Program-made: the position numbers and the translations under genes | Notes under the pieces: generated by a model | What the model was told of the DNA's origin: nothing | The model's input: only the letters and a program-made list of their open reading frames with translations | Databases searched by the model: none | Assembly: GCA_019873665.1 (NCBI GenBank) | Contig: JAIOAV010000005.1 | Coordinates: 1 to 64,000, forward strand | Direction of reading: 5' to 3' | DNA from: Chloroflexota bacterium | GTDB lineage: Bacteria; Chloroflexota; Anaerolineae; JAAYEA01 | DNA length: 64,000 bases | Shown here: in pieces, positions 1-64,000 of the stretch | How positions within the stretch are numbered: the stretch's first letter is position 1 | How the letters are laid out: the number at the start of each line of letters is the position of its first letter

Positions 1-44
1 CCCTACATTGCCAATCCAAAATAGTACCCAAAACGGCCCTTTTG

Positions 45-1163
45 TCAAATCGCCTTTTCGGGCGGTGAGGTGGCCAATTGCAGAGCGGGGATGACATCCA
101 GATCCCAAGCCGCGCGCTCTCCAGCCTGGTAGCGAAAGTAAGCTGCCGCCGCTACCATCGCGGCGTTGTCGGTGCAAAGGCGCGGCGGCGGGTAGCGCAG
201 CGGCACCGACAGCCGTTCGGCCATGCGCTGGCGCAATCGCTTGTTGGCGGCCACGCCGCCAGCCAGCAGCACCTCCTGCACAGGATAAGCCGCCGCTGCG
301 GCCGCTGTTTTGGCCACCAGCACATCCACCAGAGCCTCTTGGAAACTGGCGGCGAGATCGGCTTCATTGATCTTGCGCATTACACCGGCGGGCACACGAG
401 TTCGCTTGCCGCGGCTTATGGCAGTGGGAGCATCATCACCACCCACCTTTTGCACCAAGCGCAGCACGGCGGTCTTGAGGCCGCTGAAGGAAAAGTCATA
501 GCTATCCCCGAGCCACGCCCGCGGCAAATCATAGGCCGTCGGATCCCCCCGCGACGCGGCTTGCTCAATAGCCGGCCCGCCGGGATAGCCCAGGCCCATC
601 AGCCGCGCCACCTTGTCGAACGCCTCGCCGGCAGCGTCGTCAATAGTGCGCCCCAGCGCCCTGTATTGCATGTGATCCTGCATATAGATCAACTCGGTGT
701 GACCGCCGGAGACGATGAGACAGAGGAGCGGAAAGGCCGGCGCGGGATGCCGCGCGATGAGCGACGCCGGATCGAACACTGCGTCCGGCGGCTCGATAAG
801 CCAGTTGGCATAGATATGCGCCTCCAGGTGATTGACACCGACCATGGGGCGCTGTGCAGCCCACGCCAGCCCCTTGACCACATTGACCCCTACCAGCAGC
901 GAGCCAGCCAGCCCCGGCCCATGCGTTGCCGCCAAAGCGGCGATGTCATCCCAAGACACACCCGCTTTGCGCAACGTCTCTTCCACCACCGGCACGATGG
1001 CCAGGATATGCTGACGCGACGCCATCTCGGGAAAGACGCCACCATATGCGCGGTGGATGTCAATCTGCGAAGCCACCACCTGCGCGCGGATCATGCGCCC
1101 GTCGGCGACCACCGCCGCCGATGTCTCATCGCAGGATGTCTCGACGCCAAGGATGTTGATCAT
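45..1163 (-). CDS. tsaD: tRNA N6-adenosine threonylcarbamoyltransferase TsaD (Kae1/Gcp family)
   Basis: 372-aa ORF with the characteristic N-terminus MINILGVETSCDETSAAVV and HxxH-like metal-binding segments; length typical for TsaD. Confidence 0.88.
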   Translation of the reverse strand: MINILGVETSCDETSAAVVADGRMIRAQVVASQIDIHRAYGGVFPEMASRQHILAIVPVVEETLRKAGVSWDDIAALAATHGPGLAGSLLVGVNVVKGLAWAAQRPMVGVNHLEAHIYANWLIEPPDAVFDPASLIARHPAPAFPLLCLIVSGGHTELIYMQDHMQYRALGRTIDDAAGEAFDKVARLMGLGYPGGPAIEQAASRGDPTAYDLPRAWLGDSYDFSFSGLKTAVLRLVQKVGGDDAPTAISRGKRTRVPAGVMRKINEADLAASFQEALVDVLVAKTAAAAAAYPVQEVLLAGGVAANKRLRQRMAERLSVPLRYPPPRLCTDNAAMVAAAAYFRYQAGERAAWDLDVIPALQLATSPPEKAI

Positions 1164-1168
1164 ATCCG

Positions 1169-3367
1169 CTAGTCAGACAGGTTGATGAAACCAAGCATTG
1201 TGCCGTTCAACAAGAACAGGCGTGGTGTCGCGCCATCCACAGCAATATCACGCAGGTCATCGAACGGCAGCTTGTCCGCCGCAGGGCGAAACTGCCGCGA
1301 GAAATGGCCCGCTTTGTCGAACTCGACGATGCGCTGGTTGCCCGCATCTGCCACATACACCGATCCCTTGCTCATGTCGTCTGGCCTGGAGATGGCAATG
1401 GCCACCGGATTGCTGAGCGGCTGGTCGAGTCCTTCCTGCGGGAAATCCACTTCTTTGCCCTGGAAAAGCTTGACGATTTCACCGTTCTTGAGCAGCACAT
1501 AGATGCTGCCATCGATCGCCAAATCCACGCCATCGCGCAATGTGATGGTTGGGTCAGTCAGCCTGTAATCCTCCGGTGCGTCAGTGTAGCTGCCATCCGC
1601 CGTAGCCTGGAACTTTTTGATGACGTTTTCCGCCGGGTCAAGGACGTATAAATAGAGATTCGGCGCGTCATAGTATGTCTCAACAGCCTGCGGCGCGCGG
1701 AGGGCTGCGCCATTCTCCAACGCCCTAGCCACAAGGCGGAGCGGCTGCCCGCCGCGCTCCAGGATGGTCCCGCCCTGCGCTAGAATCACCAGATTACCGT
1801 CCTCAGGGCGTAGGGCCATCCGCAGGCAGGTGATGTCCAAAGGTGTTCGCTTGTTGCCATCCACTACGGTCGAGGCGTCCAGCAATATCTCCGGGATCTC
1901 GCTCTTGAGGCTCTGACGCGTTTCATCCAACGTGTACTTGGCCACCCGGCCGATGCCCGTATCGAGCACATAGATCTCGCTCTGGCCCATCGCCAGACGG
2001 CTGGGGCGAATCGAGTCGGTGCCGGTGATGCGTGTCAGTTCGCCGACAAAGTTGACACGGGACACCTTGTTCACCTCATCCAGGCGCGCCGCAATCTGCT
2101 GCCGCAGCGCCGATGCTTCCTGGTGCTGTGGCGATTCGGTCAGCAACTGCACAAGCAGCGCGTCTGCCTGATACAAGGCGCTACGCTGTTCAGGCGGCGT
2201 GCCTGCCTGGGCCGCAGCCACGAGCTGCCCGGCGGTGGCCAGTTTGGCGGCGATCTGCGCCTGGCGTTCGCGCTCCAAGCGAGCACTGTTCCAAAAGTAG
2301 ACGATGGCGATCAACGCCGGGATGATGAGCGCGATCAGCCCGATCCGCAACGCAGTGGGTAAGGCACCCTGTCCCGGCGTGGCGCCCCCCTTCGCCGCAG
2401 TCTGGCGCTCTGGCAGCAGACCCTGCCCGATGGCACCAATCCGTTGCAGGAGGCTGCGGGCCGGTGCGGGCGCGGCGCCGGCCGCGCTGCGGCCGGCGGC
2501 ATACTCGGACGCGCGGGGGCGACGAGGGGCCGCAGGCCGATAAATCTCCGCCTCTGCTGCTTCTGCTCTCTCCGCTTGGGCAGTAGCGGCCTGCGCGGCA
2601 CGCGCCGATGCGCGCCCGCGCGTAGCGGCAGTCGCTGCCTGACGCACTCGCGTCGTTCCCGGCTCTATCTCGATGGCAATCGCCGCTAGAGTCGCGCCTT
2701 CGGCCAGCGCCTCCAGTGCGGAAATGGCGCTCTCGCTGTCCGTCTGCACGAGCGCGCCCACGATCTCGGCCTCGTCGGCCAGCCGCACCAGCGAGGTGGA
2801 AGCAAGGACGATGAGATCACTCTTGGCGACTTGGGCATGAAAGAGGTCCGGCTCGATCTCACGTCGCCAACCCACCGCTGTGGCCTGACGCGCATTTATG
2901 GCGTTGGGCGCGCGGCGGCTGAGCCAGGGGGAATCCGCCGGAAAGCGCCGCAACTCGTCGCCATGCGCCAGATAGACCAACGAAGGGCCTGCTTGCGCGA
3001 GAAAGAGGCTGTCGTTATGGAGAACAGCACAACTGATGCCGACAATGCCACGCTCCTCCACCTTGGCCTGTAGGTTCTCCTCGAACAGGGTGCGATTCGC
3101 CTCTTGGATCGCATACCGGAGGCGCGCCGTAATGCTGCCTCGACCCGGCCAGTACGCCTGTTCGATCAAGTCCGCCAGGCGGCGACAGACATCATCAGGA
3201 TCGGGGAAGGATCCCATCGGCTCAAGGAGGAGATAGAGCGCATCTCGGCCTTTGCCGAGCGACAAGAGGGCGCGCGGCTCGACGACACGCAGTTGATCGG
3301 TCCGTTCCTGCCACTCCCCATCCACTACACAGAGCTGTGCGACTGCCGTCTTGAAACGCGGGGCCAT
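1169..3367 (-). CDS. Membrane-anchored PP2C-family Ser/Thr phosphatase with C-terminal extracytoplasmic NHL-repeat beta-propeller
   Basis: N-terminal ~240 aa resemble a PP2C/SpoIIE domain (GIVGISCAVLH...LAQAGPSLVYL), followed by an Ala/Arg-rich linker, one TM helix (LRIGLIALIIPALIAIVYFW) and a C-terminal region with NHL-like repeats (VYVADAGNQRIVEFD). Confidence 0.6.
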   Translation of the reverse strand: MAPRFKTAVAQLCVVDGEWQERTDQLRVVEPRALLSLGKGRDALYLLLEPMGSFPDPDDVCRRLADLIEQAYWPGRGSITARLRYAIQEANRTLFEENLQAKVEERGIVGISCAVLHNDSLFLAQAGPSLVYLAHGDELRRFPADSPWLSRRAPNAINARQATAVGWRREIEPDLFHAQVAKSDLIVLASTSLVRLADEAEIVGALVQTDSESAISALEALAEGATLAAIAIEIEPGTTRVRQAATAATRGRASARAAQAATAQAERAEAAEAEIYRPAAPRRPRASEYAAGRSAAGAAPAPARSLLQRIGAIGQGLLPERQTAAKGGATPGQGALPTALRIGLIALIIPALIAIVYFWNSARLERERQAQIAAKLATAGQLVAAAQAGTPPEQRSALYQADALLVQLLTESPQHQEASALRQQIAARLDEVNKVSRVNFVGELTRITGTDSIRPSRLAMGQSEIYVLDTGIGRVAKYTLDETRQSLKSEIPEILLDASTVVDGNKRTPLDITCLRMALRPEDGNLVILAQGGTILERGGQPLRLVARALENGAALRAPQAVETYYDAPNLYLYVLDPAENVIKKFQATADGSYTDAPEDYRLTDPTITLRDGVDLAIDGSIYVLLKNGEIVKLFQGKEVDFPQEGLDQPLSNPVAIAISRPDDMSKGSVYVADAGNQRIVEFDKAGHFSRQFRPAADKLPFDDLRDIAVDGATPRLFLLNGTMLGFINLSD

Positions 3368-3414
3368 CGCTGTCCTCTCCTTTGTCTGGGCTGGTTACTA
3401 CTGCCCGAGCTTGG

Positions 3415-5004
3415 CTACTCCCACTCGATGGTGGCGGGGGGTTTACTGGTCACGTCATAAACGACACGATTGACGCCTGGCACCTCGTTGACGATGCGGT
3501 TGGCGATCTTGCCGAGCAGCTCATAGGGGAGGCGCGCCCAATCAGCGGTCATGGCGTCCTGGCTGGTAACCGCACGAATGGCCACCACATTGGCATAGGT
3601 GCGCCCGTCCCCCATCACGCCGACGCTGCGCAACGGCGTCAGGATGGCAAAGTACTGCCAGATATCGCGCCCCAGTCCGGCGGTCTCGACCTCGGTAGTT
3701 ACAATGGCATCCGCCAAGCGCAACGTCTCCAGCCGCTCTTGAGTCACCTCACCGATGATGCGGACAGCCAGGCCAGGGCCGGGAAAGGGTTGGCGTTGCA
3801 CGATCGCGTCTGGTAGCCCCAATTCAGCGCCCACCGCGCGCACCTCATCCTTGAAGAGGTCACGCAGTGGCTCTACCAGCGAGAACCTCATATCCGGCGG
3901 AAGCCCGCCGACATTATGATGCGTCTTGATATGCGCCGCGGTCTGAGACTTGCGTGGATCGGCGCTCTCGATCACATCCGGATAGAGCGTGCCCTGCACC
4001 AAAAAGTCCACCCGCCCCAATTGCCGGGCAGTCTCCTCGAAGATGCGGATGAAAGTCGCGCCGATGCGTTTGCGCTTTTCCTCCGGGTCGGTTACGCCCA
4101 CCAGCGAGTGCAAAAAGCGTTCGCGGGCGTTCACCAATATCACCTCAGCGTCCACATAGTCGCGGAAAAAGGACATGTTCCGCTCCGCCTCCCCCAGCCG
4201 GAGCAGGCCGTGGTCCACAAAGACGCAGGTCAACTGGGCGCCAATGGCGCGCGCCGTGAGCGCAGCAGCCACCGACGAATCCACACCGCCGGAAAGGGCG
4301 CAGATGGCTTTCCCATCGCCGACCTGGCGGCGAATCTGGGCAATGCTCTCTGCAATGAAAGAGCCGGCCGTCCAGTCGCCGCGACAGCCACAGATACGGT
4401 AGAGGAAATTGCGCAGGATCTGCATGCCCTGGGGCGTGTGGGCCACCTCGGGGTGGAATTGCAGCGCATAGATGCGGTGTTCCCGGTGAGCCATGGCAGC
4501 GACCGGGGAGTTGGCGCTGGAGGCCAGCACGACAAAGCCAGGGGGCAGCGTCTGGACATGGTCGCCGTGGCTCATCCAGACCGGCTGCGGGGCGTGCAAA
4601 CCGGCGAAAAGTGGGCTATCCCCGGCCATTTCGTCCAGGATGGCAGGCCCGTACTCGCGGCGCGGCGCGGGCTGCACCTGGCCGCCCAGTGTCTGGGCCA
4701 GCGCCTGCATCCCATAGCAAATGCCGAGGATGGGCACGCCCAAGCGGACGACGTATGCAGGCAGATGCGGCGCATCGGGGTCATACACGCTGGCCGGGCC
4801 GCCTGACAGGATGATGCCCACCGGCGCGAATGCCGCCAGCTCCGACTCGGCCACATCGTGCGGAAAGAGACGGCAATAGACATGGCACTCGCGCACCCGC
4901 CGCACGATCAACTGGGTGTATTGCGAGCCGAAATCCAGAACAGCGATCGCCTGGTGGTTTGCAGACATATTGTCAGATGTTTTCGGCGTGGGCTGGCCGC
5001 TCAT
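3415..5004 (-). CDS. guaA: GMP synthase (glutamine-hydrolysing)
   Basis: Class I glutamine amidotransferase N-terminus ([21 protein letters not shown]), ATP-pyrophosphatase SGGVDSSV motif, and the conserved C-terminal tail ending ...PATIEWE; the true start may be the internal Met at ~4968. Confidence 0.9.
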
Positions 5005-5580
5005 CTAGCCATCCTTCATGGTGATCTGCCCATCGTTCATAGCGGTGATAACGACAAGGCTCTCGATGGGTACACCCAGGGGGGTCAGCAACTCCCGTCC
5101 GCCCTCAAACGACTTTTCGATAACCGCACCGATACCCACCAATTTGGCACCGCTCTGCTCCACAACCCGCGCCAGCGCCTGGATCGTCTGGCCACTGGCC
5201 AGAAAGTCGTCCACGATCAAGACACGATCCGTGGGGCCGAGGAACTCAGGCGAGACCAGAAGCTCTACCATCTTGCCTTTGGTATGAGAGGGGGCAGTCT
5301 CGCAATAGACATGAGCGGGCATGGTGATCGGTTTGGCCTTGCGCGCATAGATCACCGGCACACCCAGCGCCAGCGCGGTAGTCAATGCTGGGGCAATGCC
5401 TGAGATCTCGGCAGTGAGCACCTTACTCACGCCCCGGTCGGCAAAGCGCCGTGCCATCTCCTGCCCCACATCCAGCATGAGGGGAGCATCTACCTGGTGG
5501 TTGAGAAAACTGTCAACCTTGAGTATCCCCTTACCCAAGTTGCGCCCTTCGCGGGCAATCCTCTCCTTGAGCGCTTGCAT
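5005..5580 (-). CDS. xpt: Xanthine phosphoribosyltransferase
   Basis: 191-aa ORF with Xpt-like N-terminus (MQALKERIAREGRNLGKGILKVDSFLNHQVD) and PRPP-binding motif (VLIVDDFLASGQT); immediately upstream of guaA, consistent with a purine-salvage operon. Confidence 0.85.
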   Translation of the reverse strand: MQALKERIAREGRNLGKGILKVDSFLNHQVDAPLMLDVGQEMARRFADRGVSKVLTAEISGIAPALTTALALGVPVIYARKAKPITMPAHVYCETAPSHTKGKMVELLVSPEFLGPTDRVLIVDDFLASGQTIQALARVVEQSGAKLVGIGAVIEKSFEGGRELLTPLGVPIESLVVITAMNDGQITMKDG

Positions 5581-5648
5581 CTTCTGCGATCTGCCTCCCT
5601 GCGGTGCACAGTTGCTGCACGCGGCTTACAGAAGCCATGTGTTGACTG

Positions 5649-5677
5649 ATTATACTCTCGAACTGCGCTTTGAGCAA
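5649..5677 (-). promoter_or_regulatory. Sigma70-like promoter for xpt-guaA (TTGCTC-17-TATAAT on minus strand)
   Basis: Reverse complement reads ttgctc aaagcgcagttcgagag tataat, ~70 nt upstream of the xpt ATG, with a GGGAGG ribosome-binding site before the start. Confidence 0.5.
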
Positions 5678-5703
5678 GTGAAAAGACGCTCAGGGTATCA
5701 GCT

Positions 5704-5872
5704 GGTAGTATATCCTTTTCGGTAGAAATTGCGAAGGGCAGTGCAAGCCCGAATCGACCTCTCAGCAGACGCTTTACGTGGCCCCAAAGCATCGAATCGG
5801 AGCCAGAAAAAGGCGTTTGGAGCGATTCTGGAGCCGTTTTGGGCGATGATCGACGTCGAGTCTGGGATTTCC
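5704..5872 (+). repeat. Copy A of a ~170-bp conserved intergenic element (three copies in window)
   Basis: ~85% nucleotide identity to 27497-27670 (+) and ~80% to the reverse complement of 14372-14534. Shared core ...gcaagcc(c/a)gaatcg(a/c)cctct(c/g)agcagac(g/a)ctt(t/c)acgtggccc(c/a)aaagcatcgaatcggagccagaaa(a/c)aggcgtttggagcgattctggagccgttt... followed by a GC hairpin. Substitutions do not preserve any reading frame. Confidence 0.8.
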
Positions 5873-5966
5873 CACTGACATCTACCGCTCTGCGCTTGGA
5901 CTTGCCTTGTATGTCAAGCTATGCTATAATGTGTCAAATGGTGCAATCCGATTCAGGGCATGTACT

Positions 5967-6755
5967 ATGAGACGGACTAGACTGGTCTTCTTTATAATAC
6001 TCGCCATCATGCTGTCCATCCTGCTCTTTAGTCACTGGCAGAGGGTGGCCGAGTTTGCTGTTGCCCCGGCGGCAACGACCGTCTCATCTCCCCTGCCGAC
6101 GCCATCACAGGGGCGCAGTAGCGCGCCACTCCCCAGCATCAAGTCAGCATCGCCAGAGGGGGCGCTTTCCGCTGAGGTGCGGGATGTTCTTCCGTTGCGC
6201 ACCTCAATCGGCGCTGTTTACTTTGTGGGGGAGATCGTCAACACGGGTAGTCACCCGATCGCCAAGCCAGAAACGATCATCTCCTTGCTAGACGCCGAGG
6301 GCAAGCGTCTGGCATTTGAGACCGGGTACACGGTGCAAGACATTGTGATGCCGGGCGAGACGGTGCCGGTGACCGTGATCTTCAGCGACCCCCCGGAGAA
6401 TTGGAGCACTTTTGAGGTGTTCCTGCAGGCCAAGGCCAGCACCGGGCGCGAGTTCATGGCCTATACGGCTTTCACGTCGGAGGATACCACGATCAGCAGG
6501 GATGACAACGGTTACTATGTGCTCAGCGGCACGGTGCAGAACACGGGAGAGTCACGAGCTGAGTTTGTCCAGGCTGTGGTTTCCCTCTATGGCGAGGACG
6601 GCAAGATCGTCGGGGTTGGCAGCGCCTACCTGGAGCAAAGCAAGCTGGATGTAGGCGAGCAATCTGCCTTCAGCCTTCGGGTGACGAACCTCGCCGCGGA
6701 ACCCCTCTTCTATCGCATGCAGTTCGTCGGTCACGCCAAGGCATCTACCCCGTGA
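5967..6755 (+). CDS. Hypothetical secreted/membrane-anchored protein with an internal ~100-aa tandem duplication
   Basis: N-terminal TM/signal segment (MRRTRLVFFIILAIMLSILLF), a Ser/Pro-rich linker, then two related domains (…FVGEIVNTGSHPIAKPE… / …LSGTVQNTGESRAEFVQ…). A gctataat -10 box lies ~45 nt upstream. No recognisable family. Confidence 0.5.
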   Translation: MRRTRLVFFIILAIMLSILLFSHWQRVAEFAVAPAATTVSSPLPTPSQGRSSAPLPSIKSASPEGALSAEVRDVLPLRTSIGAVYFVGEIVNTGSHPIAKPETIISLLDAEGKRLAFETGYTVQDIVMPGETVPVTVIFSDPPENWSTFEVFLQAKASTGREFMAYTAFTSEDTTISRDDNGYYVLSGTVQNTGESRAEFVQAVVSLYGEDGKIVGVGSAYLEQSKLDVGEQSAFSLRVTNLAAEPLFYRMQFVGHAKASTP

Positions 6756-6780
6756 TGGTAACGCTTTCGGGCTTCCCGCG

Positions 6781-7257
6781 ATGATCTTGCCTGGTCATCT
6801 GGCGATGGCGATTTTCACCCACAAAGTGACTGGATCTGATTTGCGCACCCTGTTGGCAGCCACGCTGGCGCCTGATGTGGTGGACAAGAGCCTGGCACAG
6901 GTGGTTCATGTCGCGCCGAGCGGCCGGTACGCAATGCATACCGCGCTGGGCTGGCTGATCTCGTCGCTCATCGTGCTCTGGGTGGCGGGAAGGCAGCGCG
7001 CCAGCGCCTGGGCGTTGGGATATCTGGCACATCTACTGGGGGATGGTATGCAGGTCCCCTTTTGGTTGCCATTTCGCCGTTACGATTTCGGCGAGGTGAT
7101 GGAGCTGGATGATTTCCTGTGCGGCGTCCTATCGTCGGCAGAAGGGCGCAAAGGTCTATTGGGAGAGATGTTGCTTCTGGTGTTGGCACTGCTCATGCCT
7201 GCGATGGCGAGAGCGGAATCCGAGCTGTGCCGTAACGAGGCGAACCGGTCTCTGTAA
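6781..7257 (+). CDS. Small membrane protein, possibly a YdjM/DUF457-like metal-dependent hydrolase
   Basis: 158 aa, hydrophobic with His/Asp-containing motifs (APDVVDK, HLLGDG); the family assignment is tentative. Confidence 0.35.
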   Translation: MILPGHLAMAIFTHKVTGSDLRTLLAATLAPDVVDKSLAQVVHVAPSGRYAMHTALGWLISSLIVLWVAGRQRASAWALGYLAHLLGDGMQVPFWLPFRRYDFGEVMELDDFLCGVLSSAEGRKGLLGEMLLLVLALLMPAMARAESELCRNEANRSL

Positions 7258-7310
7258 TCGAAAGCCTCCTCTGGACATAGCCGCAGGAGGCTTTGATCCT
7301 CGCACCCTGC

Positions 7311-8375
7311 CTATAGGATGCCTACTTTGCTGTGATCCCCCAGCACAAGTTTGATCGCCTTGGGCTTGATTGGCGAACGCTTGACCTCCACTGATCGGCC
7401 GATCAAGCTGTTCTCAATCCGCTGCGGGATGTCGATGATCTGGCAGTTCTCCAGGATGATGCTGTGCTCGACCTCGCTCGCCTCGATGGTAGTATGGTGA
7501 TAGATCGAGGTAAAGGGACCGATGTACGAGTTGACGATGCGGCTTTCGCGCCCGATTGCAGCGGGGCCGCGGATGACGCTATTGATGATCTCTGCACCCT
7601 CCTCGATCCATACCTTGCCGTTCACCTCGGAGGCGCTATCCACAAAACCGGCTATCTGAGGGGTCAACTCCTCTAGCAACAGACGATTCGCCTCCAGAAG
7701 ATCCTCCATCTTGCCGGTATCTATCCACCAACCCTCGTGGACGTACGGATAGACCTTGTAGCCCTTTTCCACAAGATACTGGATGGCGTCGGTGATCTCC
7801 AGCTCGTTCCGCCACGAGGGCTTGATGGCGTTGACAGCCTCAAAGATATGGTGATCGAACATATAGATGCCGACCAGCGCATAGTTGCTCTTGGGGACAC
7901 GCGGCTTTTCCTCCAGCCCCACGATGCGGCCGTCGCGAATCTCGGCGACGCCGAACGCGCGCGGATCCTCCACGTGCTTGAGCACGATCTGCGCATTCCA
8001 GGTGTTCTGCGAGAATTGTTTGACCAGTCTCTCGATGCCTCCCTGGATGACATTGTCGCCCAAGAACATGACGAAGGGCTCCTCTCGCAGGTAGTCCTGC
8101 GCGACCTTGACAGCGTGTGCCAGGCCAAGGGGAGCTTCCTGACGGACGTAGGTGATCTTGACTCCCCAGCGCGATCCATCACCCACAGCCGCCTGGATTT
8201 CGGGCGCTGTATCCCCGACTATGATGCCAACATCAGAGATGCCGGCATCACGCACTGCCTCGATCACGCGAAAGAGGACCGGTTTGTTCGCCACCGGCAC
8301 CAGCTGCTTGACGCTGGTATAAGTGATCGGGCGCAGCCGAGTGCCCTTCCCGCCGCTGAGAATCAATGCTTTCAT
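7311..8375 (-). CDS. Sugar-phosphate nucleotidyltransferase (long-form glucose-1-phosphate thymidylyltransferase-like, with C-terminal left-handed beta-helix)
   Basis: N-terminal MKALILSGGKGTRLRPITYTSVKQLVPVANKP matches the G-x-G-T-R-L NTP-transferase signature; ~355 aa indicates the long form with a C-terminal LbH domain. Confidence 0.8.
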   Translation of the reverse strand: MKALILSGGKGTRLRPITYTSVKQLVPVANKPVLFRVIEAVRDAGISDVGIIVGDTAPEIQAAVGDGSRWGVKITYVRQEAPLGLAHAVKVAQDYLREEPFVMFLGDNVIQGGIERLVKQFSQNTWNAQIVLKHVEDPRAFGVAEIRDGRIVGLEEKPRVPKSNYALVGIYMFDHHIFEAVNAIKPSWRNELEITDAIQYLVEKGYKVYPYVHEGWWIDTGKMEDLLEANRLLLEELTPQIAGFVDSASEVNGKVWIEEGAEIINSVIRGPAAIGRESRIVNSYIGPFTSIYHHTTIEASEVEHSIILENCQIIDIPQRIENSLIGRSVEVKRSPIKPKAIKLVLGDHSKVGIL

Positions 8376-8380
8376 CGGAT

Positions 8381-9064
8381 CTACCCCTCTTCGCTCTCCC
8401 CGTAATAGTAACCCATGCGACGATTCAATTCCGCGTTGTTGAGCACTGCGCCGATGATCGGCGCGCTCACCTTGTCCAGTTGCGCCTTGGCGTTTCGCAG
8501 ATCGTCTCGCTTGGTGTGACCCGCACTCGCGACGAGCAGCACACCATCCACACGCGAGGCGAGGATAGAGGCGTCGGTGACAGCCAAAACCGGCGGCGCG
8601 TCAAAAAGGAGGAGATCCGCCCTAGCGAGCAGCGACTCGATGACACGCGCCATACGCTGCGAGCCCAACAGGTCGGGCGGGCGTGGCGGCAGTGGCCCAC
8701 TGGCCAACAGCCACAGCCCCTTGACGCCTGTCTCTTGCAGGGGCGGGTTGGCTAGCGCCTCATCCTCTACCATCATCGTTACCAAGCCAATTTCGCGGCT
8801 TAGGCCAAAGAGCTTGTGCAGCACAGGACGGCGCAGGTCGCAATCCACCATGATCACCCTCTTTTCCGCCTGCGCCATGGTCACAGCGAGATTGGCCAGC
8901 GTCGTGGATTTGCCCTCTTCCGGGCTGGCCGACGTAACAAGAATAGTACGTAAGGGCCGATCCACGCTGGTGAATTGCAGGTTGGTGCGCAGCGTACGAA
9001 ATGCCTCACTGGCCAAGGAGCGGGGATCGGCGATCGTGATCAGCTCACCCTGTTTCTCAGTCAT
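8381..9064 (-). CDS. BY-kinase / CpsD-CapB-type tyrosine autokinase (exopolysaccharide chain-length regulation)
   Basis: Walker A (SASPEEGKSTTLANLA), Walker A'/B-like (VIMVDCDLRRP, LLLFDAPPVL) and C-terminal tyrosine cluster (GYYYGESEEG); start placed at MTEKQGEL rather than the upstream in-frame extension. Confidence 0.8.
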   Translation of the reverse strand: MTEKQGELITIADPRSLASEAFRTLRTNLQFTSVDRPLRTILVTSASPEEGKSTTLANLAVTMAQAEKRVIMVDCDLRRPVLHKLFGLSREIGLVTMMVEDEALANPPLQETGVKGLWLLASGPLPPRPPDLLGSQRMARVIESLLARADLLLFDAPPVLAVTDASILASRVDGVLLVASAGHTKRDDLRNAKAQLDKVSAPIIGAVLNNAELNRRMGYYYGESEEG

Positions 9065-9101
9065 CGTTTCTCCGTTTCCTCCAAATGCGATGCAGCTTGG
9101 G

Positions 9102-9797
9102 TCAGGCGCGTTTTGCCAGACGCCCGCTGCGCGGCGCAGACTCGGCCACGACGGGGATGGCGCCCAACACCGGAACACCGAGATAACGCTCAACATCCTC
9201 CTCCGAACGCACGATGTCCGCCTCCAACCATTCGAGGGCAAAGATGATGATCATCCCCAACAACGCGCCCAAAACGCCACCCGCCAGCACGTTGAACTTG
9301 GTCTTGGGCTTGAAGAGCGAGCCAGGGCGGGCGTAATCGCGCACACTGATCAGCACACGGTCGCGCTGATCGATTACCTGCATCTGCTCTGTGATGTCAA
9401 TGACAAATACATCAGCAGTTTTGTCCGCGATCATCTTGGCCAAGAGGGGGTCATAGTCGTCCACGCTGATCTGGATCAAAAGATCCGACTCGACCGGGTC
9501 CACTGAGATCTTGCTGCGCATCATGTCGGGGGGCATGTCCAGTTGTAGCTCATTGTCCACCCGTTGCAGGATCTTGTCCGAAGTGATCTGCCCGGCATAG
9601 TTGCGCAATTGGTTCTTGATCATTTGCTGCAATCCCCAGTCGGGCCGCGCCGGGATGGCATTCAGGTAGAGCGTAGATCGGTACACGGGACGCTGTAGCT
9701 TGCTAAAAACATACGCGCTGGCAGCCGTGATCACCGCCAAGAGGATGATGATCCAGCCTCTTCTGAGCAGTATTCTGACGTACTCATGGATTTCCAC
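9102..9797 (-). CDS. Wzz/CpsC-like polysaccharide co-polymerase (chain-length determinant) protein
   Basis: N-terminal TM helix after MEIHEYVRILLRRGWIIILLAVI, periplasmic domain, second TM near the C-terminus (VLAGGVLGALLGMIIIFALEWL); adjacent to the BY-kinase as in CpsC/CpsD pairs. Confidence 0.75.
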   Translation of the reverse strand: MEIHEYVRILLRRGWIIILLAVITAASAYVFSKLQRPVYRSTLYLNAIPARPDWGLQQMIKNQLRNYAGQITSDKILQRVDNELQLDMPPDMMRSKISVDPVESDLLIQISVDDYDPLLAKMIADKTADVFVIDITEQMQVIDQRDRVLISVRDYARPGSLFKPKTKFNVLAGGVLGALLGMIIIFALEWLEADIVRSEEDVERYLGVPVLGAIPVVAESAPRSGRLAKRA

Positions 9798-9855
9798 TAT
9801 TCCCTCCTGCGGTACCTGTCATGGTGTATCATGACAGGCTAGACTAGAGATTCTA

Positions 9856-10602
9856 TCACCTGTTATCGCTTTCGCCAAGTAGCTTCAGGAGCATACGCCA
9901 GGAACGAAGTCGCCATCTCCTGGAACGAGGTATCTCGGCGAGAGTTTGCAGTCCCAATGCCTCCAGGTCGCTGCAGCCGTGTACACTGTCGTCAAGATAG
10001 TCCAACAGAAACGCCAGCGCCACACCCGCGACCAGCGCCAGGAAGAGCCGAATCGGCAAGTCCAGCCGTTCGCGCAGGCTGGGGCCCACCATGCCCACCA
10101 CCGGCGGATCAATCAGCGCGACATGCGCGTTCTCCGCGCCCAACTGCGCCAGGAATGTGGCGCTTTCCTCTTGCAGCGTCTGCACAGCGGCGTTGGCGAT
10201 CAGCCGCAACTCTTCCTCCTGTCCCCAGGTGATAGACAGGCTGAGGATGCGATGTAACTTGCCTGCCTGCGTGCTCCCCTGAATGGCGCCGGCGGGAACC
10301 TGTATGCCGTGCATTGCCAGTCGCTGCGAGACGGCGCTGGCAAAGGCGCTGCTGCGCACCACTTCTGCCAGATCATCCACCAGGTACTCGGAGGCCAGCC
10401 ATGTGTAATAGCGATCATAGGTGTAATATGCGCCGGTGCTCGGCTCTGGCACGACGCCAACAGCAAAGCGCATGCCCGCCTGATATACCGCTGGCCTGTC
10501 AGCAAGCAGGCCAGGAAGACTGGCGATGACCACTACGAGTAACAAAAGGGCGATCACCCACCTATGTCGCCATAGGATACGACCGTACGCTTTCAGTTCC
10601 AA
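9856..10602 (-). CDS. Second Wzz-like chain-length determinant protein
   Basis: Same architecture (MELKAYGRILWRHRWVIALLLLVVVIASL ... C-terminal TM LFLALVAGVALAFLL); tandem paralog. Confidence 0.65.
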   Translation of the reverse strand: MELKAYGRILWRHRWVIALLLLVVVIASLPGLLADRPAVYQAGMRFAVGVVPEPSTGAYYTYDRYYTWLASEYLVDDLAEVVRSSAFASAVSQRLAMHGIQVPAGAIQGSTQAGKLHRILSLSITWGQEEELRLIANAAVQTLQEESATFLAQLGAENAHVALIDPPVVGMVGPSLRERLDLPIRLFLALVAGVALAFLLDYLDDSVHGCSDLEALGLQTLAEIPRSRRWRLRSWRMLLKLLGESDNR

Positions 10603-11747
10603 GAGATGCCTCCTTTATGCCTGCTGGCCGCCGCCGTTACATAGTCGGCAAGCTGACTCTTGAAGAGCGCGGTGTCAAAGCGGGCAGCATGACGCTGAAT
10701 GGTGGTGCTATCCCAATGCATCTGCTCCGATCGCCGGATAGCATCAATCAGCGATGCGGCACTCTTTTCCCGGAAAAACAGGCCGGTTACGCCTTCGATC
10801 ACCGTGTCCAACGCGCCGCCTCCCGCATAGGCGATGACGGGGCTGCCCGCAGCCTGCGCTTCGACCGGCGTGATGCCGAAATCCTCCTCCCCGGGAAAGA
10901 CAAAAGCGCGACAGTGCGCGAGCTCTTCCCGCAACTCGGCATCGCTCAGCCGCCCGCGAAAGACGATGTTCGGCTTGGCCATCGCCTGCAGCGCGGCGCG
11001 GTCGCGTCCATCGCCGACGATGTGCAGCGGCAGGCCAAGCTCATTGAACGCTTGCACGGCCAGATCCACCCGTTTGTATGGGATCAAGCGCCCTGCGCTC
11101 AGGTAGTAGTCTCCGCGCTGTGGCGCGGCATAGAAGCGTCGTACGTCCACCGGCGGATAGATGATCTCAGCAGTGCGGCCATAGCACCTGCCGATGCGCT
11201 CGCGCACTGCCTGTGAGATAGCGATAAAGTCGTCAATGCGATCCGCTGCCCTGCGATCCCATCGGCGGAGGCGCGTGATCAGCGGCGGCAACAGCAGTCG
11301 CGCCACTTTCCCCAGCGCCTCGCGCTTCACGTACGTCTCATAATCCCAAAGGAAACGGGCCGGGGTCAGGCAATAGCAGATGTGTCGGGTTTCCGGTGGC
11401 GTCTTGATGCCATGAGCAAAAGCGCTGGTAACGCTCAAGAGCACGTCATAGCCACGCACATCCAGGCGTTCAAAGGCGATCGGATACAGGGGCAGAAACG
11501 GCTGATGATGTGGCTTGACCAACGGCCAGCGATCGAGAAAGGTAGTGCGAATATCCCAGGAGCGGTACGCAGCGGGCAGCGCTTCTGGCCAGTAAATCGA
11601 GGTATAGATTGGCGCCTCCGGGTACATCTCGTGCACCACTTCCAGGACGCGCTCTGCGCCGCCATATTGGTTCAGATACGAACAGGCAATCGCTACCCGT
11701 AACGCCACAGTCTCTTGCTCACCTTGCTCGTCGCTATTTCCCCACAC
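10593..11747 (-). CDS. Glycosyltransferase family 4 (GT-B, group 1)
   Basis: 384 aa with the C-terminal GT4 E-x7-E-type region (FVFPGEEDFGITPVEAQAAGSPVIA). Confidence 0.8.
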   Translation of the reverse strand: MWGNSDEQGEQETVALRVAIACSYLNQYGGAERVLEVVHEMYPEAPIYTSIYWPEALPAAYRSWDIRTTFLDRWPLVKPHHQPFLPLYPIAFERLDVRGYDVLLSVTSAFAHGIKTPPETRHICYCLTPARFLWDYETYVKREALGKVARLLLPPLITRLRRWDRRAADRIDDFIAISQAVRERIGRCYGRTAEIIYPPVDVRRFYAAPQRGDYYLSAGRLIPYKRVDLAVQAFNELGLPLHIVGDGRDRAALQAMAKPNIVFRGRLSDAELREELAHCRAFVFPGEEDFGITPVEAQAAGSPVIAYAGGGALDTVIEGVTGLFFREKSAASLIDAIRRSEQMHWDSTTIQRHAARFDTALFKSQLADYVTAAASRHKGGISWN

Positions 11748-13125
11748 AGAAACGCCGAAAGATCGTGTCCAGTAGATCCTCTGTCGCCGATTCGCCGGTG
11801 ATCTCCCCCAGCGCCGTCACAGCAGCAGTTACGTCAATCGAGACAAAATCCTCGGCCATGCCACGCATGTGTGACTCCTGGGCCGCCCGGACATGCTCCA
11901 GTGCCCGATGCAGGATGGCCTGGTGGCGCGGATTACTCACCAGCGGCGCATCGGATGTGCGCACCTGCCCGGCAAAGATCGCCTCCTCCATGGCCTGCTC
12001 GAGCGTGTCTATCCCCTCGCCGGTCAGTGCGGAGACCGTCACATGCATAGCTTTTGGCAAAAGGGCATCAGTCACGGCGACTGCGGGCAGGTCTGCCTTG
12101 TTGAGCACGAGGATCACTGTCTTGCCGTGCAACAACGCGGCGATCGCCTCGTCGGCGGCGGTCAACGCCTCGCTGCGGTCAACGACGAACAGGACGAGAT
12201 CTGCCTGCTGCAACGCCTGGCGGCTGCGCTCGATGCCCAGTTGCGTGACCAGATCCTCTGTGGCGGCGATGCCGGCGGTATCCACTAGGCAGAGGGGAAT
12301 ACCGCGCAAGTTCAGCCTCTCTTCGAGAGTGTCGCGCGTTGTGCCCGGAATCGGCGCGACGATGGCGCGGCTCGTGCGCAACAGCGCGTTCAGCAGGCTT
12401 GACTTGCCCACATTCGGCCGGCCCACAATCGCCACGCGCACCCCCTGCCGGTAGATGATGCCCTGGCTCGATTGCACGAGGAGCTGCTCCAGTGCCGCCT
12501 CAGCCCTGGCCAGCGGTGGCGCGATGTCCTGATACGGGATGTCGTCCTCCGTGAAATCTATGCTGGCTTCCAGGAAGGCAAGCACCTCCACCAGTTCCTG
12601 TCGCACTACGCGCACTCTATCCGACAGCCGCCCTTCCAGTTGACCTAACGCCATCCGCAGGCTCGCATCGGTCTGCGCACAGATGATGTCCAGCACCGCC
12701 TCCGCCTGCGCCAGGTCGAGACGCCCATTAAGAAAAGCGCGCAGGGTGAACTCGCCCGGCTCGGCCAGCCGCGCGCCCTGGCGCAACGCCAGCAGCAGGA
12801 TGCGCCGCAGCGGGACGATGCCGCCGTGACAGTTGATCTCGACGACATCCTCCCGTGTATACGAGTGCGGCGCCCGCATATAGGACGCCAGAACCTCGTC
12901 CAGAGTTTCCCCAGTCGCCGGATCAACCACGCGCCCATAACGGAGTCGGTATGGCTCAATCGCCGGCACAGCGTTCCCTTTCTTGCCACGCCGTAGGACA
13001 CGGCGCAAGATGGCAAGCGCATCCGGCCCGCTAAGGCGAACGATGCCGATTCCTCCCTCGCCGATGGGCGTGGAGATCGCGACGATGGTGTCATTCAGCA
13101 CGGGCATGCGATTCCGCCAATTCAC
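11734..13125 (-). CDS. mnmE: tRNA modification GTPase MnmE (TrmE)
   Basis: N-terminal folate-binding domain (DTIVAISTPIGEGGIGIVRLSG), G-domain (GRPNVGKSSLLNAL, DTAG) and C-terminal CxGK motif (RFCVGK). Confidence 0.9.
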   Translation of the reverse strand: MNWRNRMPVLNDTIVAISTPIGEGGIGIVRLSGPDALAILRRVLRRGKKGNAVPAIEPYRLRYGRVVDPATGETLDEVLASYMRAPHSYTREDVVEINCHGGIVPLRRILLLALRQGARLAEPGEFTLRAFLNGRLDLAQAEAVLDIICAQTDASLRMALGQLEGRLSDRVRVVRQELVEVLAFLEASIDFTEDDIPYQDIAPPLARAEAALEQLLVQSSQGIIYRQGVRVAIVGRPNVGKSSLLNALLRTSRAIVAPIPGTTRDTLEERLNLRGIPLCLVDTAGIAATEDLVTQLGIERSRQALQQADLVLFVVDRSEALTAADEAIAALLHGKTVILVLNKADLPAVAVTDALLPKAMHVTVSALTGEGIDTLEQAMEEAIFAGQVRTSDAPLVSNPRHQAILHRALEHVRAAQESHMRGMAEDFVSIDVTAAVTALGEITGESATEDLLDTIFRRFCVGK

Positions 13126-14311
13126 CGATCAACATACAAGGCCCATGTACCGTCTGCGTGAGAAAGAGAATGCACGTCTGACTTCCTGACAGCTTGAGCC
13201 CCTTCCGAAAGGTCTCTGGCTCCACCGGAAAGCCCCTCTTTTTGACCACCAGCTCTCCCACGTCTAACGCGTGCAGGCGTTCCTTGAGCAGGCGTAGGCT
13301 GAAGCGGTGCGCCTCAAGAATACGATAGCCCTTGGCAAAGGGCGTCTGCACTAGGTGGTCGCCAACCAGATAGGCGATATCCGGATGGATCTTGGCCAGA
13401 CCTAACTGCCGCGCCAGCGGCTGAACCAGATGGGCGCGGATCACCGCGGCATCCGGCTCATAAAGATAGCGCTGTGGCTCGACGACGGGCACGGAGGCGA
13501 CATCTTCATCGTCAATGAGCGTTGCCTCTTGCGGCAGGAGCGTCGCACGACGCGCGCACGTCCGAAAACGCCCCAGCCAGAGGATCGCCTCTTTGCAGGT
13601 TCCCTTCTCCGAAATGAACTCGACCTCGCAATCAAGCCCCAGCTGGTCTAGCTCATCGTAATCCACGCCGGGTGATATCTTGACGGCGATATCCGGCGTC
13701 TCGCGCCTCAGCTCGCGCAGCACGGTGAGTGGCGGATCGTAGCGAAAGATGGAGAAGGCACGCCGCTCTTCCGCCCGCCGCGAGGGATCCAGATACAGGG
13801 CCGGGAGCGCGGAGAGGCGCAGCGTGCGCCAGTCCGCGCAGACCGGCCACATGGCCTCCGAGCGACCACCGGCGGCGACATTGGCTACCGCTATCCGGAG
13901 ACGCAGCTCATCCCGCTCGATGGCCATCACCTGCGTTACCTGGCTCAGCGCCATTGTGTCGCCGCCGATCCCACATCCCAGCTCTCCCAGCCTGGAGACA
14001 GACGCCAGCCGCTGGGCGCGGTAGCGCGCGACGGCGTCGCCGCTGGCCTGCTCCAGCGCCTCACGCGTCAGGTAGAGCCGATCGGCGCAGGCGAACTTGA
14101 CGGCCGCCCGCTGGCGGAGCAGCGCCGTCTCCAGTGCCGCCGCGGCGTGATCCCTGCCATACGCGGCGCGCAGCCGTTCCAGCCAGCGCAGGCGATCGCC
14201 CTCTCGGATCTGCTCGCCGGCGAGTTGCTGCAGCGCGGCAGCGCCCTGGGGCGACTGGAGCCAATCAAGGTCAGCCAGAGTCATCTGATATGCCATATCC
14301 ACACCGCCCAT
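13091..14311 (-). CDS. Class I SAM-dependent methyltransferase with a C-terminal THUMP-like/uncharacterised domain
   Basis: SAM-binding motif I (LGCGIGGD); ~400-aa two-domain protein; the start may be the second Met (MAYQM). Confidence 0.55.
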   Translation of the reverse strand: MGGVDMAYQMTLADLDWLQSPQGAAALQQLAGEQIREGDRLRWLERLRAAYGRDHAAAALETALLRQRAAVKFACADRLYLTREALEQASGDAVARYRAQRLASVSRLGELGCGIGGDTMALSQVTQVMAIERDELRLRIAVANVAAGGRSEAMWPVCADWRTLRLSALPALYLDPSRRAEERRAFSIFRYDPPLTVLRELRRETPDIAVKISPGVDYDELDQLGLDCEVEFISEKGTCKEAILWLGRFRTCARRATLLPQEATLIDDEDVASVPVVEPQRYLYEPDAAVIRAHLVQPLARQLGLAKIHPDIAYLVGDHLVQTPFAKGYRILEAHRFSLRLLKERLHALDVGELVVKKRGFPVEPETFRKGLKLSGSQTCILFLTQTVHGPCMLIGELAESHARAE

Positions 14312-14371
14312 ATTTTACGGTTTTGCAGGCAAAATCCCAAACCAGCCATCCGACGGGTAGCATGTAAATAA

Positions 14372-14534
14372 GTCCCGGACTTACCTCGGTCGTCGCCAAA
14401 AACAGCTCCTGAATCGCTCCCAACGCCTGTTTCTGGCTCCGATTCGATGCTTTGGTGCCATGTGAAGCGTTTGCTCAGAGGGCGATTCCGGCTTGCACTG
14501 CCCTTTGCGCAATCTCCACCGAAAAGTATATCGC
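14372..14534 (-). repeat. Copy C (inverted orientation) of the ~170-bp conserved intergenic element
   Basis: Reverse complement aligns with copies A and B across the whole core (…cagtgcaagccggaatcgccctctgagcaaacgcttcacatggcaccaaagcatcgaatcggagccagaaacaggcgttgggagcgattcaggagctgtttttggcgacgaccgaggtaagtccgggact…). It lies immediately 5' of the minus-strand methyltransferase gene. Confidence 0.8.
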
Positions 14535-14610
14535 AGTTTGCCTAATCGGCAGGATTATGCTATAATTACTATTTGTGGCATGTGCATTACCGGAAAGGCG
14601 GTGAAGTGCG

Positions 14611-14970
14611 ATGGTGGATCTTCTCTCCTCTGTGGAGCAGCAGTACAAATCTGAGAAGGAAATACCTGATCTGCGACCTGGCGATACAGTCCGCGTCCAT
14701 AATCGCATTGTGGAAGGCGAGCGTGAGCGCGTTCAAGTCTTTCAAGGAACGTTGATGCGGCATCGGCATGGGGGCCTGAACGAGACGATTACGGTACGGC
14801 GTATCGCCTCCAATGGTGTGGGTGTGGAGCGTACCTTTCTCCTGAATTCACCTTCAGTGGAAAAAGTCGAGATCATGCGCCACGCCAAGACGCGACAGGC
14901 CCAGCTCTATTTTCTACGGGATCGGCGTGGCAAGTCGGCGCGTATCAAAGAGAACCGGTCGCGCGAGTAG
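14611..14970 (+). CDS. rplS: 50S ribosomal protein L19
   Basis: 119-aa protein with conserved L19 core (…RPGDTVRVHNRIVEGERERVQVFQGTLM…VRRIASNGVGVERTF); gctataat -10 box ~50 nt upstream. Confidence 0.9.
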   Translation: MVDLLSSVEQQYKSEKEIPDLRPGDTVRVHNRIVEGERERVQVFQGTLMRHRHGGLNETITVRRIASNGVGVERTFLLNSPSVEKVEIMRHAKTRQAQLYFLRDRRGKSARIKENRSRE

Positions 14971-15001
14971 GACGCGCGCGGCATCGTCCCGGAGACATGA
15001 G

Positions 15002-15026
15002 GCGCAGGCGCAGACCTGCGCTTTTT
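15002..15026 (+). terminator. Probable rho-independent terminator/attenuator after rplS
   Basis: GC stem gcgcagg / cctgcgc followed by ttttt, between rplS and rnhB. Confidence 0.45.
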
Positions 15027-15042
15027 CGTCTGGAAACGGCGG

Positions 15043-15729
15043 ATGCAGATTCCTACCCTGGCTGTCGAGCGATCGCTATTCGCAGATGGGTATCACTGGA
15101 TTGCGGGCATTGACGAGGTAGGCCGTGGCGCGTGGGCTGGCCCAGTGGTTGCGGCCGCAGTTATCCTGCCAGTGCAAGAGCAGACACTCATCGCCGATCT
15201 GGCAGGAGTGCGCGACTCCAAGTTGCTGACCCCGGCTCAGAGACACTCTCTCGCGCAGCGTATTCGCGCACAAGCCCTCACCGTGGGGACTGGCATGGTC
15301 TCACATAGCGAGATCGATGCACACGGCATTGTCGCGGCGACACGCCGGGCGATGCTGCTCGCGCTGGCCGCCCTGCCTTTCCAGCCCGACTATCTGGTGA
15401 TAGACGCGCTGACTCTGCCGGGCTGTCCGATCGCACAGATGGCGATCATCCACGGGGACGCGCGCTGCCTCAGCGTCGCTGCGGCCTCCATTATCGCCAA
15501 GGTGACGCGCGACAACTGGATGGTCGGGCAGGATAGTGCCTATCCAGGCTATGGCTTTGCGCAGCACAAGGGCTATGGCACGCGCGCACATCAGAGCGCG
15601 TTAGCCCGGTTGGGGCCGACCACTATCCACCGCCGCTCTTTTGCTCCTCTCCGCCACTACCTGTCGGCGCAAGGTGAGCACTGTGACACCTCATCAGATG
15701 CCAGCCTCATCAGTGGCGGACGCGAGTAG
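15043..15729 (+). CDS. rnhB: Ribonuclease HII
   Basis: N-terminal catalytic motif IAGIDEVGRGAWAGPVVAAAVIL (D-E-D-D family); classical rplS-rnhB linkage. Confidence 0.9.
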   Translation: MQIPTLAVERSLFADGYHWIAGIDEVGRGAWAGPVVAAAVILPVQEQTLIADLAGVRDSKLLTPAQRHSLAQRIRAQALTVGTGMVSHSEIDAHGIVAATRRAMLLALAALPFQPDYLVIDALTLPGCPIAQMAIIHGDARCLSVAAASIIAKVTRDNWMVGQDSAYPGYGFAQHKGYGTRAHQSALARLGPTTIHRRSFAPLRHYLSAQGEHCDTSSDASLISGGRE

Positions 15730-15911
15730 AATCCCTGACTTTGGGCCACTGCCGCGCATGGCAGCAGCCCAGAGAATTGGCGTTGCGCCGCGATGATGGA
15801 CTTGTGGCGAATTTCGTGGTATTATATGCACCATCTACAGACCAAGCATTGATAATGCTCTGTTGTGAGCATCCCGCCGTTGATCGCCCTTGACCGATCA
15901 GGAGCAGCGTT

Positions 15912-17480
15912 ATGCTAAAGCCCTTGCGTGTCCTTTTGGGCAGCCTCCTTGTCATAACCGCATTTCTGCTGACACCCTGGCAGATCAGTTACGTTGTCCT
16001 CAGTGCATTTCTACTCTGGCTGGTCTCAAGCTTTGCGCCTCGCCGCTACAAGCGTCATTTCTTCCTCGCCTGGTGCGTCGTGTTCATCACGCTCTTCGTC
16101 AGCACCGTGCTACAATCCATTCTCATTCGGCACCGTGGCTTCCAGAGCCTGCTGCAACGCTTCCCTATCCTCGATCTGCTGGCGGGCGGCCCTTATAAGC
16201 TCGGCTTTTGGGCGGCCCTCGCCGGCCTGGTGATCGCCATCGTCGCCGTCTGGGTTGCGCTGCAGGCGCTGGCATTTGTCAGCGCGGAATGGGTTCTGAA
16301 TCTGAGCAGCGGATTGCAGATTGACGCGAAACAAGCGCGCAAGTACGTGTGGGACCTCATCCTACAGCAACACCTCCCCTCGGTGATTGTGGATAGCGGG
16401 CAGGCCATAACCCAGTCGCCGGCAGGTATCCTCAATCGGTTGGGAGGACCTGGCCTGCTCATCATACGGCCAGGGAATGCTGTCATCGTTGAGTCCGCAG
16501 ACGGCACAGTGGAAATTCACGGGCCGGGCACGGCTCCCCTCAAGCGTCTGGCAAAGATCAAGGAAGTGGTTGATCTTCGCCCACAGGAAGAGGCTATCAC
16601 GGTGACCGAGGTGCTCACTAAGGAGCGGATCCCGCTCAAGTTCCAGCTCAATGCCATCTTTCAGATCGAGCCGAAAGCAGACACCGATTCCCGGCCCGCG
16701 GCTCTGACAGAGCGCAAGCACGTGGAGGGCACGATCAGCGGCCCATATGCTGTTTACAAGGAGACGGTGTTCAAGGCGGGTTACCAAGCGGCCCATGCGG
16801 GATGGAAGGCGGAGACGATCCAGGCCATTTCCGCCGCGCTAAGAGATATCGTCTTTGGGCACAGCATCGAAGAGATATACCACACACCTGTGGCCACGCT
16901 GGCTGAGAGCCGGTATGTTGGCACGGGCACCCCAGAAAAGAGCCAGATTATCTCATCGTTGGAACAAGCGCTCCAGCAACAGCTAGCGGCCGTCACCCCG
17001 GCCTGGGGCGTGCGTATCGCGAGCATTGACATCGCCACCATCGAGGCCCCAGCCGAGATCTACCAGACGATCTTGACCTGGTGGCAGAAAAAGTGGGAAG
17101 TCGAGATCGCCAAGCAGGATGCGACAAAGGAAGCCACGCTGATGATGGAACGTGCCGCCGCGCGCCGGGATGCCTTCATGTACGAGACGGAGGGGGAGGC
17201 CCTGGCCCGTGCCCAGTGGCTGCGCGAGATTCTGCCGGTGCTCCTCAAGGACAACCAGACTCTCGATAACCGCAGCGTGGTCGAACTGCTGCGCGAGCTG
17301 ATCTCTCCCGGCAAAGGCCGCACCATCGAGCAGCCAAAGCAAGCGCCGCAACTGACACAGCCCGCTCCTACTGTCCCCATGTCCGCCGACGGCGCACAGC
17401 AGGCAGCGTCACCAGCCCCACCACCAGAGACATCTGCAGAGCAGCCAAAGGCTGAACCAGGGAGCAAGAAGGAGGAGTGA
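15912..17480 (+). CDS. SPFH/Band-7 domain membrane protein with long C-terminal extension
   Basis: N-terminal TM helices, SPFH-like core (…LLIIRPGNAVIVESADGTVEIHGPG…ITVTEVLTKERIPLKFQLNAIFQIEP…), coiled-coil and Pro/Ala-rich acidic tail. Confidence 0.65.
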   Translation: MLKPLRVLLGSLLVITAFLLTPWQISYVVLSAFLLWLVSSFAPRRYKRHFFLAWCVVFITLFVSTVLQSILIRHRGFQSLLQRFPILDLLAGGPYKLGFWAALAGLVIAIVAVWVALQALAFVSAEWVLNLSSGLQIDAKQARKYVWDLILQQHLPSVIVDSGQAITQSPAGILNRLGGPGLLIIRPGNAVIVESADGTVEIHGPGTAPLKRLAKIKEVVDLRPQEEAITVTEVLTKERIPLKFQLNAIFQIEPKADTDSRPAALTERKHVEGTISGPYAVYKETVFKAGYQAAHAGWKAETIQAISAALRDIVFGHSIEEIYHTPVATLAESRYVGTGTPEKSQIISSLEQALQQQLAAVTPAWGVRIASIDIATIEAPAEIYQTILTWWQKKWEVEIAKQDATKEATLMMERAAARRDAFMYETEGEALARAQWLREILPVLLKDNQTLDNRSVVELLRELISPGKGRTIEQPKQAPQLTQPAPTVPMSADGAQQAASPAPPPETSAEQPKAEPGSKKEE

Positions 17481-18244
17481 TGTCCACAGCAAGCCCTTCC
17501 CCTCGAAAAGCGGAAACGGCAGCGAAGGAAGCGCCAGTGCCCAGCTATTTCCAGACGATCCTGGGCCAGATCAGCATTCTCACACTCCTTCTGCCGCTAG
17601 CGCCCATCCTGCCTGACATGGGACGCAAGACAACCGTTATGGCCGAGGTCATCTGCGCGCTGGTGTTCATTTTCCTCTACAAGCAACGCCGCTCGCTATA
17701 CGAGGGGGAGCTGCGCAAGAGCGTCCGTGGCGCTGCGGGGATGAGCGTGAGGACGATCGCGATCCTAGCACTTGCTGCGGCCATGGTGGTGGGCTTCTTT
17801 CTGGCTTCAGACGGCGCAGTCTACCTGAAGCAAATCCTGCCCACCGTTCTCGTGAGCAAGTTCATCGTCCCACCCTTGCAGATGTTCACCTTTGCCGGGG
17901 TGACCTTCGCCTTTGCCACGATGGCCGCTCTCGATTATATGGCCAAGCTAGAGGAGGCAGGACAATATCCCCGGCCAGATTACCTGCGAGAAGACGCGGA
18001 TCTTCCCACACTAGCCGCCAAGGTCCTGCGCGCCAACCTGAAGATCCCGGATGGAATCGAGTGGAAAATCGTGGAGCGCGAAAAGACACGTAGCGGCGGT
18101 GCCAAGCTGGTCATCGCGTGGACAGAAGAGGTCGTGCGGACAACCTCAAAGGGCGAGATGGTCAAACTTGTACAGGAGAAGCGATACAGGGTCGAACTCG
18201 GCGTGAAGGGGCAGATCATCTCCTTTGCGGAGATCACGACATGA
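17477..18244 (+). CDS. Hypothetical integral membrane protein (translationally coupled to the SPFH gene)
   Basis: GTGATG stop/start overlap with the upstream gene; 4 predicted TM helices; no family assignment. Confidence 0.5.
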   Translation: MMSTASPSPRKAETAAKEAPVPSYFQTILGQISILTLLLPLAPILPDMGRKTTVMAEVICALVFIFLYKQRRSLYEGELRKSVRGAAGMSVRTIAILALAAAMVVGFFLASDGAVYLKQILPTVLVSKFIVPPLQMFTFAGVTFAFATMAALDYMAKLEEAGQYPRPDYLREDADLPTLAAKVLRANLKIPDGIEWKIVEREKTRSGGAKLVIAWTEEVVRTTSKGEMVKLVQEKRYRVELGVKGQIISFAEITT

Positions 18245-18284
18245 TACGAGAGCAGGTCAAAGCAAGCTATAGGAAGGACGGGCC

Positions 18285-19211
18285 ATGAGCGTACCTCGTA
18301 TAGTCGTTATCGGCGCTGCCACCCTCGACATCAAGGGAAAGGCCAAGAAGGCATTGCTGCCGCTAACCTCGAACCCCGGGGACATTCATTTTGGCCCAGG
18401 TGGCGAGGCGCGGAACATCGCTGAGAACCTGGCCCGCCTTGGCCTAGAGACGATCTTGCTCTCCGCGGTGGGACAGGACAGCATTGGGGCCACTATCATC
18501 GCCGACACGGCAGCGGCAGGGGTTGATATCAGCCGCGTGATCCAGAGCGAAACGCACCGCTCATCTACTTATCTGGCGGTGCTGGACGATTCCGGAGCGC
18601 TGGCGATCTCCATCGAGGATATGGCGGCGCTCGAACTGATACGGCCACAGTTCATTTTCCAGCACCGAAGCTGCTTTGCGGGTGCAGCTATGATCGTCAT
18701 AGACGCGAACCTGTCGGAACGCACGATACAGTCAATCCTGCGCATTGCAGAACGATATCGCGTGCCGGTGGCGGCAAACACAGTCTCGGTGGGGTTGGCA
18801 CCGCGTCTGCGCTCTTTCCTCCCGCGGCTGAGCATCCTAACCGCCAACGCCACCGAGGCCTCGGCGCTGTTGAATGAGCGGATCAGCAACACCAGAGAGG
18901 CGCAAGCCATGGCACAGCGTCTTGTCGCGATGGGTGTTGGCACCGTCATCATCACACTCGCTGACAGGGGACTATGCTATGCCACCTCGCGTGAGAGCGG
19001 CTACATGCCGGCGATCCGGTGCGATGTGGTGGATTATACCGGTGCCGGCGCTGCTCTGATGGCGGCGGTGATCTATGGCATCGTCAACGCATTTCCCATC
19101 AATGAGGCGATGCGGCTTGGCGTCTCGGCGGCGACGCTCACGCTCAAATGTCCGGAAACGGTGAGCAAAGAGATGAGCCTCGACAGTCTGTATAACGCAT
19201 TGGTGATATAA
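18285..19211 (+). CDS. psuK: PfkB-family carbohydrate kinase, probable pseudouridine kinase
   Basis: PfkB signatures (IGAATLDIKG…, C-terminal DTTGAGD-like VVDYTGAGAALMAAV); immediately upstream of psuG with a 3-nt gap. Confidence 0.7.
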   Translation: MSVPRIVVIGAATLDIKGKAKKALLPLTSNPGDIHFGPGGEARNIAENLARLGLETILLSAVGQDSIGATIIADTAAAGVDISRVIQSETHRSSTYLAVLDDSGALAISIEDMAALELIRPQFIFQHRSCFAGAAMIVIDANLSERTIQSILRIAERYRVPVAANTVSVGLAPRLRSFLPRLSILTANATEASALLNERISNTREAQAMAQRLVAMGVGTVIITLADRGLCYATSRESGYMPAIRCDVVDYTGAGAALMAAVIYGIVNAFPINEAMRLGVSAATLTLKCPETVSKEMSLDSLYNALVI

Positions 19212-19213
19212 GG

Positions 19214-20137
19214 ATGACAACAGTGCGAATGATGCGTAGCAGCGAGGTGCAAGCCGCCATGGCTGCAGGGGCGGCGATCGTGGCGCTCGAGTCGAATGTG
19301 ATCTCGAGCGGGCTGCCCTATCCCGAGAACATCGCCACAGCATACAAAGTGGAGCAGGCAATTCGCGACGCTGGCGCCGTGCCTGCGACTATTGCGGTGC
19401 TCCACGGCCAGATCAAGGTGGGGCTGACGGGAGACGAGATCGAATACCTCGGCACAGCGCGTGGCACGCGCAAGATGAGCCGGCGCGATCTACCCCTGGC
19501 GCTGGCACAGGCATGGAGTGGTGGCACCACGGTGGCAGCCACCATGCTCCTCGCTCACCGGGCAGGGATCCGTGTTTTCGCCACCGGCGGCATCGGCGGC
19601 GTGCATCGTGGGCAGCCTTTGGATGTCTCCGCCGATCTGCCCGAGCTGGCCCAGACGCCGGTCCTGGTGGTTTGCTCCGGCGCCAAGGCGATCTTGGACC
19701 TGCCGCTGACGCTGGAGTGGCTGGAAACGCACGGCGTGCCAGTGATCGGATTTGGCACATCCGAGTTCCCCTCTTTCTACAGCCGCCATAGCGGGCTGGG
19801 GGTAGACGTGCGTGTGGATCAGCCTGAAGAGGCAGCAAACATCTTTCGGGCGCAGCGGGCGCTGGGCATGAGTACCGCCCTGCTGGTGACGGTGCCAGTG
19901 CCGGCCGATGTGGAGCTGGATCACGTGCAAATGGAGCAGGCGATCAACGCCGCACTGGGGGAGGCCGCAGCCGCAGGAGTCAGCGGCAAAGCACTGACAC
20001 CCTTCCTCCTCTCTCGTGTGGCTGGCCTCACTGCGGGCGCTAGCCTGCGAGCAAATGTGGCGCTATTGGAGAATAACGCACGCGTGGCCGCGACCATCGC
20101 CGCTGCGCTGCAGTCGGGAGCGGCGAATGAAATCTGA
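19214..20137 (+). CDS. psuG: Pseudouridine-5'-phosphate glycosidase
   Basis: 307 aa, YeiN/PsuG-like throughout (…VALESNVISSGLPYPENI…ATGGIGGVHRG…VLVVCSGAKAILD…). Confidence 0.85.
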   Translation: MTTVRMMRSSEVQAAMAAGAAIVALESNVISSGLPYPENIATAYKVEQAIRDAGAVPATIAVLHGQIKVGLTGDEIEYLGTARGTRKMSRRDLPLALAQAWSGGTTVAATMLLAHRAGIRVFATGGIGGVHRGQPLDVSADLPELAQTPVLVVCSGAKAILDLPLTLEWLETHGVPVIGFGTSEFPSFYSRHSGLGVDVRVDQPEEAANIFRAQRALGMSTALLVTVPVPADVELDHVQMEQAINAALGEAAAAGVSGKALTPFLLSRVAGLTAGASLRANVALLENNARVAATIAAALQSGAANEI

Positions 20138-20792
20138 CGCCTGGGCGCTGATTCTTTCGTACATCTATGTTTTTGCCGTCATCCTGTGCGGCGAAGGGCT
20201 GCGCCGTTGGCGGCGCTATTCCGTTGATTTCACGCGCAAATTCATCCACGTCGGCGTCGGCCTATGGAGCATCGGCACCGTCGCGCTATTCCAGAATCGT
20301 TATCTGGCGATGATCCCGCCCCTTTCCTTCGTTGTCATCAACTATATCTCTTACCGGCGCGAGACCTTCAAGGCAATGGAAACCGGAGAGCCTGGCAACC
20401 TGGGCACCGTCTATTTCCCTGTCTCCTTTGCCGTGTTGATCCTCTGGTTCTGGGGGCAGCCGGCGCTGCTCGTGGCGAGCCTCATGCCGATGACGCTTGG
20501 CGACGCCGCAGCTGCCCTGGTCGGCGAACGCTTTGGCCATCACCGCTTCCGTGTATTCGGCAGTCAAAAAAGCTGGGAGGGGAGCATTGCCATGTTCCTG
20601 GTAAGCTCTCTGGCCATATGGATCACGCTGAGGATCATGTCCGCCGCAGGGTGGGCGATCAACCTGTGGCTCGCTGCCATCGTCGCCCTTGCGGCTACTG
20701 CTGTGGAAGCCTTCACTCCATGGCGCATGGACAACCTGACTGTGCCATTCGTATCCGCGCTCGTCCTGGCGTTGCAGTCCGCCGTGCGCTAG
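20127..20792 (+). CDS. Polyprenol/phytol/dolichol-kinase-family (CTP-dependent) membrane protein
   Basis: Multi-TM 221-aa protein with RKxxH-type motif (TRKFIHVGVG) and an LGD…ERFG segment typical of the dolichol kinase/VTE5/CdsA superfamily; start overlaps the psuG stop (ATGAAATCTGA). Confidence 0.5.
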   Translation: MKSDAWALILSYIYVFAVILCGEGLRRWRRYSVDFTRKFIHVGVGLWSIGTVALFQNRYLAMIPPLSFVVINYISYRRETFKAMETGEPGNLGTVYFPVSFAVLILWFWGQPALLVASLMPMTLGDAAAALVGERFGHHRFRVFGSQKSWEGSIAMFLVSSLAIWITLRIMSAAGWAINLWLAAIVALAATAVEAFTPWRMDNLTVPFVSALVLALQSAVR

Positions 20793-20813
20793 AGAACTCT
20801 GGGGAACGCCGGA

Positions 20814-20842
20814 TTTGCTGCCAAAGCTGAATAGTGCTATAA
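20814..20842 (+). promoter_or_regulatory. Sigma70-like promoter for rpsO (TTGCTG-17-TATAAT)
   Basis: ttgctg ccaaagctgaatagtgc tataat ~80 nt upstream of the rpsO ATG. Confidence 0.5.
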
Positions 20843-20924
20843 TTGCCAATCGGAGAAACTGCGCATTCTGCTATTCGCCAACAAGCTCCAGATGACGACT
20901 GATTCGAGCAGAAAGGAAGTACAT

Positions 20925-21194
20925 ATGCCTTTGTCCACCGAGCAAAAGATGACCATCATTCAGGAGTATCATCTGCACCAATCAGATACCGGCTCTCCGG
21001 AAGTGCAGATTGCTCTGCTCACGCGGCGGATTAGCGACCTGACGGAACACCTGAAGATCCACAAGCACGATGAACACTCGCGGCGCGGGCTGATCAAGTT
21101 GGTGGGGCAGCGGCGTCGGCACTTGAACTACCTCAGCCAGAAAGACGTGAACCGATATCGTGAGATCGTGGCACGGCTTGGCCTGCGCAAGTAG
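20925..21194 (+). CDS. rpsO: 30S ribosomal protein S15
   Basis: MPLSTEQK… with conserved [13 protein letters not shown]…HDEHSRRGL…; RBS gaaaggaag; start chosen at the internal Met of the longer ORF. Confidence 0.9.
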
Positions 21195-21224
21195 GCGATC
21201 GTTCACCTGAGACGTCTGAACAGC

Positions 21225-21262
21225 GAGTAGATGGTGAGATCACTCTCCATCTACTCGTTTGG
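21225..21262 (+). terminator. rpsO terminator/read-through hairpin in the rpsO-pnp intergenic leader
   Basis: 10-bp stem gagtagatgg…ccatctactc followed by gtttgg; a second long hairpin (gagtgagc…gctcactc, 21328-21365) lies in the pnp leader. Confidence 0.45.
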
Positions 21263-21408
21263 CTGTAGGTAGGAGGGATGGGTTTGAGGTTGAGCCACGG
21301 GTACAGGAATTGGAGAGTGCGCCTAACGAGTGAGCGTCGTCAGCCACGCGCCGTGAGGCTCACTCTCCAGTCCCTGGCCGATGGTCCAACCTCGCATACA
21401 GAGGAAGG

Positions 21409-23604
21409 ATGAAAGGGACAATGACACACACATTTACAGCGAAATTGGGGGAGGAGACGGTTACGCTCGAAACGGGCAAACTGGCGATGCAAGCGGGGGG
21501 CGCCGTAACGGTGCGCTCCGGCGACACCATCGTGCTGGTAACCGCCACAGCCTCCAGCCAACAGCGGGAAGGGGTTGATTTCTTCCCCTTGACCGTGGAC
21601 TATGAAGAGCGGCTCTACGCAGCAGGCAAGATCCCCGGCGGTTTCTTCCGGCGGGAAGGCCGTCCTACCGAGGGGGCGATCCTGACCGCGCGCCTCGTCG
21701 ACCGCGCATTGCGACCTCTCTTTCCCAAGGGCATGCGCAATGACGTCCAGGTGATCATCACCGCGCTCTCCGCAGATCAAGAGCACCTCGTGGATACATT
21801 GGCGATCATCGGTGCGTCCACAGCACTGATGATCTCTGATATCCCGTTCAATGGCCCGGTAGGAGCCGTGCGGATGGGATACATTGACGGCCAGCTCACT
21901 GTCAACCCATCCGTCTCTCAGGCAGAGAACAGTCTGCTGGACCTGCGCCTGGCCGGCACGCGCGAGGCCGTCAACATGGTGGAAGCGGGTGCCCACGAAG
22001 TCCCGGAAGAGATCATGCTCCAGGCGTTGGAGAAAGGGCATCAGGCGATTCAGGACGTCATTCGCGTCCAAGAAGAGATGCGAGAAGCGGTTGGCAAGCC
22101 AAAGGGCAACTATCCGATTCACGAGGTCCGGCAGGACCTTGTGGACGCCATCAAGGCGCAGTTCGCAGCGCGCATCACCGAAGTGATTAAAACGTCCGGC
22201 CTGAAAGAGGAACGAAACGCCGGTCTGGACGCGCTTCGGGATGAGGCGGTGGCCGCATTTGCGGAGAGTTATAGCGAGCTTGATGTTCGAGAGGCCTTTG
22301 AAAAGGTGCTCAAGGCCACCGTCCGGCAGCGCGTGCTACAGGAGGGGCTTCGGCCCGACGGGCGTGACGCCAAGACGATCCGCCCCATCACATGCGAGGT
22401 CGGCATGTTGCCGCGTGCACACGGCTCCGGGCTCTTTACACGCGGCGAAACGCAGGTCCTCACCATCGCGACGCTCGGCACGGTGGGTGACGAGCAGATG
22501 CTGGAAGGGCTGGAGGATGAGGGCAGCAAGCGCTACCTGCACCACTATAACTTCCCTCCCTACTCTGTCGGCGAGGTTCGACCACTGCGCGGCCCTGGCC
22601 GTCGCGAGATCGGGCACGGCGCGTTGGCAGAGCGTGCGCTAGTGCCAGTGATCCCCGCCGAGGAGACCTTCCCCTATACTATTCGTCTCGTTTCCGAGGT
22701 TCTCTCTTCAAACGGCTCGACCTCCATGGCGAGCACCTGCGCCAGCACGCTGGCACTGATGGATGCAGGCGTGCCGATCCATGCGCCGGTCGCCGGCGTG
22801 GCCATGGGCTTGATCAAAGAGGGCGACCGTCATGTCGTGCTGACCGATATCCTGGGCATGGAAGATTTCCTGGGAGACATGGACTTTAAGGTGGCAGGCA
22901 CGGCCAAGGGCATCACTGCCCTGCAGATGGACATCAAGATCGCGGGATTGAGCCAGGCCATTCTCGGCGAAGCGCTGGCGCAGGCACGGGAAGCCCGTCT
23001 CTTTATCCTGGACAAGATGCTCCAGACGATAGACAAGCCGCGTCCGCACCTGTCCCCGTTTGCGCCTCAGATCACGATCATCAAGATCAATCCGGACAAG
23101 ATCGGCACCGTTATCGGCCCGGGTGGCAAGACGATCCGCAGTATCATCGAACAGACTGGCGCCAAGATAGACGTGGAGGATGACGGCAGCGTCTATGTTT
23201 CGGCAGTGGATCAGGCCAGCGGCAACAAGGCGCTGGAGATAATCCGCGGCTTGACAGAGGAGGCAGAGATCGGCAAGATCTACACCGGTCGCGTGGTGCG
23301 CACCACCCCGTTCGGCGCCTTTGTGGAGATCCTTCCGGGCAAAGAGGGACTGGTGCATATCTCGCAGCTGGCTGACTATCGTGTTCCCAGCGTCGAGGAC
23401 GTGGTGCACGAAGGCGATGAGATCATGGTCATGGTGATCGATATTGACTCGGACGGCAAGATCAGGCTCTCGCGGCAGGCCGTGCTAGAAGGTTGGACCG
23501 CCGCTGAGGCGCGCGAGCGCGACCGCAGGCCGCGCCGTGAGAGCAGCGCGCCGCGCAGCGGCGACCGTGGTGAACGCAGTGGGCGAGACAGGCGATCCCG
23601 CTAG
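21409..23604 (+). CDS. pnp: Polyribonucleotide nucleotidyltransferase (PNPase)
   Basis: Two RNase PH domains, KH and S1 domains (…[29 protein letters not shown]…; S1 …[21 protein letters not shown]…) and an Arg-rich tail; the start may be the Met at 21421. Confidence 0.92.
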
Positions 23605-23625
23605 ACCCATCTGGAGAAGGGAAGG

Positions 23626-24195
23626 ATGTCCGACGAATCTTATCGCGCAGAGGCCGAACAGACCTCCGCGCCACGCAGCAGGAGCGGGCTAGGTAGCTGG
23701 ATACGCGATCTTCTGGAAACGGTTGTCCCGGCACTGATCATCGTACTGGTCGTCAACCTTTTCTTGGCCCAAGCCACACGAGTGGAAGGTCAGAGCATGG
23801 AGCCGAGCCTTTACAATGATCAGCGCCTGATCATCGAAAAAGTCTCGTATCACTTTCATCCACCGCGCCGAGGCGATATAGTCGTCCTCAAGCTGCCGAA
23901 TCGCCCGGGCCCCCCGCTGATCAAGCGCGTGATCGGGTTGCCAGGCGAGATGGTGGAAATCCAGCAGGGCCATGTGTATATCAATGGCGAACTGCTGCAG
24001 GAGCCGTACCTGACCCAACTCACCTTTAGCAGCCACTCCCGTGAGGTCGTGCCGGAAGACAGCATCTTTGTGCTGGGCGACAACCGCGGCTATAGCAGCG
24101 ATTCACGCTCGTTTGGCGTGGTGAAGCTGGAGTACGTCATCGGGCGAGCGTGGTTCCGCTACTGGCCACTGGACGAGATCGGATTCGTGCGGTAG
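23626..24195 (+). CDS. lepB: Signal peptidase I
   Basis: Catalytic Ser box (GQSMEPSL) and Lys box (RGDIVVLK), plus the GDNRGYSSDSR motif. Confidence 0.88.
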   Translation: MSDESYRAEAEQTSAPRSRSGLGSWIRDLLETVVPALIIVLVVNLFLAQATRVEGQSMEPSLYNDQRLIIEKVSYHFHPPRRGDIVVLKLPNRPGPPLIKRVIGLPGEMVEIQQGHVYINGELLQEPYLTQLTFSSHSREVVPEDSIFVLGDNRGYSSDSRSFGVVKLEYVIGRAWFRYWPLDEIGFVR

Positions 24196-24306
24196 GCGCA
24201 GTGCAGCTCTTCGTTGGCGATTTGATCTTTTGGCCTGAACAGCGTATAATCGCAAACTGGCTTGTGGGAAGACAAGAACAGATCATCGTAGTGGAGGTGA
24301 TCATCA

Positions 24307-24600
24307 ATGCCACTGTACGAATATGAATGCGAGACGTGTGGGATTCGTTTCGAGCGCAAGCAGAGCATGGCTGATGCGCCTCTACGCACCTGCCCGGAGT
24401 GCTCGGGGCCGGTACATCGCATCATCCAGCCTGTGGGGATTGTCTTTAAGGGCTCCGGTTTCTATTGCACAGATCACCGCACCGGCTCCGGCGCAACGCT
24501 GACCTCAGGCAAGAGCGAACCCACAGACAAGAGCACATCCACAGACAAGAGCGAAACTGCAGCCAAGAGCGCCAGAAAGGAAACCGCCGCGAGCGACTGA
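24307..24600 (+). CDS. FmdB-family zinc-ribbon regulatory protein
   Basis: MPLYEYECETCG…CPECSG with CxxC…CxxC spacing typical of the FmdB family; low-complexity Ser/Thr/Lys tail. Confidence 0.75.
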   Translation: MPLYEYECETCGIRFERKQSMADAPLRTCPECSGPVHRIIQPVGIVFKGSGFYCTDHRTGSGATLTSGKSEPTDKSTSTDKSETAAKSARKETAASD

Positions 24601-24641
24601 GCGCGGCGGTGCACGATGCGCGCCGAATGTCTCATAGCGAA

Positions 24642-24678
24642 AAACAGGAGCATGAAGATAAGACTCATGCTCCTGTTT
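24642..24678. terminator. Bidirectional rho-independent terminator between convergent genes
   Basis: Perfect inverted repeat aaacaggagcatga…tcatgctcctgttt flanked by A/T runs on both strands. Confidence 0.7.
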
Positions 24679-24690
24679 CTATCTCAGGAC

Positions 24691-24990
24691 CTATAGCTGA
24701 AAGCCGCCTTCTGCCTTCACAACCTTGCGAGAATAGTTGAGCACGTATTCCTGCAACCGCTCTTCGAGCTGGATCCACACTTCGTTGCGCAGAAGCGCTT
24801 CCATGGTCTCCATATCCTGCACCACACCGCCGGCCAAGACCTGCGGGCCTTCACCATAGACCGTCAGCCAGGCATCCGTGGGCGTGATGCCCAGCTTCTG
24901 GATAGTGGGCGTGAAATCCTGAACCAGGAAATCCATAAACTCTTTCTCTTTGTTCGCGATGATGTCCCAACTCATGAGCAGCTTGACCAC
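24691..24990 (-). CDS. Hypothetical small protein (~99 aa)
   Basis: ORF with normal codon usage and convergent terminator; no family confidently recognised. Confidence 0.4.
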   Translation of the reverse strand: MVKLLMSWDIIANKEKEFMDFLVQDFTPTIQKLGITPTDAWLTVYGEGPQVLAGGVVQDMETMEALLRNEVWIQLEERLQEYVLNYSRKVVKAEGGFQL

Positions 24991-25074
24991 AGTATCATAT
25001 CCTTCTGTTGATAGCTCTGACTGCTATCATGATACCATACTGTGCCCATTCAGACAAACGATGAGGAGAACGCT

Positions 25075-25512
25075 ATGCGTCTAGTTCTGCAGCGGGTCGT
25101 CAAGGGTTCGGTTACCGTTGATGGCGAGGTCGTCGGAGCGATCGGCCCGGGACTTGTCGTGCTGATCGGTGTCCGCGAGGGAGATGGCGAGGAGCAAGCA
25201 GCCTGGCTCGCGCACAAAGCCGCCAATCTGCGCATTTTCGCCGACGAGCAAGGCAAGTTCAACAGGTCGCTGCGCGATGTAGGAGGCGAGATGCTGGTGA
25301 TCTCCCAGTTCACTCTGTACGGCGATGCGCAAAAGGGGCTGCGCCCCAGTTTCAGCGATGCGGCTCGCCCTGAGCTGGCAGAGCCGCTGATTGACCGGTT
25401 TGTCGCCCATGTACGCGCCGAAGGCGTGCGTGTCCAGACCGGTGTTTTCCAGGCGATGATGCTGGTAGAAATCCATAACGACGGGCCGGTTACGCTCATC
25501 CTTGAGAGATGA
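25075..25512 (+). CDS. dtd: D-aminoacyl-tRNA deacylase
   Basis: MRLVLQRV…[22 protein letters not shown]…ISQFTLYGD…[10 protein letters not shown] match the Dtd family end to end. Confidence 0.9.
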
Positions 25513-26406
25513 TCAGTCCACTCCCCCGCGCGGCAACCCATCGGCGGCGAGGCTATCCAGGCCACTGGCCTGCACCCACGCCTCCAGCGCCGTCAGCAAT
25601 TGCCATGGCGCATAAGGCTGCCGCAGGATAACGCTATCCAGAAGGATGGCGTGCGCACCTGCAGCCAGACACGCGAGAATATCGTCCAGGGTGTGCACGC
25701 CACCGCGCGCGATGAGCGGCGCACCTAGCCCGGCCGCCAGTCGGCGGAGTTGTTGCAGGCACAGCGGCAGCAATGCCGGGCTGAACAACTCGCCCTGATA
25801 TGCCGCACCGCTCACCACATCCGGCAGCCAGCCCACAGGCGGCGCCGAAACCACCAGGGCATCAGCGCCCATCTCCACGCACCGCCGCGCTAGATGCACA
25901 TTCGCCATGAAAGGCAGCTCCACCAACAGCGGCATATTGGCCGCCGTGCGCACTTGCGAAATGACCTCCAGTAGCGCATCCTCGGCCTCATCTCCGATGG
26001 CACCTGGCGGTACGCTCAGCGCCAGACCAGCCACCCCTGGCAGGCCCTCCACGCGTGCTGCCAAGCGCGCGTGTTCTTGCGCGTCGCCACCGCATACATG
26101 CACGATGATCGGCACGCCCCAACTTGCCCATGCGGGGGCATCATGGCGCAAAACGTGCCGCAAACCCGGGTTCTGCCAGCCTACCTGCAAGAGAAAGCCA
26201 GCGGGAACCTCGTGCAGGCGTGGTTGCGGCGCTCTCGACCAAGGGCGAAAGCTCAACGGGGCGGTGACCAGTGCGCCCAGCCGGCTGAGGTCGCCGATCC
26301 GGGACAATTCGGTGCCATAGCCACCGAAGCCGGACGCGATCATGATGGGGTTCGAGAGGTCGAGTCCCCACTTGTGCTGTGGGGCCAGACGCACCGACAG
26401 ATTCAC
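25513..26406 (-). CDS. Dihydroorotate-dehydrogenase-family (class 1-like TIM barrel) protein
   Basis: N-terminal LSNPIMIASGFGGYGTE resembles DHOD substrate/FMN-binding region; the catalytic-loop cysteine is not obvious (VVSAPPVGW), so function is uncertain; 4-nt overlap with the upstream amidase gene. Confidence 0.5.
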   Translation of the reverse strand: MNLSVRLAPQHKWGLDLSNPIMIASGFGGYGTELSRIGDLSRLGALVTAPLSFRPWSRAPQPRLHEVPAGFLLQVGWQNPGLRHVLRHDAPAWASWGVPIIVHVCGGDAQEHARLAARVEGLPGVAGLALSVPPGAIGDEAEDALLEVISQVRTAANMPLLVELPFMANVHLARRCVEMGADALVVSAPPVGWLPDVVSGAAYQGELFSPALLPLCLQQLRRLAAGLGAPLIARGGVHTLDDILACLAAGAHAILLDSVILRQPYAPWQLLTALEAWVQASGLDSLAADGLPRGGVD

Positions 26407-27407
26407 CGTCCCACCTCGGCGCGGTACGCCTCAATGGCGGCCACGTAGGTCGCTGCTAGCGCCTCCAGGAACTCGGGGCGCTTGAGGAACTCGGCTTCCA
26501 TGGGATTAGAGATGAACACGGGCTCACTGAGCGCCCCCGGCATCTGGCTGGGGCGAACGCAGCGCTCTTCACATGGCCCCAGCAACACGAGATGTTGGCC
26601 AGGCTCGCCCGGCACGGCCAACGTGCTGTCGGGGATCGCGCCCCGATCATACGTCTTCAGTCCTGCCTCCGCGAGGAAGGCGAGCACATACTCCTGCACG
26701 ATCTGGGCAAAGCGTCTGCTTTTCTCGGCAAAGGGGCGCGCCTCACAATAGTAGGTCGTCGTGCCATAAACCTGGCGCACTATCTCCTTGTCCGGATGAT
26801 CAAAGCCGTTCAGATGAATGGAGAGCACTAGGTCTGCCTTGGCCTCATTGATCAGGTCAACTCGCATTTGCAGGTCATCTACCCAATCCACTTCACCCTC
26901 GCCGGTGATGTCTGGACCGATATTCTCGCCGACATAGTTATTCAGCAAGTAATCATCATCGCGCGTCAGGACCACGCCATAGCGCTTTTCCTCCAGCAGA
27001 CGGGCGAGGCGCAGAGCGATATCCAATACCACCTCACTCTCGTAAAAGTCCATCTTGCCTTCGTCGTTAAAGTGGCGCGCGCCGAGATCCACGCCACCGT
27101 GCCCCGGATCAATGGCCACGATGAAGGGAACGGTCGGCGTGGGGGTGACGGTGGGCGTCTCTGTGGGCACAGGCGTGCTGGTATTGGTGGCAGTGGGTGT
27201 TGCGCTTCGCACATGGGTGGCCGTGGCGGTTGGCGTCGCCGTCCAGGTAAGTATAGCCGTGGCGGTCGGCACGGGCGTGCTGCTCGAGACTATCATGCTC
27301 TGTGGAGCCAACGTGAGCGTCGGGGTGGGGGCCGGCGCTGCAGGATTGGCGGCACAACCTGCCAGGCAGAAGATGAGCAACAAGAGCGGTATCAGCCGTT
27401 TGCGCAT
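26403..27407 (-). CDS. N-acetylmuramoyl-L-alanine amidase (Amidase_3) lipoprotein with Thr/Pro-rich linker
   Basis: Lipoprotein signal (MRKRLIPLLLLIFCLAGCAA), TPTPT low-complexity linker, Amidase_3 motifs (IAIDPGHGG…, HLNG…). Confidence 0.8.
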   Translation of the reverse strand: MRKRLIPLLLLIFCLAGCAANPAAPAPTPTLTLAPQSMIVSSSTPVPTATAILTWTATPTATATHVRSATPTATNTSTPVPTETPTVTPTPTVPFIVAIDPGHGGVDLGARHFNDEGKMDFYESEVVLDIALRLARLLEEKRYGVVLTRDDDYLLNNYVGENIGPDITGEGEVDWVDDLQMRVDLINEAKADLVLSIHLNGFDHPDKEIVRQVYGTTTYYCEARPFAEKSRRFAQIVQEYVLAFLAEAGLKTYDRGAIPDSTLAVPGEPGQHLVLLGPCEERCVRPSQMPGALSEPVFISNPMEAEFLKRPEFLEALAATYVAAIEAYRAEVGR

Positions 27408-27496
27408 GAATCGGTTGCCTTTGCATCGGTCTCGGGGTGGATTCAATCGCGCTATTGTAGCACACTCATGTCGGCAGGCAAAACCACACGTCGGAT

Positions 27497-27670
27497 GGTA
27501 GTATATCCTTTGCGGTGGAAACTGCGCAGGGCAATGCAAGCCAGAATCGCCCTCTGAGCAGACACTTCACGTGGCCCAAAAGCATCGAATCGGAGCCAGA
27601 AACAGGCGTTTGGAGCGATTCTGGAGCCGTTTGACGCGACGATCGACGTCGCGTCAAATGCGGGATTTCC
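27497..27670 (+). repeat. Copy B of the ~170-bp conserved intergenic element, upstream of rpoD
   Basis: Aligns with copy A from ggtagtatatcc to gggatttcc; contains the perfect hairpin gacgcgacg-atcga-cgtcgcgtc. Confidence 0.8.
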
Positions 27671-27960
27671 GTCGAGATGGGTATACCACCGCATCAGCAC
27701 TTTTTTTGACACGCTCTCTCAAATGATGTATAATGATCAATAGTGGATGCGCAGGTTTCTCGCGGGGGAAAAGGTCAGACCTGCCGTATCGTCCACTGAT
27801 TGCCTGACGGCCCCAGCATATGGACACCATCGTGTCCCTCCGTCTGCGCAGCTTTGCCGGAGCGGTTTTGCCCCCCAAGGAGTGCTTTTGAGACGCGCAT
27901 GTGAGGCGATCACGCCAGCAAGCGGTGGCCACCCGAAACATCCCGTCTGCCGGTGAGTTC

Positions 27961-29238
<1,278 letters not shown>

Positions 29239-29342
29239 CAAACCGCACCGTCTGAGCCTAAGCCGCTAGATTACCTGATCGCAGTATCCGGGAAATGCAA
29301 GGGATGACGCATGGACAAGAACATTCATACAATGAGCGATAG

Positions 29343-29371
29343 TTGACAACGCGGTTGATATATGTTATGAT
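29343..29371 (+). promoter_or_regulatory. Consensus sigma70 promoter (TTGACA-17-TATGAT) for the ArsR-family gene
   Basis: ttgaca acgcggttgatatatgt tatgat 45 nt upstream of the ATG; overlapping AT-rich dyad could be the autoregulatory operator. Confidence 0.55.
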
Positions 29372-29413
29372 ACGTTTACCTTTGCGGTGTGATCTTTCGA
29401 CAGGAGTGAGCCC

Positions 29414-29776
29414 ATGCCCAAGAGAATGGATGATCGCTGCGAGGTCTATTTCCTGGATGAGGAGAAGGTCAAGCAGGCACAGAGCAATCTGGTAGACGGG
29501 CTGACCTCCACGCGCATGGCGCAGGTGTTCCATGCACTGAGCGACCCCAGCCGCGTTCGCACCGTGTCGGCGTTGGTCCCCGGGGAGCTTTGTGTCTGCG
29601 ACATTGCCGCCAGCGTCGGCATGAGCCAGTCGGCTGTCTCGCATCAACTGCGCGCGTTGCGCGACGCTGGCCTGGTCAAGTTTCGCAAAGTGGGTCGCAA
29701 GGCATATTATGCCCTCGAAGGCGATCACATCGCTTCGCTCTTTTCGGAGAGCTGGAAGCATGCCAAGCTGACATGA
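29414..29776 (+). CDS. ArsR/SmtB-family metalloregulatory transcriptional repressor
   Basis: wHTH with the alpha3 metal-binding ELCVCD motif and DNA-recognition helix (SQSAVSHQLRALRDAGLV). Confidence 0.85.
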   Translation: MPKRMDDRCEVYFLDEEKVKQAQSNLVDGLTSTRMAQVFHALSDPSRVRTVSALVPGELCVCDIAASVGMSQSAVSHQLRALRDAGLVKFRKVGRKAYYALEGDHIASLFSESWKHAKLT

Positions 29777-29839
29777 GTCTTGGCCCCCGCTATAGACAGG
29801 AGGGCAAAGGGCAAGGAAGCTGCTCTGCCCTCCTTTTTC

Positions 29840-31582
29840 CTACCTCCCGCCCCGGGTTCCCGTGCTATGCGCCGCCTTTCGCGCCAGGCGTTCTTGTAGC
29901 GCCCGTAGGGGCAGCGTATTCACCACGTCGGAGAGCGTCGCCCAACCGCGTCGCGCTGTAGCTACACCGTAGCCGATAGCGCCCAGGCTCGGGGCGCTGT
30001 GCGCGTCGCTGTTGATGGCGATCTGCACGCCCTGTTCGATGGCGCGACGGATGTGCACGTCATCCAGGTCCAGGCGGTTCGGGATGCTGTTCACCTCCAG
30101 GATCGTGCCGGTCTCTGCCGCCGCCTGAATCAGCGCCTCCAGATTCACCGCGCTCGCCTCCCGTTGCCCCAGGATGCGCCCGGAAGGATGCGCGAGGATA
30201 TCCACATGGGGGTTACGCATCGCCTGAATCACGCGCGCTGTGATCTGCGTCTCATCCTGCCGCAGGCCAGAGTGGAGCGACGCGACCACCACATCAAGCT
30301 GGGCTAGCATCTCGTCCGTAAAGTCCAACGTACCATCCATACGGATCTCGACCTCGACCCCCTGCAGGATGCGCAGGTTAGGGTATTGCGCCTGCCAGCA
30401 CGCGATCTCCGCGCGCTGAGCCTGGAGCCGCTCCCAACTCTGCCCATTGGCGATGGTCAACCCCTCCGAGTGATCGGAGATGGCGATATAGTCATACCCA
30501 AACTCGCTGGCGGCGCGGATCATCTCCTCGACAGAGCTGAGGCCGTCGCTCCAGTCGGTGTGCATATGAAGGTCGCCCTTCAGGTCCGCCGCGCTGACCA
30601 GGCGCGGCAAACGCCCTTCGCGCGCCGCCTCCAGCTCGCCGCGGTCCTCCCGCAGTTCTGGCGGGATCCAGGGCAACCCCAGAAGCTGGTACACCTCTAC
30701 TTCGGTGGAGCAGAGTATCTCCTCATCGCCTCGCCTGAAACCATACTCGCTGAGGCTCAAGCCCTCCCTTTGCGCGATTTCACGCAACCGGACATTGTGC
30801 GCCTGGCTGCCGGTGAAATACTGCAGCGCCGAGCCCCAGTGATGTGGTTGCACTACGCGCAAGTCCACCTGCAGGCCGGCCTGCAACATGACGCTGACCT
30901 TGGTGGGACCCTGGGCGATGACACTGGCCACCAGCGGCAGATGAGCGAAAGCCTCAGTCACGGCAGCAGTATCCGCCGCCGCGGCAAGCAGGTCAATGTC
31001 GCCGATAGTGGGAGACATGCGCCGCAGGCTGCCCGCCGTCTCGATCTGCTCTAGCGGGATCGCCGCCCGGAGCTGAGCGATTAGCTCTTGCGCGATGGGC
31101 CAGGCGGTGCCGAGTAGCACGCGCGACGAACGGCGACCCGCCGCCTCGATGCCCTGTAGAATTCTTTGCTCGGTGCGCTCGCCCATGCCGGGCAAGTGGC
31201 GCAACCGTCCCTCGCGTGCCGCTGTCTCCACATCCGTCAGGGTGAGGAGGCCTTGCTCCAGAAAGAGCGCGGCGGTCTTGGGACCAACGCCGGGGATATC
31301 GAGCAGCGCGGTTACACTGGGCGGGATCTCTTCCTTGAGCTTTTCATAGTAGGCCAATCGCCCGGTGCGGAGCAGCTCGTCCAGCTTCTTGGCAAGCGCC
31401 GGGCCAATGCCCGGGATGGTGCGCAGCTTTTTCTCCCGCCAGATCTCCTCGACCCCCTGGCCGAGCGCCTCGATACTATCGGCAGCGCGGCGGTATGCCA
31501 GGCTCTTGTAGACTGTCTCCCCCTTGATCTCCAGCATACGCGCGATCTGCCGCAGCAGATCGGCGATCTCTTTGTTGGTCAT
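29840..31582 (-). CDS. polX: DNA polymerase/3'-5' exonuclease PolX (Pol beta-like domain + PHP domain)
   Basis: [22 protein letters not shown]… (HhH), GSLRR…GDIDLL nucleotidyltransferase motif, C-terminal PHP ([12 protein letters not shown]…DHSEG…); the 878-aa ORF in the track has a spurious ~300-aa N-terminal extension. Confidence 0.88.
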
Positions 31583-31807
31583 CGCAGGCCTCTTCTCATA
31601 CGACTCGGCTGCTTGTAGTATAACCTGTCCCGGGGGAGTGTCAACGGCGCTGGCCGTGGCCACAATCTCGAACGCGCATCGCTTTGCCCCAGCAGCACCG
31701 TGGTGGTATAATACCGCTGCTGATTGGCAGGTCAACGAGGACAGCGGGCAGTGAGGGCGTCCCACTTGGCCGCCCTCTCTTTGTGCAAACCTCAACAGGA
31801 GGGCTGT

Positions 31808-32611
31808 GTGTTTCACGCCATCGTCTGCATCAAACAGGTGCCGGAAACAACCGAAGTTCAGATCAACCCCGAGACCAATACCCTGGTGCGCGAGGGGGTC
31901 AAGGGGATCATCAATCCCTTCGACACCTACGCCATCGAGGAGGCGATCCGCTGGAAGGAAAAGCTCGGCGGCAAGGTAACCGTCATCTCGATGGGGCCGC
32001 CGCAAGCGATGGACGCGCTGAAGGAGGCGGTGGCAATGGGGTGCGACGCGGCGGTGCTCTTGAGCGACCGGGCGTTTGCCGGCGCGGATACATGGGCTAC
32101 CGCCTACACGCTCTCTCAGGCGATCCGCAGGCTGGGCGATTTCGACCTCATCCTCTGCGGCAAGCAAGCCATTGACGGCGACACCGGTCAGGTCGGGCCG
32201 GGCATCGCGCGCCAACTGGGCATCCCACAGCTCACATACGTTTCCAAGATCCCGGAGCTGCACTTGAAGCAGCGCGCCATCCGCGTGGAGCGGTTGCTCG
32301 AGGAAGGACGCGAGATGGTAACCAGCACGCTGCCGGCGCTGGTGACGGTCGTGAAGGACATCAACCAGCCGCGCTACCCGACGGTGTTGGGCATCCGCCG
32401 CGCCACGCGCCTGACGATCCCCATCTGGACCGCCGCCGATCTGGAGGGGGCCGACCCGAGCAAGTTCGGCCTGCAAGGCTCGCCCACGCAGGTGATCCGC
32501 ATCTTCACGCCGCCGCCACGTGCCGCTGTCTGCGAGATGATCGCTGCCGAGTCGGCAGAAGAGGCTGCGGCCGCGCTGGTGGAGCGCCTGCTAGCGGAAA
32601 AGGTGTTCTAA
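31808..32611 (+). CDS. etfB: Electron transfer flavoprotein beta subunit
   Basis: (M)FHAIVCIKQVPET…VREGVKGIINPFDTYAIEEA… classic EtfB N-terminus; GTG start with RBS caggaggg; tataat -10 ~95 nt upstream. Confidence 0.85.
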   Translation: MFHAIVCIKQVPETTEVQINPETNTLVREGVKGIINPFDTYAIEEAIRWKEKLGGKVTVISMGPPQAMDALKEAVAMGCDAAVLLSDRAFAGADTWATAYTLSQAIRRLGDFDLILCGKQAIDGDTGQVGPGIARQLGIPQLTYVSKIPELHLKQRAIRVERLLEEGREMVTSTLPALVTVVKDINQPRYPTVLGIRRATRLTIPIWTAADLEGADPSKFGLQGSPTQVIRIFTPPPRAAVCEMIAAESAEEAAAALVERLLAEKVF

Positions 32612-32621
32612 GGAGGAGCGG

Positions 32622-33818
32622 ATGCCATTGCTGCAAGTTCTCGCCGACAAGTGCATTGGTTGCGGGGCATGTGTTGAGACATGCCACTTTGGCGCGCTGG
32701 CGATGGTCAACGACGTCGCCGTGGTGAACGAGGCATGCACTGCCTGCGGCGCGTGCCTGGAGGCATGTCCGGCGGAAGCGCTGGTCTTGGAGCGGCCCAC
32801 GGCCACACCTGGCGACAAGCTGGACAGCTATCGTGGCGTGTGGGTGTGGATCGAGCAGTTTGACGGGGAGGCAGGCAGCATCTCTTGGGAGATGATGGGG
32901 CAGGCGCGCCGGCTCGCCGATGAGCTGGGCAGTCCGGTTACCGCCTGCGTCCTGGGGAGCAACGTGCGCCATATCGCGCAGGAGGCGATCGCGTTTGGCG
33001 CGGATCGCGTCTTTCTCGCCGACGATCCGACGCTGGCCACCTACCGCACGGAACCGTACAATCGCGTGCTGGTATCGCTGGTGCGTGAGCACCGACCGGA
33101 GATACTCCTTCTGGGAGCAAGCGCCCGCGGGCGTGATCTGGCCGGCGCCATCGCCACCGAGATCAACACCGGCCTCACCGCCGATTGCACCGGCCTGGAA
33201 ATTGACCCGGAGACGCGGCTGCTGCGGCAGACCCGCCCCGCGTTTGGTGGCAACATTATGGCCACTATCCTCTGCCCCAACCACCGCCCGCAGATGGCAA
33301 CCGTGCGTCATCGCGTGTTCGAGATGCCGACACCCGACCCAACGCGCCAGGGACAGATCATAGACATCTCGGCAGCTCTGCGAGAGGAAGAGATCGCCAC
33401 CAAGGTGGTTGGTTTCATCCGCGAAGAGGGTGAGGTGAATGTGGCCGACGCCAAGATCATCGTCTCTGGTGGCAGGGGCGTGGGCGGACCGGAGGGCTTT
33501 GCGCCGCTGCGCGAGTTGGCCCAGGTCCTGGGGGGCGCGGTGGGCGCATCCCGCGCCGCCGTGGACGCGGGCTGGATCCCGTATCCGCACCAGGTGGGGC
33601 AGACGGGCCGCACCGTCCGCCCCGATGTGTACATCGCCTGCGGCATTTCGGGCGCGATCCAGCATCTGGCCGGGATGCAGACCTCCAAGATCATCGTCGC
33701 CATCAACCGTGACCCGGAGGCCCCGATCTTTGGCGTCGCCACATACGGCGTGGTGGGCGACGTGGCCAAGATCGTTCCCGAGCTGACCAAACAGATCAAG
33801 AGCAAACTGGGGCGCTAA
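32622..33818 (+). CDS. etfA: Electron transfer flavoprotein alpha subunit with N-terminal 2x[4Fe-4S] ferredoxin domain
   Basis: N-terminal [11 protein letters not shown]…[12 protein letters not shown], followed by a full EtfA (FAD-binding …[12 protein letters not shown]…). Confidence 0.85.
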
Positions 33819-33901
33819 GCGAGCGTTTTCGCCAGCAGGCGCTACGCTATCAGCGCATAATCGGCATTTCCATCCCAAAGGCGCAGATGGAGGAGAGACA
33901 T

Positions 33902-35119
<1,218 letters not shown>

Positions 35120-35127
35120 GGTGGGGC

Positions 35128-36254
<1,127 letters not shown>

Positions 36255-36264
<10 letters not shown>

Positions 36265-37595
36265 GCCGCACCACGTATCTGGATGAAAAGCAGCTCCCCT
36301 TCTCTTTCTGCCCCGGCTGCGGTCATGCGCTGACCGTCAGAGCGCTCGATGCTGCGTTGGTCAAGCTGCAACTCGACCCGCACGAGGTCGTCATCGTTAC
36401 GGATATCGGTTGCGCCGGGTTGGCGGATCGTTTCTTTGCCACGAATGCGTTTCATGGCCTGCACGGGCGCGCCGTAACCTATGCCACCGGCATCAAGCTG
36501 GCCAACCCGTCGCTCAAGTTGATCGTCATCATGGGCGACGGTGGCTGCGGCATCGGCGGGCACCACGTGATCAGCGCCGCGCGGCGCAACATAGGCCTCA
36601 CCGTCATCGTCATGAACAACCTGAATTTTGGCATGACCGGCGGCGAGCATTCGGTAACGACGCCCACCAATGCCATCACAGCGACCACATGGCACGGTCA
36701 TCTGGAGCGCCCGCTGGATATCGCCACCACTGCGGCCAGCAACGGCGCCACCTATGTCGTCCGCACGACGGCGTTCGACAAAGCGCTGCCCGATCTGATA
36801 GCGGCGGCGATCGCGAACGAGGGTTTCGGCCTGCTGGACGTATGGGAGCTATGCACCGCTTACTTTCAGCCAAGCAACCGCTACGCGCGGCGCGAACTGG
36901 AGGCGGCAGTGGCAGCGATGCCCGGCGGCGCGGGCGTCTTGCATCAGGAGACACGGCCCGAATACAGCCGCGCCTATCGCGCAACCTGCGTCAGCGAGAG
37001 CAGACGCCCTGCCCTCGCGCCATTGCCGCTCGCGGCCAAGTATGATCACACCATCACCCGCCCGCTCAAAGGGGTGATCGCCGGCGCAGCAGGCGCCAAG
37101 ATCGTGTCCACTGCGACGGCCTATGCGCGCGGCGGCGTCCTGTCCGGGTTGTGGGCCACGCAGCGCAACGACTACCCGGTCACAGTGCGCACCGGCTATT
37201 CGGTGTCCGAGGTGATCCTAAGTCCGGAAGAGATTTTCTATCCGGGCATTGCCAGGCCGGATTTTGTCATCATCCTGTTCCCGGAGGGGCTAACGCCTAT
37301 GGTGCGGGCGCAGTTGGCACAGATGGGCGAGGCGGACACAGTGTATGCCGACCAGAGGCTGCTGCCACTGCCCACGCGGGCGCGCATCGTGCCGCTGGAT
37401 TTTGCCCGCGCCAGAATCAGGGCCTGCAAGGAGAACATGGCGATCATGGCCGTAAGCGAGCTGCTGCGCCATCAGGCCATCTACCCGCTGGATGCGCTGG
37501 TGGAGGCCATCCATCTGGGGCAACGCGCCGAATACGCCGCCGAGAATATCGCCGCCGTGCAGGCGTGCGAGGGGATCATGCTGTGCGACGGCTAG
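36255..37595 (+). CDS. korB: 2-oxoacid:ferredoxin oxidoreductase beta subunit (TPP-binding) fused to a gamma-subunit-like C-terminal domain
   Basis: TPP-binding GDGG motif and Cys ligands (FCPGCGH…DIGCAG…), then ~170-aa C-terminal domain resembling the Por/Kor gamma subunit (…RTGYSVSEVILSPEEIFYPGIARPDFVIIL…). Confidence 0.75.
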
Positions 37596-37614
37596 CTGCC
37601 CGGCTGAACCTGAT

Positions 37615-37783
37615 GTCATTGCGAGGAAGCGAAGCGACCAAAGCAATCTCCAACCGCAGTACAGGAGATTGTTTCGCAAATCGCGCTCACAATGACAGCG
37701 CCAGCGTCATTGCCTCGGGGGCGAAGCCCCCGAAGCAATCCCCTTCCAGCAGGAGATTGCTCCGCCGCTGCGCCCGCAATGAC
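37615..37783. repeat. Two tandem ~80-nt imperfect palindromic hairpin units (REP-like element) between kor and mocA genes
   Basis: Unit 1 (37615-37696) and unit 2 (37706-37783) both start gtcattgc and end (g/c)caatgac and contain an inner inverted repeat agcaatc(t/c)cc–N8-12–ggagattg. Confidence 0.65.
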
Positions 37784-37848
37784 GGACTGTGTTGGTCAAC
37801 ATCTGTTTGCTTTCTCCATAGGCATGAGGAATTGCGAAGGAGGAGGAG

Positions 37849-38877
37849 ATGAGACGAATCGGCATCATCGGGGCTGGGACAATGGGGAGGTGGCACGCGC
37901 AACGGTGGGCCGCCTTGATCAGACGCGGCGCGCCGGCGCAACTGGCCGGCTTTTTCGACATGGACGTAACGACGGCGGAGAGCGCCGCCGCCCAATACGG
38001 CGGTCGCGCCTTTGCCTCGCAGGATGCACTCTTTGCCGACGTTGACACGGTGATCGTTACTACACCGACTCCCACACACCGCGACGTAGTTGTGGCGGCG
38101 GCAGCACGGGGCAAGGACATCTTTTGCGAAAAGCCGATGGCGCGCCACCAGAAGGATTGTCGCGATATGATCGCCGCCTGCGCCGCGTCCGGCTCGCGCC
38201 TCTTTGTCGGGCAGGTGGTGCGCTTCTTTCCCGAGTTCGCCCGCGCACACGAGGTTCTGGCACGCGGCGATATCGGCCAGCCTGGTGTCATCCGCACGAC
38301 GCGGGGCGGCAGCCATCCCAAAACAGGCCGCAACTGGTATGCGAATTATGAACAGAGCGGCGGCGTGATCCTGGACCTGGCGATTCACGACCTGGACTAT
38401 GTGCGATGGTGCTGCGGCGATGTGGAGCGCGTCTATGCGCAGGGGTTGATGCATGCCGGCCTGCCACAGACCGATTACGCGCTTATCTCCCTCCGCTTCA
38501 AGAGCGGCGCAGTGGGCCATGTCGAGGCGAGCTGGGCGTATCCGCCGGGCAAATTCATTACGCGCCTAGAGATCGCCGGCGTGAGCGGTCTCATCGAGTT
38601 CAACAGCGAGCGGATGACGCCGCTGCAAGTGTGGGCGCAGGCCGAGGCACAGGGACAGGGTCCCAGCGTCACCATCCCGGAAAGCCCGCTGGCCGAGGAG
38701 GATGACCCGTACTACCGGGAGGACAAACACTTTCTGGATTGCCTGATCAGCGGCGAGCCGTTCATGATCCAGCCAGAAGATGGCATGGCGGCGGTAGAGG
38801 TCGCCCTGGCTGCCATCCACTCTTTGCGCACCGGCAAGCCTGTTCCGCTGGATTCCTTCGAGGAGGTGCTGCCATGA
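37849..38877 (+). CDS. Gfo/Idh/MocA-family NAD(P)-dependent oxidoreductase
   Basis: Rossmann motif IGIIGAGTMG, EKP motif (FCEKPMA), C-terminal alpha/beta domain. Confidence 0.8.
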   Translation: MRRIGIIGAGTMGRWHAQRWAALIRRGAPAQLAGFFDMDVTTAESAAAQYGGRAFASQDALFADVDTVIVTTPTPTHRDVVVAAAARGKDIFCEKPMARHQKDCRDMIAACAASGSRLFVGQVVRFFPEFARAHEVLARGDIGQPGVIRTTRGGSHPKTGRNWYANYEQSGGVILDLAIHDLDYVRWCCGDVERVYAQGLMHAGLPQTDYALISLRFKSGAVGHVEASWAYPPGKFITRLEIAGVSGLIEFNSERMTPLQVWAQAEAQGQGPSVTIPESPLAEEDDPYYREDKHFLDCLISGEPFMIQPEDGMAAVEVALAAIHSLRTGKPVPLDSFEEVLP

Positions 38878-39872
38878 AGATCGGCTTGCTCAGCTTTGCC
38901 CATATGCACGCCAGCAGCTATGCCGCCTGCCTGAAGCGGATTCCGGGGGTCGAGATCGTGGGCATCGCCGACGATAACGCCGCGCGTGGTCAGGCTGCGG
39001 CGGCCCAGTTCGCCACCCGCTACTATGCCGACCCGCAGGAACTGCTGGCACAAGGGCTGGATGGCGTCATCGTCTGTTCAGAGAACAGCACGCATCTGAT
39101 GTGGGTACAACTTGCCGTCGGGCGTGTGCCGTATCTGCTGTGCGAAAAGCCGATCGCTGCCACGCTGGCAGATGGCCGCGCCATCATCGCCATGTGCGCG
39201 CAACGTGGCACCAAGCTACAAATTGCCTTTCCCGTGCGCTTCAGCCCGCCGGTGCGCCGCGCCAAAGAGATGCTGGACCAGGGCAGACTGGGGCGCATCT
39301 ATGGCGTCAAGACGACGAATCACGGCTACATGCCCGGCGGTTGGTTCATCCAGAAGGAACTATCCGGCGGTGGCGCGGTCATTGACCATACGGTGCACGT
39401 GATTGATGTGTTGCGCTGGTTCTGGAACACTGAGGTCACCGAGGTGTATGCTGAGGTCGGCTTTGATCTTATCCATCCGGGACTGGGCATTGACGATGTG
39501 GGCCTTCTGTCGTTCAAGCTGGCAAACGGCGCTTTTGGCACGCTGGACACCAGTTGGTCCCGCCCCAAAAGCTATGCCACATGGGGCGATGTAACGCTGG
39601 AGATCGTCGGCGAAAAGGGCACGCTCCTGATAGACGCCTTCGCCCAGCACATTGACGTCTACAGCGACGCGGTGGGCAAAGGGCAATGGGCCGGCTGGGG
39701 CAGCGACATTGACCTGGGGCTGATCCGCGATTTCACCGACGCCATCGCCACAGGCCGCGAGCCATCCATCACTGGCGAAGATGGGCTGCGTGCGCTGGAG
39801 GTGGCGCTGGCGGCATATCGTTCCGCAGAGACAGGGCAGCCAGTCAAGTTGCCGCTGCAAGGGGCCGCCTAG
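38874..39872 (+). CDS. Gfo/Idh/MocA-family NAD(P)-dependent oxidoreductase (second paralog)
   Basis: MKIGLLSFAHMHA…LCEKPIA…; ATGA start/stop overlap with the upstream gene. Confidence 0.8.
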   Translation: MKIGLLSFAHMHASSYAACLKRIPGVEIVGIADDNAARGQAAAAQFATRYYADPQELLAQGLDGVIVCSENSTHLMWVQLAVGRVPYLLCEKPIAATLADGRAIIAMCAQRGTKLQIAFPVRFSPPVRRAKEMLDQGRLGRIYGVKTTNHGYMPGGWFIQKELSGGGAVIDHTVHVIDVLRWFWNTEVTEVYAEVGFDLIHPGLGIDDVGLLSFKLANGAFGTLDTSWSRPKSYATWGDVTLEIVGEKGTLLIDAFAQHIDVYSDAVGKGQWAGWGSDIDLGLIRDFTDAIATGREPSITGEDGLRALEVALAAYRSAETGQPVKLPLQGAA

Positions 39873-39926
39873 ATCGCACTGACACGAAAGGAACTAACAA
39901 TCGGGTTCGATCCGATCTCGCACAAC

Positions 39927-40775
39927 ATGCGCGACTCATGGCGAGTGCGCGAGGCGCATTTTCCGCTGCAAGTGCGCTTCGTGCGCCCACACAAGACAGC
40001 CGCTATCAGCGTTACTGGTGTGTCTTGCGCGCTGCACTGCGCGCATTGCGACGGGCGCTATCTGCGCGGCATGATGCCGCTGTCGTCGGCTGACGTGCGC
40101 GATGCCCGCAGTTGCCTCATCTCTGGCGGCTGCGACTTACAGGGGCGTGTGCCGCTCCTGCCGCATTTGCCGCAGATCGTGGCATTGCGTGAGGGTCGGC
40201 GGCTTAACTGGCACGTCGGATTGGCCGACGAGGAGACGATCCGTGCCATCGCGCCGTATGCCGACGTGGTGTCGTTTGACATCGTCGGCGACGACGCGAC
40301 GATCCGCGAGGTGTATGGTCTGTCGGCCACGGTCCCCGACTACTGGCGCACGTATGACCTGCTGCGGCGCTATGCGCGCGTCGTCGTGCCGCATATCACC
40401 ATCGGCTTGCGCGGCGGTCGCATCTCTGGGGAGTATGCCGCGCTGGCCGAGCTGCAGCGACGCGGCGTGGAGACCGTCGTCTATCTCGTCCTGATCCCGA
40501 CGCGCGGGACGGCTTACGCCGAGTGCGCGCCCCCCACCCCGGAGATAGTGGGAGACGTTCTCACCGCGGCGCGCTGCGCGCTGCCAGAGACGGCGCTGTA
40601 TCTCGGCTGTATGCGCCCCGGCGGGAGTTATCGCGATCGTGTGGACGCGATAGCCTTACACGCCGGCGTGAACGCCATTGTCAACCCCGCGCCCGGCGCG
40701 GTGGCGCTGGCGGCAGAGCTGGGGCTGCGCGTGGTGTGGGATGACGAGTGCTGCGTGTTTGAGAATGTCAAATAG
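39927..40775 (+). CDS. Radical SAM protein (biotin-synthase-like; candidate LipS-type lipoyl synthase subunit)
   Basis: CxxxCxxC motif CALHCAHC near the N-terminus; ~280 aa; no LipA-type auxiliary CPNxxEC cluster motif. Confidence 0.6.
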   Translation: MRDSWRVREAHFPLQVRFVRPHKTAAISVTGVSCALHCAHCDGRYLRGMMPLSSADVRDARSCLISGGCDLQGRVPLLPHLPQIVALREGRRLNWHVGLADEETIRAIAPYADVVSFDIVGDDATIREVYGLSATVPDYWRTYDLLRRYARVVVPHITIGLRGGRISGEYAALAELQRRGVETVVYLVLIPTRGTAYAECAPPTPEIVGDVLTAARCALPETALYLGCMRPGGSYRDRVDAIALHAGVNAIVNPAPGAVALAAELGLRVVWDDECCVFENVK

Positions 40776-40790
40776 AAAGCGAGCCATCAT

Positions 40791-41819
40791 TTGGCGTTGG
40801 ACCACGTGAATACGGGCGATCTTGCAGATGCAGCACGTCTTGCGGATGCGATCAAGGTATCCATCGGCACGGCGGGCGTGCTCGGTCTGGCCGAGGTGGT
40901 GCAGCATGATCCGCCGACCACCGCCTATCTAATGGTCGGCGACAGGTGTGGCCGCGACTGCGCCTTTTGCGCCCAGGCGCGATCCAGCCGGGCGCGCGCT
41001 AACGCACTCTCGCGGGTGACCTGGCCACCCTATGATGCCGCCGAGACGGTGGCGCGACTCGCCGATGCTTACCTCGCGGGCCGTCTGCGACGCGCTTGCC
41101 TACAGGTTACAGCGACGCCGGACTCGCTGGCGCGAGCAGAAGAGATCGTGGCGCGCATCCGCGCCATGTCGAAGATCCCCATCTCCGCATCGGTGGCGCT
41201 GCGCCATGCGGAGGATGCGGCCCGGTTGTTCGCCGCGGGGGCGGATCGGCTGGCCCTGGCGCTGGATGCCGCCACGCCGGAGCTGTTCGAGCGGCTGAAA
41301 ACACCGGGCTGGCAGCGACAATGCAACCTGCTGGCGGAGCTGGCAGAGCGTTTTCCGGGCCGAATCAGCACCCACCTCATCGTCGGGCTGGGCGAGACCG
41401 AGGCCGATCTCGTGCGATGCTTTGCCTGGCTGACGGAACGCGGCATCTGCATCGGGCTTTTCGCCTTTACACCGGTGCCGGGCACTGCGCTCGCGGATCG
41501 TCTGCCGCCGGCGCTGGCCAGTTACCGCCGGGTGCAGGCGGCGCGCTGTCTTATCGCGCAAGGCAGGCTAGATGTGGCGCAGATGCGGTTTTCGTCGGAG
41601 GGGCAGATCGTCAGCTATGGCCTGTCATCGCGACAACTCGCTGCGCTGCTGGGCTCCGGTGACGCCTTTCGCACGGCCGGATGCCCTGACTGCAACCGGC
41701 CATACTATAATGAGCGGCCCGGCGGGGTGATGTACAACTATCCGCGGCCTCTGACGCCTCACGAGGTGCAGGAGGCCGTGGCAATCGTGCAGAGCGCGCT
41801 GACCACGCCAACGCCCTGA
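40791..41819 (+). CDS. Radical SAM protein (biotin-synthase-like; candidate LipS-type lipoyl synthase subunit)
   Basis: CxxxCxxC motif CGRDCAFC in a context similar to LipA (LMVGDRCGRDCAFCAQ); C-terminal CPDC pair; directly upstream of gcvH. Confidence 0.6.
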   Translation: MALDHVNTGDLADAARLADAIKVSIGTAGVLGLAEVVQHDPPTTAYLMVGDRCGRDCAFCAQARSSRARANALSRVTWPPYDAAETVARLADAYLAGRLRRACLQVTATPDSLARAEEIVARIRAMSKIPISASVALRHAEDAARLFAAGADRLALALDAATPELFERLKTPGWQRQCNLLAELAERFPGRISTHLIVGLGETEADLVRCFAWLTERGICIGLFAFTPVPGTALADRLPPALASYRRVQAARCLIAQGRLDVAQMRFSSEGQIVSYGLSSRQLAALLGSGDAFRTAGCPDCNRPYYNERPGGVMYNYPRPLTPHEVQEAVAIVQSALTTPTP

Positions 41820-41922
41820 GCGGGCAGCAGTAACCAGACGGATCACAACAAGGGGACCAACGCGTGATGCGGCCGCATCATGCGACACCCGCAAGATAAT
41901 CATCAAGAGGAGGAAGAACGAC

Positions 41923-42324
41923 ATGACCGTTTATCTGCCCGGTCTTCTGTACACCAAGACGCATGAATGGGTCAAGATCGAGCAAGAGGGGGACCAAGCC
42001 GTGGCCGTCAGCGGCATCTCCGACTATGCTCAGGAAGAGCTCAACGACGTGGTCTATGTTGAGCTACCAGAGGAGGGAGACGAGTTCGAGCAAGGGGAAA
42101 CATATGCGGTTATCGAGTCAGTCAAGGCCGCATCTGACATCCAGATGCCCCTGAGCGGCGAGATCATCGCCGTCAACCGTGCATTGGAGGACACCCCGCA
42201 ACTGGTCAACGAGGACCCCTATGGCCGGGGATGGATCATCAAGCTGCGTGTCCGCAACCAGAGCGAGGCAGATCAGTTGCTGGACGCCGCAGCGTATGAG
42301 GCGTTCATTGCCGAGGAGGGCTAA
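41923..42324 (+). CDS. gcvH: Glycine cleavage system H protein (lipoyl carrier)
   Basis: …YTKTHEWV…AVIESVKAASDIQMPLSGEI… with the lipoyl-lysine in ESVKA. Confidence 0.9.
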   Translation: MTVYLPGLLYTKTHEWVKIEQEGDQAVAVSGISDYAQEELNDVVYVELPEEGDEFEQGETYAVIESVKAASDIQMPLSGEIIAVNRALEDTPQLVNEDPYGRGWIIKLRVRNQSEADQLLDAAAYEAFIAEEG

Positions 42325-42325
42325 G

Positions 42326-43675
42326 ATGTCTTACGTTCCGCAAAACGACGCGGAACGGCAGGCGATGTTGGCAGTGCTGGGGCTGCGCGATGTGAGGGAG
42401 CTGTTCGATGACATCCCCGCCGAGTTCAGGTTCCCCGATCTGGACCTGTTTCCGCCAATGGCCGAGTTGGAGGTCATGCGGCGGCTGCAGGCGCTGAGCG
42501 AGAACAACCTGGACACCCAGCACTATATCAGTTTTTTGGGCGCAGGAGCCTATGACCACTTTGTGCCCAGCGTCGTGCGCCACATCACCGGCCGCTCCGA
42601 GTTCTACACCGCCTACACGCCGTACCAGCCGGAGATCAGCCAGGGCACGCTGCAGAGCATCTTTGAGTACCAGAGCATGATCTGCGCGCTCACCGGCATG
42701 GACGTGGCCAACGCTTCGCACTACGACGGGGCGACAGCGATGGCAGAGGCGGTGATGATGGCCTATCACGTGGGGCGCAAGAAGCGCCGCAAGGCGCTTA
42801 TCGCGCCTACCGTCCACCCCGAATACCGCGCTACCGTTCGCACCTACACGCAGAGCCTGGACATCGAGATCGTCGAAGGGCTCCCGGATATGGATCCGCT
42901 AAACCTGGACGTGGGCGCGCTGGCGGCAATGGTGGACAAGGACACCGCTTGCGTCGTCGTACAGAACCCCGATTTTTTCGGGCAGCTCTACAAGTGGGAT
43001 GCAGTGGCGGACGCGGCGCACGCCGCAGGGGCGCTCCTAGTGGTGAGCGCCGACCCCATCTCGCTGGGGCTTTTCCAGCCACCGGGCGCGTATGGTGCAG
43101 ACATCGTCATCGGCGAGGGTCAGCCGCTGGGGCTGGGCCTACAGTTCGGCGGCCCATACCTCGGCTATTTCGCCTGCCGCAAGGAGCATGTGCACCGCAT
43201 GGCAGGGCGCGTCGTGGGCGAGACGGTGGACGTGGACGGCAAGCGAGGCTATGTGCTGACGTTGACCGCCCGCGAGCAGCACATCCGCCGCGAGCGCGCC
43301 ACCTCGAACATCTGCACGAACCAGGCGCTCTGCGCGCTGGCCGCATCGGTCTATCTGGGAGCGATGGGCCGCACCGGGCTGCGTCGCATCGCCGAGTTGT
43401 GCTATCACAAGGCGCACTATGCGGCACAGCAGGTCGGCTCCTTGCCCGGCTTTGCGCTGGCAAGCCAGCAGCCCTTCTTCAAGGAATTCGTGGTCCGTTG
43501 CCCGCAGCCTGTGGACGAGATCAACGACCGCCTGCTGGATGCCAACATCATCGGCGGTTACGATCTGAGCCGCGACTATGCGCTGGAGAACCACATGCTG
43601 CTCTGCGTTACGGAGACGATAGACCGCGATGAGATAGACCATCTGGTGGCAACCCTGCGGGAGGTGACCACATGA
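42326..43675 (+). CDS. gcvPA: Glycine dehydrogenase (decarboxylating) subunit 1
   Basis: [20 protein letters not shown]… canonical GcvPA; ATG 2 nt after the gcvH stop. Confidence 0.9.
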
Positions 43676-45144
43676 CAGAGCCCCTGCTGAACGAGCTGAG
43701 TGGCGAGGGACGCTGCGGCTGCCTCTTGCCCGATCTGGACGTGCCCCCAGCCGAGCTGCCCGCCGAGTTCCTGCGAGATGATCTCCCCCTGCCAGAGGTG
43801 GGGGAGGTGGATTTGGTGCGCCACTACGTGCGGCTCTCGCAGATGAACTATGCCGTAGATACAGGCTTTTACCCGCTCGGCTCCTGCACCATGAAGTATA
43901 ACCCCAAGGTCAACGAGGAGACGGCGCGGCTGCCCGGCTTTGTGCACACGCATCCCTACCAAGATGAGCTGACCGTCCAGGGAAGCCTGCAGCTCATCTG
44001 GGAATTGCAAGAGTTCCTGCGCGAGATTGGCGGTTTTGCCGGGGTCTCGCTGCAACCGGCAGCAGGCGCGCAAGGTGAATTTGCCGGCGTGCTCATGATC
44101 CGTGCCTATCACCGGGAGCGTGGCGATGCCAAGCGCCATATCATGCTCATCCCCGATTCCGCGCACGGCACCAACCCCGCTTCCACGAGCATGAGCGGCT
44201 ATGACACGGTGGAGATCAAGTCCGACGCGCGGGGAAACGTGGACCTGGAGGACTTGCGGGCGCACTGCAACGATGAGGTTGCCGGGCTTATGCTCACCAA
44301 CCCCAATACGCTGGGCCTCTTTGATGAGCATGTCGTCGAGATCGCGGCGCTGGTACACGGCTGTGGTGGGCTGCTATATGGCGACGGCGCTAACATGAAC
44401 GCCCTGCTGGGGATCGTCAAGCCCGGAGAGCTGGGCTTTGATGTGATGCACTATAACCTGCACAAGACCTTCTCCACGCCACACGGTGGCGGCGGCCCGG
44501 GCGCTGGACCGGTCGGCGTCAATGAAAAGTTGCTTCGCTACCTACCCGGGCCGATCGTAACCCGGGTTGAGGTGAAGGGAGAACACACGCAGGAGCATGA
44601 GGACGAGGATATTCCATCTTATGTCTACATCTGGTCCGTACCAGAGGCATCCATTGGGCGAATGAAATCGTTCTACGGCAACTTTGGTGTGCTGGTCCGC
44701 GCCTATACCTATATCTGCTCCCTGGGCGCGGCAGGGTTACGCAAGGCCAGCGAGACTGCCGTTCTCAATGCCAACTATCTGCTCCACCGGCTCAAGGGGC
44801 TCTACCCACTGCCCTATGACCGCCGCTGTATGCACGAGTTCGTCCTGTCCGGACGCCGCGAGGCCGCGCCGGACATTCATACGCTGGATATCGCCAAGCG
44901 TCTGATGGATTACGGCTTCCATCCACCGACGATTTACTTCCCGCTCATCGTGCCCGAGGCGCTGATGATCGAGCCGACCGAGACGGAGAGCAAACGCACG
45001 CTGGATGCCTTCTGCGAGGCGATGCACAAGATCGCCGCCGAGGCCGTGGAACACCCGGAGCTATTGCACGATGCGCCGCACGGCACGCCGGTGCGTCGGC
45101 TGGACGAGGTGCGCGCGGCTCGTCAGCCCAAGCTCACTTGGTAA
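43672..45144 (+). CDS. gcvPB: Glycine dehydrogenase (decarboxylating) subunit 2 (PLP-binding)
   Basis: …[13 protein letters not shown]…[16 protein letters not shown]… (PLP-Lys in HKTF); ATGA overlap with gcvPA. Confidence 0.9.
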
Positions 45145-45208
45145 CACGCGCAAAAGGCGGTGATGGCCAGCATAAGCCATCACCGCTTTTTTCCACGACC
45201 ACCGCCCG

Positions 45209-48200
45209 TCAGGGCAGCCTGCGCTCCCACACGCCATCGTTGGTGCCAGCATAGATCAACTGGCAGCGGACATAATCCAGCGCCAGCGCTTGCACCACGC
45301 GGTTCTCCAGCCCTTCATCGAGAGGTCTCCAGTAGAGGCCACCATTGGTCGTGATCAGCACGCCGCTCCCCGATGTCCCGGCGAATACGACCTGTGCACT
45401 GAGGGGATCCAGCGCGAGGCTATAAGTGCGGCCCAGGCCACCGACATACGTCCAGCTCTGGCCGCGGTTGTCGCTGCGAAAGACGCCGCCGTCCGTCCCC
45501 GCATAGACGATGGCCGGATTCGCCTGGCTGGTGACGATCGTCCAGACCACATCATTGCCCAGCGGCACATGCGACCACGATGCACCGCCGTTCGTCGAGC
45601 GATAGATGCCTCGGTCATAGGTGCCCGCCAGGATGAGCTGCGGATCCACCGGGTTGACGGATACCGAGCTCATCTGCAAGCTGCCGAGGCCGTTATTGAC
45701 GGCGTTCCACGACGCGCCGCCGTCAACGCTTTTGAAGACACCGGTCATCGCCGTAGCTGCATAGACGGTGCGGTCCACAGCATAGTTGGGGGAGATCGCC
45801 AGGCCGTACACATACGGGCTGGTCAGCCCGGTGTTGGCCGGCTGCCAAGTGATCCCACCATCGGTGGAACGATAGATGCCCGCATCGCCCCATGTGCCGA
45901 CAAAGACATGCCCGGCCGGCGAGGCTGTGGCCGCAATGGCATAGACAGCGACCGACGGCAGGCTGACGTTGGCGTACCACTCGCCGCCGCAGTAAAGGTG
46001 GCGGAAGAGACCACGATCGGTGCCAGCATAGACAGTCTGCGTGTTGCCCGGATCGGTCGCCAACGACTTGATCTCTACAGCCGTGAGGCCGCTCCGTTCC
46101 CAGACGACGGGATAGTCGCGGTAGATCAGCGGCAGTTGCAGCAGCCGGATCACAGTCGGCGTGGGCGTGGGGGTCTGGGTTGGCGTCTCGGTTACGGTGG
46201 GGGTCGCCGATGGCGATGGAGTCGTCGTGGCGGTCGCCGTATCCGTCGGCGTGGCAGTCGGCAGCGGCGAACCGGTCGCCGTCGGGGTCGGCGTCGGTTT
46301 GCTCTTTAGCGTGTAGCGCCACACACCACGCCCCCATGAACCGGCAAAGATCGTACGCCACACATTCGGCGAAACCGCCAGCGACGAGAGATAGGTAAAA
46401 TCAAGCCCCTCGCTAAAGGGCTCCCAACTCACGCCGGCATTCGTGGAATGATAGACACCGTGCTCGTCCGTGGCGACGTACACGGTCTGGTCAAGCAGGA
46501 ACTGCCCCAGCGTGATCGCTGCAACGCCATCATCGGGCAGGCTTGCGCCGACCGGCCGCCATTGGCCCCCGCCATCTGTCGAATAGAGCACCCCGCCGCC
46601 GCCAGCGGCAGTCGCATAGCCAGCAAAGATCGTGTGGTCGGAGATATAGCTAGGCGACAACGCTAATGAGCGGAACGTCACCTCGGCCGCCACCTCTGCC
46701 GGCCACTCTATCACCACGGGAGTCCAGAGGCTGCCGCCGTCAATAGACTTGAAAAGCTGGCCCCGATCTCCTCCCGCAAAGACCGCTTTCGTCTCGCCCG
46801 GCGGGTCAGTCTCGTTATAACCAGGCGACACAGCTACCACGCTGAACGCCGTGCCATCAGATACCAATGCTGTATTCCAGTCGCTGCCCATGTTTGTGGA
46901 CTTTAGAATGCCAGACGGGCCGGCGGCCAAGAACAAGGTCCGATCTGTGAGAAAGCGGGATGGAATGGCGAACATCTGCACGGAGGATCGCTCCGGCACG
47001 GTATAGACTTGCGTCCAAGAGATGCCGCCACGATTCGAGCGATAGACTTGACCATCCTGCCCGCCAGCGAAGACCAGGTTTGAGGCGACGCCGACACTGT
47101 GGATGGAACGCACCGCGCGCGGCAAGCCGCTGTTAGCCGTTTGCCATGTCTGCCCACCATCCGAGGACTGGAAGATGCCTCCCTCCAGCGTGCTGGCCAT
47201 CAGAAAGCGATCCAGGCCAAAGAGTGGCGAGATGCCGACAGAGGTCACATGCAAAGCGTTCAGTCCGATCGAGCTCTGCTGCCAGACATCCTGCACATTC
47301 CGCCGCAGACGGTACACACCGCGGCCCCGAGTTCCCAACCATACGGTCGAGTCGCGGTTGAAGGCTGGCGAGATAGCGACTGATTCGGCAACCGTCTCCT
47401 CGAGGCCATTGTTGAGCATCACCCACTGCAATCGGCCCAGACCATCGCGGCCGTTGGTCGCATACATGATACCACCGACCGGATAGTCCACATCCGGATA
47501 GAAGGAAGCAAAAGCGACCGCGTCGGTCTTGAACGTGGTAGAGAGCGCCACAGAGGAACAGGTGGGGAACGGGTTCAGCTGACTCCAGCCCGCGCCGTTA
47601 TCCGCTGTCCAGAGCAGCCCCTGACCCTCGGTCGCAACGAATATCGTCCGGTCAGCGGCGTAATCGGGGGAGAGGACGATCTGCCGTACGCTCGCCCCAT
47701 CCGGCACCTGGTAGAACGGATTCCAGTTAACGCCATCGTCTGATGAGCGCAGGATCCGCCCATCGCTGGTGCCCACAAAGATCACCGGGCTCCGCGGGTA
47801 TGTCGGCGCCAGGGCCACCGCGGAGATCACCACACCCGTTACCGGCGCTGCCAGGATCAAAGTCCATGTGTCGCCACCATTTGTGGAGCGATAGAGAGCG
47901 CTGGACGTGGATACCACGCTGGCGAAGACAATGTGGTCCGTGCGGAAGTTAGGAGAGATGGCAATAGCCGGAATGCCGATGCGTCCGGTCGGTTCTGGCG
48001 ATGGCATGGCGGGCGAGCAGTCACCCCATGTTCTCCCTTGATCATCAGAGCACCAGAGGCCGTCTTGGCGTGTCCCGACATAGATCATGCCACCTGTAGC
48101 ACCGCTTTCCGCCGCAAAATCCGGCGAGATCGCCATCGTCTGGATGGGCACATTCACCTGCCGGCCGGTCTCCCGCCAAGTATCAGCGCCATCATTCGAG

Positions 48201-48493
48201 ACAAAGACGCCACAAGAGGTGCTGGCGAAAAGGGTAGTGTCGCGGTTATAGGCGGGAGAGACAACGAGGCTTGAGACCGTGCCTCCCCATGGTCCGTTTG
48301 TCGTCCAATATCCCTCGGGGGTCTGCGTGGGGATCGCGGTCGGCAAGACTTGCGCGAACACACTGCCAGCAGAGTGGGGCACCATGACCCGGTTGGAGAT
48401 GCCTGGGGCGATGAGCAACGATACTACCAAAACCGCCCCGATTACGAACATCATGCCGCTAGGCCCATGTGTTGGCTCGTGCGTGTGGTTCAT
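45209..48493 (-). CDS. Secreted BNR/Asp-box repeat protein (two beta-propeller-like regions joined by a Thr/Pro-rich linker)
   Basis: >12 S-x-D-x-G-x-T/S-W Asp-box motifs (STNGGDTW, SDDGVNW, SSDGGQTW, STDGGITW, SDNRGQSW …), N-terminal signal/TM, central PTPTPTATGSPLPTATPTDTATATTTPSP linker. Confidence 0.75.
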   Translation of the reverse strand: MNHTHEPTHGPSGMMFVIGAVLVVSLLIAPGISNRVMVPHSAGSVFAQVLPTAIPTQTPEGYWTTNGPWGGTVSSLVVSPAYNRDTTLFASTSCGVFVSNDGADTWRETGRQVNVPIQTMAISPDFAAESGATGGMIYVGTRQDGLWCSDDQGRTWGDCSPAMPSPEPTGRIGIPAIAISPNFRTDHIVFASVVSTSSALYRSTNGGDTWTLILAAPVTGVVISAVALAPTYPRSPVIFVGTSDGRILRSSDDGVNWNPFYQVPDGASVRQIVLSPDYAADRTIFVATEGQGLLWTADNGAGWSQLNPFPTCSSVALSTTFKTDAVAFASFYPDVDYPVGGIMYATNGRDGLGRLQWVMLNNGLEETVAESVAISPAFNRDSTVWLGTRGRGVYRLRRNVQDVWQQSSIGLNALHVTSVGISPLFGLDRFLMASTLEGGIFQSSDGGQTWQTANSGLPRAVRSIHSVGVASNLVFAGGQDGQVYRSNRGGISWTQVYTVPERSSVQMFAIPSRFLTDRTLFLAAGPSGILKSTNMGSDWNTALVSDGTAFSVVAVSPGYNETDPPGETKAVFAGGDRGQLFKSIDGGSLWTPVVIEWPAEVAAEVTFRSLALSPSYISDHTIFAGYATAAGGGGVLYSTDGGGQWRPVGASLPDDGVAAITLGQFLLDQTVYVATDEHGVYHSTNAGVSWEPFSEGLDFTYLSSLAVSPNVWRTIFAGSWGRGVWRYTLKSKPTPTPTATGSPLPTATPTDTATATTTPSPSATPTVTETPTQTPTPTPTVIRLLQLPLIYRDYPVVWERSGLTAVEIKSLATDPGNTQTVYAGTDRGLFRHLYCGGEWYANVSLPSVAVYAIAATASPAGHVFVGTWGDAGIYRSTDGGITWQPANTGLTSPYVYGLAISPNYAVDRTVYAATAMTGVFKSVDGGASWNAVNNGLGSLQMSSVSVNPVDPQLILAGTYDRGIYRSTNGGASWSHVPLGNDVVWTIVTSQANPAIVYAGTDGGVFRSDNRGQSWTYVGGLGRTYSLALDPLSAQVVFAGTSGSGVLITTNGGLYWRPLDEGLENRVVQALALDYVRCQLIYAGTNDGVWERRLP

Positions 48494-48563
48494 CAGCTAG
48501 CTCCATTACGTCCAGGTGGTAGGGTTGGGCATCCCCTGCTGGCGCATCGCCTTTTGACAGCTA

Positions 48564-48593
48564 AATATACCATCAAATGACACACCAGTCAAT
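48564..48593 (-). promoter_or_regulatory. Sigma70-like promoter for the BNR-repeat gene (TTGACT-17-TATATT, minus strand)
   Basis: Reverse complement reads ttgact ggtgtgtcatttgatgg tatatt ~70 nt upstream of the start. Confidence 0.45.
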
Positions 48594-48610
48594 TGTAGAA
48601 GCGCTGACAG

Positions 48611-48646
48611 AAAAGGGCGCGCCCAGCAGACAGGCGCGCCCCGTGG
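48611..48646 (-). terminator. Rho-independent terminator closing the long minus-strand operon
   Basis: Minus strand: ggggcgcgcc-tgtctgctg-ggcgcgccc followed by ttttctgtc, immediately after the stop of the SHMT-GcvT fusion gene. Confidence 0.65.
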
Positions 48647-48653
48647 GCCATCG

Positions 48654-51600
48654 CTACTCTTGCGGCTCCGCGCCGCTTCGTCTTGCCTTCTCCTCCGGCG
48701 TTGGGAATCGCTCCAGGACTGTAGCCCATTCGGGAAGCAGCACACGATCCCCTAGTTGCAGGGCATTCATCGGCTTGGCTTCAGGCATTCGGTCCGGCGC
48801 AGGAAGCGCAAAGATGCCGATCGGTGTGCCCGCCTCGTTATAGCGCTTCTCCACATATGCCATGCCCATCTGCATCCCGCCGATGAGCGTGCAGCTTGTC
48901 ACCCAGCCGATGTGTTGACCGTTGCGGTTGACGACGGGATCATCCTGCCGCAGGGCGCGTGCGCCGCTGCGGTCCACGCGGAAGCGGACCACTGCCATCG
49001 TCCGGTTGGCTTCCTGGGCAATGCACGCCTGTCGGCCAATGAAGAACGGCTTGTGGAACTTGACAAAGAGGGCGAACCCCGCCTCTGTTGGTTTGATGTC
49101 ATGCGGGCCAGCCAGCTCGTGTCCATAGAGCGGCAGCCCCGCCTCCATGCGCGTCGAGTCGCGCGCGGCCAGGCCACATGGCCGCAGGCCCTCCTTCTCT
49201 CCGTTTTCCAGCAAGAGTCGCCAGAGGCGCACCGCATGATCCGGATGTACGTACAGCTCGTAGCCAATATCCTCGCCAGTGTAACCGGTGCGCGCCACGA
49301 TGAGCGGGATGCCTGCCAGCACGGTTTCGATGAAATGCGTGCGGCGAATGCGCGCCAGCGCGCGCTGTTGGCGGGGATCTTCCGTCAAGCTCTGCAAGAT
49401 AGCCAGCGACTTGGGCCCCTGCAAAGCCAGGTCCACCAGCCGATCCGCGCCGCTTTCGGAGGACTGCAGGTTGCGGATGGTAACCGGCGCGGGCGTCTGC
49501 ATGGCGGGATTGGCGCGGTCTATACGCACCTCGCCCGCGTTCACCGCGCGCAGCCATGCCAGGTCCTTGTCGGTGTTGGCCGCATTCACCACCACCAGAT
49601 AGCGGTCCCAGCAGCGACGGTAGATCATGAGGTCATCCAACACATGTCCATCCGGATCCATCAGATAGCTATAACATGATTGGCCGTCACGTAGCCACCG
49701 CACGTAATTCGTGCTCACCAGGTCGAGGAACGCAGCGGCATGCTCCCCCGCCACCTCGAGGACGCCCATGTGCGCCACGTCAAACAAGCCTGCCGCCCGG
49801 CGCACTGCCTGGTGTTCTTCTGCCACACTGGTGTACCACACCGGCATCTCCCACCCGGCAAAGGGGATGATCTTGCGGGTGAGACGGCGATGCTCTTCAT
49901 AGAGCGGCGTTCGCTTGAGAGGCTGTTCTTTGTCTTCCCAGTGGAATTCTCGCTTATCGCTGGCGGGCAACAGCGACGCATACGCCTTTTGCCCCACAAA
50001 ATACGGTTTGGTCAGCGCGAAATAGGCAGGATATGCCTGCTGCAGATGTGCCAGCGAGAGTTTCTCGGTGGCCGATGGCAGCGGCCAGCCCAACTGCGTC
50101 CGCAGCACTGGCTCGGCCTCCGGCCCCATCACCGTCGCGCCCCTCGCGTGCAGCGCCTCCAGAAGCACCCTTCGCGCCGTCTGGTGAACCAGGATCTCGT
50201 AGCGGGGCATGTCACCGCTTGCTGCCAGTGCGACCCAGGCCATCTGGTCACGCAACGCTTCGCCGGCCTGTAGTGCGCCATGCCACCAGACGGCTGGCGA
50301 CAGCTCGACGCCTAGCCCGTGCAGGATCGCGGGCGCTGCTGTCCCCTGCAACACGATCAATGCCAGCCGATCCTCAGCCGGCGGCTCGTCGCCCAGGTCG
50401 TCTACCACCACTGGCCCCTCAACCTTGGCCAAAAGGTCATCAGGGTCAAAGACCACATACCCATCCGAGAGATCCCGCAGCCACGCGCGCACCCGCTGCC
50501 GCGTCTCGGCAGGCAAGGTCAGCCAATAGCGGTCCGATTCCGTATCGCCAGCGGACATACGCCAGAGAGTGGCGTCCGACATCAGGGTGCCATCTGGCTC
50601 CAGAAGAAGGGTGCGATCCGCCTGTTGCGGGCGGAGCTCAGCCAGATTGCGCGTCGCTACCTGCTGCAAGAACGCACTGGCGCGGTCGCCGCTGATCTGC
50701 AGGATGCCGGCGGCCGTCAGATCAACGCCCACAGCGCCCTCCGTAGTGGCTTGCAAGATGGGCGTCGCCTCCGCCACGCTCGTGGCGGAGGCATTGCTCC
50801 CCTCGGCACTATCATAGTGCGGGTAGCCGGAACCGCGCGCGGCGGTTTCGGCCGGGGTTGCCTCGGCTATTCTGTTCACTTGACGTTTGACCTCCTCAAT
50901 GATTTCGAACGGGATCTTGCCGCGAGGCATCTCGCCGCGCGACCCAATGTAGTAAAATGGGTGGACGTTGGTCACAATACGATGGATGAGGCCGGCCAGG
51001 ACGTCCATGTCCGTCGGCCCCATGCCGCGCTGCGTCAGCCACGGAGTGCCGAGCCGCACGCCGCTTGCCAGCGCTGTTACGGTGTCGCCGGGGAGGGTGT
51101 TCTTGTTGGCCACCAGCCCGCACAGTTCCATGATCCGCACAGCGATCTCGCCGCGCACCGGCAACCCATTCGGCGTCTCGATCGCGCGAAGATCGAGCAA
51201 GCACATGTGCGTATCGGTCCCGCCATAGGCGACGCGCAGCCCGCGCGACTGCAGGCCTGCCGCCAGCGCCTGGGCATTCACCACGATCCGCTGTTGGAGC
51301 TCGCGGAACTGCGGCGTGGCAGCGATTTTGAACGCGACCGCCATCGCCGCGAACTTGTTCGTGTGTGGCCCACCCTGCGCTCCGGGGAAGACGGCGGCAT
51401 CCACCAGCTTGGCCCTATCTTCATCTGTGGTCATGATCACGGCACCACGCGGCCCGCACATGGTCTTGTGCGTGGTAAAGGTGATCACATCCGCCAGTCC
51501 CACCGGCGAAGGGCAGACGCCCGCGCACACCAGGCCCGCCGTATGCGCGATATCAGCCATGAGCAGCGCGCCACAGGCATCGGCGATCTCACGGAATGCC

Positions 51601-52298
51601 TTCCAATCCGGCGCCCACGGGTAGGAGGTAAAGCCAGCGACGATCAGCTTGGGGCGGTACTCCAGCGCGAGCCGTTGAATCGCCTCATAGTCGAGGCGCT
51701 CCGTTTTGGGGTCCACGCCATACGAGACGACATGATACCGTCGGCCGGAGATGTTGAACTCGCTGCCATGCGTCAGGTGGCCGCCCTGGAAGAGATCCAT
51801 CCCCATCAGCGTGTCGCCAGCTTTCAGGAAGGCGTCATAGACGGCTAGGTTGGCGGCAGCGCCCGATAGCGGCTGCACGTTCACATAGATGTCTGCTGCA
51901 GACACATCGGGGGTGGCAAAGAGGCTGGCGCAGCGCCGCTGTGCCAAGCACTCGATAAAGTGCACATAGTCTGCGCCCTTGTAAAAGCGTCTGTCTCCAT
52001 AGCGACGATAGTTGGCCAATTGGCGGGAGAGATCGAGGATGCCCGCCTCATCCTCTTCCATCATGCGTAGCGGCGGGTAGCCCTCTGCGTAAACGTTCGT
52101 GAACACCGAGGCCAGAGCCTCGCGCACCGGCTGCGGACAGATGCTCTCCGATGGGATAAAGATGAGCCGCCGCGCCTGGCGCTCCTCCTCCAAACGGATA
52201 ATCAGGTCAATGTCCGCGTCGACATCGGCCAAGCGACGACCCCATACGTCGCGATAGTCGCCCCCCTCATGCGACGATTGACCTGTCCCTTCTGCCAT
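48654..52298 (-). CDS. Tri-domain fusion protein: serine hydroxymethyltransferase + GcvT-like folate-binding domain + complete aminomethyltransferase (glycine cleavage T protein)
   Basis: Residues ~20-470 are a full SHMT (…FIPSESICPQPVREALASVFTNVYAEGYP…, PLP-Lys motif TTHKTMCGPRGAVIM). Residues ~800-1200 are a full GcvT (RTPLYEEHRRLTRKIIPFAGWEMPVWYTSVAEEHQAVRRAAGLFDVAHMGVLEVAGEHAAAFLDLVSTNYV…). The intervening ~300 aa carry a second, degenerate GCV_T-like domain (…ILQISGDRASAFLQQVATRNLAEL…). It is a single uninterrupted 1214-codon frame. Confidence 0.8.
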   Translation of the reverse strand: MAEGTGQSSHEGGDYRDVWGRRLADVDADIDLIIRLEEERQARRLIFIPSESICPQPVREALASVFTNVYAEGYPPLRMMEEDEAGILDLSRQLANYRRYGDRRFYKGADYVHFIECLAQRRCASLFATPDVSAADIYVNVQPLSGAAANLAVYDAFLKAGDTLMGMDLFQGGHLTHGSEFNISGRRYHVVSYGVDPKTERLDYEAIQRLALEYRPKLIVAGFTSYPWAPDWKAFREIADACGALLMADIAHTAGLVCAGVCPSPVGLADVITFTTHKTMCGPRGAVIMTTDEDRAKLVDAAVFPGAQGGPHTNKFAAMAVAFKIAATPQFRELQQRIVVNAQALAAGLQSRGLRVAYGGTDTHMCLLDLRAIETPNGLPVRGEIAVRIMELCGLVANKNTLPGDTVTALASGVRLGTPWLTQRGMGPTDMDVLAGLIHRIVTNVHPFYYIGSRGEMPRGKIPFEIIEEVKRQVNRIAEATPAETAARGSGYPHYDSAEGSNASATSVAEATPILQATTEGAVGVDLTAAGILQISGDRASAFLQQVATRNLAELRPQQADRTLLLEPDGTLMSDATLWRMSAGDTESDRYWLTLPAETRQRVRAWLRDLSDGYVVFDPDDLLAKVEGPVVVDDLGDEPPAEDRLALIVLQGTAAPAILHGLGVELSPAVWWHGALQAGEALRDQMAWVALAASGDMPRYEILVHQTARRVLLEALHARGATVMGPEAEPVLRTQLGWPLPSATEKLSLAHLQQAYPAYFALTKPYFVGQKAYASLLPASDKREFHWEDKEQPLKRTPLYEEHRRLTRKIIPFAGWEMPVWYTSVAEEHQAVRRAAGLFDVAHMGVLEVAGEHAAAFLDLVSTNYVRWLRDGQSCYSYLMDPDGHVLDDLMIYRRCWDRYLVVVNAANTDKDLAWLRAVNAGEVRIDRANPAMQTPAPVTIRNLQSSESGADRLVDLALQGPKSLAILQSLTEDPRQQRALARIRRTHFIETVLAGIPLIVARTGYTGEDIGYELYVHPDHAVRLWRLLLENGEKEGLRPCGLAARDSTRMEAGLPLYGHELAGPHDIKPTEAGFALFVKFHKPFFIGRQACIAQEANRTMAVVRFRVDRSGARALRQDDPVVNRNGQHIGWVTSCTLIGGMQMGMAYVEKRYNEAGTPIGIFALPAPDRMPEAKPMNALQLGDRVLLPEWATVLERFPTPEEKARRSGAEPQE

Positions 52299-52325
52299 AG
52301 GCTAACTCCTTCATGTGATCGTCTT

Positions 52326-53516
52326 CTAGCCCAATCGCCTCTCTGGCTTGAGCTGGTTCGGGTCTCCCCAGAAAGTGTGATTCACCCAGCGCGGGATGTC
52401 CACCCCGCTCAGCCGCCAGGCGCTCTCCACAATCACAAACATATCACCAGACACCAAAGAATGCCCGCCCATCACAACCGGGATTGGGCTTTCCATGGCG
52501 GCCTCGGTAAAGGTGCGCACAAACTCGTTCTCGATCCTGTCCGGCCGCAACAAGTCCGAGTTGAACCGATCAGCAGGAGAGGGCCAAACGCCAAAGTGTA
52601 CCCAGAGGACACGGTCGTCAAAGAAAACCGCCTGAGCCATCTCCCCCAGCGTGCTAAAGAAACGGCGCGGTCCCACCTTCTCATAGTAGTAGCCCAGCAA
52701 CGAGCGCACCTCGCCGCGATCCTGTCGCCCGCTGGCCCGCATGCCGCGCTCCTCCGAGAAGACGCGCACCCGGCAGGCCGCTTCCTGTTCCATATACGCC
52801 AGCGTGGCCGAGGAGATTCGCCCTGCCAGCACGATCTCTGACGAGCGGTTGACAAAGAACTTCATGGAGCGTTGCAAGTGCGACGTGTCAAGTTTGAGGC
52901 TATTCAGATACGTCTGCAGGTTCTCGCCCAGCTCCGGCTGGAAGGTCAGCACCATCAGATCAACCGGCGTGTCAATGTCGAGCTGGCTGGCGGCCGAGCG
53001 GGGCAGCGAGACGTTGGGCAGCCCGTTCTTCTGTCCCATCCGCCAGCCGAGATCGTTGTCATAGGGCGGTGGATGGATCTCGTTGATGTGCGAGGCGGGC
53101 GTGAACGCGCAGAAATCGGTGGAGTAAAAGTTGTTGGTGATCAGCAGCGAATCTGCCTTGAGCGTCTCTTGCGCGATCTCGCGGAGCTGTTCCACCGTCA
53201 GTAGGATGCCGCTGCCCCCTCCCATGTAGATCACCTTGGGCAGCCGATATTGATTGATGATCTCGCGCAAACGAAAGCCAAAGTGAAACTTGGCGTCGGC
53301 CGGGTCCTTTTCGATCACGACCGGCCAATCGCGCAATCGCGCGATCAGATCGGTGGAATTGGTCGAGATAATGATGGGGCCAACATTCCCGGCTGCCAGC
53401 GCCTTGGCTACCATGTCAAGGGTGGACGCAACCAATGCGCCCGCCATCATCTCCTCGACCTCGCTCGCTGCGGTCACGCCGGTCATGATGATCATCGGAA
53501 CCTGATCTTGCGCCAT
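52326..53516 (-). CDS. Hypothetical two-domain protein (uncharacterised; N-terminal alpha/beta nucleotide-binding-like fold)
   Basis: 396-aa ORF sitting 28 nt upstream of the fusion gene in the same operon; no confident family match (weak resemblance to MobA/CofC-like and DUF2088-like folds). Confidence 0.4.
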   Translation of the reverse strand: MAQDQVPMIIMTGVTAASEVEEMMAGALVASTLDMVAKALAAGNVGPIIISTNSTDLIARLRDWPVVIEKDPADAKFHFGFRLREIINQYRLPKVIYMGGGSGILLTVEQLREIAQETLKADSLLITNNFYSTDFCAFTPASHINEIHPPPYDNDLGWRMGQKNGLPNVSLPRSAASQLDIDTPVDLMVLTFQPELGENLQTYLNSLKLDTSHLQRSMKFFVNRSSEIVLAGRISSATLAYMEQEAACRVRVFSEERGMRASGRQDRGEVRSLLGYYYEKVGPRRFFSTLGEMAQAVFFDDRVLWVHFGVWPSPADRFNSDLLRPDRIENEFVRTFTEAAMESPIPVVMGGHSLVSGDMFVIVESAWRLSGVDIPRWVNHTFWGDPNQLKPERRLG

Positions 53517-53555
53517 TTTCCCTCGCTGTTCTGGGATCTCCCGGTGTTTGGGCTC

Positions 53556-55748
53556 TCAACTTGTCGCTTGCGCACTCAACCCCACCAACTCGCTGACCAA
53601 CTGCACCAGCTCACGCGCTTTCTCTGGAGTGTCCGATTCCGCGAATATCCGCAGCAAGGGCTCCGTGCCGGAAAAGCGCAGAATCACCCAATTATCGTTC
53701 TCCAACAGGAACTTGGTCCCGTCCAGATGTGAGACATTAACCATGCGATAGGGACCCAGCGCTGGGACGCTCATCTGGCGCAGCCGTTGCGGGATAATCA
53801 CCTTCATCTCAGAAGTGGCTGGCAGGTTCTCCTCAACAGTGTATAACCGCCCGGTCAGCGCATGGACCTCTTGCAGCAGTTGCGAGATGCTCTTGCCGGT
53901 GCGCGCCAGCATCTCCACCACCAGCACGGCGGCCAGGATGCCGTCCTTGCCCATGATATGCCCGCGGATCGTCAGGCCGCCGCTGCTTTCCCCGCCCAAT
54001 AGCGCATCGGTGCGCTTCATCGCCGCGGCGATATGTTTGAACCCCACCGGCACCTCGACGCACGTTTCGCCCAGGCGGCGCGCCAGCCGATCCAGCATGT
54101 GGGTCGTAGCGAGATTACGCACGACGCCACCCTTATAGCCGCGGATCTCGTGCAAGTAGTAGTAAAGGAGCAACAGGATATCATTGATATGAATATAATC
54201 GCCGCGCTCGTCCACAATCGCAATACGATCCGCATCACCATCCATCGCCAGGCCGAGGTCATAATGCCCATCGCGTATTTCCGCGATCAGCATGTTGAGA
54301 GCTTTCAAGTCGGGCGCTGGCGAGCGACCGCCAAAGAGCGGATCGTGGCGACCGTGAATGATCACCACGCGGCAGCGCGCCTCGATCAGGATGATCTCCA
54401 GCGTCACCTGCCCCACGCCATACATTGGATCAACGATCACGCGCAATCCAGCGCGTCGGATCACATCCAGGTCCACAAACGATTCCACCGCATCCACATA
54501 CTCATTCGTAAAGTCAGCGCGGCGCACGATGCCGGCGCTTTCCGCCAGATCCAGCTCGATCTTGACAACATCCTGCATTCCGAGCTGGTTTGCCTCGTCC
54601 TCCACCTCGCGCGTCTCCTCATCCATCAGAAGGGAGCCATCCGTCAGAAACACCTTGAGCCCGTTGTATTCGGGCGGGTTGTGGCTGGCGGTGAAGGCTA
54701 ATCCCAGCACAGCATTCTGGATGCTGGCGGCATAGGTGATGAGCGGCGTCGGCGCGTCCTCGCTCAACAATACCACCGGGATGTTGTTGCCGGCGAACAC
54801 CTCCGCGGCGGCCTCCGCCGAGCGATCAGAAAGAAACCGTCGGTCATAGCCGATCACCACGCCACGCGCCTCGGTGCCCTCGCGGATGAGCTTGTTCGCC
54901 AGCGCCTGACAGAGGCGGCGCACATTGTGAAGTGTGAATCCCTCACCGATCACGGCGCGCCATCCGCCTGTGCCAAACTGGATGATATGCTCCTCTTCCA
55001 CGCGCTTGGGCCGGTAGAAGCGTTTCTGCAGGATGAACTCAGCCTCCTGCAGGTCTTGCGGCGTGTTGATGCCCAGTATCTCATCCTGATCATAGCTTTG
55101 ATAGCTCTCGACGCGATGGCCGGCGCGGATGAGGCGGTGAACCAGGTCGGTGAGCAGGTATCGCTTGGCCCCGCTCTGTGCCAACAATGCGAGCGCCGCA
55201 AAGAGCGGTTGCGCCTTGAACACATACGCGCCCAGGTTCAGCTCGCGGATCTTTTGCACCTCAGCGGAGGCATCCGCCTGCTCGATGATATCCACTACAT
55301 TCCCGCGACTATCGCGGATGATGCGCCCATAAGGAAGAGGCTGGTCGGAGATGGCGGTAAAGAGGGTCAGATCGGCACCCTTCAGGCGATGCCGATTGAG
55401 CAACCCGCGCAGCGAAGCAGGGCGAAAGAGGGGCGTGTCGCCATAGAGGATGAGCAGATCGCCGCCATAGTCTCCCAGCTGGTCGCGAGCCTGCCACACC
55501 GCATGGCCGGTGCCCAGCGGCTCATCCTGAATCACATAATGATAGGCCGCGCCGAGGTGCGCCTGTAACTTTTCGCGCTCGTATCCCGCGACGATGTAAA
55601 GATCGTCTGGGGCCACAAACCGGAGGGCGTTTTCCACCACATAGTCTATGATCGCCCTGTCGCCAAGCCGCTGCAGCAACCGGGGATAGGGCGCGCCCGC
55701 GCCCTCGCCGGGGCTGGCGGCGAGAATGATCGCTTTGAGCTGATCCAC
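53556..55748 (-). CDS. Bifunctional sugar-1-phosphate nucleotidyltransferase (GlmU-N-terminal-like) / phosphohexomutase (PGM/PMM family) fusion
   Basis: N-terminal ~245 aa NTP-transferase (ILAASPGEGAGAP…, LILYGDTPL). C-terminal ~470 aa alpha-D-phosphohexomutase with the phosphoserine loop TASHNPPEYNGLKV and metal-binding DGDADR. GTG start. Confidence 0.75.
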   Translation of the reverse strand: MDQLKAIILAASPGEGAGAPYPRLLQRLGDRAIIDYVVENALRFVAPDDLYIVAGYEREKLQAHLGAAYHYVIQDEPLGTGHAVWQARDQLGDYGGDLLILYGDTPLFRPASLRGLLNRHRLKGADLTLFTAISDQPLPYGRIIRDSRGNVVDIIEQADASAEVQKIRELNLGAYVFKAQPLFAALALLAQSGAKRYLLTDLVHRLIRAGHRVESYQSYDQDEILGINTPQDLQEAEFILQKRFYRPKRVEEEHIIQFGTGGWRAVIGEGFTLHNVRRLCQALANKLIREGTEARGVVIGYDRRFLSDRSAEAAAEVFAGNNIPVVLLSEDAPTPLITYAASIQNAVLGLAFTASHNPPEYNGLKVFLTDGSLLMDEETREVEDEANQLGMQDVVKIELDLAESAGIVRRADFTNEYVDAVESFVDLDVIRRAGLRVIVDPMYGVGQVTLEIILIEARCRVVIIHGRHDPLFGGRSPAPDLKALNMLIAEIRDGHYDLGLAMDGDADRIAIVDERGDYIHINDILLLLYYYLHEIRGYKGGVVRNLATTHMLDRLARRLGETCVEVPVGFKHIAAAMKRTDALLGGESSGGLTIRGHIMGKDGILAAVLVVEMLARTGKSISQLLQEVHALTGRLYTVEENLPATSEMKVIIPQRLRQMSVPALGPYRMVNVSHLDGTKFLLENDNWVILRFSGTEPLLRIFAESDTPEKARELVQLVSELVGLSAQATS

Positions 55749-55790
55749 AGGCCGACTCCCCTCTATGAGCTATCATGCTCGCAAATAGCA

Positions 55791-55991
55791 CTATCCGCCG
55801 CCGATCATGTGCAAGACCTTGACCGTGTCTCCCTCGTAGATGGGAGACTGATCATAGGCGGCGGGCTCTACCACCATGCCGTTCACGATAACGATCAGGC
55901 AAGGCGACGTAAAGCGGCAAGCTTCAAGCAAGGTTGTAACCGTCATTCCCTCTTGCCACTCGACCTCGAACTTGTCGTTAACGCGGATCAT
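55791..55991 (-). CDS. ThiS/MoaD-family sulfur-carrier-like protein (C-terminal Gly-Gly)
   Basis: 66 aa, beta-grasp-like pattern (MIRVNDKFEVEWQEGMTVTTLLEA…IVIVNGMVV…GDTVKVLHMIGGG). Confidence 0.7.
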   Translation of the reverse strand: MIRVNDKFEVEWQEGMTVTTLLEACRFTSPCLIVIVNGMVVEPAAYDQSPIYEGDTVKVLHMIGGG

Positions 55992-58150
55992 CGGAGATGT
56001 TTCTTCACCACATCCAGCACGTCGGGAAAGTCAATACCCAACTCTGCCAGCTTTTGCGGCGTGGGCACACCATCGTGCGTCCAGCCGCGCCGCGCATATA
56101 CCGCGTCCTTGAGCAGCTCGTATTGCTGTTCACGGTGCGCCCGCAACAGCGCCATCTTTTCCGCCGTGGTCTTGCCCGCGATATCATGGCCCAGGTCGCG
56201 CAGCTGTTTGTCGTAACGCTCCTGCCGCGACTCGTACTCCTCGGCAGTTACTGGCCCCATCGAACGGTATGGGATCTCATCATCCTGGCGCAAGCCGTGT
56301 CCCAGCCGCAGGTTAAAGACACGCTGAAAGTTATAGACCTTCTCGGACATGAGGATGAGGTCATCGCCGCTGCGTACATCATCGCGCCCCGTAACGCCGA
56401 CAAAGTAATCCACATAGTTGCGGACGTGTTCCGGCACCTTGGCCGGCTCGTCGGTCTGGCGGTTGTCCGCTGGCTCGATGTCGTTCCAGATGATCTTGCA
56501 GAGGCCATTCAGCCCGAACCAGGTGCGCCACATGGGAAAGTAATGCAGCGCCTCTGCCTTGTCGGCAAAGGTCGGGATCTGGTTGTTCACCATATCCATA
56601 AAGATCAGCCACGCCTCGTCGTGCTGCGGCCCCTTGAGCGTGAGGCCATAGCCGCCCTGCATGGCCAACGACTCTTTCGTTACATACTCGGAAAACTCCA
56701 GCCCCTTAGACTCCATGCCGATGTCGTGCATGAAAGCCGGATCGCCGCCGTACTTGTCCGCAAAGAGGCGCTTCATGCGGCGCACGCCCTGGCCCACAAC
56801 GGGGCCAAAGCCCTCGCCGCGCCCCATCTGATGCAGCAGCTCCAGCACCGCCTCGGCGTTTCCCCAGCGCAGCTCCAGGCCACCGGTGATCTCCTTGTTC
56901 AGGATGCCCGCCTCGTAGCACTCCATGGCAAAGGCGGTAGCCGTGCCGAACGAGATGGTGTCAATGCCATAGGTGTCGCAGTAATAGTTGATCTCGATCA
57001 CCGCTTCCGGGTCGAATATCCCCAGGTTGGAGCCGCATCCGGCAATCGTCTCGTATTCAGGCCCATCTACGCCCACAACCCTGCCCTTGTAGGGGCCGCT
57101 CTTGAGCGTGAATCCGTCCACACGTTTGGAGCAGGCCATGGTGCAGCCATACCAGCAGCCATCAGGAATGCCCTGTGTGAACAGCTCGCAAAAGACCTTG
57201 GCCGAGAGGCGACCGGCCTCCGGGTGCTCCCCATACTTGAAGTTATGTGTAGGGAGCAGGTCATAATCGTTCATGATCTGGATAAGGTGCGATGTGCCCA
57301 CCGCGCGCATGTGGCGCTGCAAATGATCCAGGTCATGCATCTCGCGATGCATCTTGAGCCCGACGCGGCGCACGCGGTTGAGGTCAGCAGGTTGATTCGA
57401 GTCGCTGCGCACGTCGCGCCGCTTGACGACGATGGCCTTGATCCGTTTGTCGCGCAGCACAGTGCCGGTGCCGCCGCGTCCCGCCTGCTTGAAACGGAGA
57501 GCGCGGCGACGGTTGTCGTACCAGCTAAAGTTGAGACAGCCCATGCGCGTATGCTCTGCGCCGCTGCCGGCGGCCACCACCGAGATCGCCTCTCTGTCAT
57601 CCTCGGTCCGGGCATACTTGTCCATCATCTGCTGACCGATGACGTGCGCGTCCGCCACGCCCTCGGGCGCCCCTTCGATGCGCACAATGCCCGTGTCACC
57701 ATCTATGTAGATGACGACATCGCGCGAAGCCTTGCCCTGGATCTCCAGCGCGTCCCAACCGGCGAACTTGAGCAGGGGACCAAAGTGGCCACCCACGTTG
57801 CTGTCAATCACCGAGTCGGTGAGTGGAGAGATGCTGACCACGATGGACTTGCCCGAGCCAGGGAAGGTGGTGGTGCCGCCCAGCGGACCAGCGGAGATAA
57901 CGATCTCGTTCTCGGGATCGTCCCAACGGGTGTCATCGTGAATCCCATGCCACAAAAGCCAGAGGCCAAAGCCACGCCCCCCGATAAAGAGATCCTTCAT
58001 CAACTTGGTCACCGGCTTGGCAGCGATAGTGTTATCCGACACATTGACATACAGCGTCTGGCCAGCATAGCCCCGCCATACCTCAGGGCGCTCATAGAGA
58101 AACTCGGCCAGGGGTTCGCTCGTTTCCGTCAGCCAGTCGTTTGCGCTCAT
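55988..58150 (-). CDS. aor: Aldehyde:ferredoxin oxidoreductase (tungsten/molybdopterin AOR family) catalytic subunit
   Basis: 720-aa AOR-family protein (…DLFIGGRGFGLWLL…, Cys ligands for the [4Fe-4S] …CWYGCTMAC…, pterin-binding regions); start at MSANDW with ATGA overlap with the upstream ferredoxin gene. Confidence 0.85.
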   Translation of the reverse strand: MSANDWLTETSEPLAEFLYERPEVWRGYAGQTLYVNVSDNTIAAKPVTKLMKDLFIGGRGFGLWLLWHGIHDDTRWDDPENEIVISAGPLGGTTTFPGSGKSIVVSISPLTDSVIDSNVGGHFGPLLKFAGWDALEIQGKASRDVVIYIDGDTGIVRIEGAPEGVADAHVIGQQMMDKYARTEDDREAISVVAAGSGAEHTRMGCLNFSWYDNRRRALRFKQAGRGGTGTVLRDKRIKAIVVKRRDVRSDSNQPADLNRVRRVGLKMHREMHDLDHLQRHMRAVGTSHLIQIMNDYDLLPTHNFKYGEHPEAGRLSAKVFCELFTQGIPDGCWYGCTMACSKRVDGFTLKSGPYKGRVVGVDGPEYETIAGCGSNLGIFDPEAVIEINYYCDTYGIDTISFGTATAFAMECYEAGILNKEITGGLELRWGNAEAVLELLHQMGRGEGFGPVVGQGVRRMKRLFADKYGGDPAFMHDIGMESKGLEFSEYVTKESLAMQGGYGLTLKGPQHDEAWLIFMDMVNNQIPTFADKAEALHYFPMWRTWFGLNGLCKIIWNDIEPADNRQTDEPAKVPEHVRNYVDYFVGVTGRDDVRSGDDLILMSEKVYNFQRVFNLRLGHGLRQDDEIPYRSMGPVTAEEYESRQERYDKQLRDLGHDIAGKTTAEKMALLRAHREQQYELLKDAVYARRGWTHDGVPTPQKLAELGIDFPDVLDVVKKHLR

Positions 58151-58608
58151 GACATCACCCTCTCCGCCCACATTTCGGTCTGTGATCTCCCCGGCTCTGG
58201 CTGCTCCTCGATGCGCAATGCCCCTGAGGGGCATACTTTGACGCACTTGCCACACGCGACACACTTGAACGGCGCCAGTTCGTCTGGATGATGGCGCATG
58301 GCGCCAATGGGGCAGAAGGCGACACATGCCAGACAGCCCATACATAGCCTGTCCTCGCCCGAGCGCCCTGGGTCGATGCGCACTACGCCGACAGCATTCC
58401 GCGCGATAGCCACGGTCTGGCAGATGTCAATGCATTCGCCGCATTGCGAGCAGACCACGATCCGATAGGTATCTGTACCCGGTGCCGGGTCATAGACGCG
58501 GATGGCCGCTTTCTCCCGATCGCGCACGTGGAACCAGGTCTCGGCACATGTTTCCTCACACAGGTGGCATCCCGTGCAAAGCTCCGCCTGGACAGAAAGG
58601 ACCTTCAT
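58147..58608 (-). CDS. Poly-ferredoxin ([4Fe-4S] x3-4) electron-transfer subunit associated with AOR (AorA-like)
   Basis: Multiple CxxCxxCxxxCP motifs (CTGCHLCEETC, CSQCGECIDIC, CMGCLACVAFCP, CVACGKCVKVCP). Confidence 0.8.
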   Translation of the reverse strand: MKVLSVQAELCTGCHLCEETCAETWFHVRDREKAAIRVYDPAPGTDTYRIVVCSQCGECIDICQTVAIARNAVGVVRIDPGRSGEDRLCMGCLACVAFCPIGAMRHHPDELAPFKCVACGKCVKVCPSGALRIEEQPEPGRSQTEMWAERVMS

Positions 58609-58661
58609 AGCTTCACCTCTCCTGTGGTATGACGGCCCAGCTTGACCAGCTACGGTATCGT

Positions 58662-58690
58662 ATTATAGACCAGAGTAGCACGTATGGCAA
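58662..58690 (-). promoter_or_regulatory. Sigma70-like promoter (TTGCCA-17-TATAAT, minus strand) for the ferredoxin-AOR-…-SHMT/GcvT operon
   Basis: Reverse complement reads ttgcca tacgtgctactctggtc tataat, ~55 nt upstream of the ferredoxin ATG, with RBS ggagaggtg. Confidence 0.5.
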
Positions 58691-58729
58691 ACTTTCCTGG
58701 GACGCAGCCGGCAATGACATGCGAGATGT

Positions 58730-58757
58730 TTGACATTCACCTGGCGCAAGGTATAAT
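58730..58757 (+). promoter_or_regulatory. Sigma70-like promoter (TTGACA-16-TATAAT) for proB-proA, divergent from the AOR operon promoter
   Basis: ttgaca ttcacctggcgcaagg tataat ~50 nt upstream of the proB ATG. Confidence 0.5.
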
Positions 58758-58806
58758 CTCTCTGCTATCGAGCGACCAAACCGAGTGAGGGAACAGACAT
58801 TCGCAT

Positions 58807-59898
58807 ATGCGCATCGTGGTCAAAGTGGGAACCCGCACCTTGACGCAAGGTGGCAGCCGGCTGAGTCGTCCCTATATGCTGGAGCTTGTGCGCCAGATGG
58901 CGCAACTGCACGCCGACAGGCACGAGATTATCCTGGTCTCGTCGGGGGCAGTCTTTGCGGGGCGAGAAGCGCTGGGCACATTGCCAAACCGGCGCGACAT
59001 CCCCTTCAAGCAGACGCTGGCGGCCATCGGGCAGGTGCGGTTGATGGCGATCTATGAGCAGCTATTTCAGCTTTATGATGTAATCATCGCACAGGCACTG
59101 TTGACCCGTGCGGACCTGGCGAACCGCGAGCGGTATCTGAACGCCCGCAACACGATGCAGTCGCTGCTGGATCTGCGCGTCATCCCGATCATCAACGAGA
59201 ACGATGTGGTGGGCGTGGAGGAGATCCGCATCGGCGACAATGACAATCTCTCAGCGTTGGTGGCCAACCTGGTGGACGCCGATCTGCTCATCATCCTCAC
59301 GGACCAACCCGGGCTCTTCACCGCTGACCCGCGCCTCGACCCGCAGGCAGAGCTCATCCCGGAGGTGCGCGTGATTGATGAGCGCATCCGGCGGCTGGCG
59401 GGTGGAAGCGGTTCCGGCATCGGCACTGGCGGCATGGCGACCAAGATCGAGGCGGCAGACCTGGCGACTCATTCGGGCACGGAGGTAGTTATCGCCGCAG
59501 GTAACACGTCTAACGTGCTGTTGCGGTTGGTGGCCGGCGAGGCGTTGGGCACGCGGTTTTTGGCCGCGACCAGCCATGTGGAGGGGCGCAAGCGCTGGAT
59601 CTTGGCGGAAGCGCCGCGCGGCGAGATCGTCGTTGATGCCGGTGCCGCCGACGCCATCACGCGCCAGGGAAAAAGCCTCCTGCCGGTGGGTATCGCGGAG
59701 GTGCGCGGCGCGTTCCAGCGCGGCCAGACCGTCCGGCTGCTCGCGCCAGATGGCCGCGAGATCGCGCGCGGCATTACGCACTACGACGCCGAGGATGTGA
59801 TCGCCATCCGACGACACCGTTCAGATGAGATCAGCGACATCCTGGGATACGAGTACGGCCCGGCGGTCGTGCATCGAGATGATCTGGCGCTGGTCTAG
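58807..59898 (+). CDS. proB: Glutamate 5-kinase (with C-terminal PUA domain)
   Basis: MRIVVKVGTRTLT… amino-acid kinase fold, PUA domain at the C-terminus. Confidence 0.9.
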   Translation: MRIVVKVGTRTLTQGGSRLSRPYMLELVRQMAQLHADRHEIILVSSGAVFAGREALGTLPNRRDIPFKQTLAAIGQVRLMAIYEQLFQLYDVIIAQALLTRADLANRERYLNARNTMQSLLDLRVIPIINENDVVGVEEIRIGDNDNLSALVANLVDADLLIILTDQPGLFTADPRLDPQAELIPEVRVIDERIRRLAGGSGSGIGTGGMATKIEAADLATHSGTEVVIAAGNTSNVLLRLVAGEALGTRFLAATSHVEGRKRWILAEAPRGEIVVDAGAADAITRQGKSLLPVGIAEVRGAFQRGQTVRLLAPDGREIARGITHYDAEDVIAIRRHRSDEISDILGYEYGPAVVHRDDLALV

Positions 59899-59931
59899 GC
59901 GCTTTGGTTTGCAGACGAGAGGAGTGAGAGC

Positions 59932-61191
59932 ATGTTCGCCGAGTTGGAGCAATTGGGGAAGCAAGCGCAACGTGCCGCGCGGCGGCTGCGCACGCTGGAT
60001 ACCGAGACAAAGAATCGCGCTCTTGAGGGGATCGCCCAAGTGCTGCGGGAGCGCCAAGCCGATATCCTGGCCGCCAACGCTGAGGATCTGACAGCAGGTC
60101 GCGCCACTGGCCTGAGCGAGGCGATGCTGGAACGCCTCCTGCTCAACGAGGCGCGCTTGCAGAGCATGGCCGCGGACATCCGTCACATCATCGCGCTGCC
60201 GGATCCGGTTGGCGAGACCTTTGATGGGCAGACGCTGCCGAATGGCCTGCAGATCACCAAGCGGCGCGTCCCTATCGGCGTCATCGGCGTGATCTACGAG
60301 TCGCGGCCCAATGTAACGGTGGACATCGCATCACTCTGCATCAAATCCGGGAACGCGGCTATCCTACGCGGCGGCAAAGAGGCGGCATGCTCGAACGCGG
60401 CGTTGGCCGAGGCGGTGGCTGCCGGGTGCGAACGAGGCGGTGTCCCCCGTGAGGCGATCCAACTCATCCGCTCGCAGGAGCGAGAGCTGGTGAAGGACAT
60501 GTTGACCGCCGACCAGTATATCAACATGATCATCCCCCGTGGCGGCGCCGGGCTGCACGATTTCGCGCGGCGGAACGCCACCATCCCCGTGATCACCGGC
60601 GGCATTGGCATCTGCCACATATTCATTGACGAATCAGCCGACATCGCCAAGGCGATCCCCATCGTGTTCAACGCCAAGGTGCAGCGCCCGACCGTCTGCA
60701 ATGCCCTAGACGTGCTGCTGGTGCATGCCAGCATCGCACCGCGTATCCTGCCCGCCATCGCCGCCGATCTGGCACGCGCCCAGGTGGAGCTGCGTTGCGA
60801 TCCACGCGCTCATGCCATCCTGCGCGATCACCCGCTTGCCAAGCCCGCCGGGCCGGAGGACTTTGACACCGAATTTCTGTCACTGGTGCTGGCCGTCAAG
60901 GTGGTGGACTCGCTGGATGAGGCGCTAGATCACATCGAGCAACACAGCACGCATCATTCAGACGCCATCCTCACCGAGAATTACAGCCATGCCATGCGCT
61001 TTACCGATGAGGTGGATTCGGCAGCGGTGTATGTCAACGCCAGCACGCGCTTTACCGACGGCAGCCAGTTCGGCCTGGGGGCGGAGGTGGCCATCAGCAC
61101 GCAGCGGCTGCACGCCCGCGGGCCGATGGCGCTGCGCGAGCTCACCACTTACAAGTGGGTCGTGCTGGGCGATGGGCAGGTGCGGCCGTAG
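59932..61191 (+). CDS. proA: Gamma-glutamyl phosphate reductase
   Basis: ALDH-fold with catalytic Cys region (TGGIGICHIFIDESAD… / CNALDVLLV) and ProA-like termini. Confidence 0.9.
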   Translation: MFAELEQLGKQAQRAARRLRTLDTETKNRALEGIAQVLRERQADILAANAEDLTAGRATGLSEAMLERLLLNEARLQSMAADIRHIIALPDPVGETFDGQTLPNGLQITKRRVPIGVIGVIYESRPNVTVDIASLCIKSGNAAILRGGKEAACSNAALAEAVAAGCERGGVPREAIQLIRSQERELVKDMLTADQYINMIIPRGGAGLHDFARRNATIPVITGGIGICHIFIDESADIAKAIPIVFNAKVQRPTVCNALDVLLVHASIAPRILPAIAADLARAQVELRCDPRAHAILRDHPLAKPAGPEDFDTEFLSLVLAVKVVDSLDEALDHIEQHSTHHSDAILTENYSHAMRFTDEVDSAAVYVNASTRFTDGSQFGLGAEVAISTQRLHARGPMALRELTTYKWVVLGDGQVRP

Positions 61192-61277
61192 GGCGCGAGT
61201 TGCGCCGGCGGGCAGGCATCGGGCTGTTGGCTCACCTCACAGCGCGAGGCGACGCGAAACCAGGGCGCGGAGGTCTC

Positions 61278-64000
61278 CTAGACCTCCGCGCCCTCTGCTA
61301 ACGCTGCGAGTACGCGCTCCGGCGTGGCGGGCAGCGCATAGAGTCGCGCGCCGCAGGCATGATAGATGGCGTTGAGGATGGCAGGGGCGGTGGGAATGGA
61401 CGGGATCTCGCCGATCCCCTTGGCGCCATACGGCCCAGCGACTACTGGCTCCTCGACGATGACCGGCACGATCTCCGGCACATCGGCAGCGGTGGGCAGG
61501 TGGTAGTGCGCCAGATCGGTGATCAACGGGACCCCCTTCTCCTGGGGGAATTCCTCCCGCAAGGCCAGGCTCATGCCCATCACCACGCCGCCTTCGATCT
61601 GCCCCAACACGCCGAGCGGGTTGAGGGCACGGCCTACATCGTGCACGGCGATCACGCGCAAGACGCGAACAGCACCGGTCTCGGTATCCACCTCCACCTC
61701 GGCGAGCTGGGTGGTGTAGCCAAAGGCAAAGTGCATGTCGCCGCCTTGTCCCAGCGGCTGTGTGCGCGGAGGCGTATAGATGTGATCCGCTGCCAGCGAT
61801 GCCCCATCGCGACGGGCCAGCGCCACCGCTTCCTGCCAGGGCATTGCCCGGCCGTCCGGCGCGATCACCCGCCCATCGCGGCAGATCACGGTCTCGGCGG
61901 CCACTGACCAGTGGCGCGCCACCGTCCGGACGATGCTCTCTCTCACTGCCGCTGCGGCCAGCCGCACGGCGTTGCCAGTGATAAATGACTGCCGCGAGGC
62001 AGTGGTCGGGCCGCCATCCAGCGTGTGATCCGTGTCCCCCACCAGCACTTCCACACACGACAGCGGCACGCCCAGCTCCTCGGCGGCGATCTGCGCCAGC
62101 ACCGCCACCAGCCCCTGTCCCACCTCTGCCGCGCCCGCCCGCACCAGAACACGGCCATCTGGTTGCGCTTCGACCGTCCCGCCCGCAGAATCGGGCGCGC
62201 CGCCGCCCAACCCGACGTTCTTGTAGGCGCATGCCATTCCCCAGGCGCGCCGCATACGGCCCTCGCCGCCGACGACCCCGGGGGCGAGACCCTCCGGGGC
62301 GTAGCGCGCCAGCGCCACCGCCGCCTGATCCAGCGTTACCAGAAGGCCAACACCATCACGCAATACCTGGCCTGTCGCCGTCACGCTGCCGACGCGGAAC
62401 GCGTTCCGCCGCCGAATCTCGCATGGGGAGAGGCCGAGCTGCTCCGCCAGGATGTCCATCTGGCTCTCGATGGCAAAGGCTGCCTGTGGCACGCCAAAGC
62501 CGCGAAATGCGCCTGCCGGGATGTTGTTGGTATAGACGGCGCGGCAGTGAATGCGCACATGCGGGATCTCGTAAGGGCCAGTGGCATGCGTGGCCGTGCG
62601 GGTCATGACATGTGCGCCCAGCGAGGCGTACGCGCCCGTATCGCCCACGATATCCGCATCCAACGCTACCAGTCGGCCATCCCTGGTCACGCCGGTCTTG
62701 AGCCGAATCGTGGCCGGATGCCGCTTGGGATGTGCGATCAGCGACTCGGCACGGGAATAGACGAGCCGCACGGGGCGCCGTGTGACCCAGGCGGCCAGCG
62801 CGGCATGGATTTGCCCGGCGATATCCTCTTTGCCGCCAAAGGCGCCGCCGGTCTCGGTATGCACCACGCGCACCTGAGATTCGGGCAGATTCAACGAGGC
62901 GGCAATCTGCCGCCGGTCATCGAAGGGGATCTGCGAGCCGACCCATACGATCAGCCGTCCTTCCTCATCCACCGCGGCCACACAGGCTTCCGGCTCTAGG
63001 AAAGCATGCTCGGCGCGGGGCGTGTGGTAGATGCGCTCGACGATGAGGTCGGCCTGCGCGAATCCCTGCGTCACATCCCCACGCTCAATGTGGATCTCCT
63101 TGGCCACATTGCCCCCCGCATGCAAGAGCGGCGCGTCGGGCGCCAGTGCCATCTCCGGCGAGTCTATCACTGGCAGCGGTTCGGCGTCCACAACGATCAG
63201 CGAGAGCGCCTTGGCGGCGACGGCATCCGTCTCGGCGATGACGACAGCGATGGCATCGCCCACATAGCGCGTCTCATCGGCGCAAAGGACCGGCCAGTCA
63301 GGGCGTTCCAGGCCATGGCAGGGAGCGCCGGGGACATCCCGCGCTGTCAGCACCGCCACCACGCCTGGCAACGCCTGCGCGGCGTCCACATTGACCCGGC
63401 GCAGCCGTGCATGGGGATAAGGGGAGCGCAGCACACGCGCGACGAGCATCCCGGGCAGGTGGATATCCGCCGCATAGACCGCCGTGCCGGTTACTTTGGC
63501 CCGCGCATCGGGCCGCGTCGCCGGCTGGCCTACGGCCTGCAACGGTGCGTGCGGCGTCGGGACAACTGGCTTGGGCCATGGCTGGCCCGCCAGAGCTGCG
63601 GCTGCTGCCTGCACCGCCGCGACAATGCGCTCATAGCCGGTGCAGCGGCAGAGGTTGTGGCGTAGCGCGCGCCGAATCTGCTCTGCCGTCGGCTGCGGAT
63701 TGGCATCCAACAGCGCCTTGGCGGCCATGATCATGCCAGGCGTGCAAAAGCCGCATTGCACCGCGCCAAGCTCGATAAACGCCTGCTGCAGCGGATGCAG
63801 TTGCCCACCGCGGCTCAGGCCCTCGATGGTCTCCACGCGCTGCCCCGCCGCTTGCCGCGCGGGATAGACGCAGGCGCGCACCGCCTTGCCGCCGACGATC
63901 ACGGTGCATGCCCCGCAATGTCCCTGCGCGCAGCCGTTCTTGGTCCCCATCAACCCCAACTGGTCGCGCAGCACGGCCAGCAGCGACATCTTGGGCGTGA
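61278..64000 (-). CDS. MOP-type molybdopterin aldehyde oxidoreductase (2x[2Fe-2S] + MoCo domains in one chain), 5'-partial at window edge
   Basis: N-terminal [2Fe-2S] motifs (CAQGHCGACTV; CGFCTPGMIMAA…CRCTGY) fused to an ~750-aa xanthine-dehydrogenase-family Mo-binding domain. Length and architecture match Desulfovibrio-type MOP (~907 aa). The reading frame continues past position 64000, so the true start is outside the window. Confidence 0.75.
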   Translation of the reverse strand, partial: TPKMSLLAVLRDQLGLMGTKNGCAQGHCGACTVIVGGKAVRACVYPARQAAGQRVETIEGLSRGGQLHPLQQAFIELGAVQCGFCTPGMIMAAKALLDANPQPTAEQIRRALRHNLCRCTGYERIVAAVQAAAAALAGQPWPKPVVPTPHAPLQAVGQPATRPDARAKVTGTAVYAADIHLPGMLVARVLRSPYPHARLRRVNVDAAQALPGVVAVLTARDVPGAPCHGLERPDWPVLCADETRYVGDAIAVVIAETDAVAAKALSLIVVDAEPLPVIDSPEMALAPDAPLLHAGGNVAKEIHIERGDVTQGFAQADLIVERIYHTPRAEHAFLEPEACVAAVDEEGRLIVWVGSQIPFDDRRQIAASLNLPESQVRVVHTETGGAFGGKEDIAGQIHAALAAWVTRRPVRLVYSRAESLIAHPKRHPATIRLKTGVTRDGRLVALDADIVGDTGAYASLGAHVMTRTATHATGPYEIPHVRIHCRAVYTNNIPAGAFRGFGVPQAAFAIESQMDILAEQLGLSPCEIRRRNAFRVGSVTATGQVLRDGVGLLVTLDQAAVALARYAPEGLAPGVVGGEGRMRRAWGMACAYKNVGLGGGAPDSAGGTVEAQPDGRVLVRAGAAEVGQGLVAVLAQIAAEELGVPLSCVEVLVGDTDHTLDGGPTTASRQSFITGNAVRLAAAAVRESIVRTVARHWSVAAETVICRDGRVIAPDGRAMPWQEAVALARRDGASLAADHIYTPPRTQPLGQGGDMHFAFGYTTQLAEVEVDTETGAVRVLRVIAVHDVGRALNPLGVLGQIEGGVVMGMSLALREEFPQEKGVPLITDLAHYHLPTAADVPEIVPVIVEEPVVAGPYGAKGIGEIPSIPTAPAILNAIYHACGARLYALPATPERVLAALAEGAEV

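Follow-up and report, generated by a model that had tools for sequence, protein, structure and literature searches.

The non-coding repeat described here, which occurs in three copies, very probably represents a new family of non-autonomous MITEs whose copies inserted between divergent promoters and then apparently became substrates for recombination. It was identified in a window of 64,000 nucleotides (64 kb), i.e., the whole stretch of Chloroflexota DNA that was analysed. Prokaryotic MITEs are defined by features including small size (about 50–500 bp), terminal inverted repeats (TIRs), a target-site duplication (TSD) and the lack of a transposase gene, and they are known to take part in recombination and in mobilising the DNA they flank (PMC10969869). 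The element matches this definition in its size of 182–194 bp, its TIRs (copy B), its 8-bp TSDs, the lack of a transposase gene and its presence or absence at orthologous sites. A candidate regulatory RNA or regulatory platform is thereby struck from the list and a mobile element put in its place. Moreover, a MITE family is added for the uncultured Anaerolineae-like Chloroflexota, the group to which the organism is assigned by its RpoD homologues and whose mobile elements are poorly described; a search of the literature returned no MITE description for this group. The locus also provides a worked example of MITE copies apparently reshaping the order of core genes (neighbourhood of rplS, rpsO, pnp, trmE and rpoD), in which the swapped duplications are still readable. 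The element itself is ordinary in kind and modestly interesting, and it offers one testable lead, namely promoter-distance targeting.

Copies, ends and empty sites in relatives

The initial annotation had listed three copies of a conserved element, and these were confirmed at the places given there by blastn and by alignment of the copies, which are designated A, B and C:

5704-5886, + strand: copy A, 183 bp, 53% GC; left end GGTAGTATATCC intact; right end ...ACATCTACC degenerate, with a 7-nt deletion relative to B
27497-27690, + strand: copy B, 194 bp, the most intact copy
14356-14537, - strand: copy C, 182 bp, inverted relative to A and B; right end ...CATGCTACC retained; first 6 nt of the left end unrecognisable

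Identities determined by blastn amounted to 89.4% over 160 nt for A/B, 85.3% over 163 nt for A/C and 85.9% over 149 nt for B/C, with pairwise E-values ranging from 1e-45 to 1e-57. The 21-mer GCATCGAATCGGAGCCAGAAA occurs exactly three times in the window, compared with no occurrence in 100 shuffles. The number of element copies seen in 64 kb is three, since the search of the window yielded neither a fourth copy nor any other notable repeat. The GC content of the copies is 53–56% versus 62% for the window. Regarding the extents given previously, the locations were correct, but the 3' side fell approximately 15–20 nt short, as deduced from comparison with empty sites and from the terminal repeats. 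Similarly, the long invariant core described earlier is invariant in its first block (24 nt) but shows three differences in copy C within its second block.

Conservation is higher in the middle of the element than towards its termini: among the three copies, the best 56-column window contains five variable columns (p about 5e-5 by permutation, a value inflated by clustered indels). The pattern usually seen in MITEs is thus reversed, the centre being better conserved than the TIRs. Conservation of the centre may originate from gene conversion tied to recombination events or may mark a functional site.

Outside the window, 185,579 GTDB genomes were scanned with exact 20-mers and JGI metagenomes with exact 18-mers; the matches returned (3 and 17, respectively) are due to chance, since none of them extends beyond 20–26 nt. 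PLSDB plasmids searched by distant blastn with copy B gave no match. Furthermore, an nhmmer profile built from the three copies and run against 31 loci recovered nothing except the window and unitig L006, which is identical to it, and a fuzzy TIR search in the loci of relatives revealed no further copies.

Related loci were recovered via RpoD and the DUF3426 protein. Two of these, L004 (ENA ERZ4756918) and L005 (JGI 3300027914), are 85–87% identical to the window at the DNA level and 96–97% identical in the amino acid sequence of RpoD. In both, the phosphoribosyltransferase (PRTase) gene and rpoD are direct divergent neighbours, and the element is absent. Positions 5229–5236 of L005 align by blastn to both 5695–5702 and 27691–27698 of the window; hence, the interval 5703–27690 (21,988 bp) is extra in the window and carries an 8-bp duplication on either side. 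Locus L012 (ENA ERZ4756917; 86.5% nucleotide identity) is collinear with window positions 5898–14343 and then jumps to 27490–25118. Here, the methyltransferase and amidase genes are divergent neighbours with 140 bp between them, and the junction contains the single 8-mer GCCTGCCG, while the window has ATCCGACG twice, once beside the right end of C and once beside the left end of B. The methyltransferase|amidase adjacency without the element was also found in the more distant loci L007–L010 (methyltransferase 57–59% identical). In summary of the orthologous intergenic regions, the element is not present in those of L004, L005, L010, L011 and L012. An outgroup (RpoD 75%) harbours a peptidase M1 gene upstream of rpoD and is uninformative regarding the polarity of the PRTase|rpoD adjacency. 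As judged from these sequence comparisons, the copies were inserted after the split from the approximately 86%-identical relatives, at the PRTase|rpoD site (t1) and the amidase|methyltransferase site (t2). The duplicated target sequences are as follows:

5695-5702, + strand: TSD t1, left copy, GTATCAGC, followed by one extra T at 5703
27691-27698, + strand: TSD t1, right copy, GCATCAGC; relatives have a single GCATCGGC
27489-27496, + strand: TSD t2 adjoining the left end of B, CGTCGGAT
14348-14355, - strand: TSD t2 adjoining the right end of C, CGTCGGAT on the minus strand; a single 8-mer in L012

The halves of t2 agree at all eight positions and those of t1 at seven of eight (G[T/C]ATCAGC). 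None of the three copies is enclosed by its own matching TSD pair; the duplications are visible only as swapped between copies, A-left corresponding to B-right (t1) and B-left to C-right (t2) in element orientation.

Four element ends were fixed to the base by means of the empty sites (left of A, left of B, right of B and right of C), and all four read GGTAG or GGTGG inward; the termini of the element are 5'-GGTAG...CTACC-3'. Considering all ends, GGTAG or GGTGG is found at five of six. In copy B, the left inverted repeat (IRL, 27497–27528) and the reverse complement of the right one (IRR, 27659–27690) match at 22 of 32 positions in an ungapped comparison; among 200,000 random 32-mers taken from the window, six showed at least 21 matches to IRL. 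The TIRs are clear in B only and weak in A and C, and the two inner ends in the present arrangement, A-right and C-left, are degraded.

The initial annotation had proposed a check for TSDs at the copy boundaries, and the 8-bp duplications are indeed present, verified against the empty sites in relatives. TSDs in combination with TIRs, an outcome set beforehand as refuting a regulatory platform or a small RNA (sRNA), were found. The third possibility considered at that time, a MITE-like repeat, is supported by the TSDs, the TIRs and the empty sites.

As a separate observation, L012:1-764, located upstream of the DUF3426 gene, contains the end of a different but related repeat (...GGATATACC, ending at L012:764). 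The reverse complement of this repeat end, GGTATATCCTTTGATACGGAAATTC, matches the left inverted repeat of the window element at 12 of 12 positions over GTATATCCTTTG; beyond the terminal ~25 nt, L012:1-764 and the window element share no significant similarity. Two small ORFs called in L012:1-764 are without Pfam match, and the region encodes no Pfam-recognisable transposase. The start of the Logan unitig L013 (L013:1-31) lies within the repeat end, at a distance of exactly 30 nt (k-1, if k = 31), which indicates that the L012-type repeat is multi-copy in that genome. The parent IS might have its tail here, or the sequence might belong to a longer derivative.

Flanking promoters and readings as RNA or regulatory module

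According to the Pfam annotation of neighbouring genes, all three copies are located in divergent intergenic regions:

Copy A: between the PRTase gene (- strand, start 5580) and the divergent gene for the DUF3426 protein (start 5967)
Copy C: between rplS (start 14611) and the divergent gene for a THUMP-like SAM methyltransferase (- strand, start about 14296-14311)
Copy B: between the gene for an N-acetylmuramoyl-L-alanine amidase (- strand, start 27407) and the divergent rpoD (start 27961, taken from the database RpoD P0001, 425 aa)

It had been pointed out previously that each copy has the same orientation relative to the gene behind it. This is true yet uninformative, since in divergent regions either orientation has a co-oriented gene downstream and the argument therefore carries no weight. 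The following promoters were predicted by a promoter scan:

27706-27734, + strand: rpoD promoter, TTGACA-17-TATAAT, 15 bp past the right end of B; identical in the element-free L005
27454-27481, - strand: amidase promoter, TTGCCT-16-TACAAT, 15 bp past the left end of B
14312-14340, - strand: methyltransferase promoter, TTGGGA-17-TAAAAT, 15 bp past the right end of C
5902-5930, + strand: promoter of the DUF3426 gene, TTGCCT-17-TATAAT, 15 bp past the right end of A; kept in L011, L012 and L013
14538-14566, + strand: rplS promoter, TTGCCT-17-TATAAT, directly next to the degenerate left end of C

The -10 box noted earlier just downstream of each copy was thus seen again, but is explained by insertion of the element upstream of existing promoters. 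None of the flanking promoters is part of the element, and they are conserved in element-free relatives, which means that the element is not needed for them. In L005, for example, the PRTase and rpoD promoters are positioned back to back, 32 bp apart, and the element is absent. A dispersed regulatory platform is therefore not supported, as the orthologous promoters of relatives lack the element and possess the same -35/-10 boxes.

Tightly packed divergent promoter pairs seem to be typical of the lineage, the -35 hexamers being 32 bp apart for PRTase/rpoD (window 5660–5705 / 27690–27740; L005:5183-5272) and 22 bp apart for amidase/methyltransferase.

The earlier statement that no reading frame is preserved between the copies proved correct. 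In the longest shared open frame, 3, 5 and 6 substitutions fall on codon positions 1, 2 and 3, respectively (hand count), and a protein-coding reading of this frame was rejected since substitutions show no third-position bias. The open frames of the copies are broken by a 2-nt indel and by a stop in B.

It is highly improbable that the element represents an sRNA gene or a cis-acting leader of the riboswitch or attenuator type which was duplicated upstream of three genes. The single-sequence fold of copy B is somewhat more stable than that of shuffled sequences (z = -2.8), and a long-range 10-bp pairing, CCAGAATCGC/GCGATTCTGG, as well as a perfect hairpin in B would be in line with an RNA. However, the reverse strand folds about equally (z = -2.7), and similar folding of both strands is expected of a sequence with inverted repeats. 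The hairpin, previously described as perfect, is real in B (27630–27658, 12 bp) but decays in A and C without compensation. Within the CCAGAATCGC/GCGATTCTGG helix, the one position at which both arms vary has A-T in copy B, C/T in copy A and G/A in copy C. The check for compensatory changes suggested in the initial annotation gave 0 of 44 compensatory pairs in the consensus fold, several pairs being broken (three sequences, low power), whereas the rpoD leader, which was used as a control with identical procedure and sequence number, yielded compensatory changes in 9 of 75 pairs.

Further results likewise argue against an RNA. The recommended comparison with Rfam produced no family match: for Rfam 15, nothing was detected in the whole window at gathering thresholds and nothing in the region of copy A at E<=10, and the sole match in the region of copy B, 15.8 bits to the Brucella sRNA CI414 versus a threshold of 270 bits, is meaningless. 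Scans of the regions of the three copies revealed neither a terminator-like site nor a conserved upstream promoter. Since the element is located upstream of the promoters of the downstream genes, it lies outside their 5' UTRs. Moreover, it is missing from the orthologous loci of relatives. An upstream-encoded sRNA is accordingly not supported by covariation, Rfam match or terminator.

The rpoD leader used as control is an observation in its own right. It comprises approximately 220 nt of 5' leader (window 27741–27960, from the promoter at 27706–27734 to the start at 27961) and is conserved in two relatives. Alignment with L005:5279-5525 and L004:9672-9925 and folding by RNAalifold predicted the 75 pairs, the 9 compensatory ones showing double changes among three sequences. 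No Rfam match was obtained for this leader. The primary sigma factor gene may thus be preceded by a structured leader, for which this region is the candidate.

A MITE by origin may nonetheless have been exapted as a candidate promoter-associated module that alters expression of the flanking genes, e.g., as an outward promoter, as an insulator or spacer between divergent promoters, or through a protein-binding site in the conserved centre. Such exaptation is considered improbable. It would fit the location of every copy between divergent promoters, the four ends placed exactly 15 bp from a -35 hexamer, and the better conservation of the central ~56 nt relative to the ends. In addition, the left end of copy A features an outward-facing promoter-like site, TTCGCA-17-TATACT, and MITEs with sigma-70-like promoters are documented (PMC10969869). 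However, this outward site fails the scan in B and C, native promoters are unchanged in element-free relatives and, with three copies, the conserved centre may equally represent gene conversion accompanying recombination. Under the preferred MITE assignment, the copies would resemble one another because they descend from a common mobile master, and not because an RNA or a regulatory site is under selection.

Gene order between the copies and the assembly question

Comparison of the window with its relatives delimits two rearranged intervals:

5703-27690: 22-kb block, 21,988 bp, bounded by the direct copies A and B and by TSD t1
14538-27488: inverted segment, 12.95 kb, relative to L012 and more distant relatives, with end points exactly at C and B

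The 22-kb block is situated within what is, in relatives, the 32-bp spacer between the -35 boxes of PRTase and rpoD. It contains core genes only, including rplS, rnhB (RNase HII), rpsO, pnp (PNPase), lepB (signal peptidase), trmE and the genes for DHO dehydrogenase and D-Tyr deacylase. Neither transposase nor integrase was found in the block by Pfam annotation, and none of the 36 large ORFs of the window encodes a corresponding domain. Gene order in the block otherwise matches L012. In L011, the neighbour found at the DUF3426 end of the block is a peptidase M28 gene. Swapped TSDs are the classical footprint of recombination between copies, and the synteny with relatives agrees with this. Based on these sequence comparisons, the copies apparently served as break points for gene-order rearrangements; the history is read from one MAG contig and assumes its correct assembly.

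According to the proposed course of events, a DDE-type transposase acting in trans (none is encoded in the window) would move the element and duplicate 8 bp of the target, and the parent IS would carry GGTAGTATATCCTTTGCGGTGGAAA-like inverted repeats together with such a DDE transposase. Insertion took place within the short distances that separate the -35 boxes of back-to-back promoters, and the pre-existing promoters stayed intact. The copies would then have constituted portable homology, and recombination between inverted copies would have flipped 14538–27488, thereby swapping t2 between B and C. The block bracketed by two direct copies may have reached t1 by transposing as one unit with the use of its outer ends, i.e., as a MITE-flanked composite transposon, or alternatively by excision of a circle and re-integration through homologous recombination. 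The simplest order of events would be insertion of one copy into t2, arrival of the block at t1 and, finally, inversion between the t2 copy and the copy on the rpoD side.

For a composite transposon, the relevant features are that A and B are direct copies, that GTATCAGC and GCATCAGC flank 5703–27690 and that relatives possess a single 8-mer. Composite transposition and homologous recombination give an identical end product, and the structure is thus equally explained by either. Both MITE-flanked mobilisation and MITE-mediated recombination are documented (PMC10969869).

It is unlikely that, with the MITE insertions being real, the swapped TSDs, the 22-kb translocation and the 13-kb inversion are assembly artefacts that arose because the assembly path switched copies three times. 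The true genome would then be collinear with relatives (PRTase-element-rpoD and methyltransferase-element-amidase), with switches at the shared 32-nt core. Biologically, such a rearrangement-free genome is the most parsimonious one; the window originates from a metagenome-assembled contig, and the repeat coincides with all three break points. The sole independent sequence is L006, a 1.4-kb Logan unitig (SRR16606022) that corresponds to window 13003–14451 with 100% identity and ends at the 32-nt core of B and C; it therefore cannot link the two halves of copy C. The stop of this unitig at the shared core is repeat behaviour in assemblies and was counted for the MITE reading. On the other hand, an artefact needs three consecutive wrong joins within 22 kb, the path returning to the other half of t1, and the copies differ by 11–15% on both sides of the 32-nt core. 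De Bruijn assemblers with k > 32, or read pairs, should resolve such copies. Furthermore, repeat-mediated inversion with swapped TSDs is a classical and common outcome of recombination between IS or MITE copies. Chimerism of the contig is accordingly unlikely, and the assignment as a MITE is independent of the assembly question. For users of MAGs, it is of relevance that the repeat breaks unitigs and could mislead synteny analyses.

The 22-kb block with direct repeats at its bounds and an empty site in relatives also resembles a genomic island at 5703–27690, with A and B as attL and attR. The probability of this is negligible: the empty site holds no repeat copy, whereas attB should hold one, and the island was rejected on this basis. 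Moreover, the block comprises only core genes that are syntenic elsewhere in relatives (rplS, rpsO, pnp, lepB, trmE), no integrase is present, an 8-bp duplication flanks the block and a third, inverted copy lies inside it. A 22-kb circular replicon, implied if C-left and A-right were a true TSD pair, was rejected as well; the two flanks have only CTGCG in common, and the block carries essential chromosomal genes.

Known systems and the spacing to -35 boxes

The element was compared with prokaryotic MITEs, namely Correia/CREE of Neisseria, ERIC, Chunjie, MITEAba12 and Sulfolobus SM1-4 (PMC10969869). Like these, it is shorter than 500 bp, possesses TIRs and a TSD, lacks a transposase gene and occurs in several intergenic copies. 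Further shared properties are an AT content higher than that of the host genome, a hairpin-prone transcript and presence/absence between relatives (PMC10969869). In contrast, it has no sequence similarity to them, as no Rfam, plasmid, genome or metagenome match was obtained, and the TSD of Correia elements is TA versus 8 bp in the Chloroflexota element.

For the 22-kb block, the nearest match is provided by MITE-flanked composite transposons, i.e., 439-bp MITEs around class 1 integrons in Acinetobacter, and by integron mobilisation units (PMC10969869). In both cases, two direct copies bracket a segment, a TSD surrounds the unit and the unit is absent in relatives. Unlike a resistance integron, however, the cargo here consists of 22 kb of chromosomal housekeeping genes, and the flanking copies are only 89% identical. 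The inverted segment resembles rearrangements mediated by IS or MITE copies, such as those between strains of Porphyromonas gingivalis (PMC2575886), in which inverted copies are likewise located at the ends of inverted segments and halves of duplications are exchanged. Compared with these and other IS inversions, the copies in the window are only ~183–194 bp long and now 86% identical; the 32-nt identical core may mark the crossover or a conversion tract.

As regards the parent, IS families with 8-bp duplications and inverted repeats starting with GG are IS1, IS6, IS256, ISL3 and IS1595 (ISfinder descriptions). The ends of IS1, GGTGATG/GGTAATG, resemble the element in the 8-bp TSD and the GGT(A/G) start, but the TIR likeness is too short for family assignment.

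In a more distant relative (RpoD 75%), an ISAs1-type transposase gene (domains DDE_Tnp_1_assoc and DDE_Tnp_1; L033:6750-7880) adjoins a PolX gene downstream of rpoD. This indicates that the rpoD neighbourhood attracts mobile elements in the group.

The positions of the element ends relative to the promoters follow a regular pattern. Four ends (A-right, B-right, B-left and C-right) are exactly 15 bp away from a -35 hexamer, corresponding to the 8-bp target plus 7 bp. At t2, a gap of 22 bp separates the -35 boxes, with the target exactly in its middle (7 + 8 + 7); the corresponding gap at t1 measures 32 bp, and here 7 bp lie between the target and the rpoD box. The 15-bp spacing recurs at three separate sites, namely those of rpoD, methyltransferase/amidase and DUF3426, and in every case it is the right end that points toward the promoter. 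The related repeat end in L012 (...ATTTCCGTATCAAAGGATATACC) stops 16 bp from the homologous -35 box, as read by eye. A target at this position would correspond to roughly -44 to -51, the UP-element/alpha-CTD zone.

A transposase that selects a fixed site, an 8-bp target exactly 7 bp upstream of the -35 hexamer, might account for this spacing and would make the element a promoter-tracking MITE, although this is rather doubtful. Alternatively, the spacing could result from survivorship, i.e., persistence only of those insertions that spared both promoters. The pattern at three independent sites is consequently treated as a lead and not as a result. If true, it would describe a promoter-tracking bacterial MITE, pairs of which could transport long stretches of core genes, each arriving with the promoters at its two edges intact. 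Should the 15-bp spacing be upheld in further copies, this would suggest that targets are chosen by reference to promoters, which would be of real mechanistic interest.

Finally, an observation apart from the element concerns a 1214-aa ORF on the - strand of the window (48654–52298). It comprises a serine hydroxymethyltransferase domain (aa 100–437) and a glycine-cleavage T-protein domain (aa 799–1076) and is located near two genes for glycine dehydrogenase (P-protein) subunits (42179–45144). The ORF is either a fusion of glyA and gcvT or a pair of genes that share one frame with no stop codon between them.

Follow-up and report, generated by a model that had tools for sequence, protein, structure and literature searches.

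A putative MITE family at divergent promoters and rearrangement end points in a Chloroflexota contig

Correia elements generate a TA duplication upon insertion, number in the hundreds, and give rise to transcripts that RNase III processes. REPs are short (20-40 nt) GTAG-tagged palindromes, often organized as inverted doublets and associated to a RAYT gene; no target-site duplication is found at REPs, and single-strand transposition by Y1 enzymes leaves no duplication of this kind. Insertion sequences of the IS1 and IS6 families have inverted repeats fitting the consensus GGnnnTG and GGCACTG..., respectively, and are flanked by 8-9-bp duplications. The replicative products of IS1 and IS26 include cointegrates, as well as intramolecular inversions marked by inverted target duplications. 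The Correia repeat-enclosed elements (CREE) of Neisseria are ~100-155 bp long, can supply sigma-70-like promoters, and have been linked to inversions (PMC10969869). In Acinetobacter, MITEs flank class 1 integrons and the 76-kb MITE-297 region of plasmid pA297-3, and the IS1-family element ISAba3 features a repeat reading GGTGGTGTTTC... and an 8-bp duplication (PMC6382973).

A repeated element of about 185 bp is described here in the window, i.e. the whole 64-kb stretch of DNA analysed. Like MITEAba12 of Acinetobacter, RUP of S. pneumoniae and BrickBuilt of P. gingivalis (PMC10969869), the element falls in the 100-400 bp size range, is non-coding, and features inverted repeats and a target duplication. 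Intergenic location close to promoters, insertion polymorphism and promoter-like hexamers within the inverted repeat are also shared with bacterial MITEs (PMC10969869). Differences concern the sequence, to which nothing similar was found in Rfam, in phage and plasmid collections and in pattern scans of genomes and metagenomes; the age of the copies, which are old and 79-85% identical rather than near-identical; and the host, an uncultured Anaerolineae-like Chloroflexota. Almost no report of MITEs in Chloroflexota was retrieved in a literature search.

Other known systems are similar in part. Correia elements are, as here, inverted-repeat elements sitting just upstream of genes, but the duplication found here is ~8 bp, and three copies are present in 64 kb. 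Termini of the GTAG/CTAC type, hairpin potential and intergenic siting are shared with REP and REPIN sequences (PMC3733652), from which the element differs for the presence of target duplications, the much greater length, the low copy density and the absence of RAYT genes in the window. In the Acinetobacter composites (PMC6382973), as at two of the copies described here (A and B), a direct MITE pair brackets a large segment, and the target duplication is found on the outer flanks. The composites carry resistance cargo on plasmids, whereas the segment described here hosts core genes of the chromosome (rplS, rpsO, pnp, lepB, mnmE) and encloses one further copy of the element, in inverted orientation. 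The same flank pattern, an 8-bp duplication and inverted repeats beginning with GG are also typical of IS26/IS6 translocatable units and of IS1 replicative transposition; here, in contrast, no transposase is encoded by the element, and homologous recombination yields the same end product.

Three copies of a non-coding repeat

The copies, denominated A, B and C, are listed below along with the 3' inverted repeat of copy B.

5703-5886, plus strand: copy A, 184 nt; 5' inverted repeat intact, 3' end degenerate (...ACATCTACC)
14356-14531, minus strand: copy C, 176 nt; defined by repeat search, alignment, profile and congener boundaries; 3' end ...ACATGCTACC
27496-27690, plus strand: copy B, 195 nt, the most intact; both terminal inverted repeats present; boundaries from congener empty sites
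27679-27690, minus strand: B 3' terminal inverted repeat, GGTGGTATACCC; 10/12 match to the 5' repeat GGTAGTATATCC (5704-5715, 27497-27508)

A repeat search of the window identified A and B as a direct repeat (5698-5862 / 27491-27655, 88% identity), and C as an inverted repeat of both A (arms 14383-14508 / 5731-5856, 87%) and B (arms 14383-14504 / 27528-27649, 88%). An nhmmer profile derived from the copies gave exactly three matches in the 64 kb, with E values ranging from 4e-58 to 3e-65, and no weaker fourth match was detected in the window. A third, inverted copy between the methyltransferase (MTase) gene and rplS had been reported in an earlier note, and was found there by both the repeat search and the profile. 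Similarity confined to a low-complexity stretch, indicated beforehand as the result that would dismiss this copy, is not what the sequences look like: in the MAFFT alignment the similarity extends along the entire ~170 nt, and the sequence is not of low complexity. The locus assigned to C (14372-14534) was correct, but its ends had to be redrawn at 14356 and 14531 by comparison with congeners, in which homology restarts at window 14355/14343 on the 3' side, and begins at window 14532 on the rplS side. For copy A, the 5' boundary was set by an empty site, and the 3' boundary by similarity to the 3' end of C.

Compared in pairs, the copies show 79-85% identity at full length, rising to 87-88% in the core, and the longest exact words that they have in common measure 26-32 nt. 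Their G+C content (53-55%) is lower than that of the window (62%), and no frame with a start codon stays open across all three. The identity between copies falls in the range (68-91%) found when neighbouring intergenic DNA is compared between species. The copies are thus as diverged as interspecies intergenic DNA, and therefore plausibly old and free of signs of special constraint; they presumably now decay in a roughly neutral way.

The termini of copy B, read from the outermost bases, form inverted repeats (GGTAGTATATCCTTTGCGGTGGAAACTGCGCA vs GGTGGTATACCCATCTCGACGGAAATCCCGCA) matching at 22/32 positions (shuffle p ~0.001), and a perfect 12-bp palindrome (TTTGACGCGACG/CGTCGCGTCAAA) is also found in this copy. 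With up to 2 mismatches allowed, the pattern GGTAGTATATCC is located at the element ends, starting at 5704 and 27497 on the plus strand and spanning 27679-27690 on the minus strand; the search gave 6 matches in all, where 1.2 would be expected by chance. A convincing inverted repeat is present in B only. At the 3' side, A and C retain little beyond CTACC, and C has lost by deletion the first 7 nt of the 5' end (TGGTAGT), a stretch that includes most of the repeat.

Empty sites in relatives and target-site duplications

Relatives were reached by protein searches, using MTase, sigA and PNPase as queries. The exact 401-aa MTase is encoded by a 1.4-kb Logan contig (L001) from run SRR16606022, which breaks inside copy C at a 32-mer common to C and B. 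Distant relatives retrieved by the MTase search (L002, L015) show 55-59% amino-acid identity. Congener loci were obtained from ENA ERZ4756918 (L016), ENA ERZ4756917 (L018), JGI 3300027914 (L017 and L019) and GCA_900174595.1 (L020, reached through the rplS cluster), and are 84-88% identical to the window at the DNA level, the values for L016 and L017 being 84.7% and 86.8%. No copy of the element was detected by nhmmer in the congener loci, which total ~70 kb.

Two sites occupied in the window could be compared with their empty counterparts. At site a, the gene order in L016 and L017 is TsaD-NHL-GuaA-PRT(-) / sigA(+), and the phosphoribosyltransferase (PRT) gene adjoins sigA; in blastn alignments to the two loci, window 5684/5702 joins directly to window 27691. 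At site c, which is empty in L018 and L019 and in the distant L015 and L002, the amidase/DHO_dh (-) and MTase (+) genes are divergent and 105-185 nt apart; window 27490/27498 joins 14343/14355 in blastn alignments, with a 10-nt overlap in L019. The sequences abutting the copies at the two sites are the following.

5695-5702, plus strand: site a (PRT/sigA) left half, GTATCAGC, abuts the A 5' end
27691-27698, plus strand: site a right half, GCATCAGC, abuts the B 3' end
27488-27495, plus strand: site c (amidase/MTase) left half, ACGTCGGA; the TGG that follows is ambiguous between flank and element
14346-14355, minus strand: site c right half, CGTCGGATGG on the minus strand, abuts the C 3' end

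The sequence GCATCGGC is found once in L016 and in L017, and twice in the window (5695-5702, 27691-27698); L017 5229-5236 aligns to both window intervals. Where congeners have ...GGGGCATCGGCACTTTTTTTGACA..., the left edge of A in the window shows ...GGGTATCAGC/TGGTAGTATATCC..., and the right edge of B shows ...ACCACC/GCATCAGCACTTTTTTTGACA..., the slash marking the element end. The duplicated 8-mer fits GCATCRGC (also given as GYATCAGC), with 7/8 positions matching between A-left and B-right. Similarly, ACGCCGGATGG is found once in L019, and in the window adjoins both the B 5' end and the C 3' end, so that L019 16060-16069 aligns to both window 27489-27498 and 14355-14346. The single L019 sequence (...CCGCACGCCGGATGGATTGGTTTGGGG...) corresponds to ...CCACACGTCGGATGG/TAGTATATCC... 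at the left of B and to ...GCTACC/CGTCGGATGGCTGGTTTGGG... at the right of C. Here the duplicated 8-mer is CGYCGGAT, and CGTCGGAT(GG) matches at up to 8/8 positions, with a register of +/-1 nt. Between the two duplications the register shifts by 1 nt (8 vs 7-9 bp), and one mismatch is present in either of them. A different interpretation of CGTCGGATGG, as a terminal direct repeat of the element, was discarded, since this sequence is native target DNA in congeners.

None of the three copies carries both halves of a duplication. Halves are paired across copies, the left flank of A matching the right flank of B, and the left flank of B matching the right flank of C. The third expected pair, formed by the left flank of C (AAACTGCG) and the right flank of A (GCTCTGCG), matches only at 5/8 positions.

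The element is identified as a MITE by the combination of small size, absence of an ORF, inverted repeats at the termini, duplications of ~8 bp, presence in several copies, and sites that are empty in sister species. By the criteria that define MITEs (PMC10969869), it has the size, the non-coding nature, the inverted repeats, the duplication, the presence/absence pattern in relatives and the multiple copies (n=3 in 64 kb) of these elements. We estimate at roughly 85% the probability that the element is a non-coding MITE of ~185 bp, represented by decayed copies, whose partner DDE transposase is encoded elsewhere. Pfam searches identified neither a transposase gene nor a full-length parent IS in the window. 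Three different conserved 20-23-mers of the element gave 0 matches in an exact-pattern scan of genome and metagenome contig collections without the source genome, and no match to plasmids and phages was obtained by blastn in the 'distant' mode; an element 16-mer had 7 matches in viral contigs, which are seed matches only. Judging from the sequence, this looks like a new MITE family of an uncultured Anaerolineae-like Chloroflexota lineage. The start of the repeat (GGTAGTA / GGTGGTA, summarized as GGTRGTA), together with the ~8-bp duplication, provides a lead towards an IS1- or IS6-like family for the missing transposase, and the flank pattern is compatible with a replicative or homologous-recombination origin.

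The termini GGTAG...CTACC, followed in B by a hairpin-forming segment, recall the GTAG-tagged REPs described in PMC3733652, and might denote a REP/REPIN-type element, made of GTAG-tagged palindromes moved by a RAYT, that is, by an IS200/IS605-like Y1 transposase. This origin is highly improbable. At both reconstructed sites a duplication of ~8 bp is found that is single-copy in the empty sites; the element (176-195 nt) is much longer than a REP doublet, its copies are sparse, and none of the window proteins showed a Y1 transposase domain. In the preferred MITE reading, the element, the ends of which may be written ...GGGTATACCACC-3', would be mobilized by a DDE-type transposase encoded elsewhere that leaves a ~8-bp duplication, and would have entered the lineage after its split from the sequenced congeners.

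Gene order at the copies

The copies are located at the edges of two segments arranged differently in relatives.

5703-27690, no strand: 22-kb block, made of A, DUF3426 to MTase, C, rplS to amidase, and B; not found between PRT and sigA in two congeners
14532-27495, no strand: 13-kb inverted segment hosting rplS, rnhB, rpsO, pnp, lepB, DHO_dh, amidase and other genes; its edges are the inverted copies C and B

In congeners, PRT/sigA and X / rplS...pnp...DHO_dh-amidase / MTase-MnmE...DUF3426 / Y are separate loci. In the window the order is PRT / A(+) / DUF3426...MTase / C(-) / rplS...amidase / B(+) / sigA. The direct MITE copies A and B and the site a duplication mark the edges of the 22-kb block. 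With respect to the MTase block, the 13-kb segment has the opposite orientation to that seen in four relatives. The rearranged gene order accounts for the separation of the two halves of each duplication onto different copies and, conversely, the swapping of the halves implies that the copies bound both the 22-kb translocated block and the 13-kb inversion. Empty sites in sister species, swapped duplication halves and breakpoints coinciding with the copies make this an unusually clear case, and a concrete example of how small non-autonomous elements can reshape the order of core genes.

The arrangement described is that of a single MAG contig, and a mis-assembly at the repeated copies would change the gene order, not the nature of the element. 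The break of the independently assembled Logan contig L001 within C, at the 32-mer mentioned above, speaks for such an artefact. Copies 79-85% identical, with exact words not exceeding 26-32 nt, are nonetheless too short in their perfect tracts to confuse assemblers working with larger k values. Moreover, undoing the joins would close the rplS..amidase and MTase..DUF3426 segments into a homeless 22-kb circle of essential genes, and a 1.9-kb contig from the same run (L023) shows the CSD-LGT gene joined to a different gene, without the 22-kb block. An assembly artefact is accordingly very unlikely.

The flank pattern fits equally well replicative transposition, homologous recombination between independent insertions, and composite cut-and-paste. 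Replicative transposition classically leaves inverted copies at the ends of an inverted segment, the new target sequence adjoining opposite element ends (here B-left and C-right), and direct copies around an inserted segment, the target being duplicated on the outside (here A-left and B-right). CSD-LGT, which in L023 is joined to a different gene, is the ancestral left neighbour in L019, and no MITE copy is found in the 1.9 kb of L023. The simplest histories based on recombination or on replicative transposition followed by deletion predict a fourth copy at the old locus, and are disfavoured by the lack of a copy in L023.

It is conceivable, though the odds are somewhat against it, that a transposase recognizing two copies of the ~190-bp MITE moved the 22-kb housekeeping block in one piece, as a MITE-bounded composite or an IS26-like translocatable unit. 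This view is suggested by three features: the outer ends of the block (A 5' and B 3') are the two best-preserved inverted repeats; the 8 bp of target DNA duplicated at the two sides of the block occur once in two congeners; and the junction of CSD-LGT to another gene in L023, with no MITE left behind, is what excision by cut-and-paste predicts. The cargo includes rplS, rnhB, rpsO, pnp, lepB and mnmE, and lies inserted 15 nt upstream of the sigA promoter. To our knowledge, the described cases of relocation by a transposase acting on a MITE pair essentially all concern accessory and resistance cargo, and not core operons.

A plausible series of events may be outlined. Having settled in short spacers between back-to-back divergent promoters, the copies would have acted as end points of the 13-kb inversion (rplS..amidase), and also of the relocation of the 22-kb housekeeping block between PRT and sigA. 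Either a transposase working on pairs of copies or homologous recombination between them could have driven both changes. The repetition, the boundaries, the inverted repeats, the duplicated targets, the empty sites and the coincidence of break points with the copies are direct observations; the type of transposase, and any order and mechanism of the rearrangements, are inferred.

Flanking genes and promoters

Genes adjacent to the copies have been assigned by Pfam. Copy A lies between the PRT gene (5005-5580, minus strand) and a DUF3426-YdjM operon (plus strand), the likely start of which is the ATG at 5967. Copy C separates an operon encoding a THUMP-like SAM methyltransferase and MnmE (minus strand) from rplS (plus strand), and copy B is located between an Amidase_3 gene (minus strand, true start at ~27407) and sigA, the gene for the primary sigma factor (plus strand), which starts at 27961 according to a 425-aa public gene call. 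For the MTase, a start at ~14311 had been proposed earlier; position 14296 is a more likely start, and agrees with the public gene call P0001 (401 aa).

All three intergenic regions are divergent, and a promoter scan places strong, outward-facing sigma-70-like promoters at the two sides of each copy. The promoters listed are consensus predictions; that of PRT was found by manual reading, the others by the scan.

5678-5650, minus strand: PRT promoter, TTGCTC-17-TATAAT, read by eye
5902-5930, plus strand: DUF3426/YdjM operon promoter, TTGCCT-17-(TG)TATAAT, 15 nt downstream of A
14312-14340, minus strand: MTase promoter, TTGGGA-17-TAAAAT; native, conserved in L018 and L019
14538-14566, plus strand: rplS promoter, TTGCCT (14538-14543)-17-(TG)TATAAT (14561-14566); native, conserved in congeners without the element
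27481-27454, minus strand: amidase promoter, TTGCCT-16-TACAAT, from the promoter scan
27706-27734, plus strand: sigA promoter, 15 nt past the end of B; a perfect TTGACA-17-TATAAT, conserved in L016 and L017

Each copy is 6-24 nt away from one predicted -35 box and 15-30 nt away from the other, and the native spacer between back-to-back -35 boxes measures 30-50 nt. The closeness of C to the rplS promoter had been correctly perceived; the distance, given as ~20 nt, is in fact 6 nt to the -35 box and ~30 nt to the -10 box. C does lie, as had been supposed, between the divergent rplS and MTase promoters, but is not an integral part of a bidirectional control region, as congeners keep the promoters without the element. 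The rplS, MTase, amidase, PRT and sigA promoters are all preserved in element-free congeners, and the element is therefore a lineage-specific insertion. The observation that C keeps the same polarity as the other copies relative to the gene that it precedes also holds, but conveys no information: the copies sit in divergent intergenic regions, in which either orientation fits, and the statement is automatically true. The lesson for annotation is that repeats found with the same polarity in divergent promoter regions are more likely to be tolerated insertions than regulators.

An additional similarity upstream of B and C (ATTGTAGCA...GGCAAA) does not belong to the element: it is due to the divergent amidase and rplS promoters, whose -10 and -35 boxes are here seen from the complementary strand.

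All copies are co-oriented with a downstream gene, and a cis-regulatory leader RNA, either riboswitch-like or a protein-binding 5' UTR, common to the DUF3426-YdjM, sigA and MTase-mnmE operons, was taken into account. Copy B folds better than shuffled sequences (z = -3.1), and the element ends can pair (ATCCT with GGGAT). However, z-scores for A and C are +0.5 and -1.7, and the predicted structures differ; in the RNAalifold consensus, 0 pairs are compensatory, ~8 are broken by substitutions, and 3 changes are conservative. The downstream genes have their predicted promoters 15-30 nt 3' of each copy, which leaves the element outside the main transcripts, and in divergent regions nothing can be learnt from orientation. 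The three operons have unrelated functions, and the same genes and promoters are found in congeners and distant relatives without the element. No Rfam match was found over the window at gathering thresholds, and at E <= 10 the regions of C and B gave only a chance match to a Brucella sRNA (15.8 bits vs a 270-bit cutoff). A leader RNA is hardly credible on these grounds. A false lead is hereby removed, since the element is not a riboswitch-like RNA, and not a conserved bidirectional operator either.

The motif TGnTAGTAT found at the 5' edge of A and B resembles an extended -10 box (TGGTAGTAT), and ~180 nt is a typical sRNA size. The copies could thus be viewed as genes for small non-coding RNAs, each endowed with its own promoter at the 5' edge. 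This -10-like motif belongs to the inverted repeat and is deleted in C; it lacks a matching -35 box, a scan of the three copy regions gave no terminator-like site, and no structure is conserved. Congeners live without the element, and duplications and inverted repeats require an origin by transposition anyway. We judge the chance that the copies are sRNA genes to be very slim.

Compatible with the MITE reading, in contrast, is exaptation, by which copies of mobile origin would now act on the flanking promoters. Possible routes include an outward promoter, an A/T tract resembling an UP element, a spacer or insulator for promoters coupled by supercoiling, and a platform for protein binding; exaptation as a whole seems rather unlikely, and no observation calls for it. 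The short distances from the -35 boxes reported above speak for such a role, and one insertion adjoins the gene for the primary sigma factor. On its opposite strand, copy A has a sequence that reads as an outward promoter (TTCGCA-17-TATACT, 5735-5707), and sigma-70-like promoters have been documented in Correia elements, MITEAba12 and other MITEs (PMC10969869). The outward promoter fails the scan in B, however, and is deleted in C. Flanking genes retain promoters of their own, conserved in congeners, the copies diverge about as quickly as ordinary intergenic DNA, and short spacers between divergent promoters are sites where insertions are simply tolerated.

The best-supported view is that the copies are passive, decaying insertions at tolerated positions. 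The places at which they have settled are within 6-30 nt of predicted -35 boxes, including those of the rplS and sigA promoters. In the case of copy C, 6 nt separate the end of the element from the rplS -35 box, and an A/T-rich stretch has been brought there.

Rearrangements on the rplS side

A few bases directly 5' of the rplS -35 box constitute a recurrent rearrangement break point, found at the following positions with different left neighbours of rplS:

14532-14545, window: MITE (the ~185-bp non-coding element) and MTase
~1690, L018 (congener locus, ENA ERZ4756917): LytR_cpsA_psr
~3100, L019 (congener locus, JGI 3300027914): LGT and a 69-aa gene
~1135, L020 (congener locus, GCA_900174595.1): LytR_cpsA_psr
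~1740, L023 (Logan contig from SRR16606022, the run of the window genome): LGT side joined to yet another gene

The LytR|rplS intergenic regions of L020 and L018, whose genomes are ~93% identical, differ by an indel of ~65 nt (L020 991-1057). The indel gave no match to the MITE profile, and may represent a further small sequence, either mobile or a repeat.

The CSD-LGT locus of the window genome (L023 1392-1624) is ~233 nt longer than that of L019. The additional stretch encodes, on the opposite strand, a 106-aa ORF featuring two CxxC pairs, zinc-ribbon-like, a weak relative of which is present in locus L021. The MTase-MnmE operon of the JGI congener (L019 16060-17452) appears degraded: it is reduced to an ORF of 180 aa and an MnmE fragment of 215 aa, and comparison to window 14291-12408 by blastn revealed internal deletions. 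Because of this apparent degradation, no close homologue from the L019 genome was found in the MTase search.

Insertion targets and palindrome of the MITE

The motif CRTCRG fits both MITE insertion targets, GCATCAGC at the PRT|sigA site (5695-5702) and ACGTCGGA at the amidase|MTase site (27488-27495). At the X|Y junction of L023 (~1741-1748), GCATCAGG is found at the break. This pattern could reflect a preference for certain target sites or a footprint left by excision, or be a coincidence.

A perfect 12-bp palindrome, TTTGACGCGACG-ATCGA-CGTCGCGTCAAA, occurs in copy B only (window 27632-27660). The version common to copies A and C differs from it, being imperfect and lacking 5 nt. Either the ancestral hairpin has been kept in copy B, or a quasi-palindrome has been "corrected" there by template switching.

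The sigA leader and other genes of the window

The sigA leader (window 27735-27960) spans ~220 nt 3' of a perfect-consensus promoter, and is conserved at ~72-80% in two congeners (L016 and L017). No credible Rfam match was found for the 27735-27960 interval. The leader may serve the primary sigma factor gene as a 5' UTR that is structured or regulatory. Both the L016 and L017 contigs stop 70-180 nt past sigA, and a further repeat or variable region may be located there. In the window, sigA is followed downstream by:

29840-32476, minus strand: PolX, a DNA polymerase of family X that includes a PHP domain, 878 aa

Domains of two one-carbon enzymes are found in a single reading frame, adjoining the two GcvP subunit genes (42179-45144):

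48654-52298, minus strand: 1214-aa ORF with serine hydroxymethyltransferase (SHMT) and glycine-cleavage T-protein (GCV_T) domains

Such a fusion, joining two enzymes of one-carbon metabolism, is unusual.

Follow-up and report, generated by a model that had tools for sequence, protein, structure and literature searches.

Whether the two long palindromes that lie between korB and mocA in the 64,000-nucleotide stretch of Chloroflexota DNA analysed here (the window; 62% GC) serve the operon that carries them, or have merely settled there, is the question that this locus raises. The initial annotation had described the pair as REP/BIME-like and had ascribed to it a role in stabilising or terminating the transcript. 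The analysis reported here supports the first half of that proposal but not the second: with a probability that we would set at about 0.7, the pair represents two copies of a mobile DNA repeat, non-autonomous and built of nested palindromes, that resembles REPINs and BIMEs. At korB-mocA it is an ordinary mobile DNA passenger and is not a dedicated regulator.

The genes on either side are those that had been named at the outset, namely a TPP_enzyme_C and POR protein upstream and a Gfo/Idh/MocA-family protein downstream by Pfam (Table 1), and korB is preceded by a POR_N/PFOR_II gene and an acyl-CoA dehydrogenase gene, all on the + strand. The closest homologue of the korB product (P0001) is 92% identical to it, homologues that share 57-64% identity come from sources labelled Anaerolineales or Chloroflexia, and the mocA gene order is identical in three other loci (L121, L122 and L123). 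Both units lie within the 253-nt gap between the two genes. The open reading frames at 37151-37852 (+) and 37687-38520 (-), which had been suspected to be artefacts, are indeed such, since they have no Pfam match and overlap real genes, and both should be dropped from the annotation; a tandem-unit frame used as a protein-database query returned one match only. In many metagenome-assembled genomes the repeat likewise gives rise to spurious small open reading frames, recognizable by VIAS..KQSP.., HCEERSDEAIS and ..LAMT peptides, and in such genomes it also accounts for in-frame insertions in real proteins.

Table 1. Features of the korB-mocA locus and of the empty etfB-etfA site (positions in the window)
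Feature	Position	Strand	Basis or detail
Empty etfB-etfA site	32609..32623	+	TAA-GGAGGAGCGG-ATG; comparison with L121
2-oxoacid:ferredoxin oxidoreductase beta/gamma fusion (korB)	36255..37595	+	Pfam TPP_enzyme_C 2.2e-26, POR 1.6e-06
korB stop codon TAG	37593-37595	+	
Insert left arm (ctgcccggctgaacctga)	37596..37613	none	manual comparison with L121 and alignment; missing from the relative's empty site
Unit 1, with T/A closing pair	37614..37697	none	GTCATTGC at 37615 to CAATGAC ending 37696
Unit 1 inner inverted repeat	37641-37651 / 37664-37674		AAGCAATCTCC / GGAGATTGTTT
Spacer between units 1 and 2 (7 nt)	37698..37704		gcgccag
Unit 2, with C/G closing pair	37705..37784	none	GTCATTGC at 37706 to GCAATGAC ending 37783
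Unit 2 P2 hairpin	37715-37733		tcgggggc gaa gcccccga
Unit 2 inner inverted repeat	37733-37743 / 37752-37762		AAGCAATCCCC / GGAGATTGCTC
Insert right arm	37785..37820	-	37791-37817 on the - strand is GGAGAAAGCAAACAGATGTTGACCAAC
Native mocA ribosome-binding site (aggaggagga) and ATG (37849)	37839..37851	+	also present in the relative's empty site
Gfo/Idh/MocA-family oxidoreductase gene (mocA)	37849..38877	+	Pfam GFO_IDH_MocA 1.1e-25, GFO_IDH_MocA_C3 1.7e-26

Each unit measures about 80 nt and combines an outer stem (YGTCATTGCGAG/CTCGCAATGACR) with an inner one (GAAGCAATCYCC/GGRGATTGCTTC), and the two share one orientation. The description of neighbouring units that start with GTCATTGC and close with CAATGAC proved accurate, save that unit 1 ends in CACAATGAC and not in GCAATGAC, and the inner inverted repeat, AGCAATCYCC...GGAGATTG, is found in both (37641-37674 and 37733-37762). 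Unit 1 reads tGTCATTGCGAG - module - cAAAGCAATCTCC - 12-nt loop - GGAGATTGTTTCg - module - CTCACAATGACa, carries the tag TGTC and shows three departures from the family box consensus; unit 2 reads cGTCATTGC - P2 hairpin - AGCAATCCCC - 8-nt loop - GGAGATTGCT - module - GCAATGACg and carries the tag CGTC. Shuffled versions of the window would be expected to contain the pattern GTCATTGC-N50-80-GCAATGAC 0.00 times. When folded as RNA, units 1 and 2 reach -36.8 (z -6.4) and -43.5 kcal/mol (z -6.1) on the + strand and -38.8 and -50.7 kcal/mol (z -5.5 each) on the - strand, none of 200 shuffles being equally stable; the anticipated stability is therefore borne out, at z -5.5 to -6.4, and folding with DNA parameters gives z -3.6 and -6.3, respectively. 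The further claim that each unit forms one extended hairpin stands for unit 1, a predicted rod on both strands, and for the - strand of unit 2, also a rod, but fails for the + strand of unit 2, where a four-way junction is predicted. The window holds no further copy, even with 3 mismatches allowed per box, and the extra matches obtained with relaxed boxes fall within the 3-11 found in shuffles.

The origin of the pair is best seen against the closest contig, L121 (JGI Ga0268387_1016267), which shares the gene order and, with 92% amino-acid identity in KorB, is 84-90% identical to the window at the nucleotide level over 13 kb (about 89%). Its korB-mocA spacer is a plain 38 nt devoid of any unit (TAA ccgtcaaagcacgagcacatgcgaaggaggaggaggag ATG), whereas its etfB-etfA junction, empty in the window, is occupied by a 164-nt insert that contains one unit. 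Each of the two is thus filled where the other is empty, and the element is mobile; since the whole insert is missing from so close a relative, the pair is a recent mobile insertion. The two inserts are homologous along their length, arms included, and align in opposite orientations: the 18-nt left arm of the window insert, once reverse-complemented, is homologous to the ~22 nt of the L121 right arm that lie nearest the unit, the distal 29 nt of the latter arm having no counterpart in the window, and the right arm (GGAGAAAGCAAACAGATGTTGACCAAC on the - strand) is homologous to the left arm in L121 (GGGAAAGCAAATAGAAGTTGAACAAC). Among all fetched loci the arm sequence occurs in the window and L121 only, the sequence TTCTCCATA at the insert end is specific to the lineage, and an arm scan of a metagenome collection gave 0 matches, from which it follows that the collection lacks this lineage. 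On the - strand, the single L121 unit is resembled in its corresponding halves by the left half of unit 2 and by unit 1's right half. The pair therefore came about within a single composite, be it through duplication, recombination or a second insertion. In this lineage the unit travels in a composite of ~165-225 nt with short arms, which entered the operon just 3' of the korB stop codon and 5' of the mocA ribosome-binding site; it is tolerated there because it lies past one gene's stop codon and ahead of the ribosome-binding site of the gene that follows.

Mobility is equally apparent in a second lineage, represented by acyl-CoA carboxylase operons of Anaerolineales. Here L008 and L129 have a unit in the spacer between AccC and BCCP, which in L130 and L131 (genome OW818655.1) measures a plain 16 nt. 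The spacer between DUF1579 and the epimerase contains a unit in L130, L131 and L132 and a different palindrome, of GTAG type, in L129. In one operon type from three genomes the units sit at differing gene junctions. At the site that they share, L008 and L129 differ at 1 of 46 box positions, 8 of 38 module positions and about 8 of 11 loop positions. This conservation of the boxes hints at selection on resident copies, unless the two are independent insertions; one spacer has clearly been hit more than once, so that independent insertion at a hot spot is conceivable for this pair.

Beyond these lineages, extragenic palindromes of this design make up a large and interspersed family, as the REP/BIME-like classification of the units had implied. 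A scan of one genome per species with a strict 24-base pattern (GTCATTGC-N12-32-AGCAATCNCC-N4-24-GGNGATTG), for which a rough estimate gives ~1 chance match, recovered at least 120 loci. By record title, 87 loci among the matches listed are from Chloroflexota, mostly Anaerolineae, 11 from Alpha- and other Pseudomonadota, 8 from Deltaproteobacteria/Thermodesulfobacteriota, 4 from Bacteroidota, 2 from Planctomycetota and 1 each from Ignavibacteriota, Calditrichota, KSB1, Nitrospirota and Bacillota, with 3 unclassified, which amounts to at least nine phylum-level groups besides Chloroflexota. Mis-binning does not account for this spread, since several matches lie on megabase contigs or in isolates, e.g. 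Mucilaginibacter sp. OK268; in Methylosinus trichosporium OB3b, an unannotated plasmid-borne unit lies between convergent genes. Several 8-kb loci of other genomes carry 2-4 copies. Carriers are rare among viral contigs (5 matches) and plasmids (5 records), and a phage or plasmid vehicle was rejected on these counts. Rfam 15 yielded no match to the window at the gathering threshold, a permissive local scan returned nothing beyond chance-level miRNA-type matches (E>0.7), and five loci with canonical units had no Rfam match on the units. Literature searches by box sequence, by RNA form of the boxes and by the peptides typical of the repeat retrieved primers or nothing, keyword searches led no further than the general REP, REPIN and CGTC articles, and the family is, to judge from its sequences, apparently an undescribed and distinctive variant of the REP/REPIN kind.

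The anatomy of the family is that of a constant framework around variable contents. At least 118 full units from 106 sources, 73-133 nt long (median 87.5 nt), follow the common plan YGTCATTGCGAG - [module] - (C)GAAGCAATCYCC - [loop 8-39 nt] - GGRGATTGCTTC(G) - [module] - CTCGCAATGACR, in which the four boxes, of 11-13 nt and containing GCAAT/ATTGC, are near-invariant; the outer ones read exactly GTCATTGCGAG and CTCGCAATGAC in 98 of the 118 units each, an exactness that extends to positions left free by the search pattern. Among the units listed, 116 of the 118 loops are distinct, as are 191 of the 236 modules. The modules measure 6-68 nt (median 14 nt), and 39% of them, against 17% of shuffles, fold on themselves at -4 kcal/mol or below (median z -1.2); in the L132 unit they are enlarged to roughly 210 and 100 nt. 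The family is a mosaic, and its building block is a monomer of ~35-50 nt, YGTCATTGCGAG-[variable hairpin]-CGAAGCAATCYCC, or tag - ATTGC - module - GCAAT - tail. Tail-to-tail dimers, 126 in number, take up 252 of the 287 monomers, leaving 35 orphans, and it is on this ground that the unit is an inverted dimer of monomers with the layout of a REPIN; monomers also occur singly or in head-to-tail arrays. Within one monomer the ATTGC/GCAAT stem spans 5 bp, while the conserved boxes are predicted to pair between the halves into two stems of 11-12 bp, and the tail that follows GCAAT is in most units CYCC, a stretch that pairs with GGRG in the opposite half; the Methylosinus copy has CCAG there. In a single strand, be it DNA or RNA, the boxes would pair across the halves with the YGTC tags facing outward, a short variable spacer at the centre and the variable modules as side hairpins, giving either a rod or a four-way junction; the predicted shapes comprise 58 rods, 26 three-way junctions and 34 four-way or more complex forms. 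In 71 of 71 oriented units the base at -1 is a pyrimidine and that at +1 a purine, the closing pairs being T-A in 38, C-G in 17, C-A in 9 and T-G in 7 (T-A or C-G in 55 of 71). The base before GTC is C in 26 and T in 45, so that every oriented unit carries YGTC, and units of the T type have TG...CA at their ends. Around ~10-15% of units the flanks build a larger palindrome, with 17 of 116 units below the 5th percentile of mismatched-flank controls.

The positions that the units occupy relative to genes are those typical of REPs. According to naive gene calls, the neighbouring genes are co-directional for 44 units, convergent for 17 (a count that includes the window's own unit, scored so only via the spurious minus-strand frame) and divergent for 4. 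The median distance to the upstream stop codon is 10.5 nt, with 23 of 44 units within 12 nt of it, and the ribosome-binding site of the next gene follows shortly 3' of the units. Units that appear to lie inside open reading frames mostly reflect start-codon extensions, the one genuine in-frame copy being a 25-residue insertion (VIASGAKQSPRLTQEIASQTTLAMT) in a loop of PurH. An intrinsic (Rho-independent) terminator consists of a GC-rich hairpin directly before a U-tract, and within 37596-37848 no such combination exists on either strand, the sequences directly after the units being agcgcc and ggactg; a terminator was rejected on this basis, and the korB-mocA gap contains no sigma-70-like promoter. 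Nor do the units favour one strand, whether in operon-context folding (-45.6 kcal/mol in sense vs -45.8 in antisense, 21 vs 23 units; Wilcoxon p=0.94), in the counts of G.U vs A.C in the outer stem (9 vs 6) or in orientation relative to transcription (17:11, a bias that is not significant). This symmetry led us to reject a function as sense-strand RNA; sequence, the relative's lack of the insert and the Rfam results spoke against attC-like, riboswitch and ribozyme readings, which were likewise rejected. The terminating or stabilising role that had been proposed for the pair finds no support here: there is no U-tract site, the strands fold alike, orientation is unbiased and L121 lacks the insert.

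A regulatory reading of the pair is unsupported. In a rival account of this kind, the units would form a cis-acting RNA element under host selection, with hairpins that shield the upstream korAB message from 3' exonucleases, bring about partial termination or processing of the operon transcript, or set the korB:mocA expression ratio. Some E. coli REPs have been shown to act in this way, both units are predicted to be very stable as RNA, and they lie inside an operon just past a stop codon, as is the rule throughout the family. The right-arm sequence cuuucucc (CUUUCUCC) is moreover predicted, in MFE and centroid folds alike, to pair with the mocA Shine-Dalgarno sequence, with a like pairing predicted at etfA for the independent L121 insert, and the near-identity of the L008 and L129 boxes would also suit this account. 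We nevertheless consider it improbable, because a relative with ~89% identity keeps the operon with a 38-nt spacer and no units, because no strand preference and no U-tract accompany the hairpins, because selection for structure alone would produce covarying stems where the observed ones are invariant in sequence across phyla, and because one copy lies in frame inside a coding gene. What effect the units have on mRNA is plausibly a by-product of their presence: on the operon message the hairpins might act incidentally as a barrier to 3' exonucleases, as a site of RNase processing or as a damper of mocA translation, the pairing of CUUUCUCC with the mocA Shine-Dalgarno sequence being one candidate for such an effect.

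Neither the window nor its relatives contain an HUH/Y1 open reading frame. Of 1,749 small open reading frames scanned for the motif in the ~850 kb that surround 118 units, one (L035) is an HUH-Y1 gene, and it is flanked by a GTAG palindrome with a sequence of its own; a Y1_Tnp gene in L132 is preceded by a different hairpin that is not a unit, and a RAYT or IS200 partner was rejected among the fetched loci, given that the Y1 genes of L035 and L132 adjoin other palindromes. All-against-all clustering of 812 neighbouring open reading frames revealed no recurrent transposase or other protein family, and among the 287 monomers no pair brackets a gene. Bare units have no consistent target-site duplication, their flanks being complementary and not duplicated, and beyond the Y/R bases no conserved flank emerges from 71 units. 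The lack of a consistent duplication, the constancy of the YGTC tag and the hairpin's dimeric form would fit mobilisation as folded single-stranded DNA by an enzyme supplied in trans, either of HUH/Y1 type (RAYT- or IS200-like) or of another kind, a mechanism that we put forward tentatively, at clearly less than an even chance. For the composites a DDE route stays open, because in the window lineage the composite is flanked TA...TA (both inserts are, and the right arm terminates in TCTCCA followed by TA at 37819-37820) and because in L058 and L106 flanking direct repeats of 13-15 nt and TIR-like arms of ~27 bp surround a unit. From these same features and the TG...CA of the T-type ends one could construe the unit itself as a MITE of a conventional DDE transposon, with the outer stem as the terminal inverted repeat recognized in double-stranded DNA and the palindromic interior as incidental. 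This, too, seems unlikely, as bare units show complementary flanks instead of duplications, an element reduced to its terminal repeats would have no need of conserved inner boxes and paired side modules, no autonomous partner with such ends turned up in the ~850 kb of flanking DNA, and the arms vary by lineage where the unit is constant, so that the unit may ride in, or have entered, other MITEs. Less probable still is that the units are host sites at the DNA level, cruciforms or four-way junctions to which gyrase or IHF-like, nucleoid or recombination proteins would bind, a role that has been proposed for BIMEs: the palindrome is symmetric on both strands, its four invariant GCAAT/ATTGC-containing boxes are conserved across phyla and perfect four-way junctions are predicted for DNA, yet presence and absence differ among close relatives, a single locus occurs in 64 kb, and we know of no binding protein for the units.

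The preferred reading, that of a mobile REPIN/BIME-like repeat, has its own points of friction. The window has one locus only in 64 kb, no transposase is linked to the family, and near-identical boxes in ~10 phylum-level groups are unlike the lineage-specific REPINs; pure selfishness, for its part, fits poorly with boxes that changed far less between L008 and L129 than did the modules and loop. A bolder model would see in the family an undescribed cross-phylum class of REPIN-like replicators with four invariant boxes that fold single-stranded DNA into a four-way junction, two 'cargo' positions, an enzyme other than a classical RAYT and purifying selection on the boxes of resident copies, the cargo positions accepting or evolving hairpins and even inserts of ~100-200 nt. 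We hold this model to be doubtful; if it were true, such selection would point to a function at the level of the host or to a binding protein that is conserved.

Among systems already described, the closest group is the CGTC/TGTC-tagged REP superfamily, to which Neisseria dRS3 and Rickettsia RPE-4/RPE-6 belong (Di Nocera, De Gregorio & Rocco 2013, PMC3733652). As described there, these repeats have a terminal CGTC 'changed to TGTC in many repeats', an 8-9-bp stem that starts with A-T pairs, a 4-5-nt loop and a short unpaired tail with the consensus CCA, occur mostly as inverted dimers in several phyla without a dedicated transposase, and have in-frame gene insertions on record for RPEs and intragenic REPs (PMC3733652). 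The units agree with this description in the YGTC tag of all 71 oriented copies, in a stem that starts with AT (ATTGC...), in their inverted dimers (126), extragenic location, in-frame PurH copy and lack of any linked transposase that we could find. The tails are mixed, in that the Methylosinus plasmid copy (...GCAATCCAG) matches the CCA type and most units have CYCC, which is paired. They differ from the same description in that the monomer's own stem is 5 bp around a module of 6-68 nt, the long stems forming between the halves, in their two hypervariable hairpin modules and in their main host, Chloroflexota, which is outside the five phyla that PMC3733652 gives for CGTC repeats; the comparison of CGTC-1 to -4 with the unit CGTCATTGCGAG... 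is one of textual description and not of consensus sequences, and the unit may prove identical to one of these four. With REPINs (Bertels & Rainey; Nunvar et al. 2010, PMC2817692) the units share inverted REP-like halves, a short variable spacer, a long hairpin, a non-autonomous and extragenic nature and polymorphism between related genomes. Unlike the REPIN-RAYT system, they bear YGTC in place of GTAG and have no flanking RAYT in the ~850 kb around 118 units, the RAYT-like genes that were found adjoining GTAG-type palindromes, and their boxes are near-identical across ~10 phylum-level groups, in contrast to the lineage-specific populations that REPINs form. The resemblance to E. coli BIMEs lies in tandem or clustered palindromes with variable linkers, inside operons or between convergent genes and at times nested in other palindromes, and the difference in another sequence without Y/Z REP types or linker motifs. 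MITEs such as Correia/NEMIS, ERIC and RPE are of similar size (80-130 nt), end in terminal inverted repeats, are co-transcribed with their neighbours and, in the case of RPE, insert in frame into genes; the units depart from them in that bare copies lack a consistent target-site duplication and a parent insertion sequence was not found. In integrons, attC sites consist of R''/R' core sites (RYYYAAC...GTTRRRY) around an imperfect hairpin that follows the cassette gene; an attC identity was rejected for the units, which end in YGTCATTGC...GCAATGACR and insert alone into conserved operons with no gene accompanying them.

For the window itself the consequences are limited: the 253-nt korB-mocA gap is an insertion, and its annotation as a regulatory region is unwarranted. 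For the family they reach further, as four boxes that are kept while the sequence between them changes, in Chloroflexota, Proteobacteria, Bacteroidota, Planctomycetota and others, offer a tractable case in which to ask what mobilises 'CGTC-type' palindromic repeats, and whether it is as selfish DNA or by way of a host function that repeats of this sort persist.

Between etfB and etfA the window and L121, its close relative with an empty korB-mocA site, show a reciprocal pair of sites, empty in the window, where stop codon, ribosome-binding site and start codon lie within 10 nt, and filled in L121 by a 164-nt insert carrying one unit. This insert directly follows the TAG stop codon, and its other end, ...TTCTCCATAA, lies immediately ahead of the native GGAGGAGCGG. 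The spacer between the DUF1579 and epimerase genes differs in content among three related Anaerolineales genomes, with a GTAG-type palindrome (GTAGGGACACAGCGAG...CTCGCTGTGTCCTTAC) in L129, a normal unit in L130 and a unit with both side modules enlarged (~210 and ~100 nt) in L132; this spacer is a hot spot for insertions, and side modules of the units take up further DNA.

In unit 2 of the window the side hairpin, read on the minus strand, is GGGGGCTTCGCCCCC, as against GGTCGCTTCGCTCCC in the homologous L121 module. The two differ by three substitutions, and it is these that make the window hairpin perfect, as would be expected if quasi-palindrome (template-switch) correction or, alternatively, selection for pairing had been at work. 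An inner module, GGTCGAGTAGC...GTATCGAGACC, recurs at three other loci, where it replaces the usual content between the outer boxes or within a side module.

Units are also found nested within larger repeats. At two loci (L106, L058) the unit is enclosed by a MITE-like element with terminal inverted repeats of ~27 bp (TGTRATGGGTAA.A..AT.TTGAACAC), flanked by direct repeats of 13-15 nt (GTTTTATCTATTT; CTTTTAGAGCAATTC), and the arms of this element share the motif TTGAACA with those of the window insert. A palindromic repeat of another type, ...CGCAAAAAGTC [unit] GACTTTTTGCG..., encloses units in Deltaproteobacteria, a Ktedonobacterales MAG and an unclassified MAG, which suggests that the unit was inserted into, or co-mobilised with, a second repeat family.

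Two Y1/HUH genes lie on loci that carry units. In a deltaproteobacterial MAG (L035), 3.3 kb from a unit, a RAYT-like HUH/Y1 gene has a GTAG-tagged palindrome of 30 nt (GCACGGTCCCGCAG.CTGCGGGACTGTGC) at each of its flanks; gene and palindromes make up a classical REPtron, which bears no relation to the units. The other, a Y1_Tnp gene (PF01797) on the Anaerolineales contig L132, has the hairpin GAGTGCGGACT-tt-AGTCCGCACTC ahead of it; since this gene extends past the locus edge, the flank seen is the upstream one only. An FMN riboswitch (RF00050, 94.5 bits) found ~130 nt upstream of a unit in L006 has no relation to the units.

Positions of the features discussed
Locus	Position	Strand	Feature
Window	32609-32623		etfB-etfA, empty
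L121	2179-2345		etfB-etfA, filled
L129	1375-1455		DUF1579-epimerase spacer
L130	1920-2012		same spacer
L132	1053-1397		same spacer
Window	37715-37733		unit 2 side hairpin
L121	2270-2284		homologous module
L004	2912-2977		inner module
L112	7325-7420		inner module
L116	~1560-1600		inner module
L106	~130-330		MITE-like element
L058	~1500-1700		MITE-like element
L002	~320-470		second palindromic repeat
L032	~2230-2380		second palindromic repeat
L120	~2110-2260		second palindromic repeat
L061	~4450-4600		second palindromic repeat
L035	1040-1753	-	RAYT-like gene
L035	1071-1109		GTAG-tagged palindrome
L035	1674-1712		GTAG-tagged palindrome
L132	7342-7539		Y1_Tnp gene
L132	7290-7320		hairpin
L006	2117-2281		FMN riboswitch
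Window	37151-37852	+	long ORF
Window	37687-38520	-	long ORF
L028	2008-2081		in-frame unit
L028	1393-3018		purH ORF
Window	37810-37848		insert end and Shine-Dalgarno
L121	2325-2352		insert end and Shine-Dalgarno

As regards coding sequence, the two long ORFs that traverse the repeat region of the window had been taken in the initial annotation for probable artefacts of the GC-rich repeat; they are artefacts of GC-rich sequence, both being without Pfam match and overlapping real genes. One unit does lie in frame within a gene, in the AICARFT domain of PurH in L028, where it contributes the residues VIASGAKQSPRLTQEIASQTTLAMT, in a region that forms an insertion when aligned with M. tuberculosis PurH (3zzm); in this respect it resembles the Rickettsia palindromic elements.

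The inserts may also bear on the gene that follows them. Predicted folds pair cuuucucc, at the end of the window insert, with ggaggagg, the Shine-Dalgarno sequence of the downstream gene, and the independent insert in L121 forms CUUCUCC-AUAA-GGAGGAG at etfA. Such predicted pairing might lower the rate at which the following gene is translated, or might reflect a coincidence in the arm sequence.

What the first reader, a model, noticed from the sequence alone, without database searches (positions are those of the whole stretch)
39927..45144. Two biotin-synthase-like radical SAM genes directly upstream of gcvH-gcvPA-gcvPB (no gcvT): candidate LipS1/LipS2-type two-protein lipoyl synthase
Both radical SAM proteins have a single CxxxCxxC motif and lack the LipA auxiliary-cluster signature. 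The second one's motif context (LMVGDRCGRDCAFC) resembles LipA's LGxxCTRxCxFC. They sit immediately 5' of the lipoyl-carrier H protein gene. In Thermococcus the lipoyl group is made by two separate radical SAM proteins (LipS1/LipS2) annotated as biotin synthases. This arrangement suggests a bacterial example, with the H protein as the direct substrate. The T component is missing from this operon and is supplied by the SHMT-GcvT fusion elsewhere.
Basis: partly seen in the sequence, partly recalled or inferred. Interest (0 to 1): 0.65.

Follow-up and report, generated by a model that had tools for sequence, protein, structure and literature searches.

The report
LipS1/LipS2 lipoyl synthase in glycine-cleavage operon

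Summary
Window 39927-45144 (+) holds five tightly packed genes: lipS1, lipS2, gcvH, gcvPA and gcvPB.

- ORF1 passes NCBI's curated LipS1 equivalog model (273.7 bits, cut-off 230). ORF2 passes the LipS2 model (346.4 bits, cut-off 270). Both score far below the BioB and LipA cut-offs.
- Each is about 38-39% identical, over its full length, only to its own Thermococcus kodakarensis counterpart.
- Every experimentally defined ligand of the radical SAM and auxiliary [4Fe-4S] clusters is conserved.

It is not new. Bacterial LipS1/S2 were shown genetically and biochemically in 2023, and were reported then in Chloroflexota. H-protein genes were already reported as neighbours of LipS genes.

I examined 80 species-level genomes carrying LipS2. 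In 53 of them lipS1 is adjacent, and in 44 glycine-cleavage genes lie beside it. The usual orders are gcvT-gcvH-gcvPA-gcvPB-lipS1-lipS2-lplX-lpd in Bacillota and lipS1-lipS2-gcvT-gcvH-gcvPA-gcvPB in Chloroflexota.

Two things are particular to this lineage. The Lpl/LipM-family gene that lies between lipS2 and gcvH in its nearest species-level relatives is missing here. The T protein is supplied by a convergent three-part SHMT-GcvT'-GcvT fusion gene.

No ligase, lipA, lipB, lipM or lpd is present in the 64-kb window. The rest of the genome could not be read.

The parts
39927..40775 (+). lipS1, 282 aa. Radical SAM protein predicted to insert sulfur at C6 of 8-mercaptooctanoyl-lysine.
   Evidence: NCBIfam NF053742 LipS1 equivalog, 273.7 bits against a cut-off of 230, E 1.8e-81. 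37.8% identical to TK2109. Radical SAM cysteines C34/C38/C41 and auxiliary ligands C228/C275/C276/H156 are conserved. No sequence match in the PDB.
40791..41819 (+). lipS2, 342 aa from the TTG start (alternative GTG start at 40806 gives 337 aa). Radical SAM protein predicted to insert sulfur at C8 of octanoyl-lysine.
   Evidence: NCBIfam NF053743 LipS2 equivalog, 346.4 bits against a cut-off of 270, E 1.4e-103. 39.2% identical to TK2248. Radical SAM cysteines C53/C57/C60 and auxiliary ligands C103/C298/C301/H195 are conserved and invariant in 34 homologues. AlphaFold model pLDDT 91; the nearest solved folds are HydE, BioB and LipA at TM about 0.5.
41861..41884 (+). Hairpin with a 10-bp stem in the 103-nt lipS2-gcvH spacer. 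Role unknown, and it may not be functional.
   Evidence: Mostly retained in the 94%-related locus L001. Folding z-score only -1.9. No T-run follows it, and there is no Rfam match.
41923..42324 (+). gcvH, 133 aa. Lipoyl-carrier H protein, with the lipoyl-lysine K68 in ESVKA. Presumed substrate of LipS2 and LipS1.
   Evidence: TIGR00527 gcvH equivalog, 151.4 bits against a cut-off of 115.85. Pfam GCV_H E 7.9e-43. K68 located. Strong Shine-Dalgarno sequence AAGAGGAGGAAG.
42326..43675 (+). gcvPA, 449 aa. Glycine dehydrogenase subunit 1.
   Evidence: NF001696 GcvPA equivalog, 630.5 bits against a cut-off of 364. ATG one base after the gcvH stop.
43672..45144 (+). gcvPB, 490 aa. Glycine dehydrogenase subunit 2.
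   Evidence: NF003346 GcvPB equivalog, 738.6 bits against a cut-off of 441. Its start overlaps the gcvPA stop by 4 nt.
48654..52298 (-). 1214-aa fusion: SHMT, then a diverged GcvT-like domain, then a complete GcvT. It supplies the T protein that is missing from the operon.
   Evidence: NCBIfam SHMT 413 bits and gcvT equivalog 310 bits against a cut-off of 235.85. Pfam SHMT, GCV_T (two stretches) and GCV_T_C. The middle region is 29% identical to the C-terminal GcvT, E 3e-21. The same gene lies convergent to gcvPB in L001, L010 and L016.

Best explanation
This is a glycine-cleavage operon that carries its own lipoyl synthase of the LipS1/LipS2 type. It comes from an uncultured bacterium whose nearest relatives are Chloroflexota (Anaerolineae-like).

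Inferred mechanism, taken from the characterised T. kodakarensis enzymes:
1. Apo-GcvH is first octanoylated on K68 by an Lpl/LipM/LipB-type enzyme. That enzyme is not encoded in this window.
2. LipS2 uses its radical SAM [4Fe-4S] cluster (C53/C57/C60) to make a 5'-deoxyadenosyl radical. The radical abstracts H from C8 of the octanoyl chain. LipS2 then donates a sulfide from its auxiliary [4Fe-4S] cluster (C103, C298, C301, H195).
3. LipS1 does the same at C6 of the 8-mercaptooctanoyl intermediate, with radical SAM cysteines C34/C38/C41 and auxiliary ligands C228, C275, C276 and H156. The product is (dihydro)lipoyl-GcvH.
4. Lipoyl-GcvH then works with GcvPA/PB from the same operon and with the T domain of the convergent SHMT-GcvT fusion.

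What is shown here: family membership, conservation of all mapped ligands, tight operon packing, and recurrence of the lipS-gcv linkage across many genomes.

What is inferred: catalytic activity, the order of sulfur insertion, GcvH as the substrate, and the source of the octanoyl group and of the electrons.
For: - Both proteins exceed NCBIfam's curated LipS1 and LipS2 equivalog cut-offs. bioB scores are 15.3 and 51.5 bits against a cut-off of 225, and lipA scores 23.5 bits against 310.
- Reciprocal best matches to TK2109 and TK2248, with no significant cross-match.
- All ligands defined by Cys/His-to-Ala mutagenesis in PMC9585515 align with identical residues. The LipS2 ligands are invariant in 34 homologues of 46-84% identity.
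- The five genes are packed with spacers of 15, 103, 1 and -4 nt, and no terminator-like site lies on the + strand inside the operon.
- In 80 species-representative genomes found with a LipS2 profile, lipS1 is adjacent in 53 and glycine-cleavage genes are adjacent in 44. In Bacillota the figure is 27 of 31.
- The window's own gene order is kept in relatives whose LipS2 is 85%, 62%, 52% and 48% identical (L001, L002, L010, L016).
- PMC10332631 proves LipS1/S2-dependent lipoylation in bacteria and reports the genes in Chloroflexota.
- PMC9585515 reports H-protein genes as neighbours of bacterial LipS1 and LipS2.
Against: - No biochemical or genetic test of these particular proteins exists.
- The 64-kb window holds no lipoate-protein ligase, LipM, LipB, LipT or Lpd gene, so the pathway is incomplete as seen.
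- The rest of the genome could not be read. The source contig is not in the look-up index, and the source species is not among the 80 best-matching loci kept from the genome collection, where the best LipS2 identity was 58%.
- Substrate specificity for GcvH, as opposed to any lipoyl domain, rests only on gene linkage.
Confidence: 0.9

Rival explanations
1. The two proteins are biotin synthases or other BioB/HydE/PylB-like radical SAM enzymes, as such proteins were historically annotated, and sit next to the gcv genes by chance.
For: Some database members of the LipS2 family are still named 'biotin synthase'. The nearest solved structures by sequence and by fold are HydE and BioB.
Against: - The bioB equivalog scores are 15.3 and 51.5 bits against a cut-off of 225. 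HydE, PylB and HmdB matches are weaker still.
- The fold matches reach only TM about 0.5 at 17-23% identity.
- The LipS-specific auxiliary ligands are all present.
- The gcv linkage recurs in 44 of 80 genomes, which chance does not explain.
Confidence: 0.02
2. They are genuine LipS1/LipS2, but they serve as the general lipoyl synthase for all lipoyl proteins of the cell, or for an LbpA/sHdr sulfur-oxidation system. GcvH would then be not the specific substrate but just one client.
For: - PMC10332631 found LipS1/S2 first with LbpA/sHdr clusters. It also reports that 42% of LipS1/S2-containing bacteria have sHdr.
- In many Anaerolineae lipS2 sits with lpd and lplX and without gcv genes.
Against: - The window contains no sHdr or LbpA gene, and the H protein passes the true gcvH equivalog model.
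- The lipS genes are embedded in gcv operons in 44 of 80 genomes.
- In T. kodakarensis the enzymes act on an H-protein peptide.

This rival overlaps with the best explanation rather than excluding it.
Confidence: 0.2
3. The lipS genes are relics. Lipoylation in this organism is done by a canonical LipA encoded elsewhere, or by scavenging lipoate. Loss of the neighbouring Lpl-family gene would mark decay of the module.
For: - The Lpl/LipM-family gene present between lipS2 and gcvH in L010 and L016 is absent here and in L001.
- LipA often co-occurs with LipS1/S2 in bacteria.
Against: - Both ORFs are intact and have the high third-position G+C typical of the coding genes in this window (GC3 0.80 and 0.76).
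- They keep every catalytic ligand.
- LipS1 is 94% and LipS2 85% identical in L001, and both are 62-68% identical in L002, without disruption.
Confidence: 0.04

Closest known systems
LipS1 (TK2109) and LipS2 (TK2248) of Thermococcus kodakarensis, the two-protein lipoyl synthase (Neti et al. 2022, PMC9585515)
   Same: - Orthologous pairing, with reciprocal matches at E 8e-51 and 3e-65.
- Full-length alignment at 38-39% identity.
- The same Cx3Cx2C motif, and the same auxiliary-cluster ligands: three Cys plus one His in each protein.
- The same C-terminal signatures...ECCV at the end of LipS1 and GCPxCNRPYYNERPG in LipS2.
   Different: - The window's genes are bacterial.
- They are adjacent to each other and embedded in a gcvH-gcvPA-gcvPB operon. 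In T. kodakarensis the two genes lie more than 130 genes apart.
- No activity data exist for these proteins.
Bacterial sLpl(AB)-LipS1/S2 lipoate assembly pathway of Thioalkalivibrio and Hyphomicrobium (Tanabe et al. 2023, PMC10332631)
   Same: The same two radical SAM families, in a bacterium. The paper already reports lipS1/S2 in Chloroflexota, and in some lineages pairing with LipM instead of a ligase.
   Different: - No sLpl(AB) ligase, lipT, LbpA or sHdr genes are in the window.
- The partner here is a true GcvH with the P-protein genes.
- The Lpl-family gene seen in related operons (lplX, 240-285 aa) scores well below NCBI's LplA model cut-offs (128 bits against 480).
Canonical lipoyl synthase LipA / LIAS
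   Same: The same net reaction: two sulfurs inserted into an octanoyl-lysine, with a sacrificial auxiliary [4Fe-4S] cluster. The sequence around the radical SAM motif is similar (weak lipA hits of 23-27 bits). The fold is related at TM about 0.46-0.5.
   Different: - LipA is one protein and makes both insertions.
- It carries an N-terminal Cx4Cx5C motif and a C-terminal RSSY motif, both absent here.
- It inserts at C6 first, whereas the LipS system inserts at C8 first.
Biotin synthase BioB and the [FeFe]-hydrogenase maturase HydE
   Same: These are the nearest solved structures by sequence and by fold. Like BioB, each LipS protein inserts a single sulfur atom.
   Different: Family scores are far below the cut-offs. 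The auxiliary cluster type and its ligands differ. The genomic context is lipoylation and glycine cleavage, not biotin or hydrogenase genes.

Membership tests
LipS1 family lipoyl synthase | Score at or above the curated cut-off of the NCBIfam equivalog model NF053742 | tested here: met
   273.7 bits against a cut-off of 230, covering profile positions 1-268 of 268.
LipS1 family lipoyl synthase | Radical SAM Cx3Cx2C motif plus the auxiliary [4Fe-4S] ligands equivalent to TK2109 C230, C276, C277 and H159 | tested here: met
   C34/C38/C41, C228, C275, C276 and H156 all align with the T. kodakarensis residues.
LipS1 family lipoyl synthase | Inserts sulfur at C6 of an 8-mercaptooctanoyl-lysyl substrate | not testable with these tools
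   Needs an enzyme assay. Inferred from PMC9585515.
LipS2 family lipoyl synthase | Score at or above the curated cut-off of the NCBIfam equivalog model NF053743 | tested here: met
   346.4 bits against a cut-off of 270, covering profile positions 1-292 of 292.
LipS2 family lipoyl synthase | Radical SAM Cx3Cx2C motif plus the auxiliary ligands equivalent to TK2248 C85, C276, C279 and H178 | tested here: met
   C53/C57/C60, C103, C298, C301 and H195 align. All are invariant in 34 homologues.
LipS2 family lipoyl synthase | Inserts sulfur at C8 of an octanoyl-lysyl substrate | not testable with these tools
   Needs an enzyme assay. Inferred from PMC9585515.
LipS1/LipS2 two-protein system | Both partners encoded, usually in synteny | tested here: met
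   The genes are 15 nt apart on the same strand. They are adjacent in 53 of 80 related genomes.
sLpl(AB)-LipS1/S2 pathway (Tanabe 2023) | An associated lipoate:protein ligase (or a LipM) that loads octanoate onto the carrier protein | tested here: inconclusive
   None is present in the 64-kb window. This rests on NCBIfam and Pfam scans of all called genes and on an HMM of the operon-linked Lpl-family gene run against all six frames. The rest of the genome was not available.
sLpl(AB)-LipS1/S2 pathway (Tanabe 2023) | Link to LbpA and the sHdr sulfur-oxidation genes, and lipT | tested here: not met
   No such genes are in the window. [quoted passage not shown]
Biotin synthase BioB | Score at or above the TIGR00433 equivalog cut-off of 225 bits | tested here: not met
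   15.3 bits for ORF1 and 51.5 bits for ORF2.
Canonical lipoyl synthase LipA | TIGR00510 cut-off of 310 bits, an N-terminal Cx4Cx5C auxiliary motif and a C-terminal RSSY motif | tested here: not met
   23.5 bits for ORF2 and no hit for ORF1. Neither motif is present in either protein.
Glycine cleavage H protein GcvH | TIGR00527 equivalog cut-off and the lipoyl-lysine in the E-S-V-K-A motif | tested here: met
   151.4 bits against a cut-off of 115.85. K68 lies in ESVKA.

The most novel reading that the evidence does not exclude
In this Chloroflexota sub-lineage the Lpl/LipM-family gene that lies between lipS2 and gcvH in the nearest species-level relatives (L010, L016) has been lost from the operon. 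If the genome has no ligase or octanoyltransferase anywhere, GcvH would have to be octanoylated by an unrecognised route. Together with the three-part SHMT-GcvT'-GcvT fusion, this would define a remodelled glycine and one-carbon module.
Probability: 0.07. Interest if true: 0.5.

Novelty: new member of a known kind. Interest (0 to 1): 0.15.

Why it matters
For annotation, these two genes should be named LipS1 and LipS2 family lipoyl synthases, not biotin synthases or generic radical SAM proteins.

The survey made here shows that glycine-cleavage operons with a built-in LipS1/LipS2 are common in Bacillota and Chloroflexota, often with an Lpl-family gene and lpd as well. This fits organisms in which the glycine cleavage system is the main or only user of lipoate. 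The published neighbourhood analysis lists only the H-protein family as a neighbour, so this is a modest extension of it.

Nothing here challenges current understanding of lipoate biosynthesis.

Tried and rejected
- **Reading beyond the window.** I looked up three window proteins to recover the 106-kb source contig and search it for lipA, lplA and lipM. None was on record.
- **Finding the source genome.** Presence of lipA, lipB, lipM or lplA genome-wide therefore stays untested.
- **Riboswitch.** An Rfam scan of the whole window, looking for a glycine riboswitch before the gcv genes, gave no match at gathering thresholds.
- **Promoters and terminators.** The scan of 37.5-45.4 kb gave no more sites than shuffled sequence.
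- **Upstream genes as part of the system.** I considered whether etfB, fdx-etfA, the acyl-CoA dehydrogenase gene, the 2-oxoacid:ferredoxin oxidoreductase genes and the two Gfo/Idh/MocA genes belong to it, for example as an electron supply. I rejected this as unsupported. The etf, acyl-CoA dehydrogenase and oxidoreductase genes are syntenic only in the close relatives L001 and L002, and are absent upstream in L016, which has a full 10-kb flank.
- **Literature.** Searches for a described gcv-lipS operon or for an SHMT-GcvT fusion found nothing beyond the two LipS papers.
- **PDB sequence search with LipS1.** Nothing significant was found.
- **Formal phylogeny.** I did not build a tree with BioB, LipA and HydE. 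The curated equivalog scores and the reciprocal matches answer the same question.

Full report
**Observation**

ORF listing shows five co-directional genes on the + strand at the reported coordinates:
- a 282-aa ORF at 39927-40775;
- a 342-aa ORF at 40791-41819;
- gcvH at 41923-42324;
- gcvPA, whose true ATG is at 42326, one base after the gcvH stop;
- gcvPB at 43672-45144.

Spacers within the block are 15, 103, 1 and -4 nt, and no terminator-like site lies on the + strand inside it. Each radical SAM protein has one CxxxCxxC motif. Neither has the LipA Cx4Cx5C or RSSY signatures.

**Identity of the two radical SAM proteins**

Pfam sees only the generic Radical_SAM domain. NCBIfam has curated equivalog models for exactly this system:
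- ORF1 scores 273.7 bits on NF053742 'LipS1 family lipoyl synthase' (cut-off 230).
- ORF2 scores 346.4 bits on NF053743 'LipS2 family lipoyl synthase' (cut-off 270).
- Both matches cover the full profiles.
- The bioB model gives 15.3 and 51.5 bits against a cut-off of 225. The lipA model gives 23.5 bits against 310.

I took the T. kodakarensis TK2109 and TK2248 sequences from the supplement of Neti et al. 2022 and corrected obvious OCR slips against the printed DNA. The cysteine numbering then matched the paper.
- ORF1 is 37.8% identical to LipS1 and ORF2 is 39.2% identical to LipS2, over their whole lengths.
- BLASTP is reciprocal: E 8e-51 and 3e-65, with cross-pairs not significant.

**Cluster ligands**

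Neti et al. mapped the auxiliary [4Fe-4S] ligands by mutagenesis: LipS1 C230, C276, C277 and probably H159; LipS2 C85, C276, C279 and H178. All of them, and the radical SAM cysteines, align with identical residues here:
- LipS1: C34/C38/C41, C228, C275, C276, H156.
- LipS2: C53/C57/C60, C103, C298, C301, H195.

The LipS2 ligands are invariant across 34 homologues of 46-84% identity.

**Structure**

An AlphaFold model of LipS2 is confident (pLDDT 91.2, pTM 0.89). No LipS structure has been solved. The nearest folds are HydE, BioB and LipA/LIAS, at TM about 0.5 and 17-23% identity. This agrees with the sequence search of the PDB. LipS1 has no significant PDB sequence match.

**What is already known**

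- Neti et al. showed that LipS2 acts first, at C8, and LipS1 second, at C6. They also showed that both families occur in bacteria, where their gene neighbourhoods contain another radical SAM gene, the H-protein family and the Lpl/LipB ligase family.
- Tanabe et al. 2023 proved LipS1/S2-dependent lipoate assembly in bacteria. They mapped it across GTDB, named Chloroflexota among the carriers, noted lineages that pair LipS1/S2 with LipM rather than a ligase, and stated that LipA often co-occurs.

A bacterial LipS1/S2 is therefore established knowledge, and a lipA elsewhere in the genome would not refute the assignment.

**Relatives and synteny**

A protein search with LipS2 gave 1948 hits at E<=1e-10. 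The named ones are Chloroflexota and Anaerolineae MAGs and Desulfofundulus. The window's own protein comes from a 106,419-bp NCBI contig.

A profile scan of one genome per species found at least 582 relatives, and the best 80 loci were kept. The top identity was 58%, so the source species is not among them.

I located LipS1, the Gcv proteins, SHMT, Lpd and an Lpl-family protein in those loci by tblastn, and clustered the neighbouring ORFs. Of the 80 loci:
- lipS1 is adjacent in 53;
- at least one gcv gene lies within the flank in 44 (27 of 31 Bacillota, 13 of 45 Chloroflexota, and all 4 loci whose taxonomic labels are unclear);
- an Lpl-family gene is present in 43;
- lpd is present in 29.

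The typical gene orders are:
- Bacillota: gcvT-gcvH-gcvPA-gcvPB-lipS1-lipS2-lplX-lpd, sometimes followed by glyA.
- Chloroflexota: lipS1-lipS2-gcvT-gcvH-gcvPA-gcvPB, or a split arrangement lpd-lipS2-lplX.

The neighbour I call lplX is 240-285 aa. It has the LplA/LipB catalytic domain (Pfam PF21948, E 4.9e-24). It scores below NCBI's LplA cut-offs (128 bits against 480). It weakly matches Thermoplasma LplA in the PDB.

**The window's own clade**

The exact order lipS1-lipS2-gcvH-gcvPA-gcvPB, with a convergent SHMT-GcvT fusion gene, is found in L001 (LipS1 94% and LipS2 85% identical), L010 and L016. L002 keeps the same lipS-gcv order, but no fusion gene was detected in its flank.

In L010 and L016 a 240-aa lplX lies between lipS2 and gcvH. 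In L002 an enoyl-CoA hydratase gene is there instead. In the window and L001 there is only a spacer of about 100 nt or less. An HMM built from 33 lplX proteins finds nothing in any of the six frames of the window.

NCBIfam and Pfam scans of essentially all called genes of the window (a few ORFs under about 130 aa were not scanned) show no Lpl, LipM, LipB, LipA, LipT or Lpd. How GcvH is octanoylated in this organism is therefore unknown.

**Mechanism**

The best-supported reading is a glycine-cleavage operon with a built-in lipoyl synthase:
1. An unseen transferase or ligase loads octanoate on GcvH K68.
2. LipS2 thiolates C8.
3. LipS1 thiolates C6. Each uses SAM-derived radical chemistry and sulfide from its auxiliary cluster.
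4. The lipoyl-H protein serves GcvPA/PB and the T domain of the fusion protein.

Family membership, ligand conservation and conserved linkage are shown here. Activity, the order of insertion, the substrate and the electron donor are inferred from the archaeal and bacterial model systems.

**Rivals**

- BioB/HydE-like function is contradicted by the family scores and by the recurrent gcv context.
- A general role, or an LbpA/sHdr-directed role, is not excluded but has no support in the window.
- Decay of the module is unlikely. The ORFs are intact and conserved, and they have the high third-position G+C typical of the coding genes in this window.

**Other checks**

No Rfam family, including the glycine riboswitch, matches anywhere in the window. 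A hairpin with a 10-bp stem in the lipS2-gcvH spacer is mostly retained in L001, but it is statistically weak.

**Verdict**

The system is a routine member of a characterised family that NCBI's annotation models already name, in a gene arrangement shared by many genomes. Interest is low.

The only features that go slightly beyond the literature I could read are the breadth of the gcv-lipS operon linkage, the lineage-specific loss of the operon's Lpl-family gene, and the three-part SHMT-GcvT'-GcvT fusion.

Noticed in passing
window 48654-52298 (-): The 1214-aa 'SHMT-GcvT fusion' has three parts: SHMT (residues about 100-445), a second and diverged GcvT-like domain (about 505-770; 29% identical to the C-terminal one, BLASTP E 3e-21), and a complete GcvT (about 795-1160). 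The same gene lies convergent to gcvPB in L001, L010 and L016. It is seen in only 2 of the 80 species-level loci examined. No paper describing it was found.
   Followed up: partly
window 41820-41922; L010 3173-3895; L016 11127-11849; L002 11043-11834: The nearest species-level relatives carry a 240-aa Lpl/LipM-family gene between lipS2 and gcvH. L002 has an enoyl-CoA hydratase gene at that position. The window has only a 103-nt spacer and its 94% relative L001 a shorter one, so the gene was lost or moved in this sub-lineage.
   Followed up: partly
window 41861-41884 (+): A hairpin with a perfect 10-bp stem (CGCGUGAUGC-GGCC-GCAUCAUGCG) lies in the lipS2-gcvH spacer. No T-run follows it. It is mostly conserved in L001. 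The folding z-score is only -1.9 and its function is unknown.
   Followed up: partly
window 29840-32611: The mechanical 878-aa PolX ORF on the - strand is over-extended. The PolX model matches only residues 299-867, and the relative's gene is 580 aa. An etfB gene lies on the + strand at about 31.8-32.6 kb, overlapping the spurious N-terminal part. It starts an etfB / ferredoxin-etfA / acyl-CoA dehydrogenase / 2-oxoacid:ferredoxin oxidoreductase alpha and beta cluster (about 31.8-37.6 kb) that is conserved in L001 and L002.
   Followed up: partly
window 37849-39872 (+); L025 16884-18853; L050 16860-18814: A pair of Gfo/Idh/MocA oxidoreductase genes sits directly upstream of lipS1 here. A homologous pair (34-43% identity) sits about 1.6 kb downstream of gcvPB in two distant Anaerolineae genomes. 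This could be a recurring association or simply conserved gene order.
   Followed up: no
loci L017, L039, L052, L053, L054, L081 and others: In many Anaerolineae lipS2 is separated from lipS1 and lies in an lpd-lipS2(-lplX) arrangement, next to a dihydrolipoyl dehydrogenase gene (TIGR01350, 539 bits).
   Followed up: partly
L002 8793-9158; L003 8780-9142: A small gene of about 120 aa with Pfam PF25653 (HMG-CoA_red_N) lies immediately upstream of lipS1 in two relatives. It is absent at that position in the window.
   Followed up: no
window 45209-48493 (-): A 1094-aa protein lies between the gcv operon and the fusion gene. It has an N-terminal membrane anchor, many BNR/Sortilin-Vps10/Ycf48-like beta-propeller repeats and a Pro/Thr-rich linker. 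It is inserted here and in L001 but not in L010 or L016, where the fusion gene directly follows gcvPB.
   Followed up: no
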